Source: a virus
Taxonomy: Duplodnaviria; Caudoviricetes
DNA length: 38,727 bases
Reading direction: 5' to 3' (one strand)
Virus record (IMG/VR): IMGVR_UViG_3300042399_000389
Coordinates: 1-38,727 of that record
Positions 1 to 38,727 of the stretch are shown here, piece by piece. The translations under genes were made by a program, and so were the position numbers. How positions within the stretch are numbered: the stretch's first letter is position 1; each line of letters starts with the position of its first letter. Under the pieces are notes generated by a model. The model did not search any database and was not told the origin of the DNA. It worked only from the letters and a program-made list of their open reading frames with translations.

Positions 1-312
1 TCTAGCGAAACACAAGACTTAGCCTTTCCTCGTAAAGAAGCTGAATACTTTGATCCGAAACTAGGCACTATGAAGTCTTTAAATAGTATAGAGGTTCCTG
101 GTAGAATTGTCAATGCTACGTATGAACTTGCTTATCATTTATTAAATAATGATGGCCTCTATGATGATACAGGCATGGTTAAAAACTTGGAACTAGGTGA
201 CATTGTATTGGAGACAGTAATGCCTGCCAACAAAACGCCAAGAGTAGTAAAGAGTTATATTAAGCCTTTGTTGTCTAATAGTGGCGCAAGAACATGGTGG
301 AGGGCTAACTAA
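1..312 (+). CDS. Head-tail adaptor-like protein (DnaT-like phage family), 5' partial
   Basis: Frame 1 is open from base 1 (SSETQDLAFPRKEAEYFDPKLGT then MKSL...), so the ATG at 70 is internal. The Q.L.FPR and VP..I..A.YELA motifs and the position before head-closure and terminator genes fit this family. Confidence 0.65.
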   Translation, partial: SSETQDLAFPRKEAEYFDPKLGTMKSLNSIEVPGRIVNATYELAYHLLNNDGLYDDTGMVKNLELGDIVLETVMPANKTPRVVKSYIKPLLSNSGARTWWRAN

Positions 313-653
313 TGGCCTATAAAGGACTTATTGGTAGTCAGCTGAATATGGCTTTTAATATGGCCAAGGACTTAGCGGTTCTTGTAACCTTTCAGAAGGC
401 TGCAAAAGAATTTGATTTTAGTACTGGTACTGTGGACACTGGTGTAATAACCAGTATCCCCGTAAAGGTCATTCCATTAAAAACTAAAAAGACAAAAGAT
501 TCAGAATCCTTACAAATTCTATTAAAGAATAAGGATGTCGGTGATTTGTCTTTATTTTCTACTGTTGTGAATAACGGGGTGGAATGGACTATTGGTACTA
601 TAATCATCTCAAATACATACACTAGCGTACTAGAGCTTACGAGGACATTATAA
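312..653 (+). CDS. Putative head closure (stopper) protein
   Basis: 113 aa, beta-rich, translationally coupled (TAATG overlaps) on both sides; assigned by synteny. Confidence 0.55.
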   Translation: MAYKGLIGSQLNMAFNMAKDLAVLVTFQKAAKEFDFSTGTVDTGVITSIPVKVIPLKTKKTKDSESLQILLKNKDVGDLSLFSTVVNNGVEWTIGTIIISNTYTSVLELTRTL

Positions 654-1063
654 TGGGAAAATTCGTAAGTCTTGAACAGGATGTCTTTAGTGTATTTGCT
701 TCCCCTGAGTGGGTAGCAGAAGATATAAAAACATTCCCGACAAATTATATAGCTGTGAGCAGTGGCAAAGAATTTATTCGCGTCTCTGTGATACCTAGTG
801 GAAACGGTATAAACCGTAATTCTACAAAAGGTATTCTCATAATTGATATTTTTATACCTGCCGGAGAAGGTACAAGACGTGCCTTCGAGATAGCAGACGC
901 ACTTGATTCTCATTTAGTGAATAAGTCTATCAAACACTTAACGGATACAGCTCAAACTCAATTTGGGTTTAGCTCAATTAGTCCTAACGGTGTTGATAAG
1001 GACACGCCTTCACTATATAGAGTCACTTACTCTATCACATTTAATTATTTTTGTAAGGAATAA
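653..1063 (+). CDS. Tail terminator / tail completion protein
   Basis: 136 aa with GILIIDIFIPAGEG...A.EIADAL and C-terminal Y.VTYSITF patterns; directly upstream of the tail tube genes. Confidence 0.7.
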   Translation: MGKFVSLEQDVFSVFASPEWVAEDIKTFPTNYIAVSSGKEFIRVSVIPSGNGINRNSTKGILIIDIFIPAGEGTRRAFEIADALDSHLVNKSIKHLTDTAQTQFGFSSISPNGVDKDTPSLYRVTYSITFNYFCKE

Positions 1064-1065
1064 CA

Positions 1066-1638
1066 ATGGCACACATTTCTAGCTTAACCGCTGCAATGTT
1101 CTCTGATTTATCAGTAAATATAACACCAAGCTCAGACTCAGCATGGAACGCGCTTACTACAGAAGCAAACTATAACGGCAAATTTGCTGGTACTACTGAT
1201 AACATCGGCGTATCTATTTCACATTTGAAAGAGTTTCCTGCTTTAGGTACTCCTGCAAACATTACTAAAGTACCTGAGTACGGTTCTAAAACTTCTAAAC
1301 AAGTACAAGGCCAAGCTGATCTTCCAAATATGGAAATCACACTCAACTACATTCCTACCTTATGGAAAGGAAATGAGCTTTATAATGAAACTACTAACAC
1401 TGCAACAGGTGTTAAAGTGGGTGACGGTAAGCTTTATATCTTCCGTTTTGCTTTATTAGGCACAGAGGCTGCATCTAACCCGACTTCTGCTAACCTAGCT
1501 ACCGTTGAGAACTCTTGCTTTTACTTCTTAGGTAAAATGGAAGCATTGGAAGTAACTTCAAGTTTAACTGAAGCTATGACTGCTAAGCTAACAATTTCAG
1601 TACAATCTGAAATTAAAGGCGCATTCACTAACGGCTAA
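1066..1638 (+). CDS. Major tail (tube) protein, paralog 1
   Basis: 190 aa with tail-tube-like motifs (EFPALGTPANITKVPEYG...Q.QGQAD.P..EITLNY); RBS AAGGA; synteny. Confidence 0.8.
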   Translation: MAHISSLTAAMFSDLSVNITPSSDSAWNALTTEANYNGKFAGTTDNIGVSISHLKEFPALGTPANITKVPEYGSKTSKQVQGQADLPNMEITLNYIPTLWKGNELYNETTNTATGVKVGDGKLYIFRFALLGTEAASNPTSANLATVENSCFYFLGKMEALEVTSSLTEAMTAKLTISVQSEIKGAFTNG

Positions 1639-1647
1639 GGAGGCCTT

Positions 1648-2340
1648 ATGGCAACAGCAAAAGGTCACATTTCTAGCTTAACAGCGGTAATGTTCTCAGA
1701 CTTGTCAATGACTAATTACCCTGTCAGTAACTCAGACTGGGACAGTGCATTTAGTAATCCGCTTACCGTTGAAGATAAGCTTGGTAAATTATTTGACAAT
1801 AAATCAAGATTAGTAACTATTGATGCTGATACTATTCCTGGTGGCGTATCTTTCGCAGATTTGATTGATACTACTAATGATGTATCACCAGGGTCTGCTG
1901 CTAGCTCTGCAGAGTTTGTTCGTATTACTCACTTAAAAGAATTCCCTGCTTTAGGTACACCTGCGAATATCACAAAGGTTCCTGAATACGGTTCTAAAAC
2001 TTCTAAGCAAGTACAAGGACAAGCCGATCTTCCAAATATGGAAATCACTTTAAACTATATTCCTAGTTTATGGGCAGATGCATATGTGTATGATGAAGAG
2101 GGTAGACGTCGTCAGCCAAGAGTTGGTGATGGGAAGACTTATGTATTCCGCTTTACTTTATTAGGCACAGAGCCTTCAGGCTTTACAACAACTGAATTGC
2201 GTGATAGCGAGCATTCATGTTTCTATTTCTTAGGTAAAATTGAAGCTATTGAAGTAACTTCAAGCTTAACCGAAGCAATGACAGCAAAGCTTACTATCTC
2301 GGTTCAATCAGAAATTAAAGGTGCTTATACAGCAGCTTAG
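1648..2340 (+). CDS. Major tail (tube) protein, paralog 2
   Basis: 230 aa; shares 45-aa and 25-aa identical blocks with 1066..1638; strong RBS AAGGAGG. Confidence 0.8.
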   Translation: MATAKGHISSLTAVMFSDLSMTNYPVSNSDWDSAFSNPLTVEDKLGKLFDNKSRLVTIDADTIPGGVSFADLIDTTNDVSPGSAASSAEFVRITHLKEFPALGTPANITKVPEYGSKTSKQVQGQADLPNMEITLNYIPSLWADAYVYDEEGRRRQPRVGDGKTYVFRFTLLGTEPSGFTTTELRDSEHSCFYFLGKIEAIEVTSSLTEAMTAKLTISVQSEIKGAYTAA

Positions 2341-2348
2341 TTTAATTG

Positions 2349-2376
2349 TGGAGGGTTTCGGCCCTCCATTTCTTTT
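2349..2376 (+). terminator. Intrinsic terminator / attenuator after the tail tube genes
   Basis: Hairpin TGGAGGGT-TTCG-GCCCTCCA followed by TTTCTTTT. Confidence 0.8.
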
Positions 2377-2386
2377 CGAGACAACA

Positions 2387-2602
2387 ATGGCTAAAATTAA
2401 ACCATTCAGTATTGACTATGTTGTCGGTATTACCGTTAAACATATGCTGAAAAGTATAGACGTCAGTATTAATAAAACATTCCAACGTACGAAAGATGGT
2501 TCACTTTCAGCTGAAAAATCAGCGGAAGCGTTTGAAGCATTATCCGTATTACATCAAATGAGAGCGCAACTAAATGAACGCCCAAACAATCAAGGTAACT
2601 AA
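2387..2602 (+). CDS. Hypothetical protein (71 aa) in the tail module
   Basis: The in-frame ATG at 2387 (MAKIKPFSIDY...) follows the terminator and a GAG. The ORF-track start at 2321 would overlap the previous gene and the hairpin. Confidence 0.7.
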   Translation: MAKIKPFSIDYVVGITVKHMLKSIDVSINKTFQRTKDGSLSAEKSAEAFEALSVLHQMRAQLNERPNNQGN

Positions 2603-2603
2603 T

Positions 2604-2921
2604 ATGTCAGAAGCAAAAGGTATTAAAGGTCTAGTCGGCCAAAAAATGAACAAATCTACTAAATTTTTAGGTAGTGATGTTAAAATTTCGAAACTAACAG
2701 TAGCAGAAGTTGTAGAAATCCAAAAGCGTGCTCAAGATATTGAAAAAGATGAGACTGCTGGTTTGGAAGTTTTGAAACTAGTAATTCGTTCTGCTGTAGA
2801 AGGCGGTGACGAATTAACCGATGATGATTTTGATAACTTTCCAATGGATGAATTATCTAGACTTTCAAATGATATTATGAAATTCTCAGGTATGGGTCAA
2901 GATCAGGGAAAGTCGTCTTAA
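2604..2921 (+). CDS. Tail assembly chaperone (lambda gpG analogue), 105 aa
   Basis: ATG at 2604 with RBS AAGGT; acidic helical protein ending in the slippery sequence G GGA AAG; upstream of the tape measure gene. Confidence 0.85.
   Translation: MSEAKGIKGLVGQKMNKSTKFLGSDVKISKLTVAEVVEIQKRAQDIEKDETAGLEVLKLVIRSAVEGGDELTDDDFDNFPMDELSRLSNDIMKFSGMGQDQGKSS
2906..2912 (+). other. Programmed -1 ribosomal frameshift site GGGAAAG
   Basis: Same heptamer and phasing as the lambda G/T site (codons CAG GGA AAG). The -1 frame is open from 2912 (VVLSDEELPIFEIAYQLK) into the ORF at 2966. Confidence 0.9.
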
Positions 2922-3256
2922 GTGACGAAGAGCTTCCTATTTTTGAAATAGCGTATCAGCTTAAAATGCCTGTTAGCAAGTTATATGAAGATATGACTTA
3001 TGAAGAGCTTTTAGGCTGGTTTAACTATTTTGAAAGGCGGCCTGTAGAGTGGAGAGCAGATGATCGTGCTTCCAAACTTTTACAGGCACAGGGTGTTAAT
3101 CAAAAGCCTTGGCAGCTATTTACTTCATTAGAGCCTATTTATAATCCGCCCTCCAAGGCTAATTCGGATGGTAGTTTTGATACCAGCAGCTTTAAGCGTT
3201 CTGGATTCTTCCAGAAACTTGCAACTGCCACAGGCGGGGAGTCTGTTCTTAAATGA
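2912..3256 (+). CDS. Tail assembly chaperone frameshift extension (gpGT analogue; fusion 2604..3256, about 217 aa)
   Basis: Open -1 frame continuous with the 2966..3256 ORF; IAYQLKMPV..L...MTYEEL.GW..YF is typical of gpT-like segments; no clear RBS at 2966. Confidence 0.85.
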   Translation, partial: VVLSDEELPIFEIAYQLKMPVSKLYEDMTYEELLGWFNYFERRPVEWRADDRASKLLQAQGVNQKPWQLFTSLEPIYNPPSKANSDGSFDTSSFKRSGFFQKLATATGGESVLK

Positions 3257-3546
3257 ATATGAAAATTGATTTAAATTTAATGTCAGAGTTTAAACAAAAG
3301 TCTGAAATTATCAAAAACAAAGAAGCTAAGAGATTAGTGGAAGAGTTACGTGCAGCAACACCTATAGATACGGGTAGAGCTAGAGCAGGTTGGAAATATG
3401 AAGACGGTCAGATAAGCAATGATGTTGAATACATTGATAGACTCAATGCAGGGAGCAGTACACAAGCGCCCACGCATTTTATAGAAAGAACTCTGCTTGC
3501 AAATGAAAATGTAAGCCCTAATGGTGTAATTGTTACACCTAAATAA
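3253..3546 (+). CDS. HK97 gp10-like tail/neck component
   Basis: Motifs TPIDTGRARAGW and N.VEYI..LN.G.S.QAP..F. Confidence 0.8.
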   Translation: MNMKIDLNLMSEFKQKSEIIKNKEAKRLVEELRAATPIDTGRARAGWKYEDGQISNDVEYIDRLNAGSSTQAPTHFIERTLLANENVSPNGVIVTPK

Positions 3547-3550
3547 TACT

Positions 3551-3580
3551 ACCCCCTTATTCTTAAGTAAGGGGGTTTTT
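3551..3580 (+). terminator. Intrinsic terminator / attenuator just before the tape measure gene
   Basis: Stem ACCCCCTTAT / GTAAGGGGGT with a 6-nt loop, then a T run; the RBS GGAG follows at 3584. Confidence 0.75.
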
Positions 3581-3594
3581 AATGGAGAATTTAA

Positions 3595-6500
3595 ATGTCA
3601 GGTATAGTAATTGAAGTCGATGCTAATACCCGAAAAGCACAGAGAAATCTAGAGGAAGTAAATACTACGGTTAAGTCAATTTCACAAAGTGTGAATTCAA
3701 TGGCCGATGGCTTCAAAAGTGCTTTTATAGCAATTGGAACCACCTTTGCAGCAGATCAGCTTCTAAAGTATGTAGAAGAAACTACATCATCTTTACAAGA
3801 GATGGAAAACAAAGTTGCACTAGTTGTAGGTAAGAGTAACGAATTATATGATACACAAGTAAGACTTAGAAATATTGCAGATGAAACCAATGGTACTTAT
3901 AGAGAAACCGTTGAAGTATTTACTGCAATGGGACGCGCAATGCGTAACACTAATGTTGATATTGATAAATTAGCACGGTCTTCTAAAACAATACAACAAG
4001 CAGTAGCAATCTCAGGCTCTTCTGCAGAAAGCTCTAAAGCAGCTTTAACTCAGTTGGGTCAAGCTTTCTCCTCTGGTGTTTTAAGAGGCGAAGAATTAAA
4101 CTCTGTAATGGAGCAAACACCACGTATTGCAGGCATGATTGCAGACAGTATGGGTGTCACATTAGGTCAAATGAGACTTATTGCTGCTCAGGGAGAAATA
4201 ACTTCTGAAGTAATCTTCAAAGCACTTGCAGATCAAGCAGAAACAATTAATAAAGAATTCAAAAATATTGTACCTACATTATCTACAGGTTTCTTAAAGT
4301 TAAAAGAAAATGCAGCTTATGTATTTGTTGAATTTGACAAAGGCTTGGCGCTGTCTGAAAAGCTTTCAAAGAGTGTTTATAATCTTTCACAAGAATTAGG
4401 AAAGTCTGTTGACAAGGCTTACTTACTTGGAAATGCTTTGCGATTTTCTTTGGTGGGTTTTAAGAATCCACTTGAGGATTTGCTAGAGCCTGTTAAGCAA
4501 ATGTTAGAGATATCAATATATGCAATACAGCATTCTCTAGATACGATTGGTTTGACAAGGTTTATAACCACAGTAATAGAGCCTTTTGTAACTCAATTTA
4601 CTGCTGCTATTGATATCGCAATCATGCGTTGGCAAATGTTTGGCAAAATGCTACGCTCTGTCAAAGGCGATGATATGTTTTATCTATTAAAACCTATGCA
4701 AGCTATTGGCGAAATAACAGCATTAACTCTTAGAAATACATTAGTAAAAGTTAGTGCAGAAATCTTGGCATATGAGCAATCTGTCACAGGTCGTTTTAGA
4801 GCATTCATAATAAAGGAAATGAGATCCTTTAATATAGGTGGCGAAATTGTCTGGTACAGAATGTCTAAACAATTAATACAGAATTTAAGAGATACTGTCT
4901 TTGGTACTGACTCTGTTGCTGGAATTATTAGCAGTTTTGTAGGTTCTTTATTTTTAACACTTTCTACGGATCTTGTATCTGGTTTAAGAGATCTTGGAGA
5001 AACTCTAGCAGGCTACAATATACTTGAAAAGCTTTTTGGTGTTAGTTTTGGTGGCTCAAAGCTTGCAAGAATTGCTGGAAACTTAATGGTAACAGTGGCA
5101 GGTCTAGTAGACTCTTTAATGAATTCTCTAGTAAATGCTTCTGAAACATTCACTGAAGAATTATACTATAGACTAGCAGAAGGACTTAATTTAGTATTGC
5201 CTAAGTTTGCGCAAATAGACATGCCTATTGCCTTTAAGGTACATGTTGTATTTTCAAACATAGAGCAAAGTCTTGATAAAGTTTTAGATAGCCTTGTATC
5301 TGCAACAGCAATGTTGTCAAAGATAGATTTATTTGGTGCACTTACTGACGCTGCGTCTTATGCTTCTGGTGTATTTGTTGAGGTTTTAAATGTACTTTTA
5401 CATTGGATAACAACATTCTCCGAATTAGCTTTAAGAGGAGATTTAACAAATTGGTTTGAAGCCTTGGTAGACAAGGTACAATATTATTCAGATACTCTGA
5501 TAAAAGCATTAGCTCCAATTCAAGCTTTTGGTGATGCTGTTATTCAAGTGTTCTTTGAGATATATGACGCTGTTATTGCACATTCTTGGTGGACAGATAC
5601 TATTGATGAAATCATATACACATCTGCAACCTTATGGGGCAATACTTCAGTAGGCCTCAAGACTTTTGGAGACAATGTAATTGACTTGTTTGAAGTCATT
5701 TATACAAAGATTGGCGGTGTTTTAAATAGGATAGCTAGCCTTGATTTGTCGAAAACAATGTTCAAACTCAATAGCAAACTATATGCCTATTCACCTAACT
5801 TAGCTGGATACGCTAAAGCTATTGAGGACTCTATACAAAAGTCTGTTGTATTCTTAAGAGATGTATTTTCAAATGATTTACTATTCAAAGGTTTGAGATA
5901 TTCATTCACTGATACAATGTCTGGTGTTCTATCTTTTGTAAATCAAAGATTTAGAGCTTGGTTTAACACATGGCCATTGGCATTAAGACAAGCCTTTTCA
6001 GCCACAGTAATGGCAACGATTTTCAGCTCGTTACCTAAAGTTATTGCAGACGGTGTAATTGGCGGTTGGTTGCTAGCCTCCTCAATTATTGCAGGGACAT
6101 CACTAGCTATTACGATTACTGCAAATACCTTTGATAAGAGCTTAGGCGTAGAGTTAGGCAAAGCAGCAGGTGATATTGCATCTGGTGTTGTTAATGGTTC
6201 GCTTGTAGATATACCGAGATTGATTGGAGAAGGCTTTGCATTCTTTGGCAACTTTATGGAAAACTTCTTGACAGGTCTTCCTTACCTTGGTGTAATATTC
6301 TCTGGTATCTTTAAGATTGCGTCTTTGTTTGGTTCTGCACCAGCAGTAGGTTTGTTGGGTGCTTGGCTATTTGGCGGATCTCTTGTAAGACTAATGGTTG
6401 AATTAGGTGTCTACCGCAAAGGTTTGAGTGATGTATTACAGCGTCAGCGTAGTGTACAGTCATTCTTTATGGGTACTTACACAGGCAATAAGACTGCAGG

Positions 6501-9500
6501 TGGACAACCTACTCCTTTAGGCAAAATGTCTAAAGCATTCTTTAATGATACAAACAGAACTCAAAGCCTTGCTATTACAGGGTTGATGATGGACTTCTCA
6601 GGCATGTTTAATTCATTGTACAAAGATAATGTAATTGGGCACGCAATCGCAAGAGGCGGTTTGATTTGGTTAGCACTAACAGGTGAATCAGGTCTTAAAG
6701 ATTTGAAAACAGGTGTACTTGATCCAATGTTGTCGCATCTACACAATGCAATGGATCGTAGTCCTGTGTGGGGCAAAGTAAGAGACAAGTGGAGAAAAGA
6801 AGTCACAATGTCTGGTACTGGCGGTTTTAGCGGGTTTACCCAATGGATGGCTAGAGAGCTGAACAATATTTCTTTAAAGACAAGTGATCACTTATCTAAA
6901 GCTTTCAGCAAAAGTAATAAAATAAATGGCGGTACTTTTCTTCAGCATTTGCTATTAGGAAGAGATGCCAATACTTCTGGATTCTTTGATCGGTTTATCC
7001 TTGGTATTGAATCTGGTATGAAGCGTTTGCAAGATAAAATTGCAAACATGAAAGGCGGTTCTTTACTGAACAAAATCATACCTACACCAAAGCAAATATT
7101 TACAGCATTGTTTTTAGTTGGCTCTTTATTGTCAGCTATGTCTGCGCAAGGTGCAACTATAGATTCTGATAATTATTCTCCATTTAAGAATTACTCTGCT
7201 AAAGATAAAGATTCTGAGAAAATCCCAACCCCAATGTTTCCAGACGCAAATCCGTTACAAGCAACATTAGACTTTTGGGAGTCTATGACAGCAACTACGA
7301 CACAAATACTGCTAGCTGTTACTGCAGCAACAGGTGTGTCAATGATTGTATTTAAGGAATACAAACGATTTGCAGCAGCTACTTACGCAAATATTGACCG
7401 TGGCGCACTTGTTATGAGTGGTCTGTCTTATACATTAAAGACAATATTTAGCATGGCTGTTGAAGGCTTGGTAGGCGTTATTAGACTTTTGTATTTAGAA
7501 ACGATTCAATTCAGAAGACCAGAATTAGCAGGGCTTGAATTACTTACGGTTAGAATTAGAAGTGCAATGGCAGTTGTCTTGCGATTCTTAGCTGCTGTTT
7601 ATGCTCCTCAGCTATTTGGTTTTGGTGCAATTGGAACAGGGTTAAGTGCATTAGGCGCGTATGCAGCTTATATGAGTGGACCTGGGATAGCCTTAAGAAC
7701 TGCTGTTAACGCTAGACTAGAAGCAGCTATTATTGCAAAAGATGCAATGTTTATGAAGCTAGACGCTAAGTTTGCTAAATTAGCTTATACTAACGCAACA
7801 CTCGCACCTGCATTGCCTCTCTTAAGAACTGTAGATATGCTACTACAAGGTGCAGCAGCAGTTGGTAGTAGAGCTGCTACAAAGGCATTTAGGTTACCTG
7901 AAGGCGTATTGGCAGAGTCTATAGCATCTGCGCGTAAATCTCGTATTGCTCAATATATGAATGCGCCTAGTTATGCGGTTGCTGCTGCAAATATGGCAAC
8001 AGGCGGTGAAAGAGCGCGGGCAAACTTTATCAACGCTACTGATAAGAAAGGCTTGAGAAATGCTTTTGGTGTACAAGAAACCATTGCAGTATTAGATGTG
8101 CTTTCTAGCGGCATGCGTAGGTTTGCAAATACTCTAAAAGTTATTAGCGGTACAGTAGACTTTGCAATGAAAGGCATTAGCGCTGCAGCTACGTATCGTG
8201 CAACTAGTTTGTTAATGGCTTTATATGTAATTGGCAACCTTGTAAATGCAATAGCAAATCCAAAGAAACGTGGAGAACAAGAAGGCTTCATGGGGACGGG
8301 GCATTCAATGGGCTTTGATTACTTAGGTAATATGCCTGTACCTGGTGGCGGTGAAATTCCTTTGAGTCATCTGTTAATTCCTGCTGCTATTGGCACCTTT
8401 ATGATGAAGAGTGCTAAGAAGGTAGGCTTAAGCAGAGCACACGATGTTCAAATGGACAAGATTACAAAGCGTTGGGAAAGACAAAATGCTACTGCAATTG
8501 CAGCTGATGAAGCAGCAACGCGTTCTTATAATCTTCAAAAATATATGTTTGAGCGGTCAGCTCCTGGTACAATGGTTCCGCCTATAATGCCAACGATGAC
8601 AGCACCTCCTCGTCCACAAAGATTAAACGAAACTCAATTAGCAGCAAGAGATGCTCGTAAAAATGCTAAACTAGAGTGGGAAAGAAATCAAGCTAATGAA
8701 AATTGGATGGCACGCCAAAATGCAAAAGAGTTTGCAAGACGTGGTATAGGTAGCGCTGCTGAATTCATGGCAATGGATGCAGTACAAAGAAGTCTATCTG
8801 GTGTTAGACTCACGCAAAAAGAATTCCTTGATCAAAGACATGCCGAAAGAATGGCGGCAGGTAAGGGTTCTGTTATTCGTCATAATATGCCTGCTGTTGC
8901 AGGTGCGGGTATTGCTGGTGCGGGATTATTAGCCGCTGGTGGCTATCTAGGCGCAAAAGCTGGTTCTATGATGTCAGATGGTTCTCAAGATGGTATTTCA
9001 ATGGGGCTGGGCATCGGAGCAGTAGTTGCTGGTATTTACGGCAGAGATATTGTAACTGGTGTATTTAACGCATTAAGCAATACTAAAAATCTTAAGCTAT
9101 TTAAATGGACATGGATTCCTGTTGCATTGGCAGCTGCTTGGGACTCTATTTCAACAGCACATAAAACGCTATGGGATAGAATGTCAGAGTTGTGGGAAGG
9201 CTTTAAGAAATCAATAGGTCTTAAAAGCGAACCAAAAGATGCTAAGACAGGTCTCACTGAATCAAGCATGATAGAGGCTGCTAAATTAGGACTAGCTCCT
9301 TCTTTTGATATTTCTAAGATTGACATGAGTAAACTTAGCTACTCTGAAGAAACTGTATTCAAAGATACTCAAAAGCGTACTGAAGAAGCTTTAGCTGCTT
9401 CAATGGCTGAGAGATTGAAAATGGGTATGGTAGCAGATGAGACTGCAAATGCAGCTTCAGAAGCTTTAAAAGCTTTATCTCGTGTGTCAAAAGAGTTTGC

Positions 9501-12500
9501 AGCTAAGACTAAGATTGACGTAGAAGCTATGGCCAATCAAATGACTATGCTTGATACGCGCAATACAGTAGATCCTTCTCGTGGTACTCAAGCTTTAGAG
9601 TTTATTGGAGATAACTGGAAAGAAGCATTAGCTGCATCTATAATGGTTCTTGTAGGCAATAAGCTAAGATTGCTAAAAGCTGTTGGTGAAGCGGCTCCTG
9701 TTGTTGCGGGAGAAGGCGGGGCAGCTGCACTTGGTCAATGGATGTCTGGGCAGGGTGGTAATCTTGTAAGAACTGCAGTAGCTTTTACTGGCGTTAAAAT
9801 GCTAGAAGAAGATGTTAGTACAGCAGTTGCTTCTGGTGCTATTGAAGGTGCTGCCTTAGGATTCTCAGTACCTACCTTGTATAAACCTATAACAGCTGGT
9901 GTTGGTGCTGCGATTGGTGCTGCAATAGGCTATGTTACATCTAAGTTTTCAAACAGAAATCTAACAGATTACTTATCTAGAAATTATGTACAGTTCCCGT
10001 CTAAACAAGGCTTTATGCCTGAAATACAGACAACTTATGATCCTCGTAAAAGGGCAGAAATAAAACCAATTGGCCCTGATTTGTCTGAAATGGATAGAGC
10101 AAGACTTGAAGCTGAAAATCTTCGAGTTTCATTTGTAAACTCTGTAAAGAGTTCTAATGAAGCATATACATCAATGGATAAAAGTTCTCCATTGGCATTA
10201 GAGTACGCAGATAGGCTTTCTAATTTAGACACTGTATACGCAAATTTCAAGAAGTTTAGATATGAGGTTACTCCTGAAGGTGCAACGTTTGATAATAAAA
10301 CATTAGCAGCTAATTATTATGCTAGTATAGATCGAAACATTGATGCTTTGACAGAGTGGACAGACGCTGCTAAAAAGCAAACTGAAGTGCTTAAACAAGT
10401 ATCTGCTAGAGAAGCTATTGCTAAGAATGAACCTGGATTCTGGAAACCGCTTGGTGTAACTTTAGACAATCTTAAAGACTTCCAATTGACAGGACGTTCT
10501 TTTGATGTTGGTAAAGATCTTAAAGCTCGTGGTGAAACGCTTGTAAAGCAAACACAATTTCCTACAAATGAGCTTAGCAATGCTAATTTGTTTGAAAAGA
10601 AAAGACTTGCTGATAAAAGAACTTATTTGCAAACATTAGAAGCTGATAAGTACTTATCAAGCCAAATGGCTGTTACAAAATTAGGCAACGATATCAATCT
10701 AGGTTTGACAGAAGAGCTTAAGTACTTGTCTGAAGATCTTACAGACACCCTAAGAGAACGTATTCGTAAGATTCAGTTTGTAGAAGACCAGTCGCTTAAT
10801 AAATTACAAAAGCCTTCTTTAGAAAATATTGACTTATTGCCATTGGCGGAAAGAAGTGCAGCTAAGGCGCGTAATGAGATATTACAAGAGAGATACGCAG
10901 CTGAATTGGTTCGTAGAAAACAAGAGCAAAAGAATCTTCCTGGTTTTAGGTTTGAGACTAAGCAAAATGCTTTTGAAAACATGCTTAAAACACCAGAAGC
11001 TCTTAGTGCTAAGTTGACAAACCTATATGCAGCAGATGCTTCAAAAGTCTTAGGCAGTTACAGAGAGATTGGTGTAGAGCAAACTAATAACTTATTACTT
11101 AATAAAGAGCAATTAAATATATTAAGAGAGTATGCAGTTGCTGACCACCAGTTAGACTTAGTTGTTGATATTGATAAATTGCTAAATAGCGTAGATAGAG
11201 CATTAACACCGATTGCAATGTCTGTAAGTGCGACTCTTGAAGCTGCTTTTAGCGGATTAAGTGTTGATTTGCTACCTCAAGACACTTTCTTAGAGTTGAA
11301 GAGTATTGGTAATCAAATAGCACGTATTAAGAAAGATTTGGATGATCCTGAGTCACAGTTCTTACCACAAGAAGATTTAATTGCTAAACAAAAAGCTTTG
11401 AAAGATCTTAAGTTAAGGGCAGATGATCTTGCAGCTGTTTTGAAGAATACAACTGGCGAAAGTATGATGTCAGCTGTATCTGATTTAGGTTTAACTGCCG
11501 CACAAAGATCTAGAATAACATTAGATCAAATGAGTGCTGCGTTAGCTTTAAGCCGAGGTAAAGCCTCTGTAACTTCTCAGCTATCTATGGCTACAACTCC
11601 GCAAGAACAGCAACGCTTGATACGTAAGGCAGCTGGCTACGAAAGTACTACTGAATTGTTGAAATTTACAGCAACTCTCGATAAGTCAGGGTTTAGTACT
11701 GTAGCAGAAGCTCTTGGTATTGATCTTAATAAATTAAGTACAAGAGGTAAAAGTCTCTTAAAAGAATTCTCTGGTCTTGCAAAATACATTAATATTTTGA
11801 AGTCAGATTCTATTGAACTTAATGATCAAGCAGCTGTTGATAAGTACCTAAATAGTTTACAGGCGTTAGCACGTTTAACAGAACGTGTACAAATGACTGC
11901 TAAGCAAAATACATTAGATATTTTAAATGAGTTAAGTGGTAATTCAAATGGATTGAATCTTTCTGAACAGCTATCTGTAGGTGTTGCAAATGGTCTTGCT
12001 AATACTGCTAAACTTTTGAAACAACAACTCTCAGAAGCTATTACTAATAGCGGTGATGTACTAGATAGCGTTGCAATTCGTATTGGCAAAAATATCCAAG
12101 CATTATCTAGCTATCAACCATTGCTATCATTCTTTGCAATGCTTGCTGATAAGGCTGAAGCAGCTATTCACGGTGGTATTGGTAAAGCATTAGAACAAGT
12201 TAATAAAGCATTTCCAGATCTTAAGATAGATGCTACTGAACTTGGAAAGATGGATCCAGGCGCAAGAAAATCACTTACTGATAGAGCTTACAACTTAAAT
12301 ATTCTAACTGAGTTACAAAGTGGCCCTTTGAATGAAGATCAAGCAAATGTCTTGAATAGACTAAAAGAGCTTGGCCCTGAAAAGACCATTGAAGAATTTG
12401 CTAAAGTAGGAAAATCCCTATTAGAGTCTGTTGGATTTACTGATGTACAGCTTAACACAGTAGCATTAGATGGCGTGCAAGATGCGTTGAAGTTTAACAC

Positions 12501-15500
12501 AGCTGCATTAAATGCCAATACAGTTGCCAATGGCGGCAAGCCTACTGAAGTACCACCAAACAAGTCTGTTGATGTTACAACAAAACCTACAAAAGATTTT
12601 GGCAATACTAGTGACAGATACGATGAATTGTTTAGAAAGTACGCTGAAATAAATAAAGTACCTTTTGAACTTGTTAAAGCAATTGCTGCAAGCGAAACTA
12701 ATAATTTTAGTACAAAAGCTGTAAGCAGTCAGGGTGCAGTAGGTATCATGCAACTTATGCCTACAACGGCGGAATACTATGGTGTTTCTGATCGTACTGA
12801 TCCAGAGGAATCTATTTCTGGAGGTACTAGATATCTTAAGCGTTTAATGAAGTTGTTCCCAACTTTCCCAGAAGTAGCGGCAGCTTACAATGCTGGAGAA
12901 GGTAGTGTACAGAAGGCTAATGCAAAAGCTAAAGCTAGTGGTGGTACTTTCTTAGACTACTTGCCTAAGCCTAAGGAAACTGTTCCATATGTTTCTAAGG
13001 TAATGACTGCGTATGATACGTTTGCAGGTAATGTTGCTCCGCCAAAACAAGCCTCTGGACCTTTTGAGAATTATGATATATTAAAACCAGTATTAGACAA
13101 AGCAGTACGCAGAAGTCCTATTGGTTCTTTTAACAAAAACCTTCAAAATTTCATACCATTCGGAGGCTACGAAAATCTAATAGAACCACCACCATCTGGT
13201 TCTTCTTATGAAGATGTAACAAGAATACAGGGTAAAATTACTCTGGGCAAGCCTTTCAAACCAAACACATTAGATGGCGGAACTAGTCCTGATATTATTG
13301 TAGGTGGTATAAACCTTACTGTTCAAGACGAAGCCATTAAAATGGTTGATCGCTTAGATTCTTTTAATAGAATGTTTGGTAACTTTGCTTCTGATGGGAT
13401 TGGCAATACTTTAGATAAAGTCCGTGAAAACATTTCAAATAGCTTATCGTATAATGAGCCTTATGATTATCAATATAAAGCTGAAAAGATTGCAGATCAA
13501 GTAAGTGTTAATACTAATTTACCTGAACTAAAGCTGGCAGATTTGCCTAACAAAGATGTTAAAATGTTAGGACAACAAGTAGATATACGCCCTGCTGCTA
13601 ATGAGTTAGAAATCCTAAAGAATGCTCTTCCCAAAGAAGCGCGTACATTGTTAGAAAAGTTTAATACTAGCAATAAGCCTTTGGCTGGTAAGTATGGAGA
13701 TGCCTTAGGTGTTGACCCTAAAACATTAGAAACATTATCTGGTTCTCAGTTTGCTGCATTAGACAAAATGACGCAAGCAAGAGCTAATGTACAGCAACAA
13801 CTTACAGAAGGTCTTGGTACTAAAGGTTATGATGCTTCAGCAGCAACGCAAGCGCTAAAGAATCTTGATGATCAAATTAATTCTTTTGTTGAAGGTGTAA
13901 ATGCTAATATTGCTGAGCTTAAATTAGAAAAAGCTGGCGCATATACGGCAGCTAACAAAGATAATATTACTGGATTCTTAAATAAATTTAGTTCTATTGG
14001 TACTGAAGTAACTGGCATGATGAGTGAAGCAGATAAAGCTACTGCCAAATCTATGGCTATTCAGAAATTGTACTTAGAAGATAAGTTGGCAAAAGACAGT
14101 ATTGCTGGAAAGTCAACCCAGGCAACAAGCAAACAGTTAGCTGATTTGGCGGATGCAGAGGGTTACCTTAAAGATAAAACTTTAGAAGCTGCTAATGCTG
14201 CTAGAGAGGCAGGTAAGACATTTGCAGAGTCATTAACCTCTACGTTTAAGGACGCATTTAAAGGTCTTTTAAACAGAGAAAGTGATAAGGGTAAATCTAT
14301 ATTTAAAACTTTTGCTGACAAACTTATTACAGGGATTAAAGATCAAACTGTAGATATCTTTACAAATGCTGTAACAGATAGTATTGGCCTTGGCAAAGGC
14401 GGAGTGCTTAGTAAAATGTTAAGTAAAACAGGTACAGGACTTTCTTCTGGTTTCCGCGCATTGGGTGGCGGTGTTCAAAGCCTGCTATCTGGCAAAGGAA
14501 GTTGGGAAGGATTTACATCTGGCGTTAGTAATTGGTTTAGCAATTTGACTTCTGATCTTGATAACGCTACGCCTGAAGAGATTCAAATGGCGGCAGCTAC
14601 AAAATTCTCTGACGCGGTGGACAGATTTGCAGGCGGGAGTGCCATTTCTGGTGCCGCTAATGCGGCTACAGGAAGCGGAATTGGCAGTGCCTTGATGAGT
14701 GCCTTGCCGTGGGTTGGCGGTGCCGCAGGCGTTGCGGGGTTGGGCTATATGGCAACTAAAGGCGGTGACTGGAGTAGTGGTTTAAAAGATCTTGGTGCTA
14801 ATTTTACAACTAAAGCTGGTAGTGCATTAACACCTTCCGGCAATCCTATGGAGACATTAGATCCACGTACAGGGTTGTTTGGTAAAATGGATTCTTTTGA
14901 TGCTGATGTTACAGGCTTATTTAATAATAAGAGTAGCAGTAACAAGAACGGCTGGTCAGCTGGTCTATCAGATTCTTTAGCTAAGAGTACCCCTGACACT
15001 ACAGGCCTGTGGGATATAATTATGAAACCTATTAAATGGTTCTTTAGTTTAATAGGCGATGGTTTTACAGGAATTATGTCATTCTTTACGGGTGCTGGGC
15101 AGGGCGTTGGGACTAGTTCAGGTAAGCCTGAAAGTGCTACAAGCCCCTTAGATAGTCTTAAGCTTAAGTTTGCTAATGGCGGACCAGTCTCAGGCGGTGG
15201 TACAACTACTTCTGATTCTATACCTGCAATGCTATCTGATGGTGAGTTTGTAGTTAATGCAAAGGCTACCAAAGAAAACAGAGAAATGTTGGAGCGTATT
15301 AATCGTGGTGAAGTAATCAAACGTTCACTAGGCGGTATTGTCTCAATGGGTACAAGCCTTGCAGGAAGAGCTATTGGCGGTAAAACAGGAACAGCCCTAA
15401 GTTCATTAGGTTCTATTGCTAGTGGTGTTGCAGGCATGCTATCTAGTCAGCAAGCTGAACAAGCCGCTGAGTCTTTGTTAGCCGCATCTCAACACTTAGA

Positions 15501-16587
15501 AACAGCCGCAACAGCCTTAGAAAACTTTGCAGCCACTGGCAGTATGGGTGGCGGTGCTGGTGGTTTTGGCGGTCTTAATGGCAGTACAATCGGCTTAAAC
15601 GGCATTCCAGAGGGTATGACAAATTTCTCTAGACAGACAGGTATGGAGGGTGCAACCACTCAGGGTATTGCCGATACAAGCGGTTATGGCGCTACGCCTG
15701 GATTAACACCAATATCTAGTGTAGGTATGGGTGATCTATCGGCTTCAGGTGGTATGGTTGGTGGTGGCGGTGGAATGTTTGATGGTATTTTTGACTTCTT
15801 TTCAAAATTAGATTTTGGTAAGATGTTTGGAAGTCTTGGCAGTCTGTTTGGTCTTGGGGCTGCTACTGGTGGACATATTGTTGGCCCAGGTTCTGGTACT
15901 TCTGACTCTATTCCAGCTAACTTGTCTAACGGTGAGTTTGTCGTAAACGCAGCAGCTACTAAGGGTAATCTAGGGTTATTACACTCTATCAACGCTGGTA
16001 AAAAGGTTCAACATCGTGCCCTAGGCGGTTTGCTAACAATGATTCCAGGACTAGTTGGTGGTATTGGTGGTATGATTAAAGGCGGTGGCGGAGGTGGTGC
16101 AGGTGGTATTATGGGCATGATTTCGCAGTTACTTGGCCCCTTAATGAAGCTGTTTGGTGGCGGTGCAGGTGGTGGCGGTATTATGAGTTTATTTGGCGGT
16201 ACTAAAGCAGCTACTGGTGGAAAGATTGTTGGACCAGGCTCTGGTACTTCGGACTCTATTCCTGCAATGATATCTAATGGCGAATTTGTTGTTAATGCCG
16301 CAGCTACTAAGGCAAACCTTGGTCTTCTCCATAGCTTAAATAGTGGCCGTCAACACTTTGCAGAAGGTGGTTTAGCTGGCGTTTCAAGTGGCATTATGAC
16401 AACACCGACTTCAAAAGGCTTTAAACCAATATCGGTAGATAAGTCAACAAAGAGTACTCAACAGGTAGTTAACCTTAATATAACAGGTGATATCTCTCGT
16501 CAAACTAAGTCAGAAATCTTTAAGATGATGCCTACAATTGCGAGCGGTGTTAATTTACAAAATAAAGAAGCAGGAATTAAACGATAA
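3595..16587 (+). CDS. Tail tape measure protein (4330 aa) with lytic transglycosylase domain and triplicated C-terminal motif
   Basis: N-terminal tape-measure motif (LTQLGQAFSSGVLRGEELNSVMEQTPRIA), long Ala/Leu/Gly helical body with hydrophobic segments, SLT motifs, and C-terminal GG...G.GT..SDSIPA.LS.GEFVVNA.AT repeats. Confidence 0.95.
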   Translation: MSGIVIEVDANTRKAQRNLEEVNTTVKSISQSVNSMADGFKSAFIAIGTTFAADQLLKYVEETTSSLQEMENKVALVVGKSNELYDTQVRLRNIADETNGTYRETVEVFTAMGRAMRNTNVDIDKLARSSKTIQQAVAISGSSAESSKAALTQLGQAFSSGVLRGEELNSVMEQTPRIAGMIADSMGVTLGQMRLIAAQGEITSEVIFKALADQAETINKEFKNIVPTLSTGFLKLKENAAYVFVEFDKGLALSEKLSKSVYNLSQELGKSVDKAYLLGNALRFSLVGFKNPLEDLLEPVKQMLEISIYAIQHSLDTIGLTRFITTVIEPFVTQFTAAIDIAIMRWQMFGKMLRSVKGDDMFYLLKPMQAIGEITALTLRNTLVKVSAEILAYEQSVTGRFRAFIIKEMRSFNIGGEIVWYRMSKQLIQNLRDTVFGTDSVAGIISSFVGSLFLTLSTDLVSGLRDLGETLAGYNILEKLFGVSFGGSKLARIAGNLMVTVAGLVDSLMNSLVNASETFTEELYYRLAEGLNLVLPKFAQIDMPIAFKVHVVFSNIEQSLDKVLDSLVSATAMLSKIDLFGALTDAASYASGVFVEVLNVLLHWITTFSELALRGDLTNWFEALVDKVQYYSDTLIKALAPIQAFGDAVIQVFFEIYDAVIAHSWWTDTIDEIIYTSATLWGNTSVGLKTFGDNVIDLFEVIYTKIGGVLNRIASLDLSKTMFKLNSKLYAYSPNLAGYAKAIEDSIQKSVVFLRDVFSNDLLFKGLRYSFTDTMSGVLSFVNQRFRAWFNTWPLALRQAFSATVMATIFSSLPKVIADGVIGGWLLASSIIAGTSLAITITANTFDKSLGVELGKAAGDIASGVVNGSLVDIPRLIGEGFAFFGNFMENFLTGLPYLGVIFSGIFKIASLFGSAPAVGLLGAWLFGGSLVRLMVELGVYRKGLSDVLQRQRSVQSFFMGTYTGNKTAGGQPTPLGKMSKAFFNDTNRTQSLAITGLMMDFSGMFNSLYKDNVIGHAIARGGLIWLALTGESGLKDLKTGVLDPMLSHLHNAMDRSPVWGKVRDKWRKEVTMSGTGGFSGFTQWMARELNNISLKTSDHLSKAFSKSNKINGGTFLQHLLLGRDANTSGFFDRFILGIESGMKRLQDKIANMKGGSLLNKIIPTPKQIFTALFLVGSLLSAMSAQGATIDSDNYSPFKNYSAKDKDSEKIPTPMFPDANPLQATLDFWESMTATTTQILLAVTAATGVSMIVFKEYKRFAAATYANIDRGALVMSGLSYTLKTIFSMAVEGLVGVIRLLYLETIQFRRPELAGLELLTVRIRSAMAVVLRFLAAVYAPQLFGFGAIGTGLSALGAYAAYMSGPGIALRTAVNARLEAAIIAKDAMFMKLDAKFAKLAYTNATLAPALPLLRTVDMLLQGAAAVGSRAATKAFRLPEGVLAESIASARKSRIAQYMNAPSYAVAAANMATGGERARANFINATDKKGLRNAFGVQETIAVLDVLSSGMRRFANTLKVISGTVDFAMKGISAAATYRATSLLMALYVIGNLVNAIANPKKRGEQEGFMGTGHSMGFDYLGNMPVPGGGEIPLSHLLIPAAIGTFMMKSAKKVGLSRAHDVQMDKITKRWERQNATAIAADEAATRSYNLQKYMFERSAPGTMVPPIMPTMTAPPRPQRLNETQLAARDARKNAKLEWERNQANENWMARQNAKEFARRGIGSAAEFMAMDAVQRSLSGVRLTQKEFLDQRHAERMAAGKGSVIRHNMPAVAGAGIAGAGLLAAGGYLGAKAGSMMSDGSQDGISMGLGIGAVVAGIYGRDIVTGVFNALSNTKNLKLFKWTWIPVALAAAWDSISTAHKTLWDRMSELWEGFKKSIGLKSEPKDAKTGLTESSMIEAAKLGLAPSFDISKIDMSKLSYSEETVFKDTQKRTEEALAASMAERLKMGMVADETANAASEALKALSRVSKEFAAKTKIDVEAMANQMTMLDTRNTVDPSRGTQALEFIGDNWKEALAASIMVLVGNKLRLLKAVGEAAPVVAGEGGAAALGQWMSGQGGNLVRTAVAFTGVKMLEEDVSTAVASGAIEGAALGFSVPTLYKPITAGVGAAIGAAIGYVTSKFSNRNLTDYLSRNYVQFPSKQGFMPEIQTTYDPRKRAEIKPIGPDLSEMDRARLEAENLRVSFVNSVKSSNEAYTSMDKSSPLALEYADRLSNLDTVYANFKKFRYEVTPEGATFDNKTLAANYYASIDRNIDALTEWTDAAKKQTEVLKQVSAREAIAKNEPGFWKPLGVTLDNLKDFQLTGRSFDVGKDLKARGETLVKQTQFPTNELSNANLFEKKRLADKRTYLQTLEADKYLSSQMAVTKLGNDINLGLTEELKYLSEDLTDTLRERIRKIQFVEDQSLNKLQKPSLENIDLLPLAERSAAKARNEILQERYAAELVRRKQEQKNLPGFRFETKQNAFENMLKTPEALSAKLTNLYAADASKVLGSYREIGVEQTNNLLLNKEQLNILREYAVADHQLDLVVDIDKLLNSVDRALTPIAMSVSATLEAAFSGLSVDLLPQDTFLELKSIGNQIARIKKDLDDPESQFLPQEDLIAKQKALKDLKLRADDLAAVLKNTTGESMMSAVSDLGLTAAQRSRITLDQMSAALALSRGKASVTSQLSMATTPQEQQRLIRKAAGYESTTELLKFTATLDKSGFSTVAEALGIDLNKLSTRGKSLLKEFSGLAKYINILKSDSIELNDQAAVDKYLNSLQALARLTERVQMTAKQNTLDILNELSGNSNGLNLSEQLSVGVANGLANTAKLLKQQLSEAITNSGDVLDSVAIRIGKNIQALSSYQPLLSFFAMLADKAEAAIHGGIGKALEQVNKAFPDLKIDATELGKMDPGARKSLTDRAYNLNILTELQSGPLNEDQANVLNRLKELGPEKTIEEFAKVGKSLLESVGFTDVQLNTVALDGVQDALKFNTAALNANTVANGGKPTEVPPNKSVDVTTKPTKDFGNTSDRYDELFRKYAEINKVPFELVKAIAASETNNFSTKAVSSQGAVGIMQLMPTTAEYYGVSDRTDPEESISGGTRYLKRLMKLFPTFPEVAAAYNAGEGSVQKANAKAKASGGTFLDYLPKPKETVPYVSKVMTAYDTFAGNVAPPKQASGPFENYDILKPVLDKAVRRSPIGSFNKNLQNFIPFGGYENLIEPPPSGSSYEDVTRIQGKITLGKPFKPNTLDGGTSPDIIVGGINLTVQDEAIKMVDRLDSFNRMFGNFASDGIGNTLDKVRENISNSLSYNEPYDYQYKAEKIADQVSVNTNLPELKLADLPNKDVKMLGQQVDIRPAANELEILKNALPKEARTLLEKFNTSNKPLAGKYGDALGVDPKTLETLSGSQFAALDKMTQARANVQQQLTEGLGTKGYDASAATQALKNLDDQINSFVEGVNANIAELKLEKAGAYTAANKDNITGFLNKFSSIGTEVTGMMSEADKATAKSMAIQKLYLEDKLAKDSIAGKSTQATSKQLADLADAEGYLKDKTLEAANAAREAGKTFAESLTSTFKDAFKGLLNRESDKGKSIFKTFADKLITGIKDQTVDIFTNAVTDSIGLGKGGVLSKMLSKTGTGLSSGFRALGGGVQSLLSGKGSWEGFTSGVSNWFSNLTSDLDNATPEEIQMAAATKFSDAVDRFAGGSAISGAANAATGSGIGSALMSALPWVGGAAGVAGLGYMATKGGDWSSGLKDLGANFTTKAGSALTPSGNPMETLDPRTGLFGKMDSFDADVTGLFNNKSSSNKNGWSAGLSDSLAKSTPDTTGLWDIIMKPIKWFFSLIGDGFTGIMSFFTGAGQGVGTSSGKPESATSPLDSLKLKFANGGPVSGGGTTTSDSIPAMLSDGEFVVNAKATKENREMLERINRGEVIKRSLGGIVSMGTSLAGRAIGGKTGTALSSLGSIASGVAGMLSSQQAEQAAESLLAASQHLETAATALENFAATGSMGGGAGGFGGLNGSTIGLNGIPEGMTNFSRQTGMEGATTQGIADTSGYGATPGLTPISSVGMGDLSASGGMVGGGGGMFDGIFDFFSKLDFGKMFGSLGSLFGLGAATGGHIVGPGSGTSDSIPANLSNGEFVVNAAATKGNLGLLHSINAGKKVQHRALGGLLTMIPGLVGGIGGMIKGGGGGGAGGIMGMISQLLGPLMKLFGGGAGGGGIMSLFGGTKAATGGKIVGPGSGTSDSIPAMISNGEFVVNAAATKANLGLLHSLNSGRQHFAEGGLAGVSSGIMTTPTSKGFKPISVDKSTKSTQQVVNLNITGDISRQTKSEIFKMMPTIASGVNLQNKEAGIKR
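12619..13005 (+). other. SLT-family lytic transglycosylase domain inside the tape measure protein
   Basis: KAIAASET (candidate catalytic Glu codon at 12694), AVS..GAVGIMQLMP.TA, DP...I.GG.RYL, AAYNAGEG, ETVPYV.KV. Confidence 0.9.
15169..16347 (+). repeat. Three copies of a roughly 47-aa C-terminal tape-measure motif
   Basis: Copies begin at about 15169, 15859 and 16207 (A.GG...G.G..TSDSIPA..S.GEFVVNA.ATK.N...L...N.G). Confidence 0.9.
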
Positions 16588-17219
16588 TGATACACGGTAT
16601 CCTAGATGATTCAGGCAATATAATTGCATCCTTTGTAGTCCCATTGACTGTAAAGAGCAATCAGCCAGTATTTGTCTCGGATACCCTTTCGTTAAAGCGT
16701 GCGATCCAACGTAGATCTTCTCAGAGATGGGAGATAGAGACTCGTCTATCTCCTCTCAAGGAATCAGCTAACGATTTGATGGTAAACTTTATAACAAAGG
16801 GTTTCGACACAGTACATCAAATTATAGTCCCTCAAAATTATGCTGTTTTTACAAAAACAACTGCTAAGGGACTTGTTCAAACAGATACAGTTAATAGAGT
16901 AGCCGGCTTAACTCAGCTTGCTATTGCTATGACAGCTATAAATGCAGGTAAGCTAATACCTAGCGGGACATTCATTAAGTTTGCAAATCATTCTAAGATC
17001 TATATGGTTATCGAGAATTGCACTATGTCAGAAACACAGGTGACAACACTTAAAATATTCCCACAGCTAAGACAAGCAGTTCCAGCAGGTACATTAATCA
17101 CATATAGTGATGATGTTAGAATGTCTGTACGATATGATACAGAAGTAGTAACCGGGATGGTATATGAAGACGGTTTACTAATGGATAATGGCGTTATTAA
17201 ATTAATAGAGGCGTTATGA
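16587..17219 (+). CDS. Putative distal tail protein
   Basis: 210 aa, coupled to the tape measure stop; S..L.R......QRWEI N-terminal pattern; synteny. Confidence 0.7.
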   Translation: MIHGILDDSGNIIASFVVPLTVKSNQPVFVSDTLSLKRAIQRRSSQRWEIETRLSPLKESANDLMVNFITKGFDTVHQIIVPQNYAVFTKTTAKGLVQTDTVNRVAGLTQLAIAMTAINAGKLIPSGTFIKFANHSKIYMVIENCTMSETQVTTLKIFPQLRQAVPAGTLITYSDDVRMSVRYDTEVVTGMVYEDGLLMDNGVIKLIEAL

Positions 17220-18052
17220 TAACTTTTACCCCAAATGTAAAGTGGGCACTACAACAAGATACTATTGAAGCTTTTTATATGCTTCGTATTCTACAAGAAA
17301 CAGATTGCACGATAGCTGCTGCTGCAGTAGGTGCCACTACAATAAGTTTACTCCCTGCAGTTCCAACACAAAATAAAGTAATAAGAGCTGGCGCAATTGT
17401 TAAATTTGCAGGCGATACAAGTAGTTATTCAGTTGTTACAGGCGGAGATCTTTCTGATACTGTTGCAACTACTGTAACTATCACACCAGCCTTAACAAGT
17501 GCAAAGCTTGTAAATACAAAAGTTACATTTGAATACAATGTAATACATAGTACAAGTTTGTTTATGGATATAGATCTACTAGATTCTGCAGATCTTCCTG
17601 TGCCAGGGCATAGCTACATTTCAGATGATACAATTGCAAGTGTGGATGCACCACAAGCTACTACTAACGTAGATAGAGAACAATTTAGAATTTTACTAAA
17701 TGATCCACGGCTAGAATCAATGGAAACTGTGTTTAATAATTTAATTGGTTATCCTATTGAAGTTAGACTAGGCTTTTTAAATGTTGACACTTGTCTGCCT
17801 TTTTTCAAATTTTCTGATACTCTTTTAGTGTATAAAGGACGTGTAGATAGTACGGCATACTCGATTAAGACACAAGAAATGGGCGAAGCTGTATTACAAG
17901 TAACTGGTTCAAGTCCAATGAGAAGCTTAGACGCAAAGAATTCATTATTTCTAAGCAGAGATTATGTACGTCAGTTAACTCCAAAAGATTCCTCTTGTGA
18001 CCAAATCTTTGAAGGATCAGAAGCTCTTGTATTAAAGTGGGGTAGAATCTAA
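17216..18052 (+). CDS. Putative baseplate hub / minor tail protein
   Basis: 278 aa; LVYKGRVD motif and C-terminal R...P.D.........LKWG; lies between the distal tail and tip genes. Confidence 0.65.
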   Translation: MITFTPNVKWALQQDTIEAFYMLRILQETDCTIAAAAVGATTISLLPAVPTQNKVIRAGAIVKFAGDTSSYSVVTGGDLSDTVATTVTITPALTSAKLVNTKVTFEYNVIHSTSLFMDIDLLDSADLPVPGHSYISDDTIASVDAPQATTNVDREQFRILLNDPRLESMETVFNNLIGYPIEVRLGFLNVDTCLPFFKFSDTLLVYKGRVDSTAYSIKTQEMGEAVLQVTGSSPMRSLDAKNSLFLSRDYVRQLTPKDSSCDQIFEGSEALVLKWGRI

Positions 18053-21000
18053 TGGTATTTTTAACACTAACACTTGGCATGTGGCTTATGGTAGCAATGG
18101 TTGCTATCTCAGTCGGAATGACAATTTATAGCTTAATGCAAACACCACCAGCCTTTGACACAAGTGCTTTAGAAGCTCGTAAAGGAGCTGAAGTTGTTAT
18201 TGAAGGAAAGTCAGAAGATCTCCCACTAGTTTATGGAAGAGCTATGGTAGGTGGCGCACGTGTATTTCATGCAGTATCTAGTGACTTTAACTACGTAGCA
18301 CCTAATGCAGATAGAACGTTTGCAACAGGTGTTAATCATACGGTAAATTGGACTGCAGAAAAATATGTAGTTCAAAATCCACGTGGACCAAATGCAACGC
18401 TGTTAAAAGTAGCTAGTACAGGTACAACTGAAATTCTCACTCAATTAGCAAAAAGTATTAACGGTAGGAAGAATGAATTTTTATACTTTCAACAAGCAAT
18501 TTGTCAAGGCCCGATTGGTGGTGTAATTGATGTTGTATTAGAATCATCGCGTTATTTAGATGACGCAACCTTAGCTACATTTGGTGCTCCAGATAACCTT
18601 GCTACTGGTGAAAAGCATAAATGGAGTGACCCGAAAAAGGCTCGTACAGCTGTTAGGATTGATGTACATTACGACCTAGCGATGAATGTTGCAGACAGTA
18701 TTATTGCAGCTAATTTCCCTGAAAGATCAGATGCTACTTTTAATAATATGGTATATGCTTCTGCTACAGTACGTACAGATAGAGACGATCCACAGTTTAG
18801 CCAACCACCTAGCCTACAGTTCTATATAGAAGGCAAGAAAGTTCGTAAGGTTGTAAATGGAGTACTAAATACAAATTTTGAGTATAGTAATAACCCAGCT
18901 TGGTGTTTGTTAGACTATCTATTAGACGGTCTCTCTGGTGCATCAATTCCTATTGAAGAGATTAATCTTCCAAGCTTTGAAGCTGCTTCTTTAGTTTGTG
19001 ATTATATTGTTGAGCCAAGTGTAACAACAGCGGGAAAGATTTGGCAGAATACAGAAGGAGATCGCAATATTCATACTAGAGCTTTGCCTCTTTATGAATG
19101 CAACATGGTCATTGACACTAAGAAGCCAATTAGAGATAATATCACCGGCATGCTAACTAGTATGGGTGATGCACGTTTAGTGTGGTCACAAGGGCAGTAT
19201 AAATTAAGTCTTCAATACACACATACAAGTAATGATGATTTGTTTATTGTAGCTGAGCTTGGTGAAGATGACTTAGTGCTTGACCAAGAAGTTGAAATTA
19301 ATTTACCTTCAGCTAGTGATCGCTTAAATTACTGTACAGTTAAGTTTCATAATGAATTGTCTAATTTTAAAGAAGATTCTGTAAGCTGGCCTCCTAAGTT
19401 TCCTGGTAAGGTTTATAAAGGTGTTGGCGGTAAGAAATACCCTATTGCAGATTATAGTTACACAGAAGACAATGATGATGGTACCTTTAATAAGGGCGCC
19501 AATTTATTAAACTCTGTAGGTGTCTGGGGATCTACTCTTAATACTACATACTTAAGCTATCATATCATTTTGACTTATGAAGATGTTATGGACCCCATTA
19601 CTAATCTGCTCGGACCTGTTAAGTTAGAGTACACAGGTGATAATCAGATTAGAATTAAGGTTAGCGACAAAACCACTAGTAACCTTTATTTAGATCAACA
19701 ACACAAAGACTGGAAATCAGTAAAAACATCTACAATCACATTACCAATTCTGCCGGGTGAAACACAAGTTTTTCATATAGAAATATGGGGAACAAATACT
19801 AAGGGAGACAAAGCTGTAGCTGCTAGGATGACTAATGGCCCTAAAATATTGTGGACAACTCGTGAATCAGCTTACTCAGATGTATTAGAAATTGATAACA
19901 CTAGTACGACATACTCAGTCTTCTTAGAAGAAGATGGCGGTACTAAGTTAGAAATGGAAACTTCAGTTGAAGCAATGACAGACCCCTATCATGCAGCAGC
20001 TAAGGCAGAAGAATACGTAAGGATGAGTCGATCGTCTTTTGTAATTAAATTCAAATATGTTGTAAGAGAGAATTATCTAGAGCCTGGCGATTTCGTTAAA
20101 CTCAACAGTCCTACACTTAATCTTGCAGGTGAAATATTTAGAATCAATTCTGTTAAGATTGTTGAGGGCAATAATTGTGAAGTAACCGCGCAACGCTTTG
20201 ATCATTTACAATTAGCTTGGTCGCAAAAAGATGACCAGTTTATGGTTCCGCCAAATATTTATAGTAATCTTTTTAATCCGCCAAGAAATCTTAAATACAT
20301 ACCTACGGGTAGTTCCCGATTAATTACATCAGGTACTTTAACTTGGGACGCTCCAAGTGATTCTGTAGATTTGGCTTATTATATTGTATCTGTACACGAA
20401 GCCGATGGACCCGTTCGAACTAACAATGCTCCAATTTTTAGAGAATTAGGGCGCGTAGCTGAAAATTATTATGTATTACCTAAGCTAGAAGCTTTTAGCG
20501 CAATATTTTCAGTAATGGCTGTTAGCACATCTGGGCGTCGTTCTACTACAATCTATACTGGTGATAAAGCACAAATAATAGATGTTTATGACTCGTATCT
20601 ATTTGATGGGTTAACAGTGTCACGTAGTAATCTTATTGTAAATTGGACGGCCTGTAATGTATATGAGAGCGGTGTTCTATTAAAAGCTTTACCAGCGGGT
20701 ACAGCCACATGGACAGAAGGCCTGTTGTTTATCTACTTTGATTTTGTTAATGATAAGATTATTAAAGCTACAACAGATTATGCTGAAGTTTATAATGGCG
20801 TTATATTAGCTACCTTTGATGGTGTTGATCTTAATTTGAGTGTATCAGAATTAGATGCGCCTGCAGTATTAACTATTGAAGGACGTACCGATACAGTATT
20901 TGATTCTAAAGACGCTAAGATTGTTTGGCAAGCTAATTCTTCAAACCGTTCAGCAAGTACTTTCTTAAAACATTATCTTGTTCAAGTGCTTACTACCGCA

Positions 21001-24000
21001 GATGTATTAAAGAAGGCTTATGTAATTACACCTGATAAAGATGATGCAGGTTCTTTGCTAGTTACTGATACAATGAATTTAGAGTTGTTCGGAACATTAA
21101 CTCGTAGCTTTAAAGTTCGTGTATATACAGTTGATTCTGCAGGATTGCTATCGGCAACACCTAAAGTTTCTACTATTACGAATGCAGCACCTTTAGTAAC
21201 AACTTTAGAACTAACACCAACTGTTAAGGCTGTGTTTGTAAAAGCTGCAATCATGTCTGAAGATGATATTGTTAAGTATGAATTTAAACAATATGCAACT
21301 GAAACAGCAACAACTGCAGAAAATACAGTAACAACAGTTAGTAATAGTTGTACATTTCCTACAGCTGACGATTTAGATCGTTGGTACACAGTGACTGGAT
21401 ACGACTACTACGGTATTGGTGTCGAGTCTGCGCGTATGAAAGAGAAGTCATTATCACAACCGCAATCAACTGGTTATGCGTTCTTACGGTATGCGAGTGA
21501 TACACCGCCTGTTGCACCGACTGGTGGTACGTACCTACTGCCGACACCCACAGCAGGCACAGCAACTGACCCACTTGGCACGCTGGCGTGGGAGGATGGC
21601 ATCCCTGATGGCACGGCACGCTTGTGGCAGACAACGCGAATATTCACGGCTGACGAGCAACCACCGCATCAAACGGCATGGCAAACACCACAGTTAGTGG
21701 CAAACACTGCTACAACAAAGTATCAATATAGCTCTGTCAATCCACCTACAACAAGTTATGCAGACTGGGCGGATGCGCCTGGATTAACAACGTTGTATAT
21801 GAGAGTTGGTATATCTAAAGATGGTGCAGATGGTCCATGGGAATGGGGAGCAGCTTATAAGGTTAAGGGCGAAGCACCTCAAACTAGTTTCTTATCTACT
21901 GTGTTTACTAGAAGTACAGGCAATACAATACCACCTTTGCCTACTGGCGGTACATTTCCAAGAGGTATTCCTAGTGCCCCCTGGTCTGATGGTATTCCTG
22001 CTGGTACAGGTAAGATTTATACTTCTAATAGATTATTTACTAGTGACGGCCAATCGCCACAAGATTCTACTTGGAATACAGTAACTTTAATGGTTACTAA
22101 CGACAAGACTAAGTTTCAGCTTAATAATAGCGATCCTGTTGATAGCAATGCGTGGTACGATTCTGATGATGCTAGTAAAGACCCTACGCTTGCAATCTAT
22201 ATGCGTATTAATTATTCTGAAGATGGTGGTACAACTTGGTCATATGGTGCTCCTTCAAAAATAAAAGGTGAAAAAGGCGTTCCTGGTTATACAAGTTTTG
22301 TTAGTACTGTATTCACCAGAACAAAAGGGATTCCCTTACCTACACCTCCATTACCTTCTGGTGGTAGTTTTAATAGTGATGGTTTGCCAACCGATGGAGT
22401 ATGGACTGACGGAATACCTGCCTTACCTGGGGTACTCTGGAGTTCATATAGAACTTTTTCAAATGATCCTGCAGAAGCAGCTACCAACTGGTCTACACCT
22501 GTTCGTATTCTAGATGATAGCAATACGGATTATCAATTCAGTCTTACAAATAGTTCTGACAATAGTACATGGCAAGACAATGAATTTGAAGGCGCTGTAT
22601 ACATGCGTATTGGTACATCCGTTGATGGTGTAAACTTTGTATATGGTACAGGGATCAAGATCAAGGGTGAGAAGGGTAATCCTGGTTTTATTTCATTTAA
22701 GAGTACTGTATTTACTAGACGTGCTGCAAATAACCCTGTTAATACAAAGCCTACTGGTGGTTCTTTTGAACAACCGCGTCCTGTAGAAACAGAATGGGAA
22801 GATGGTATACCAAGCGGTGAAGGTATTGTATGGCAATCATACACTACATTTACAAATGATGTTACTGCAGCTACGCCTATTTGGAGTGATCCTGAAGCTG
22901 TTATTAATGATGATAAGACTAAGTACTATTTTAATACTACTAATGCAACTACAGGTTGGTCTGAAACACCAGACATTAATACTGTGTGGATGCGTATTGA
23001 TACCAGTATTGACGGGTTCTTAACAACTATTACTGGAACACCTTTCAAGATAAAAGGTGAAAAAGGTGATGACGGTTATGCAGTATTTAAGAGTACTGTA
23101 TTCACTAGACGTGCTGCAAATAATCCACCGTTAGAAGCACCAACAGGCCTTACTTCTGGCAGTCTTCCGGTGAATACCGAATGGAAAGATGGAATTCCTC
23201 CGTTGCCAGGTATTCTTTGGGAATCACATGCATCTATTAGTACAGATCCTTTGATAACAACTACAACATGGTCATTTCCAAAGCAAATCTTAGATGATAA
23301 TAATACAAAGTATTACTTTAACAGTGCTAATGTAGCTACAGGGTGGTCACAAGCACCAAGTACCACTACTGAATGGATGCGTATTGACACAAGTAGTGAT
23401 GGCTTTTTAACTACTGTTACTGGTACACCATTTAAGATTAAAGGTGAAAAGGGTGAAACAGGTTCCGGAATTGATATAAGGTTAACAAAAGAATTAGTTT
23501 ATATTCCTACAACATTGGCAGATGTTTCTGATTATTCTAATGCAACTACAGGTATTGTTGTTCAAAACAATAATGTAGATGTTGTGTACTCAGCAACTGC
23601 TGTTACGCTTGTTGGCGCATTACCTAATACCTATAGTGTAACTTTTGAAAAAGAAAATCTTACAGGTACACCTTCTTTAGAAGTAATTAACGGGGTTGTT
23701 ACGAGTAAAGATTTTGGTACAATTACACAAGGTGTTGCAAGACTTATATTTGTTATTACAATAAAAGATCAGTATGGAAATATACTAGGCCCGTTTAAGA
23801 AAGCGCAATCACTTGTGAAGCAATTTCCTGATGGCGTTTTAGATCTTTTAAATACAAGTAAGGAACAACTTAGTGTAAATGGAACAGTCTTAAATCCTGT
23901 AACAGATATTACAGTTACGTATTCTCCTGATAAAAATGGAGATGGCCGTACTGATGGTTTTATAAACTGGCAATACCCTCTTGATGCAGCCATAAGTGGT

Positions 24001-27000
24001 TTTGTAGTATGCTATAATAACGTTAGATATGCCCCAGGTACAACTGACTATATACTTTCTGATTATACTTGCGAAGATGTTTTAAACAATATTAAACATC
24101 AGATTGTACAAATTGGTACAGGCTCAAGAGTTGTTAGAGTACCCGATATGGGTACGGAAAGTCATCGAGTTGGTTTTGTATTTGCTTTTAGAATACTATC
24201 AAAAGATACCTGGGATAATTACGCCTTCTCCAAATTAAAGCACAAAGGTGAGTATTATGCTGTTTCTTCACCAACAGTGCTTGGCACCACTATTGTAGAA
24301 AAGAGTGCGCCGAATCGTTATACTGATGTTGTAAACAAAGACATGGAAATAACTCTGGAAGACGGCACCACAATCAAAGTATCTGAAATCTTTGAAAACG
24401 GCCTTAGAGTAAATGTTATTAATAGTAACGTAGCATTAGTAGCGCCTACTGATGGTACGGTTGCATTTACTTATTCTAACGCAGATGCTGTCAGTAGTAG
24501 TGTAAATCTGCAAATCACATTTGAAGCAAGTAATGTAATAGCTGTAACATCTGGATATGCTTTTTGTGTTATAAGTAAAGATACTGCAGATTTAGTCCAA
24601 TTTGAAAATTTGACTGTAAAGCAAATTATGGAGACTAAAAAGACATTTACAAAATTTGTTGATGCAGCTAATGGCATACTACAGCCAAATGGTAGATTCA
24701 AGTATTCTGTTGAAGCAGCTAATGTTCCTGGCGCACTAAATCATGCTGTATATATTTTTGCATTTAGATATGCATCAGGTGCTAAAACTTCCAAAGCCAC
24801 TTATACCGATGGTACAACTAAAATACCATACTATGTATCTCCTGTCCTTAAGGCCGGTACAACAAAGTATAGCGGTAATGTTATTATTAAGGGCGATGTA
24901 ATTGAAGATAAAACAGGCACAACGACCAATTTAACAGATCTGTATACAGTTATTACAGATTGGAATGACGGTAATAACAGAACATTAACGGCAATAACAG
25001 CATTACCTATAATCCCTACAACACCAGCGCCTATTGTTTACGATAGTTCTGCAAATAGTTCGGGCAATGTAGATTACACGCTTAATTTCTTCTATAATGG
25101 AGTTGTTATATCGCCTGCAACTGGTGCAGATGACAGTATTGATGGTTTTTGTATTTTAGAGCAAACTGTATTACCTAACGCTACTGGACTGCCAACCGCT
25201 AATATAGCTGCTCCTACAGTTGCAAAGATGATTATTAATCCTGCTGCAAGATTTATTGATGCAAAAGATTATGTAGCTATAGATAACGGTACATATAAGT
25301 ATGAAGTAAAAATGCCTGAAGCAAAGGCAATACCCTATCGAGTAGTCTTTATCTTTGCATATCGTGCAATATCTGCTGGACAAGCTAAGCTTATTCAAAA
25401 AGGTGCAACTCTTATAGAGCTTGGTACTAAAGAAAAGAAATCGTATATTGTATCTACTATTGTAAGAACTCACCCCCTAGCTACTCCCAGTCTATTTACC
25501 GGAGACTTGTATATAAGAGCCGGCTTAAAGGATAGTTATGGAAATACAATAGCTATTAACAAGCTTACAGAAACTATTGCTGATTTTGACGTAACTAACA
25601 ATAAGTCCACCGCTAAGATTGTACCCGTAACTAATTTAGCACTTAGCTATAATATTATTGGTTGTACTTCTGGTAATGTCAATCTAGTTATTGACTTTTA
25701 CTTTACAGGAAGTTTAACAGATATAGATGGGTTTATCTATTATGAGGCTACACTACCTGAACAAGCCAATATAAGTGATCTTACTCATAAAACTTTATTT
25801 GCAAAACCAGATGCAAAGTTTATTGACGTAGACTCTACAGTGGCTAGTGCACACTTTACAGTTGAAATACCTGAGTCTAAAACAACACTATTTAGAACAG
25901 TATTTGTTTGTGCTTTTAGAGAAGTTTATGATAGTGTCTATAAAGCTGCGGGAAATTTGCCAACAGCTACTAGACCTGATAGGTTAACTTATGGTAAGAG
26001 ATTTTTAATTGTAGGGCCAATAGCTCGTAGTCACGTTAATGGTAATTTGTATCAACCACAAACACAGGCAATCATAAAGGCAGGTGTAAATGTAGGTGGT
26101 ACCAAGGTTGTTACGCTGTCGGATGCAATCGGTGATTGGGATTTAACAAATAATGGCGGATTAGCAGGCATGACAGCTACAGTACCAGCCCCTACATATC
26201 CAATGGATGGAACAGGAATGGTATTGACTGGTAGCACATTAGAAACTAATGTTGATATCCTGGTCAAATGGGAGTATGTTCTAGCACAGATATTAGATCC
26301 AATCACGAATACGCTAATAAATCCTATTGATGGCTTTCTTATCTATTTAAGAGAAGATACAAATACTTCTCCCGATGCTATGATTGATTTAAATAAACTT
26401 ACTGTTAAGCACACTTTTGTCACAACAGATGTTGACCAGCGTGAATATACTTTTTCAAACATGCCTATGAAGACTAAGAAGGCTTTGAATTATTATAATA
26501 TTGCCGTATTTGCGTATCATCTTATTAGCGAAAATACGTATACAAAGGGCATTAAAGATTCAACAATTAAGTCTAGTCTTAAACGTCCTGCTGCATTTAA
26601 TACGCCAATGGTTATATCGGCTAATACAGGGTATGTATTCTCAGCAAACAAGTCATATGTGTTAAAAGATACAGCAGACTCATTACCGCATGAGTTCGCA
26701 ATTGTTGGTGACTATTGGCTAAACACTTCAGGAAGTACAACAGCAGGTATTGAACATCTAAGCTATGGGTACTTTAATAGTGCTGGCTGGTCTCAGCTTA
26801 CTGAAGACGAAGTTATTAAGAAGTTTAATGCAGCTCGTGCTTCAAAAGAGGGTATAATTCATACTTACAGCTCTCCTATTGAACCGCCAAACAAGCCTGG
26901 ATTTTATTGGAAGAATACTTCAGCTGATGTTCAATCTGGTGTAGCCTCAAATGGTATTGTATATTGGGATATAGATCGCCTACTCTGGCAACCAAAAGAA

Positions 27001-27348
27001 GCTAAGATTGGAGGATTAATACAAGCCACTCCAGCAGCAACTATACCGTATGAGGGTAGTGTTCTGCTAAGCACAACAGTAAACTTAAATGGTACAAGAA
27101 CGCTATACAGAGGTCGTAACGGTCAATGGGAGCCTTTTGTTGATTTATCATCTAGCGAAATCTTTAAAACTGTTAAGTTAATGAACGCTAATAAGGTTGC
27201 AACCAAAGCCTTGGTTACAGATACAGGCGGTTATTATACTCGTGTTATCAACTCGAAGGGCAAACTACCTGCTTGGTCTAAAACTGCTAATGATATATTT
27301 GCTAAAAGCTTATTGGCAGGTAACGTTTTACCAACTTTAATTTTATAG
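18052..27348 (+). CDS. Tail tip / host-specificity protein (lambda gpJ-like), 3098 aa, with Fn3-like domains and two repeat arrays
   Basis: LPLVYGR...GG, YSNNPAWCLLDYL, N...VKF.N...FK.D and LEPGD.V.......FRI motifs, followed by PPRNL...LTWDAP (Fn3-like) and repeats. Confidence 0.9.
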   Translation: MVFLTLTLGMWLMVAMVAISVGMTIYSLMQTPPAFDTSALEARKGAEVVIEGKSEDLPLVYGRAMVGGARVFHAVSSDFNYVAPNADRTFATGVNHTVNWTAEKYVVQNPRGPNATLLKVASTGTTEILTQLAKSINGRKNEFLYFQQAICQGPIGGVIDVVLESSRYLDDATLATFGAPDNLATGEKHKWSDPKKARTAVRIDVHYDLAMNVADSIIAANFPERSDATFNNMVYASATVRTDRDDPQFSQPPSLQFYIEGKKVRKVVNGVLNTNFEYSNNPAWCLLDYLLDGLSGASIPIEEINLPSFEAASLVCDYIVEPSVTTAGKIWQNTEGDRNIHTRALPLYECNMVIDTKKPIRDNITGMLTSMGDARLVWSQGQYKLSLQYTHTSNDDLFIVAELGEDDLVLDQEVEINLPSASDRLNYCTVKFHNELSNFKEDSVSWPPKFPGKVYKGVGGKKYPIADYSYTEDNDDGTFNKGANLLNSVGVWGSTLNTTYLSYHIILTYEDVMDPITNLLGPVKLEYTGDNQIRIKVSDKTTSNLYLDQQHKDWKSVKTSTITLPILPGETQVFHIEIWGTNTKGDKAVAARMTNGPKILWTTRESAYSDVLEIDNTSTTYSVFLEEDGGTKLEMETSVEAMTDPYHAAAKAEEYVRMSRSSFVIKFKYVVRENYLEPGDFVKLNSPTLNLAGEIFRINSVKIVEGNNCEVTAQRFDHLQLAWSQKDDQFMVPPNIYSNLFNPPRNLKYIPTGSSRLITSGTLTWDAPSDSVDLAYYIVSVHEADGPVRTNNAPIFRELGRVAENYYVLPKLEAFSAIFSVMAVSTSGRRSTTIYTGDKAQIIDVYDSYLFDGLTVSRSNLIVNWTACNVYESGVLLKALPAGTATWTEGLLFIYFDFVNDKIIKATTDYAEVYNGVILATFDGVDLNLSVSELDAPAVLTIEGRTDTVFDSKDAKIVWQANSSNRSASTFLKHYLVQVLTTADVLKKAYVITPDKDDAGSLLVTDTMNLELFGTLTRSFKVRVYTVDSAGLLSATPKVSTITNAAPLVTTLELTPTVKAVFVKAAIMSEDDIVKYEFKQYATETATTAENTVTTVSNSCTFPTADDLDRWYTVTGYDYYGIGVESARMKEKSLSQPQSTGYAFLRYASDTPPVAPTGGTYLLPTPTAGTATDPLGTLAWEDGIPDGTARLWQTTRIFTADEQPPHQTAWQTPQLVANTATTKYQYSSVNPPTTSYADWADAPGLTTLYMRVGISKDGADGPWEWGAAYKVKGEAPQTSFLSTVFTRSTGNTIPPLPTGGTFPRGIPSAPWSDGIPAGTGKIYTSNRLFTSDGQSPQDSTWNTVTLMVTNDKTKFQLNNSDPVDSNAWYDSDDASKDPTLAIYMRINYSEDGGTTWSYGAPSKIKGEKGVPGYTSFVSTVFTRTKGIPLPTPPLPSGGSFNSDGLPTDGVWTDGIPALPGVLWSSYRTFSNDPAEAATNWSTPVRILDDSNTDYQFSLTNSSDNSTWQDNEFEGAVYMRIGTSVDGVNFVYGTGIKIKGEKGNPGFISFKSTVFTRRAANNPVNTKPTGGSFEQPRPVETEWEDGIPSGEGIVWQSYTTFTNDVTAATPIWSDPEAVINDDKTKYYFNTTNATTGWSETPDINTVWMRIDTSIDGFLTTITGTPFKIKGEKGDDGYAVFKSTVFTRRAANNPPLEAPTGLTSGSLPVNTEWKDGIPPLPGILWESHASISTDPLITTTTWSFPKQILDDNNTKYYFNSANVATGWSQAPSTTTEWMRIDTSSDGFLTTVTGTPFKIKGEKGETGSGIDIRLTKELVYIPTTLADVSDYSNATTGIVVQNNNVDVVYSATAVTLVGALPNTYSVTFEKENLTGTPSLEVINGVVTSKDFGTITQGVARLIFVITIKDQYGNILGPFKKAQSLVKQFPDGVLDLLNTSKEQLSVNGTVLNPVTDITVTYSPDKNGDGRTDGFINWQYPLDAAISGFVVCYNNVRYAPGTTDYILSDYTCEDVLNNIKHQIVQIGTGSRVVRVPDMGTESHRVGFVFAFRILSKDTWDNYAFSKLKHKGEYYAVSSPTVLGTTIVEKSAPNRYTDVVNKDMEITLEDGTTIKVSEIFENGLRVNVINSNVALVAPTDGTVAFTYSNADAVSSSVNLQITFEASNVIAVTSGYAFCVISKDTADLVQFENLTVKQIMETKKTFTKFVDAANGILQPNGRFKYSVEAANVPGALNHAVYIFAFRYASGAKTSKATYTDGTTKIPYYVSPVLKAGTTKYSGNVIIKGDVIEDKTGTTTNLTDLYTVITDWNDGNNRTLTAITALPIIPTTPAPIVYDSSANSSGNVDYTLNFFYNGVVISPATGADDSIDGFCILEQTVLPNATGLPTANIAAPTVAKMIINPAARFIDAKDYVAIDNGTYKYEVKMPEAKAIPYRVVFIFAYRAISAGQAKLIQKGATLIELGTKEKKSYIVSTIVRTHPLATPSLFTGDLYIRAGLKDSYGNTIAINKLTETIADFDVTNNKSTAKIVPVTNLALSYNIIGCTSGNVNLVIDFYFTGSLTDIDGFIYYEATLPEQANISDLTHKTLFAKPDAKFIDVDSTVASAHFTVEIPESKTTLFRTVFVCAFREVYDSVYKAAGNLPTATRPDRLTYGKRFLIVGPIARSHVNGNLYQPQTQAIIKAGVNVGGTKVVTLSDAIGDWDLTNNGGLAGMTATVPAPTYPMDGTGMVLTGSTLETNVDILVKWEYVLAQILDPITNTLINPIDGFLIYLREDTNTSPDAMIDLNKLTVKHTFVTTDVDQREYTFSNMPMKTKKALNYYNIAVFAYHLISENTYTKGIKDSTIKSSLKRPAAFNTPMVISANTGYVFSANKSYVLKDTADSLPHEFAIVGDYWLNTSGSTTAGIEHLSYGYFNSAGWSQLTEDEVIKKFNAARASKEGIIHTYSSPIEPPNKPGFYWKNTSADVQSGVASNGIVYWDIDRLLWQPKEAKIGGLIQATPAATIPYEGSVLLSTTVNLNGTRTLYRGRNGQWEPFVDLSSSEIFKTVKLMNANKVATKALVTDTGGYYTRVINSKGKLPAWSKTANDIFAKSLLAGNVLPTLIL
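21469..23457 (+). repeat. Five tandem repeats of about 130-136 aa in the tip protein
   Basis: STVFTR at 21895, 22303, 22702 and 23092, plus a diverged first copy. Each has W.DGIP, (Y/W)MR...S.DG and K(I/V)KGE. Confidence 0.9.
23890..26640 (+). repeat. Five degenerate repeats of about 185-200 aa (beta-sandwich-like) in the tip protein
   Basis: Recurring (D/S)G(F/Y) motif, and (F/C)A(F/Y)(R/H) at 24181, 24757, 25354, 25909 and 26509. Confidence 0.7.
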
Positions 27349-27356
27349 GAGTATAA

Positions 27357-30300
27357 ATGACAACGTACGTAGCAGCAGGTGATCAGTGGACTAACACTGC
27401 TGACGCCAATGTAACTGATCCTACTACAGGACAAGTTATAAAACCTGGTACTACTGTCGAATTTAATGGAGAGGACTGGAGCTATATTTCAGTCCTTCCG
27501 ACTAAATCGGCAACAGCGCCGACAGAACAAGTAATGGGGCAATTGTGGGTTAACACTTCAGTTACCCCTAATACTTTATCTCAATATATCCCAGCAACAG
27601 ATACTTGGGATGTCATAGCAACACTAGTAGATGGTCCAGAAGATCTTAATTGTGAAGCTTATTCAACTCACAATGCGTATTTAGGTTTATATTCAGGATC
27701 GTATTATTACTCAAAAGGCGATGTAGTAAGCTATCAAGGAAAGAAATGGTGGGCATTAAGAGCTAATCAAGGCTCTACACCAGAAGAAAATGCTGACTGG
27801 ACGCTATTAACATCTACAGGAGAATCGGGCAAGTCATTGTTTGATATATCTTTTTACCAAGTAGCTCTTTCAGCACCTACGCAAAACCCTGTTGGCAGTT
27901 TTACAAGAGATATGGTAACAGGAGTAACAGCGGCAGACGCAGGTTTTCAACTTAACGGTTGGGCTGTAAACCCTCCAGCGGCTGTCTTAGGGCAAACATT
28001 ATGGAGAGTTACAAATACTGTTGAAGTAACCGCAGGGATGGCAAGTAGTGGCTCAATTGCTTGGATACCTAAAACGCCAACAGCTATGAGTGCTTCCGGT
28101 GTCTCCGCTAACTTTACAGTAGGTACTGTAACAAAGGGTGATAACCCTTCTGTAACTAAGACAGGCACTGCTGGTGATTTTACACTAGATTTTGTACTGC
28201 CTAAGGGCGATCCAGGTGCTGCTGAGAGATATGATATTTTAGGCGGTACTACATATATTGATTGTAATCATATAACAGGTGTTCCTGTATTAGAGTTTTT
28301 AATATTTTCATTATTGAAAAGCTTAGGAACGTCTACTTCAGATGTCACTAGCGTAGTCTGGTCAGCCTACTCAATGTCACAATATGGCTATGCAGGTAAT
28401 GCTATACCTGTAAGTAATTTAAATAATGGTGCTGTTAATGTTCCTTTAGCTACTTGTCGGTGGGGTTTAGTAATTAGCGCAAAGTTAACTGCAAACGGCC
28501 CTACAGTTGCAAGTAAATTCATTGCACCTCAGCTTATTGAGATTCCTGGACCAAAGGGTGATACAGGGACAAAAGGTGATACAGGCAATACTGGCACAAT
28601 CAATGTCGGTACTGTAAGTGCAATAGCATATGGTTCTACTCCTACTGTAGTTAACTCAGGGACATCTACAGCCGCTGTATTTAACTTTGGGTTGCCACGT
28701 GGTGAGAAAGGTGATGCAGGCGTAATTAGTAGCGTAACAGCTACATCTACAGCAGCAGGTACAACAGCTGCAGTTACGTTAGGTGGCACACCTAGTGACC
28801 GTACAATTGCACTGAGTATTCCAAAAGCTTATAACGGTACAAGCCGTGTATTTATTGAAATGTATAAATGGGCAGTAGATGAGCCTACTATAAAACCTTC
28901 AGGTACTTCTACTTATACATGGGCAGATGACACGTATAGCTGGCCTACAGGCGGTTCTAATTCATGGACAGCTTATCCAGGTGCTGCACCAGGTGGTATG
29001 ACGCTTTGGGTAGTTAGAGCAAAGATTGTTAGCCAAACAGTAGATGTAACAACAGATGTTACTTGGTCAGATGCTGTAATCTATCCTATTAGCGGGTCTG
29101 GTCCAGGCTCTTATACTTGGATTAAATATGCAACTGCTGCTGATGGCACAGGCATGACAGATACTTATAGCGATACTATGAAGTTTATGGGTATTGCTGT
29201 AAATAAGCTGACGGCTACAGAGTCTACTAGTGCTGCTGCATATGACTGGGTTAGAATTAGAGGTGCTGATGGTATTGATGGGGTTTCTACTACTATGTAT
29301 AAGGTAGAGCCTGTTGATCCAATCCTAACTAAGAATGCTGCAACTGGAACTTTGAATAAAACTCAAATTACTTTTAATTCGTATGCTAGAACAGGGGTTG
29401 GTGCTTTCGTAGATTATGCAGCGTTTTGGCGTGTGTATTTAGATGGCGTAGAAGTTAATGCCTCTGCTGCAAGTACTTCAACAAAGGCTGCAACTATTAC
29501 TAGTGGTTCAAGTTACGTTAAAGCAATCATCTATTCAGATTCTGCTAGAACAATTAAGATAGATGAGGTATATGTACCTATTGTAAATGAAGGTCCAAAA
29601 GGTGATACAGGTACTTTAGCATTAGGTACAATAGCTACAGGTGCTCCAGGTTCTACTGTTGCAATTACTAACACAGGGACAGCGTCTGCTGGTATTCTTA
29701 ATATTACAATACCTAGAGGAGATGTAGGCGCTACGGGTGCTGTACAAACCATTTCTATTGGGACTGTTACAAAAGGTATCACAGCTGCTGTAACTCGCAC
29801 ATTAACAGGTTTAAATAATAGTTTTGATTTTGTACTACCACAAGGTGATAAGGGTGATGCGGGAACAATTTCTATTGGTACTGTATCTACAGGTGCTGCT
29901 GGCTCTAATGTTGCCATTACGAACGTAGGTACAGCTTCTTCGGCTATCCTTAATATTTCAATACCAAAAGGTGATCAAGGATTACCGCCTACAATAACAG
30001 CTAATAGTACTACAACAGGTACTGCAGGCTCATCTGCTAGTGTTACATTGGATGCGTCAAGCACTTCTACAGCCGCTAAATTTAACTTTACAATACCGAA
30101 GGGTGATAAGGGGGATGCTGGTAATGCAGGTAGTATTACTGTAGGTACAGTAACCACTGGTAATGCAGGCACAAACGCTGCAGTTTCAAATAGCGGAACT
30201 ACATCTGCAGCTGTATTTAATTTTACAATCCCTAGGGGTGATATTGGGCCTGTTGCCGCATTTAGTGTGGGTACAGTTACAACAGGTAGCGCAGGCTCTA

Positions 30301-31163
30301 GTAGTGCTGCAAGTATAAGTGGAACAAGTGCTAGCCCTGTGTTAAACCTAACAATTCCAAAAGGCGATAAAGGAGATATTGGCCCTAATCTATTTATAAC
30401 ATCTAGCAGAGAGTTAGCTTTCTATTCGGTTGATAACATATATTCTGGATCAGGTAATAGTAATATAACCCTAACAGCTGTTAAGTCGTCAGATATTACT
30501 AGTACAAGTTATGTATGGTCATTTTCAGGCTTTAATGGTGGGAATCCCTCTACTAGTGCTCAAAATGCTGTAATTAGTACGTCTAATATGGGTACATCTC
30601 GCGCAGCAACAGCCACTTGTACTATTGGCGGATACTCTTATATGGTAACTATTTATCGTATGAATGAAAGCTCTGCAGAAGCCGGGGCTACCGTTGGCGC
30701 AGATTGGAGCAGTAACGTAACAAATAGGCCTACTTCTTTATCTGGTATTAACTCAACGGAAGGCACGTTGCTTGGATTGTTTTCATATAGCGGATCTACT
30801 GTAACTTTAAATGCTAACTTCCAATCAAATGCTAATATTACTGCTTATTATTCTTCTGATGAAAGATTAAAAGAATGTGTACGTAAGATATATGATCCTA
30901 TTGGAAAGTTAAAATCAATATCAGGTAACAACTTTAAATGGGCAGAAGATTATTATGCTAAACAAGATTCTGATTTTGTTAAGGAATGGGATGTTGGTGT
31001 ACTTGCGCAAGAAGTAGAAAGAGTATTACCAGAAGCTGTTAGAAAACGTAGTGATGGATTCTTAGCGGTAGATTACGCTAAAATTATACCTTTACTTATT
31101 GAGGGTTTTAAAGCTCAACAAGAAATTATAGAGGAACTTAGAAATGCCATACAGCATAAGTGA
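27357..31163 (+). CDS. Tail fibre (1268 aa) with CBM5/12-like module, collagen-like repeats and C-terminal peptidase S74 intramolecular chaperone
   Basis: YSKGDVVSYQGKKW.A...N.G..P....W; about nine GTV..G...(F/L)N.TIP(K/R)GD units; SSDERLK...DVGVLAQEVE.VLPEAV...VDY..IIPLLIE; RBS AGGAG. Confidence 0.9.
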   Translation: MTTYVAAGDQWTNTADANVTDPTTGQVIKPGTTVEFNGEDWSYISVLPTKSATAPTEQVMGQLWVNTSVTPNTLSQYIPATDTWDVIATLVDGPEDLNCEAYSTHNAYLGLYSGSYYYSKGDVVSYQGKKWWALRANQGSTPEENADWTLLTSTGESGKSLFDISFYQVALSAPTQNPVGSFTRDMVTGVTAADAGFQLNGWAVNPPAAVLGQTLWRVTNTVEVTAGMASSGSIAWIPKTPTAMSASGVSANFTVGTVTKGDNPSVTKTGTAGDFTLDFVLPKGDPGAAERYDILGGTTYIDCNHITGVPVLEFLIFSLLKSLGTSTSDVTSVVWSAYSMSQYGYAGNAIPVSNLNNGAVNVPLATCRWGLVISAKLTANGPTVASKFIAPQLIEIPGPKGDTGTKGDTGNTGTINVGTVSAIAYGSTPTVVNSGTSTAAVFNFGLPRGEKGDAGVISSVTATSTAAGTTAAVTLGGTPSDRTIALSIPKAYNGTSRVFIEMYKWAVDEPTIKPSGTSTYTWADDTYSWPTGGSNSWTAYPGAAPGGMTLWVVRAKIVSQTVDVTTDVTWSDAVIYPISGSGPGSYTWIKYATAADGTGMTDTYSDTMKFMGIAVNKLTATESTSAAAYDWVRIRGADGIDGVSTTMYKVEPVDPILTKNAATGTLNKTQITFNSYARTGVGAFVDYAAFWRVYLDGVEVNASAASTSTKAATITSGSSYVKAIIYSDSARTIKIDEVYVPIVNEGPKGDTGTLALGTIATGAPGSTVAITNTGTASAGILNITIPRGDVGATGAVQTISIGTVTKGITAAVTRTLTGLNNSFDFVLPQGDKGDAGTISIGTVSTGAAGSNVAITNVGTASSAILNISIPKGDQGLPPTITANSTTTGTAGSSASVTLDASSTSTAAKFNFTIPKGDKGDAGNAGSITVGTVTTGNAGTNAAVSNSGTTSAAVFNFTIPRGDIGPVAAFSVGTVTTGSAGSSSAASISGTSASPVLNLTIPKGDKGDIGPNLFITSSRELAFYSVDNIYSGSGNSNITLTAVKSSDITSTSYVWSFSGFNGGNPSTSAQNAVISTSNMGTSRAATATCTIGGYSYMVTIYRMNESSAEAGATVGADWSSNVTNRPTSLSGINSTEGTLLGLFSYSGSTVTLNANFQSNANITAYYSSDERLKECVRKIYDPIGKLKSISGNNFKWAEDYYAKQDSDFVKEWDVGVLAQEVERVLPEAVRKRSDGFLAVDYAKIIPLLIEGFKAQQEIIEELRNAIQHK
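30858..31163 (+). other. Peptidase S74 autocleaving chaperone domain; predicted cleavage at the S|D of SDERLK
   Basis: SD.RLK, G..AQE and VDY motifs followed by a terminal coiled coil. Confidence 0.85.
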
Positions 31164-34100
31164 TGTAAATGTAGACTTAGGCAGAACTACAACAGCAACA
31201 ACAAGCTTAAATGAACCTGTAGTTAGAGATTTATTATTAGCAGACCCTTATCCTGCTCCTGTAAATTTATATCCAGACCTTTCACCTGAAAACAATACGC
31301 CACCAGTTTTATCTGTTAATACTATTACCCAAAATAGTTGTATCTTTACGTGGACAGGTGGTGAAACTTATGGTACATATCAGCTACGAGGTAGATGGAA
31401 AGATAAAGATGGCTATTGGGTAAATATTGCAGCTGGGAATACTTTAACAAAAGGGGCTGTATTTAATTTCGGTTATTCGGGTGATCTTCGTAATACAATG
31501 TACGGATATTATGAAGTGTTTATTGTAATTAGATTTAATGGAATTGATTATCTGCCTTCTAACACAGTTAATGTACAGCTCTTAGATTGGTCGTTTGAGG
31601 ATGGCTTTTATCCAGCTACGCCATATGGTGTAGGCAGCACCGCAGATGCAAACTACCCAAATCATAGTGTAACTTATCGATATGATATAAGATGGTTTAG
31701 ACTTGCTCTTAGGCTAAAAGGAGTTGCTGATTCTGAATTAGGAGGTAGTGCACCGGCCACATATACTAACTTCAGCATGTCAATACATAGAAATGTAACA
31801 ATCTATGATAGTAACAATTATAATGGTAATGTAGTAATGACTGTGCTTGCCGGTAATAATAATTATCTATGGGAAGCACCTAAGTTAATTATAGGCATTG
31901 ATGTAGGTAGTGATCATGACTTTACATTTGTATATTCAGGCATAGCTAATGTAGATCCTTCTGACTACGTATTAGGTCATTACGAAACAGATACAACTTA
32001 TCAGCCTGGTGATGTTGTTTGTATGTATAGTAATTTAGTAATGTGTATTAAAACATGCACTAATATTGAACCTTTTAATCATGCAAGCTGGTCTTATTAT
32101 TGGGACTATCCCCCTACAAATCCTGGAAGAGCTATTGCCTTTTGGAATACTCACTATGCTAGAAATAGTACTTTCATAAATAATGGTACTATTCTAGGCG
32201 GTGGTGGCGGTGGAGGACGGGGCGGTGAGACAACTATTACAGAATTATACTATAACCCTTCAGCTTTTATAAACCAAAAGTATTTAAAGGGAGATGCCGT
32301 AACGCACTCAGGTAATATATTTGTTTGTGTTACAGACACAGTGTCTGCTTACTTTAATGGTACTTTCACATGGTCAACACCCGTTAGGAGTTCTCACACA
32401 ACATACTGGCGTTTCTATGCCCTTAGCACCGAAAAGTTTTCAACAGGCTCAGATGGCCTTCAAGGTGGACCTGCTCTATACCAAGGTAGCGGAATATCAG
32501 GTGGCGTAAAGCTTATGAATAACGGTACAATCTTTGGTGGTGGTAATGGTGGTGGTGGAGGTGGTGGCGGTACAGTTCCTATGTCTTACGCAGTTGTTTA
32601 TGGGTTTAATGGTGAAGGTACATTTAGTAGTACGCCTGTAAGTCCTGCAGGTGGCGACGGTGGTCATGGTTCTTTCTATAACAGAGCTGAAGTAAACCCT
32701 TCTGTTGATTTCAAATACAAAGGTGGTATGGGTGGTAAAGGCTCCATAAATGGATTGACAGCAGGTGAGAATGCTACTGGTGCAAATCATGATTACAGCG
32801 GAGACGGTCTGGGTGGTGGTTATATTGCAAACAATTGGACAGAAGGTAGCTTCAATGTACTGCCTGGCGGTAAGCCGCTACCCCCTGTTTTAAGCATAGC
32901 AGCTGTTAGTCAAAATTCTATTACATTAGGAATAGCTAAGCAAGATCCTATTGGAGGCAATACACCGACAGGTTACTATATTTATGATAGTGCTAATGTG
33001 CAGCAAGGAAGTACTACAAACGATACATTTACAATAGCAGGACTGACATCAGATACGTCTTATAGTTATTACGTTACAGCGTATAATACTCTTGTATCAG
33101 CAAGCTCTAGCACTATAATTGGGAAGACAGCTTTAATATTGCCTACATTTACCTTTGGTGTTGATAATAAGACTTACAACTCATTTACAGTTATTATTAG
33201 CAAAGTTACCTCTGCTACTTATTATGAAATTTATTTTAATGACGTATTAAGGACTACAATAAATGATTCTGGGAACAGTACTACTGTGTATGCAACTGGC
33301 CCTACAATGGGGATCTCTTCAACAACTTATGTAAAAGTTAAGGCTTATAGTGGTACTAACTCTTCAGTGCTAACTCCTGCACAAGCGTGGACAACCACTT
33401 ATGCTGCTGTTCCCGCAGTGCCTACTTCATTTACATATGCAGAAACTACTAATACTACTGCATTGTTATCATGGTCTGGCAGTGGTATCTCGTATAAGAT
33501 AGCTGTTAAAAATCAGTCTAATAATGCTGTTACAAATTATACATCCAATATAATGAATATCACAGCTACTGGTCTAGGCTATGGCATTCTTTATGAGATA
33601 AGTATTGTTGCTGTTAATGAGATAGGTGACTCTATTGCTTATGTAATACCAAATGTAATGCTGGTTGACGTATCCCTACCAACATTATCTTTATCATCAG
33701 TTACTTCAAAAACCTTTACTGTATCTTTTGATGGGCCTGCATCAGGACACACCCATACCCTTAGACTACAGTCAATGGACTATTATGGCAACTGGGAAAC
33801 AGAGATTATAGGTACATACAGTAGTGGCAGTGCTTTCACCCCTCCTAATAGATCTCGTGGAAAGTATAGGCTAAGGATACAAGTTGCTAATTCTGGTGGA
33901 AAGGTCATGGCAACGCCTTATTTGGATGTACAACTTTCAGACTGGGTTATTAGTTCATCTAATAGTACCAATACACCTCAGAATTTTTCTTATGGTTGGT
34001 ACTTTAATGATGCATGGATACGAAATAATACTACTGCATTACCCGCCTCAAACGCAGAATCTACTTGCTTGCGTAGTGTAACTATAAATAGTTCTGGAAA

Positions 34101-34779
34101 CTATACAACTACAGTTAGTAGCGGTACAGCCAAGCCTTTAAAAATAGATATTTATGACTCTATTGAGAGCAACACAACACTAATTTTTAATAATAGCGGT
34201 ACTATTCAAGGCGAAACTCTTTCAACATCAAGAGTATTTAATCAACCTGAAAATGCTATTGACATTTACTGCGCATGTAAGTTAATACTGAATAACAACG
34301 GTATAATACGAGGCAGAGGCGGTAGTGGCGGCAGAGGTGGTTCTTCTATTTACAGAGGTGACAGTAGTGGCGAAAATGGCGGCCCAGGTGGTGATGCTAT
34401 TTTTACTTTTACTAACTTTATTCTATATAATTATGGCACATTAGCTTGCGGTGGTGGTGGTGGCGGAGGGGGCGGTGGTAATGGTTCAGGTAGTTCAGTC
34501 TGGGGCGGTAGCTCTTACGCTAGGAGTACAACCTATCCAACAGCATCAAGCAGTCATACAGGTACTAGCGGAACTTCAGGTAAAGCTGGCGGTGGTGCAG
34601 GAGGTTCTGGCGGTGATGGCGCAAACGGCGCTGCAGGTACAGGTGTATATGGTACCTACTCATCTGCCGGAGATTATAGAAGCATATATTCACCTGGTGG
34701 TAGTGGTGGTGCTAAAGGTGCTGCAATTACCGGCGGTGGTAGTGTAACTCTTTATAACTATGGGACATATAAACCATGA
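31144..34779 (+). CDS. Glycine-rich receptor-binding adhesin (T-even gp38-like), 1211 aa, with two adhesin modules and Fn3-like domains
   Basis: N-terminal SISDVNVDLGR...SLN...VR.L; repeated (N/Y)(N/Y)G.I.GGGG.GG motifs; Fn3-like segments (GLTSDTSYSYYVTAYN, GLGYGILYEISIVAVNEIG); directly follows an S74 fibre. Confidence 0.75.
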   Translation: MPYSISDVNVDLGRTTTATTSLNEPVVRDLLLADPYPAPVNLYPDLSPENNTPPVLSVNTITQNSCIFTWTGGETYGTYQLRGRWKDKDGYWVNIAAGNTLTKGAVFNFGYSGDLRNTMYGYYEVFIVIRFNGIDYLPSNTVNVQLLDWSFEDGFYPATPYGVGSTADANYPNHSVTYRYDIRWFRLALRLKGVADSELGGSAPATYTNFSMSIHRNVTIYDSNNYNGNVVMTVLAGNNNYLWEAPKLIIGIDVGSDHDFTFVYSGIANVDPSDYVLGHYETDTTYQPGDVVCMYSNLVMCIKTCTNIEPFNHASWSYYWDYPPTNPGRAIAFWNTHYARNSTFINNGTILGGGGGGGRGGETTITELYYNPSAFINQKYLKGDAVTHSGNIFVCVTDTVSAYFNGTFTWSTPVRSSHTTYWRFYALSTEKFSTGSDGLQGGPALYQGSGISGGVKLMNNGTIFGGGNGGGGGGGGTVPMSYAVVYGFNGEGTFSSTPVSPAGGDGGHGSFYNRAEVNPSVDFKYKGGMGGKGSINGLTAGENATGANHDYSGDGLGGGYIANNWTEGSFNVLPGGKPLPPVLSIAAVSQNSITLGIAKQDPIGGNTPTGYYIYDSANVQQGSTTNDTFTIAGLTSDTSYSYYVTAYNTLVSASSSTIIGKTALILPTFTFGVDNKTYNSFTVIISKVTSATYYEIYFNDVLRTTINDSGNSTTVYATGPTMGISSTTYVKVKAYSGTNSSVLTPAQAWTTTYAAVPAVPTSFTYAETTNTTALLSWSGSGISYKIAVKNQSNNAVTNYTSNIMNITATGLGYGILYEISIVAVNEIGDSIAYVIPNVMLVDVSLPTLSLSSVTSKTFTVSFDGPASGHTHTLRLQSMDYYGNWETEIIGTYSSGSAFTPPNRSRGKYRLRIQVANSGGKVMATPYLDVQLSDWVISSSNSTNTPQNFSYGWYFNDAWIRNNTTALPASNAESTCLRSVTINSSGNYTTTVSSGTAKPLKIDIYDSIESNTTLIFNNSGTIQGETLSTSRVFNQPENAIDIYCACKLILNNNGIIRGRGGSGGRGGSSIYRGDSSGENGGPGGDAIFTFTNFILYNYGTLACGGGGGGGGGGNGSGSSVWGGSSYARSTTYPTASSSHTGTSGTSGKAGGGAGGSGGDGANGAAGTGVYGTYSSAGDYRSIYSPGGSGGAKGAAITGGGSVTLYNYGTYKP

Positions 34780-35243
34780 TAGTACGGAAGATAAAAAGCC
34801 AAGAAGAAATGGCCAAGTGCGTAGATATGTATATTGACATCTACGAAAATGAAATTATCCCATTAGACCGTGACAAATCATTATTATCAATGAGACGTCA
34901 TGTTGCTGCAGGACAATTCTTTAAAGTAATTGAAGACAATGGAGAAGTAATAGCATGGATTGCTGGAGCAGTTTTAGAAAGAGAATTTATTGCAGAGAAA
35001 TACATGCAACAGATTTATTATTGTTCTAACCAAAAGGGTATGAAAGCTTATCGTTGTGTAGTATTGCTTCATAAGGCATTAATTGAAGAGTCTAAGAAAT
35101 TAAATATTAGACACGTATTGTCAACAGGCAGTCATGCAGACACTGAGAATGTATTCGTAAAAATTCTCGGTAAGAATGGTTGGAGCGTTAGAAATTATTT
35201 AGCAATATGGAGAAACGATGAAATACATATGGGCACGGCTTAA
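34776..35243 (+). CDS. GNAT-fold (acetyltransferase-like) protein
   Basis: MIVRKI start, F.VIEDNGEVIAWI beta strands, and L.KNGW terminal pattern; the acetyl-CoA loop (NQKGMKA) is degenerate. Confidence 0.55.
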   Translation: MIVRKIKSQEEMAKCVDMYIDIYENEIIPLDRDKSLLSMRRHVAAGQFFKVIEDNGEVIAWIAGAVLEREFIAEKYMQQIYYCSNQKGMKAYRCVVLLHKALIEESKKLNIRHVLSTGSHADTENVFVKILGKNGWSVRNYLAIWRNDEIHMGTA

Positions 35244-35400
35244 AGAGCCTTCAACATGGTTTGGACTGATTTCAGCTACATTGGCTGTATTAAGTTCATT
35301 CAAATTTGTTACACTAACAGCAGAAGAAATGGATAGTCTGCTTGCGTTGTCAGTTGCTCTTTTGGGCAGTGGTAGCGTAGTATCCAAAGATCCACAATAG
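35218..35400 (+). CDS. Holin-like small membrane protein (60 aa)
   Basis: RLKEPSTW.G start, two hydrophobic segments, last gene of the late operon; RBS GGAG. Confidence 0.65.
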   Translation: MKYIWARLKEPSTWFGLISATLAVLSSFKFVTLTAEEMDSLLALSVALLGSGSVVSKDPQ

Positions 35401-35406
35401 CGGTAC

Positions 35407-35434
35407 GCCTCGACACAACTGTCGGGGCTTTTTT
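35407..35434 (+). terminator. Intrinsic terminator ending the late operon
   Basis: GCCTCGACA-CAAC-TGTCGGGGC followed by TTTTTT. Confidence 0.9.
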
Positions 35435-35439
35435 ACGAG

Positions 35440-35640
35440 AGTCATGGGGGCAATTTTGCGGGGCAAGACGGGGCATTTCTGCACGAATTTTGGTGGGCGG
35501 CAAATCTGGGCGTGTGTGGCGCGGGGCGGTGGGGGCATCACTGGTGGATCAGGGCGGCAGTTGCGTGCCGTGTAGGGCGGTTTCTGGTGCCAGAACTGGT
35601 ACACGTGGGGCAGTTGCGTGCAGTTCTTCAGGTACACTCA
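35440..35640. other. G-rich non-coding island with short direct repeats (function unknown)
   Basis: 80 of 120 bases are G+C at 35461-35580. GGCAGTTGCGTGC occurs at 35556 and 35609, CGGGGCA at 35459 and 35469, GGTACAC at 35598 and 35631. Confidence 0.7.
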
Positions 35641-35651
35641 ACCCCGTTAAA

Positions 35652-35680
35652 TTAACCCTTGCGGCCTCCCCCTGTATTAT
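35652..35680 (+). promoter_or_regulatory. Possible sigma70-type promoter
   Basis: TTAACC-N17-TATTAT upstream of the first early gene; imperfect match in AT-rich DNA. Confidence 0.3.
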
Positions 35681-35695
35681 CTCTCTTAGTAATAC

Positions 35696-35727
35696 GGAAA
35701 TAATAGTATCTTATATGAAGTACAATA
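35696..35727 (+). promoter_or_regulatory. Conserved phage promoter/operator motif, copy 1
   Basis: GGAAA-N5-GTATCTTATATGAAGTACAATA; the 22-mer is at 35706-35727, upstream of RBS AGGAG and the ATG at 35751. Confidence 0.8.
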
Positions 35728-35750
35728 ATAACTTTATATAGGAGAATACT

Positions 35751-36581
35751 ATGGAAAACGAAAACATAAGAATAGCACATCAATTTACGCTAAATAGACG
35801 CGATGCTACAAAACGATATGGTATTGCGCCATACCCGCAGTTTGATGCTTCTGAGAAGTACAGAAGTAAAGGTATGCAAGAAACCTTAGAAATGTTATGG
35901 GGTGTATACAAAGATGCAAATCAACTCGAAATTATCGCAAGAGTGTATACAATAGAATCTTTATGGTACTTAACTAAAAGAATTTTTGTAATTGATCCAA
36001 CAGTGGCAACAGAATTACTTAACTCTAAAGTATCTAAGAAAATAGATATGTCACAAGTAAGACTTCCTGACTGGGGCATTGCTGTAAGCGCAGGTAACCT
36101 GCGATTTAAAGCCGCCAAATTTCGATTACATTGTGATGGGTATTGTAAAGATCGATTAGTCTTCTGGGTACATGAGTCAGAAACTCAGCTTAATAGATTG
36201 TTTATGTATCCTGCAGATGAGGTTGTCGATCTAAGCGAATTTGAAGATGCCCAAGGGGATCAAATCCTGTCGGTGATATTGTATATAAGTGCAGTCAAGG
36301 ATACAATACCAAAGGCTTCACGTTCAAATAATCATGCCAAGCAGCCTAAAAAGATAAAACATTTTGATATGCCTGAACACTCAACCTCAGTAGTACTTGG
36401 TGCAAAGTTAGGGGAAAGGTTACGAGCTGGATATACTGGTACTAAACTCTCAAATGGAATGAAAGCTCATATTCGTAGGGCACATTGGCACAACTACTGG
36501 ACAGGCCCTAAAGACAACAGAAGGTTAATATGTAAGTGGACAAACTCCACGGGTGTTAATATGAATTTAGCCGATGTATAA
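35751..36581 (+). CDS. AcrVA2/FinQ-family protein (putative anti-defence factor)
   Basis: Collinear motifs that I recall from AcrVA2: W..T..I...D, LPDW, (L/I)G..LG...R and HIRR(A/G)HWH.YW.G......W.....VN. Recognised from memory, not by search. Confidence 0.7.
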   Translation: MENENIRIAHQFTLNRRDATKRYGIAPYPQFDASEKYRSKGMQETLEMLWGVYKDANQLEIIARVYTIESLWYLTKRIFVIDPTVATELLNSKVSKKIDMSQVRLPDWGIAVSAGNLRFKAAKFRLHCDGYCKDRLVFWVHESETQLNRLFMYPADEVVDLSEFEDAQGDQILSVILYISAVKDTIPKASRSNNHAKQPKKIKHFDMPEHSTSVVLGAKLGERLRAGYTGTKLSNGMKAHIRRAHWHNYWTGPKDNRRLICKWTNSTGVNMNLADV

Positions 36582-36616
36582 CGCGGGAAATACGGTATCT
36601 TATATGAAGTACAATA
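36580..36616 (+). promoter_or_regulatory. Conserved phage promoter/operator motif, copy 2
   Basis: AACGCGGGAAA-TACG-GTATCTTATATGAAGTACAATA; the 22-mer is at 36595-36616, upstream of the ATG at 36635. Confidence 0.85.
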
Positions 36617-36634
36617 CTAACTTGGAGATTAAAA

Positions 36635-36847
36635 ATGAAATACAAAGTAGTTATATATGAACGCGATGATACCGACACTTATTATGCTAAAAGAGACTTA
36701 TTAGACGTTTATGTAAATTTTGAAGAATATGAGCATATGATGTTATTTGTTGTTGATACTGAAACAGGTGCTTTTGAGATTATCTGTAACGAATCGCAAC
36801 TAAGGATAGCAGCTCAAAAATTATTGTATAAAGGGGAACCAAAATGA
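36635..36847 (+). CDS. Hypothetical protein (70 aa, acidic)
   Basis: RBS GGAG; follows motif copy 2; ATGA coupling to the next gene. Confidence 0.8.
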   Translation: MKYKVVIYERDDTDTYYAKRDLLDVYVNFEEYEHMMLFVVDTETGAFEIICNESQLRIAAQKLLYKGEPK

Positions 36848-37299
36848 TTAGGATAATGTACAATAAAACCAAAACTGTTGCTCAAGTAGTTTACGGTAAC
36901 ACTCAGATAGGATACAGAATTCGCTTTGATAGTAACCATAGAGTATGGGAGATTGATTTTGAAGACGAGCAGTTTAATAACATAGAAGCAGCAATTTTAC
37001 ATGTAATCTTAAACAGTCACGAGATGGAGGATGCTTGTGAAGAGAGATGCTGGGCAGACTCATCTTTTAGCTTAAGCAAAATGACAATTAGAAGTAAGTT
37101 TGGCACTACCTATAGCCTTATTACGCAAGGCGCTGGAGACTCATGGGATTTGTACACAATTTATGAAGACGATGAAGATGAGATTGAGGGGTATCCACCA
37201 GACAAGTTAATAACAAAAGCTTATAACTTTTATTCAACGGATTGCTTAATGACTTGGTTAGGCAGAACTTTTTACAAATTAAGATGGGAAGAAAGATGA
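36844..37299 (+). CDS. Hypothetical protein (151 aa, acidic, Trp/Tyr-rich)
   Basis: RBS AGGGG; ATGA overlaps at both ends. Confidence 0.8.
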   Translation: MIRIMYNKTKTVAQVVYGNTQIGYRIRFDSNHRVWEIDFEDEQFNNIEAAILHVILNSHEMEDACEERCWADSSFSLSKMTIRSKFGTTYSLITQGAGDSWDLYTIYEDDEDEIEGYPPDKLITKAYNFYSTDCLMTWLGRTFYKLRWEER

Positions 37300-37595
37300 G
37301 TACAGTAATGTTTATGATTGACGCGGTCTTTGATATACGCGTTAGAACCCATTCAGTATTTGAATATGTACTATTCGAAGCTGAATGCTACGATGAATGT
37401 ATTACTCTTCTGGACAGTGCTGATGCACGTCTTAGAATTGGTAATAATTACTCATACACTTGGAACCATACCCATTGGGATGGGCAAAGGCTAGAGTCAT
37501 TCATTACGCTTTTAGATTTACTTGATGATGATAAGTACAAATTAAACGTCCTTACAGAGGGCCATCTTTTCCAACAAGGGGTATTAGTATTATGA
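37296..37595 (+). CDS. Hypothetical protein (99 aa, acidic)
   Basis: The ATG at 37296 overlaps the upstream TGA (ATGA) and is preferred over the ORF-track start at 37242. Confidence 0.75.
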   Translation: MSTVMFMIDAVFDIRVRTHSVFEYVLFEAECYDECITLLDSADARLRIGNNYSYTWNHTHWDGQRLESFITLLDLLDDDKYKLNVLTEGHLFQQGVLVL

Positions 37596-37753
37596 GCGAA
37601 TGGTATAGTTTTATTGAAGCAATGTTAATGGTTGGTTTTTATTTTGTTTATGTAGCTTACAATGTATTTGCAGAAGACTGCAAAGATAGACGTAAGTATT
37701 GCAAAGCACGCCGGTGGCTACGTCAAGCTATTATCCAAAAGGACTACAAATAA
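37592..37753 (+). CDS. Small putative membrane protein (53 aa; not in ORF track)
   Basis: MSEWYSFIEAMLMVGFYFVYVAYNVFAEDCKDRRKYCKARRWLRQAIIQKDYK; ATGA coupling; one hydrophobic segment and a basic tail. Confidence 0.7.
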   Translation: MSEWYSFIEAMLMVGFYFVYVAYNVFAEDCKDRRKYCKARRWLRQAIIQKDYK

Positions 37754-37789
37754 ACGCGGGAAACGGGGTATCTTATATGAAGTACAATA
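37753..37789 (+). promoter_or_regulatory. Conserved phage promoter/operator motif, copy 3
   Basis: AACGCGGGAAA-CGGG-GTATCTTATATGAAGTACAATA; the 22-mer is at 37768-37789, upstream of the ATG at 37823. Confidence 0.85.
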
Positions 37790-37822
37790 AGGTACCTCAA
37801 TTAACTTAACAAGGAGAATACT

Positions 37823-38086
37823 ATGACATTTGAAATAACAAGAAAAGAAGTTTTCGAAGAGTTATCTGTAAAAGACCAAGAATACGTTATTAGCGAGTTA
37901 AATGCAATAATTAAAGAAGGAGCATTGGTTTCAATTCAGGCTGAAGAGTTCTATGAAAATGAAGTATCTTTATATGGAGTCTATTCGAAGAATATAGATG
38001 AAGATTACAATTATCGTTGTTCAGGCGGATTGTGGATTTACTCCAATCCAAAAGAACTTTTAGAAACATTTACAAAAGGTGATTAA
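37823..38086 (+). CDS. Hypothetical protein (87 aa, acidic)
   Basis: RBS AAGGAG; leader AGGAGAATACTATG is identical to that of the gene at 35751. Confidence 0.8.
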   Translation: MTFEITRKEVFEELSVKDQEYVISELNAIIKEGALVSIQAEEFYENEVSLYGVYSKNIDEDYNYRCSGGLWIYSNPKELLETFTKGD

Positions 38087-38087
38087 A

Positions 38088-38273
38088 ATGGAAGGTACAA
38101 TTTTTGAAATCGGTGGTTATGAGTTTTACATAGCTTGGAATGAAAAGATGACAATCTACAAGGTTTGGTATGATCGCGGCAATTACCTTGATAGACGCGC
38201 TCCAAAGTTTGAATGCACTTCTTATGAAGAGTCTGTAGCATTCTGTAAACTCAAATACGCTTACTGCGGGTAA
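38088..38273 (+). CDS. Hypothetical protein (61 aa)
   Basis: ATG at 38088 with RBS AAGGTG; a GTG start at 38079 is an alternative; the stop TAA forms part of the ribozyme stem III. Confidence 0.75.
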   Translation: MEGTIFEIGGYEFYIAWNEKMTIYKVWYDRGNYLDRRAPKFECTSYEESVAFCKLKYAYCG

Positions 38274-38327
38274 GTGTCTCGGGATGTGTATCCCAACTGA
38301 CGAGTCTGAAAAGACGAAACACACTTA
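38271..38327 (+). ncRNA. Type III hammerhead ribozyme; predicted cleavage after C38278 (GUC)
   Basis: Core CUGACGA at 38297-38303; stem II GUCU-GAAA-AGAC at 38304-38315; core GAAA at 38316-38319; stem III GUGU(38274-77)/ACAC(38319-22) extended by UAA/UUA; stem I GGGAU/AUCCC with a closing U-A pair. Confidence 0.9.
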
Positions 38328-38338
38328 GGAGTTATATT

Positions 38339-38515
38339 ATGTTTACTATTGAAATCAATGATGTAGAAATTGAAATGAAAGAAACAGGAATGGGTATTTG
38401 GGAAGGTTCTAGAGAATTTTATCAAGTAGTATTTGATGAATTTCTTCAAGAGTTGTTTGTAGCGTCAATGCTAGGCAACCGTATTGTTAAGTGTGAGAGC
38501 CAATTCTTATGCTAA
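38339..38515 (+). CDS. Hypothetical protein (58 aa, acidic; not in ORF track)
   Basis: MFTIEINDVEIEMKETGMGIWEGSREFYQVVFDEFLQELFVASMLGNRIVKCESQFLC; RBS AGGAG at 38327-38331. Confidence 0.75.
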   Translation: MFTIEINDVEIEMKETGMGIWEGSREFYQVVFDEFLQELFVASMLGNRIVKCESQFLC

Positions 38516-38625
38516 AACATACAGTTTATGGTATTGGAAATACCGTAATGTCTTCAATAGATATGAGTGCAGATGTAATTACAATTGGGCTAGTATTAGC
38601 TCTACTTTTAATGTTTACAAAATAG
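38509..38625 (+). CDS. Possible small membrane peptide (38 aa)
   Basis: MLKHTVYGIGNTVMSSIDMSADVITIGLVLALLLMFTK; overlaps the upstream stop and fills the gap to the next RBS. Confidence 0.5.
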   Translation: MLKHTVYGIGNTVMSSIDMSADVITIGLVLALLLMFTK

Positions 38626-38633
38626 GTGATATT

Positions 38634-38727
38634 ATGTTTCCTTTAATTGCGTTAGGTGTTACAGCTTTGGGTGGATTTGGTTATACTAAAACAAATTCTT
38701 ACAAAAGAAAAGTAGAACGTCATGCAA
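38634..38727 (+). CDS. Hypothetical protein with hydrophobic N-terminus, 3' partial
   Basis: RBS AGGTG; MFPLIALGVTALGGFGYTKTNSYKRKVERHA runs off the window. Confidence 0.6.
   Translation, partial: MFPLIALGVTALGGFGYTKTNSYKRKVERHA

What the first reader, a model, noticed from the sequence alone, without database searches (positions are those of the whole stretch)
35751..36581. AcrVA2/FinQ-like gene heading the early region
Seen: ARVYTIESLWYLTKRIFVID, RLPDWGIAV, ILSVILYIS, LGAKLGERLR and AHIRRAHWHNYWTGP...KW.....VN. From memory, these follow the order of conserved blocks in AcrVA2, an anti-Cas12a protein that causes cas12a mRNA loss and is related to the plasmid fertility inhibitor FinQ. Inference: as the first gene behind a repeated promoter, it may silence a host defence or conjugation transcript. 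The target need not be Cas12a, so it may be new.
Basis: partly seen in the sequence, partly recalled or inferred. Interest (0 to 1): 0.8.

Follow-up and report, generated by a model that had tools for sequence, protein, structure and literature searches.

The report
Compact AcrVA2-family gene in lake phage
The first gene of this lake phage's early region is a short, distant member of the known AcrVA2/FinQ protein family, so it likely silences one host gene by triggering decay of its mRNA during translation; the target is unknown and nothing found points to Cas12a.

Summary
Observation confirmed and family call supported. The 276-aa ORF (35751-36581, +) has AcrVA2 (7CI1) as its only PDB sequence hit (E 2.8e-7). 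Its family profile covers AcrVA2 residues 7-319 (E 1.6e-51). Its predicted fold matches 7CI1 end to end (Z 16.2; next hit 3.1). All five residues shown to matter in AcrVA2 are kept (W72, D82, H240, R242, H245). With three relatives it forms a long-branch, compact subclade: the middle domain is about 40 aa shorter, the N-terminus is variable, and the last 40 residues are nearly invariant. It groups with neither AcrVA2 nor FinQ. The phage is an ~82-kb siphovirus distantly related to Naomiviridae, with no integrase detected. The gene is accessory: 2 of 21 related records carry it, both this same phage. It sits between two exact copies of a 22-nt motif. That motif is probably read by the phage's MuF-fused (candidate virion) RNA polymerase; this is inferred. 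Host, target and activity are undetermined. The family is catalogued (Pfam PF26125, ~1,800 published homologues), and this scan has noted AcrVA2-like genes and the MuF-RNAP fusion before on other DNA. Verdict: new member of a known kind.

The parts
35751..36581 (+). AcrVA2/FinQ-family gene, 276 aa, compact subclade
35964..35996 (+). W72...D82, equivalent to AcrVA2 W79/D89
   Evidence: alignment to 7ci1 (chain numbering is native +1); W in 124 of 125 and D in 112 of 125 rows of A1
36396..36578 (+). Basic C-terminal domain (216-276) with H240-x-R242-x-x-H245 (AcrVA2 H286/R288/H291); predicted ribosome-associating part
   Evidence: role taken from PMC13728456's summary of Marino 2026
35740..35745 (+). 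Shine-Dalgarno-like AGGAGA
   Evidence: sequence
35696..35727 (+). Motif A copy 1 (GGAAA...GTATCTTATATGAAGTACAATA), candidate early phage-polymerase promoter in front of the gene
36586..36616 (+). Motif A copy 2, 14 nt after the stop codon; closes the one-gene cassette and heads the next genes
37758..37789 (+). Motif A copy 3
35643..35659 (+). Motif B (CCCGTTAAATTAACCCT); 7 copies in each of 4 of 4 records examined, the others before SSB, terminase and scaffold genes; candidate promoter of the non-virion phage RNAP
35407..35434 (+). Intrinsic-terminator-like hairpin ending the tail/holin operon
35441..35620 (+). G-rich non-coding stretch (80 G of 180 nt), 72-80% conserved in relatives; no folding beyond chance; role unknown

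Best explanation
The gene encodes a compact member of the AcrVA2/FinQ family that the phage likely makes at the very start of infection and that is predicted to dock on host ribosomes, recognise the emerging N-terminus of one host protein (probably a defence protein other than Cas12a) and trigger decay of that protein's mRNA. Shown here: family membership, retention of the five functional residues, a near-invariant basic C-terminal domain beside a variable N-terminal and middle part, and position as a one-gene accessory cassette between two identical motifs. Inferred: (1) ribosome binding by the C-terminal domain and recruitment of a host nuclease, by transfer from AcrVA2; (2) a different target, read by the remodelled N-terminal/middle part; (3) transcription from motif A by the MuF-fused candidate virion RNA polymerase, possibly continued from motif B by the second phage polymerase; (4) because a biogenesis blocker cannot remove existing protein and no integrase was found, a target that is short-lived or newly made during infection.
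For: Only PDB sequence hit is AcrVA2, E 2.8e-7. Profile A1 (125 sequences) hits AcrVA2 at E 1.6e-51 over 7-319 and two FinQ-annotated plasmid proteins at E about 5e-60. An external profile, phrog_6160, holds the window protein (4.7e-26), a Moraxella AcrVA2 orthologue (1.7e-106) and FinQ (1.3e-44). ESM Atlas top hit is PF26125 AcrVA2-like, score 0.98. Fold: Foldseek 7ci1 E 4.3e-10, TM 0.55; VIA Z 16.2, rmsd 3.6, 236 aligned, next Z 3.1. A second model from only the 4 subclade sequences still gives Z 10.7, rmsd 4.5, 188 aligned, next 4.4. W79/D89/H286/R288/H291 are needed for AcrVA2 activity (preprint) and are kept. Against relatives of 42-44% overall identity, the last 40 aa are 36/40 and 39/40 identical and the first 70 only 18/70 and 17/70; residues 185-276 hold 17 K+R against 5 D+E. 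The tree places the subclade apart from AcrVA2 and FinQ. Motif A occurs only between the lysis end and the early RNAP gene in G001-G004. The same phage encodes a MuF-RNAP fusion with all four polymerase motifs.
Against: No activity, binding or target was tested. Direct identity is low: 13-18% structural identity to AcrVA2, 16% to the Moraxella orthologue and 22% to FinQ, so function transfer is by family only. About 40 residues of the middle domain are missing (core spacing 135 against median 175), which could change more than specificity. The mechanism is established for AcrVA2 only; for FinQ the preprint says it was never determined. The preprint notes that blocking biogenesis is presumably ineffective against existing protein, which fits a lytic phage less well than a prophage. 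The host is unknown, so Cas12a cannot be excluded. The session's Pfam and NCBIfam copies gave no hit; PF26125 comes from precomputed labels.
Confidence: 0.55

Rival explanations
1. It is a true anti-Cas12a protein acting on the LSKT-type N-terminus as AcrVA2 does.
For: Same fold and the same five key residues. Shewanella phage Y11's homologue was proposed as anti-Cas12a on such grounds (PMC10846135 passages), though without a test in those passages.
Against: It does not group with the AcrVA2 clade. The N-terminal and middle parts are remodelled; AcrVA2 E98 aligns to N91 and the stretch around D195 falls in the shortened region, though that 620-636 binding site is dispensable in vivo. Homologues are typically found where Cas12a is absent. 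No neighbour was identified as an acr or aca gene.
Confidence: 0.1
2. It keeps the ribosome-binding module but acts more broadly, or on a non-defence host protein (host takeover, such as a regulator or sigma factor), serving the lytic cycle and not immunity evasion.
For: First gene of the early region of a phage with no detected integrase (0 of 5 records). Extreme conservation is confined to the C-terminal domain, and the middle domain is shortened.
Against: It is accessory: not found in 19 of 21 related records, 0 of 6 near-complete ones, whereas a general takeover factor might be core, like the 99-aa early gene found in 20 of 21 loci. AcrVA2 itself lowered one expressed transcript significantly.
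Confidence: 0.2
3. It is FinQ-like: it silences transfer or replication genes of a competing plasmid or co-infecting element.
For: Homology to FinQ-annotated proteins; FinQ reportedly lowers F transfer-gene mRNA.
Against: No grouping with FinQ in the tree. A phage without a detected integrase gains little from blocking conjugation (inference).
Confidence: 0.08
4. It is a decaying or neutral passenger that came in by recombination between the repeats.
For: Patchy presence, flanked by exact repeats; shortest core among 102 scored family rows.
Against: Intact ORF with ribosome-binding site. Four subclade members keep the length (276-286 aa) and an almost invariant last 40 residues across 42-44% overall identity.
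Confidence: 0.07

Closest known systems
AcrVA2 of Moraxella bovoculi prophage (PDB 7CI1/7CI2; Pfam PF26125 AcrVA2-like; Marino et al. bioRxiv 10.1101/2022.11.29.518452, Nature 2026)
   Same: Fold end to end (Z 16.2), block order, W/D and H-x-R-x-x-H residues, basic C-terminal beta domain, carried by a phage.
   Different: 276 against 322 aa, with about 40 aa less in the middle domain; unrelated-looking N-terminus; 13-18% identity; separate long branch; in a phage with no detected integrase, not a prophage; no acr neighbours identified; target unknown.
FinQ of IncI/F-type plasmids (records annotated 'protein finQ', L003 and L004)
   Same: Homologous core and C-terminal motif (HH-align 98%, E 5.9e-14).
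   Different: 361 aa, plasmid-borne; 22% identity; no tree affinity; no conjugation context here.
Uncharacterised AcrVA2-like genes of other phages (Shewanella vB_SbaS_Y11 ORF43; Erwinia and Dickeya large phages; Pasteurella phages)
   Same: Same family; Y11 also has no integrase (PMC10846135 passages); weak tblastn and Foldseek hits.
   Different: Those seen in the fold search are 295-420 aa and Y11's is 358 aa; Y11 groups with the Moraxella clade (99 support), this protein does not.
Naomiviridae (DSS3_VP1/PM1) and EBPR siphovirus 1, for the carrier phage; N4 virion-RNAP relay for the proposed transcription logic
   Same: Best hits for RNAP (33%), DNA polymerase (34%), capsid (40-48%) and the MuF-fused polymerase (29.5-57%).
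   Different: Distant; no dCMP/dCTP deaminase homologue detected in the window or G001-G004; no AcrVA2-like hit in the 45 kb of DSS3_VP1 examined.

Membership tests
AcrVA2/FinQ family (PF26125) | Significant profile match beyond the short C-terminal motif | tested here: met
   Two stretches by phmmer; profile A1 to 7ci1 E 1.6e-51 over 7-319; phrog_6160 two stretches, E 4.7e-26; precomputed PF26125 label.
AcrVA2/FinQ family (PF26125) | AcrVA2 three-part fold | tested here: met
   Foldseek E 4.3e-10; VIA Z 16.2, rmsd 3.6, 236 aligned; 4-sequence model Z 10.7.
AcrVA2/FinQ family (PF26125) | Conserved W79, D89, H286, R288, H291 | tested here: met
   W72, D82, H240, R242, H245.
AcrVA2/FinQ family (PF26125) | Encoded on a mobile element | tested here: met
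   Tail, tape-measure and holin genes in the window; virus record.
AcrVA2 proper (anti-Cas12a) | Orthology to the Moraxella clade | tested here: not met
   Own clade (99 support) on a long branch, away from the Mcat5/Y11 clade in a FastTree of 208 rows; deep branches are poorly supported, so only close orthology is excluded. 16% identity to the Mcat5 orthologue.
AcrVA2 proper (anti-Cas12a) | Binds the Cas12a N-terminal LSKT and lowers cas12a mRNA | not testable with these tools
   Needs an assay; no complex prediction was run.
AcrVA2 proper (anti-Cas12a) | Host carries type V-A CRISPR-Cas | tested here: inconclusive
   Host not found.
AcrVA2 proper (anti-Cas12a) | C-terminal domain associates with ribosomes | not testable with these tools
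   Basic, conserved C-terminal domain present; function known only from PMC13728456's summary.
FinQ | Plasmid-borne inhibitor of F transfer | tested here: not met
   Phage-borne and no tree affinity; conjugation activity itself was not tested.

The most novel reading that the evidence does not exclude
A minimal AcrVA2-type silencer, switched on within moments of entry by a capsid-delivered phage RNA polymerase, lets a strictly lytic phage destroy the mRNA of a non-CRISPR defence protein as it is being made. Its invariant ribosome-binding tail and swappable front end would mark the natural boundary between the decay module and the specificity module, which makes it a template for reprogrammable, polypeptide-directed mRNA knockdown.
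Probability: 0.25. Interest if true: 0.65.

Novelty: new member of a known kind. Interest (0 to 1): 0.3.

Why it matters
What the roughly 1,800 AcrVA2 homologues target outside Cas12a hosts is an open question raised by the discoverers. This subclade is a convenient probe: it has the shortest core of the rows scored, it keeps every known functional residue, and it splits cleanly into an invariant tail and a variable front. It does not answer the question, because host and target are unknown and the phage is uncultured. As a family assignment it is ordinary.

Tried and rejected
Pfam (session copy), NCBIfam and PADLOC gave no hit for the protein. Host search failed. Motif A had 0 exact matches in genome contigs. 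A 20-kb phage query gave short matches in 7 of 401 and 1 of 401 genomes of two proteobacterial orders that I picked by guess, and none of the 8 lies in a CRISPR-like repeat array. Endolysin homologues carried no host names. Expression is not shown: contigs from RNA libraries cover parts of the gene without mismatch (X18 36018-36299, X19 36306-36456), but X17 and X18 also cover the tail genes in 13-kb contigs, so DNA carry-over cannot be excluded. No silent-stretch control was laid. The DNA context of P0002, P0003 and P0004 could not be obtained, so their position in genomes and dN/dS are untested. Motif A as a sigma-70 promoter: the scan found 9 sites against 11.6 expected and none at the motif; this does not exclude a host promoter of another type. 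The G-rich stretch folds no better than shuffles (z 0.37). Weak polo-box-like matches of the middle domain (Z 2.7-4.4) are within background and not used. The first tree run did not finish; the FastTree result cannot place the long branch, so no donor is claimed. No complex prediction was run, since no partner is known. The Nature 2026 paper is not held, and the preprint's supplementary homologue list was not seen, so this protein may already be in it.

Full report
Observation. The ORF at 35751-36581 (+) is real: 276 aa, with a ribosome-binding site and all five quoted blocks in order. It follows a terminator-like hairpin that closes the tail/holin operon, a G-rich non-coding stretch, and the first of three exact 22-nt repeats (35706, 36595, 37768; 0 of 100 shuffles reach this). 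Two other records of the same phage carry the intact gene, one with a single substitution, C132Y.

Family. The only PDB sequence hit is AcrVA2 (7ci1/7ci2), E 2.8e-7, in two stretches. phmmer over 1.84 billion representatives finds 933 proteins at E up to 0.001 but only 3 at up to 1e-30. I aligned the window protein with P0002-P0005 and 120 of the other listed hits, leaving out fragments and long or fused forms (A1, 125 rows). That profile matches AcrVA2 over residues 7-319 of 323 at E 1.6e-51, with the next PDB hit at 0.024, and two plasmid proteins annotated FinQ at about 5e-60. An external profile, phrog_6160, links the window protein (4.7e-26), the Moraxella phage Mcat5 protein (1.7e-106; its similarity to 7ci1 is E 6.7e-127) and FinQ (1.3e-44). 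The ESM Atlas names PF26125 as 'AcrVA2-like', top score 0.98, and the close homologues carry that precomputed label. The AlphaFold model (pLDDT 77.6) matches only AcrVA2: Foldseek E 4.3e-10; VIA Z 16.2, rmsd 3.6, 236 aligned, 1 of 48,161 chains above Z 5. A model built from just the four subclade sequences (pLDDT 62.4, C-terminus poorly modelled) still gives Z 10.7. The preprint shows that W79A and D89A weaken AcrVA2 and that H286A, R288A and H291A diminish it; these are W72, D82, H240, R242 and H245 here.

What is distinctive. The window protein and P0002-P0004 (86, 44 and 42% identical) form a clade with 99 support on a long branch. It groups with neither the Moraxella/Shewanella AcrVA2 clade nor FinQ in a 208-row FastTree whose deep forks are mostly open. 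A profile of the four found no further close members among the 7,994 candidates scored. They have the shortest cores: 135-138 residues between LPxW and HxRxxHW against a median of 175, in the 102 of 125 rows where both motifs could be scored. The missing part lies in the middle domain. Against P0003 and P0004 the first 70 residues are 18/70 and 17/70 identical and the last 40 are 36/40 and 39/40; residues 185-276 are basic. This fits a fixed partner for the tail (the ribosome, according to PMC13728456's summary of Marino et al. 2026) and a changing one for the front, but that is inference.

The phage. The window is the tail module plus the start of the early region. Record G001 overlaps both ends of the window (4,238 and 2,041 bases, over 99%), which implies a genome of about 82 kb. 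Its RNAP, DNA polymerase and capsid hit DSS3_VP1/PM1 (Naomiviridae) at 33-40% and EBPR siphovirus 1 at 48%. No tyrosine integrase or serine-recombinase domain was found in 0 of 5 records. No homologue of the DSS3_VP1 deaminase was found. The 16 DNA runs listed as holding the region are labelled lake water metagenome and may be the source of this DNA. The host could not be assigned.

Accessory cassette. Motif A occurs exactly in 22 viral contigs. The AcrVA2-like gene is in 2 of the 21 that could be searched whole, both this same phage, and in 0 of 6 near-complete ones; several records are near-copies of each other, so these are not independent counts. In 21 loci from 19 other contigs none holds the gene, the first motif copy leads into other small genes, and a neighbouring 99-aa gene is present in 20 of 21. 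The gene fills exactly the space between two motif copies, so gain or loss by recombination between them is plausible; direction is not determined.

Transcription. Motif A lies only between the lysis end and the 742-aa early RNAP gene in G001-G004 (G005 has one extra 2-mismatch site) and is not picked up as a sigma-70 site. A second motif, B, occurs 7 times in each of 4 of 4 records, before the SSB, a middle gene, terminase and scaffold genes, and once just upstream of motif A copy 1. The phage has a second polymerase: a 1,541-aa MuF-RNAP fusion between portal and scaffold, with all four single-subunit polymerase motifs tested, conserved in 5 of 5 relatives and in DSS3_VP1, where it is annotated only as head morphogenesis. 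The simplest reading is an N4-like relay: the virion enzyme reads A, the early enzyme reads B. This is untested. I saw the fusion; the scan had noted it earlier on other DNA (21 findings). Two literature searches and passages of PMC5512222, PMC8323127 and PMC12669031 showed no description of it; that is not proof of absence.

Mechanism and rivals. Most likely (0.55) it is an AcrVA2-type co-translational silencer of a host defence protein other than Cas12a. The preprint itself notes that a biogenesis blocker cannot remove existing protein, so in a phage without a detected integrase the target should be short-lived or newly made. Rivals are broader or non-defence host takeover (0.2), true anti-Cas12a (0.1), FinQ-like action on another element (0.08) and neutral passenger (0.07).

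Novelty. The family is catalogued, with about 1,800 homologues typically in bacteria lacking Cas12a, and 8 earlier scan notes describe other members; none matched this sequence. This is a new, compact member with an unknown target. Interest 0.3.

Papers seen. 10.1101/2022.11.29.518452: parts 1 and 2 of 4 of the text, plus passages; supplements not seen. PMC13131331, PMC13728456, PMC10846135, PMC8323127, PMC12697855, PMC12669031, PMC5512222, PMC5696584: passages only. N4 and P23-45 virion-RNAP papers: search listing and abstract starts. Marino et al. Nature 2026: not held, known only through PMC13728456. Polymerase motif patterns are recalled.

Noticed in passing
L122:2094-6719 (G001, same phage): 1,541-aa MuF minor-head domain fused to a single-subunit RNA polymerase with intact motifs; candidate virion RNAP; conserved in 5 of 5 relatives and in DSS3_VP1 gp108 and EBPR siphovirus 1. 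Already noted by the scan on other DNA.
   Followed up: partly
window 35643-35659 and G001:9325, 23776, 27294, 27426, 45463, 45573: Motif B comes in two forms: followed by AT-rich DNA, or followed by a short C-run. The C-run form is the first of a pair before the terminase and scaffold operons and stands alone before motif A at the early head. Its AATTAACCCT part equals, from recall, the upstream half of the T3 promoter.
   Followed up: partly
window 35441-35620: G-rich, GC-rich non-coding stretch between the late terminator and the early motifs, 72-80% conserved in relatives; may be a genome end, packaging site or origin (untested).
   Followed up: partly
window 37296-37595: 99-aa early gene found in 20 of 21 related loci, the conserved core of an otherwise shuffled early region; no Pfam, PHROG or confident Atlas hit (best 0.79).
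   Followed up: partly
window 3595-16587: 4,330-aa tape measure protein with an SLT transglycosylase domain at about 3012-3115; far longer than the 1,655-aa TMP of DSS3_VP1.
   Followed up: no
window 34776-35243: 155-aa protein with no family hit between the last tail gene and the holin; similar genes lie near the holin in relatives; by eye GNAT-like (not tested).
   Followed up: no
L005, L008, L009, L013, L014 (after the holin): Many relatives carry a 222-aa gene (PhoH-like by eye, not tested) after the holin; the window lacks it at this place.
   Followed up: no
G002, G003, G005, G008 MuF-RNAP genes; L011, L012, L026, L030 early RNAP genes: Both polymerase genes are interrupted in several relatives: in-frame insertions of about 225 codons near residue 1100 of the fusion (and near 990 in G005), and early RNAP frames ending at 522-538 aa. 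Likely inteins or introns.
   Followed up: no
L029 and L030 (the two ends of G005): The two ends of one 77.5-kb contig carry two different versions of the early region; possibly a chimeric assembly of strains.
   Followed up: no
G024 (Azohydromonas australica; L044, L046, L048): At least three near full-length AcrVA2-family matches plus fragments in one bacterial genome.
   Followed up: no
L135:4203, 4238, 30927, 31394, 31552, 44197 (DSS3_VP1): Repeated motif ATAGGGTGCGTTAAAG before the portal and the SSB-like gene, in positions like those of motif B.
   Followed up: no

Follow-up and report, generated by a model that had tools for sequence, protein, structure and literature searches.

What does a hammerhead ribozyme do when it lies between two small genes in the early region of a phage genome? 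The question is raised by a 38,727-nt stretch of caudoviricete DNA (IMG/VR record IMGVR_UViG_3300042399_000389, positions 1 to 38,727), hereafter the window, in which a type III hammerhead is found between the stop codon of a 61-aa gene and the ribosome-binding site (RBS) of a 58-aa gene. A sequence-only reading of the locus had proposed a self-processing switch, in which ribosomes terminating at the upstream stop would gate cleavage and cleavage would make the downstream RBS more accessible. Our analyses suggest instead that the hammerhead is probably a built-in, host-independent self-cutting site after C38278 in a polycistronic early message, working without true on/off control. This reading builds on the sequence of the ribozyme, its family, the covariation of its stems and its position before a start codon; the fates of the cleavage products are what we infer from these. 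The features of the locus are collected in Table 1.

Table 1. Features of the ribozyme locus, numbered from the first base of the window.
Feature	Position	Strand	Basis or remark
45-nt promoter-like repeat, third copy	37752..37796	+	likely start of the ribozyme transcript
Upstream 61-aa gene with its own RBS, stop UAA 38271-73	38088..38273	+	ORF
9-bp hairpin over the upstream gene's last codons and stop	38257..38277	+	folding, -8.8 kcal/mol
Type III hammerhead, catalytic register (4-bp stem III, stem I, core, stem II)	38274..38322	+	motif, Rfam and phage-model matches
GUC triplet and predicted scissile bond C38278/U38279	38276..38279	+	RF00008 alignment; hammerhead chemistry; RNA contig gap
Stem-loop I: U-A, C.A mismatch, 5-bp stem, GUGU loop	38279..38296	+	folding; subfamily (n=87 unique); PaP3
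Core CUGACGA (C3-A9)	38297..38303	+	motif, RF00008 alignment
Stem-loop II, 4 bp, GAAA loop	38304..38315	+	pair probabilities 0.97-0.99
Core GAAA and stem III 3' strand	38316..38322	+	RF00008 and phage-model alignments
Slipped (inactive) stem III partner of 38271-38277	38321..38327	+	folding; comparison with relatives
Shine-Dalgarno (SD) AGGAG (38327-31), spacer and ATG (38339) of the downstream gene	38327..38341	+	
Downstream 58-aa gene, no family	38339..38515	+	ORF

Every part of a type III hammerhead named in the sequence-only reading was found in its place. The core holds C3, U4, G5, A6, N7, G8 and A9, G12, A13 and A14, the U16.1-A15.1 pair and H17, with the GUC at 38276-78 and the core GAAA at 38316-19. 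Three helices surround it, stem I (arms 38279-85/38290-96, mismatch C38280.A38295) and stem II (arms 38304-07/38312-15, GAAA loop) being closed by loops and stem III being open. In the catalytic register, stem III is limited to 4 bp (38274-77/38319-22), inside the 3-9 range of the phage hammerhead family described below. The loop of stem-loop I is GUGU, or UGUGUA if its last U-A pair opens. Fast natural hammerheads are described as having a 5' U and an extrahelical pyrimidine in loop 1 and a 3' A in loop 2 (Dufour et al., PMC2632901). The loops UGUGUA and GAAA fit this motif, in a match of sequence only in which loop 1 was fixed by our search pattern; the contact is predicted here with a loop 1 of 6 nt, compared with 7 nt in the motif as given by Dufour et al. 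(PMC2632901). All the sequence features of a type III hammerhead that are open to test are present, and self-cleavage is predicted.

Covariance-model searches bore out this assignment. The Rfam model Hammerhead_3 (RF00008) matched 38271-38325 over all 54 model positions (35.4 bits; E 2.9e-5 in a search of 2.7 kb against 4227 families), and an identical ribozyme copy in an overlapping 49.8-kb record of the same phage was matched with an E of 1.3e-7. The score lies below the RF00008 gathering score of 48.5 bits, so that by score the window copy is no formal member of this family, and 0 matches were returned when the whole window was searched with Rfam at the gathering score. The match is full length and all core bases are common to the model and the window copy, whereas stem III and loop II are longer in the model; the copies in relatives are likewise below the gathering score (34.6, 31.6 and 27.7 bits). 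A second model, R1, was built from 61 phage hammerheads, with the window phage left out and the members found by a pattern taken from the window copy, and it scored the window copy at 49.4 bits (E 3.2e-10) and the next site in 88.5 kb at 13.8 bits. The next-best R1 sites (13.8 and 13.4 bits) are without the core and were rejected as hammerheads. The further copies for which the sequence-only reading had suggested scanning the rest of the genome were found neither in the window nor in the 49.8-kb record, and the ribozyme is single-copy in about 84 kb of this phage.

The genes around the ribozyme form an operon that runs past the window end towards a gene for a T7-type RNA polymerase (L125:4878-7097; PF00940, E 6e-67). 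An overlapping record places this polymerase ~640 nt past the window end and, after it, DNA polymerase A, a primase-helicase and a ribonucleotide reductase; the window itself comprises a siphophage tail module and then small early genes. The closest RNA polymerase from a cultured phage is that of DSS3_VP1 (33%), and DNA of the window's phage is present in lake-water runs. The small proteins flanking the ribozyme have no PHROGs or Pfam family. The 61-aa protein has one homologue (98%) and a protein model (pLDDT 0.75) with viral look-alikes at a cosine of 0.86-0.87, a lead only, and no usable Atlas match was obtained for the 58-aa protein. When a 276-aa early protein was used as the query, its matches were confined to the window's own phage. 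Minus-strand ORFs of 84 and 62 aa overlap the ribozyme element and were set aside for want of support. A 45-nt repeat occurs at three sites (35690-35734, 36579-36623 and 37752-37796), confined to the early region and found nowhere else in the records searched; it is conserved in relatives, and the lake runs hold further copies with other flanks. We infer that this repeat is an early promoter, the third copy of which would start the ribozyme-bearing transcript.

Conservation in relatives, on which the sequence-only reading had set store, turned out to be partial. The ribozyme is kept in three records at 85% polymerase identity (43.4 bits; 77% over 83 nt), and in this orthologue stem II is changed but paired, both neighbouring genes are unrelated to the flanking genes of the window and the cut follows the upstream stop by 37 nt. 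Three relatives at 55-57% RNA polymerase identity, two of them 98-100% complete, yielded no hammerhead, so the ribozyme is dispensable in the wider clade. Another record of the clade has two hammerheads flanking one 115-aa gene. In every clade copy the three G-C pairs of stem I are immediately preceded by a mismatch (C.A or A.A); an extra AC in the window copy occurs in none of the other clade copies compared. A second match in G003 (21.7 bits) was discarded, having no paired stems and reading like coding DNA. The retention of the same ribozyme between different genes in close relatives offers a natural comparison.

In order to place the window copy among phage hammerheads, we drew on pattern scans of viral sequences. 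A first scan gave 120 matches in 118 loci, 90 of them unique; both stems pair in 78 of these 90, though the pattern did not demand pairing, and 72 of the 78 have a start codon within 45 nt. Among 61 aligned members, a subset of the 78 that was pre-filtered for pairing and from which near-duplicates and the window's phage were left out, 6/6 stem I pairs and 3/4 stem II pairs change on both sides, which provides the stem covariation anticipated by the sequence-only reading. Searching with a second pattern, built around stem-loop I, returned 164 matches, of which 87 were unique. In all 76 parsable members of this subfamily the last base of loop II is A, and stem I position 1.2, which is mismatched in the window copy, is paired in 74 of them. 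Several loci (L152:4553-4614, L215, L249, L263, L266, L315 and L338) have an extra U between A9 and stem II and a 5-bp stem II, and other members of the subfamily have U-U at 10.1-11.1 or a loop II with a long insertion (L219, L221, L226 and L232). Together, the scans yielded 181 unique hammerheads in 141 clusters, of which 130 have flanks, and in 104 of these 130 a start codon lies within 60 nt.

In 70 of the 130 flanked clusters, the cut lies no more than 8 nt from the end of a hairpin of -10 kcal/mol or lower, as against 30, 23 and 16 at three upstream offsets (Wilcoxon p 4.5e-13; the control offsets are mostly coding DNA), and at -8 kcal/mol the corresponding numbers are 87 of 130 as against 43, 35 and 32. 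Hairpins ending at the cut are likely a family trait that protects or locks the upstream product, although the excess may reflect ordinary intergenic hairpins. Stem III is disturbed less by the native upstream sequence than by shuffled sequence (median 1.1 versus 2.2 kcal/mol, p 9e-5), as expected for constitutive cutting. Hairpins that sequester stem III were considered as a family-wide regulatory trait and rejected, the 5' strand being mostly captured in 32 of the 130 members compared with ~40 expected from shuffles. The family-wide layout of a 3' hairpin or pseudoknot, the cut, a capped leader and an RBS fits processing rather than switching.

The best match in a cultured phage was to a group that includes PaP3; the blastn match was weak (E 0.7), and inspection shows a hammerhead at the genome end. 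The PaP3 ribozyme (AY078382.2) is a type III hammerhead listed among the active variants in Fig. S6 and Table S1 of Perreault et al. (2011; PMC3088659). It has a near-identical stem-loop I with the same GUGU loop, a 4-nt NAAA loop II and a short stem III, and it is placed just before an early gene, as in the window. Its core, however, is a U10.1-U11.1 variant with a GUA triplet, whereas the core of the window copy is canonical. The PaP3 ribozyme also stands before the first gene, with no stop upstream of it and 5 nt between the core and the ATG, while the window copy bears the C.A mismatch, overlaps a stop codon and has an SD leader. The near-identity of stem-loop I in cultured PaP3 makes function testable in a laboratory strain. 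Phage and prophage hammerheads have been proposed to process long polycistronic transcripts, and tandem prophage hammerheads are reported to cleave in vitro and in E. coli (PMC3088659); a 2019 review calls the role of intergenic phage hammerheads largely elusive (PMC6765202). The clustered prophage and phage hammerheads described in these sources (PMC3088659, PMC6765202) are, like the window copy, intergenic and upstream of variable small genes, whereas the window phage, which looks like a lytic siphophage and encodes a T7-type RNA polymerase, carries a single copy. Such intergenic hammerheads have been on record in phages since 2011, and the window ribozyme is a further example of them.

The processing reading that we favour can be followed through to the two RNA products. 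Cutting after C17, a hammerhead leaves a 2',3'-cyclic phosphate and a 5'-OH. Decay that depends on the 5' end is slowed by a 5'-OH or a 5' hairpin, and exonucleases are slowed by 3' hairpins. Cleavage after C38278 would split the early message, independently of the host, into an upstream and a downstream piece. The upstream mRNA would end in the 9-bp hairpin and a 2',3'-cyclic phosphate, and this hairpin would tie up the released strand of stem III so as to oppose re-ligation, and would slow down 3' exonucleases. The downstream mRNA would begin with a 5'-OH, would be capped by stem-loop I two bases from its end and would carry a 60-nt leader with the RBS, a form expected to resist 5'-end-dependent decay. 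In this respect the sequence-only reading, which had foreseen a 5'-OH, hairpin-capped downstream mRNA, is upheld by the predicted fold, stem-loop I starting at the cut. Comparable arrangements exist elsewhere: RNase III processes the T7 early transcript into hairpin-protected messages, and synthetic RiboJ insulators put a ribozyme directly ahead of an RBS. The role proposed for the window copy would parallel that of RNase III in T7, an intergenic cut yielding hairpin-protected messages, but the cut would be self-catalysed and would leave a 5'-OH and a cyclic phosphate in place of the 5'-phosphate ends of RNase III. With RiboJ it shares the position directly before an RBS, RiboJ being engineered and the window copy natural.

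The cut, at 3789/3790 in L149 coordinates, is left unbridged by the RNA contigs of two studies, a weak in vivo hint of cleavage. In metatranscriptome X15, six of the seven junctions between the consecutive contigs listed are overlaps of 27-31 nt, and at the seventh a true gap stretches from 3777 to 3843. A contig of X16, from the same sample, starts at 3820, and one of X17, from another study, starts at 3805, the upstream piece ending at 3704; a single contig of the DNA run X8 (3286-5600) spans the cut. X16 and X17 have other gaps as well, the ends do not fall at one base and no loose ends were found at the RNA contig gap. The break could also stem from structure or an internal promoter. As its cause, an internal sigma-70 promoter at the cut was rejected, there being no consensus site in 38090-38558, a result that applies to this promoter type alone. 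The RNA contigs are deeper on the downstream side of the cut; since genes cannot be ranked by contig depth, this difference was given no weight. The strains in the RNA runs differ from the window by ~2-6% and show no gap at the extra AC; runs X19 and X20 gave only short unrelated stretches.

Folding predicted two competing structures that the sequence-only reading had overlooked, the 9-bp hairpin at 38257-38277 and a slipped stem III. That reading had the whole intergenic gap folding as a hammerhead: all the parts are indeed present, but the minimum-energy fold of the gap (z 0.29) is a different one, and both structures compete with the hammerhead. It also had stem III reach from the stop codon to the first base of the RBS. 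The overlap with the UAA is real, but lengthening stem III in this way through a 2-nt bulge is destabilising (-6.3 versus -9.4 kcal/mol for the plain 4-bp form), and the pairing requires either the bulge or the slipped, inactive register. The slipped register (-11.6 versus -9.4 kcal/mol for the active one) is made possible by the extra AC, which is absent from four distinct copies in relatives. In naked RNA the 9-bp hairpin, which is exactly the 3'-terminal hairpin of the predicted upstream product, captures the 5' strand of stem III with a probability of 0.84, and the active stem III amounts to only 1-2%, as computed from secondary-structure energies in a model without tertiary and Mg2+ energies. 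Given the competing hairpin and the slipped register, cleavage of the window copy is predicted to be slower than that of a clean copy, and is probably also slower than in its relatives. The overlap with the stop codon likely arose by a gene swap that replaced the usual spacer and pseudoknot of the clade.

The same hairpin is the starting point of an alternative that we consider unlikely, in which cutting is activated by translation. The hairpin would form first and trap stem III, to be melted when an elongating ribosome came close to the stop; the active fold would then be available for a short time, which would tie cutting to translation of the upstream gene. In keeping with this, and with the high predicted probability of the hairpin, masking the RNA up to 38259-62 or 38272-73 lifted the predicted active fraction from 0.01 to 0.38-0.60, though masking up to other positions did not, and in the orthologue L340 the upstream sequence competes with stem III too, by 5.0 kcal/mol, a value that none of 20 shuffles reached. 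However, the penalty that the upstream sequence puts on stem III in the window is 2.4 kcal/mol, which ranks 37 of 130 and is reached by 7 of 20 shuffles, and the family as a whole avoids such interference. The competing element of the relatives, moreover, sits after the stop and not within codons, and the exposure window would be just a few codons long. We found no study of a translation-gated natural hammerhead in the literature searched, a search that most subscription papers fall outside. If this alternative were true, the locus would be a natural translation-sensing ribozyme, held off by a hairpin in the last codons of the upstream gene, and the downstream early message towards the RNA polymerase gene would be released and stabilised only in a translating host. 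If ribosomes matter here, the modelling indicates that an approaching ribosome would melt the inhibitory hairpin, an effect opposite in sign to that of the sequence-only reading.

It is also doubtful that the window holds a decaying, largely inactive copy, one that has lost the upstream pseudoknot of the clade, has gained the AC and carries a mismatch in stem I. Such decay would account for the favoured slipped register, for an AC without counterpart in the four distinct relative copies and for a stem I mismatch that is rare in the subfamily, but all the core bases are intact, the divergent strains of the RNA runs show no gap at the AC and, as a weak point, RNA contigs break at the site. The C.A mismatch had been entertained as proof of decay and is weakened as such, a mismatch at this place being a trait of the clade.

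The gating originally proposed fared less well. The footprint of a ribosome terminating at a stop extends some 9 nt beyond it, which at this locus takes in the GUC and the foot of stem I. Among the 130 flanked members, all type III, 90 have an upstream ORF of at least 50 aa ending nearby (by a simple ORF rule). Just one of these, the window copy itself, has its stop at most 8 nt from the cut, and five have it within 15 nt; the commonest distance is 31-45 nt upstream, and the orthologue, with its different flanking genes, falls in this range at 37 nt. Under a looser ORF rule, three more loci (L038, L067 and L084) had an ORF that stopped 4 nt short of the cut, though these may be spurious frames. 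Nor is cleavage predicted to make the RBS more accessible: the GGAG is already 92-95% unpaired in the local precursor, opening the region from -16 to +13 would cost 5.1-6.5 kcal/mol before and 5.2 kcal/mol after cleavage, and opening the SD alone 1.4-2.5 kcal/mol before and 1.1 kcal/mol after (at most 1.3 kcal/mol less). With the stop overlap not conserved, its pairing to the RBS base confined to a bulged or inactive register and the RBS already open, neither leg of the proposed switch holds, and it is very improbable that ribosomes terminating at 38271 block stem III and that cleavage exposes the RBS.

The pseudoknot of the clade is of the H type, with a stem 1 of 4-5 bp, a 6-bp stem 2 and a loop ending in AAAC (L152:4526-4556, L153:4395-4425, L358:1009-1040 and L358:2120-2150; loci L373-L509). 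It is directly 5' of the clade's hammerheads and elsewhere stands alone before an RBS. By our estimate it occurs in about 7000 viral stretches, often before tRNA genes or RBSs, and it precedes a hammerhead in 2 of 144 unique matches. Two of its stem 1 pairs hold in 117/119 and 118/119 sequences, with four pair types. It had no Rfam match in 19 loci, was not found in paper searches and is absent from the sequences of the window's phage that were searched.

A few further observations concern the rest of the early region and the tail module. About 560 nt past the window end, L149:4802-4845 forms a hairpin of 16 bp plus 3 bp (-30.3 kcal/mol, z -3.55), 30 nt before the start of the RNA polymerase gene and followed by a U-rich run; it could be an RNase III site or a terminator, and it was not found at the corresponding place in L152 or L153. 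Besides its T7-type RNA polymerase, the siphophage encodes, within the window, a 4330-aa tape measure protein with a transglycosylase-like region (3595-16587) and a 3098-aa protein without a PHROGs family (18052-27348). The stretch at 35400-35690, which separates the tail module from the first early promoter, is GC-rich and non-coding and contains short repeats; it is ~75% conserved in relatives and may be a genome end or terminal repeat.
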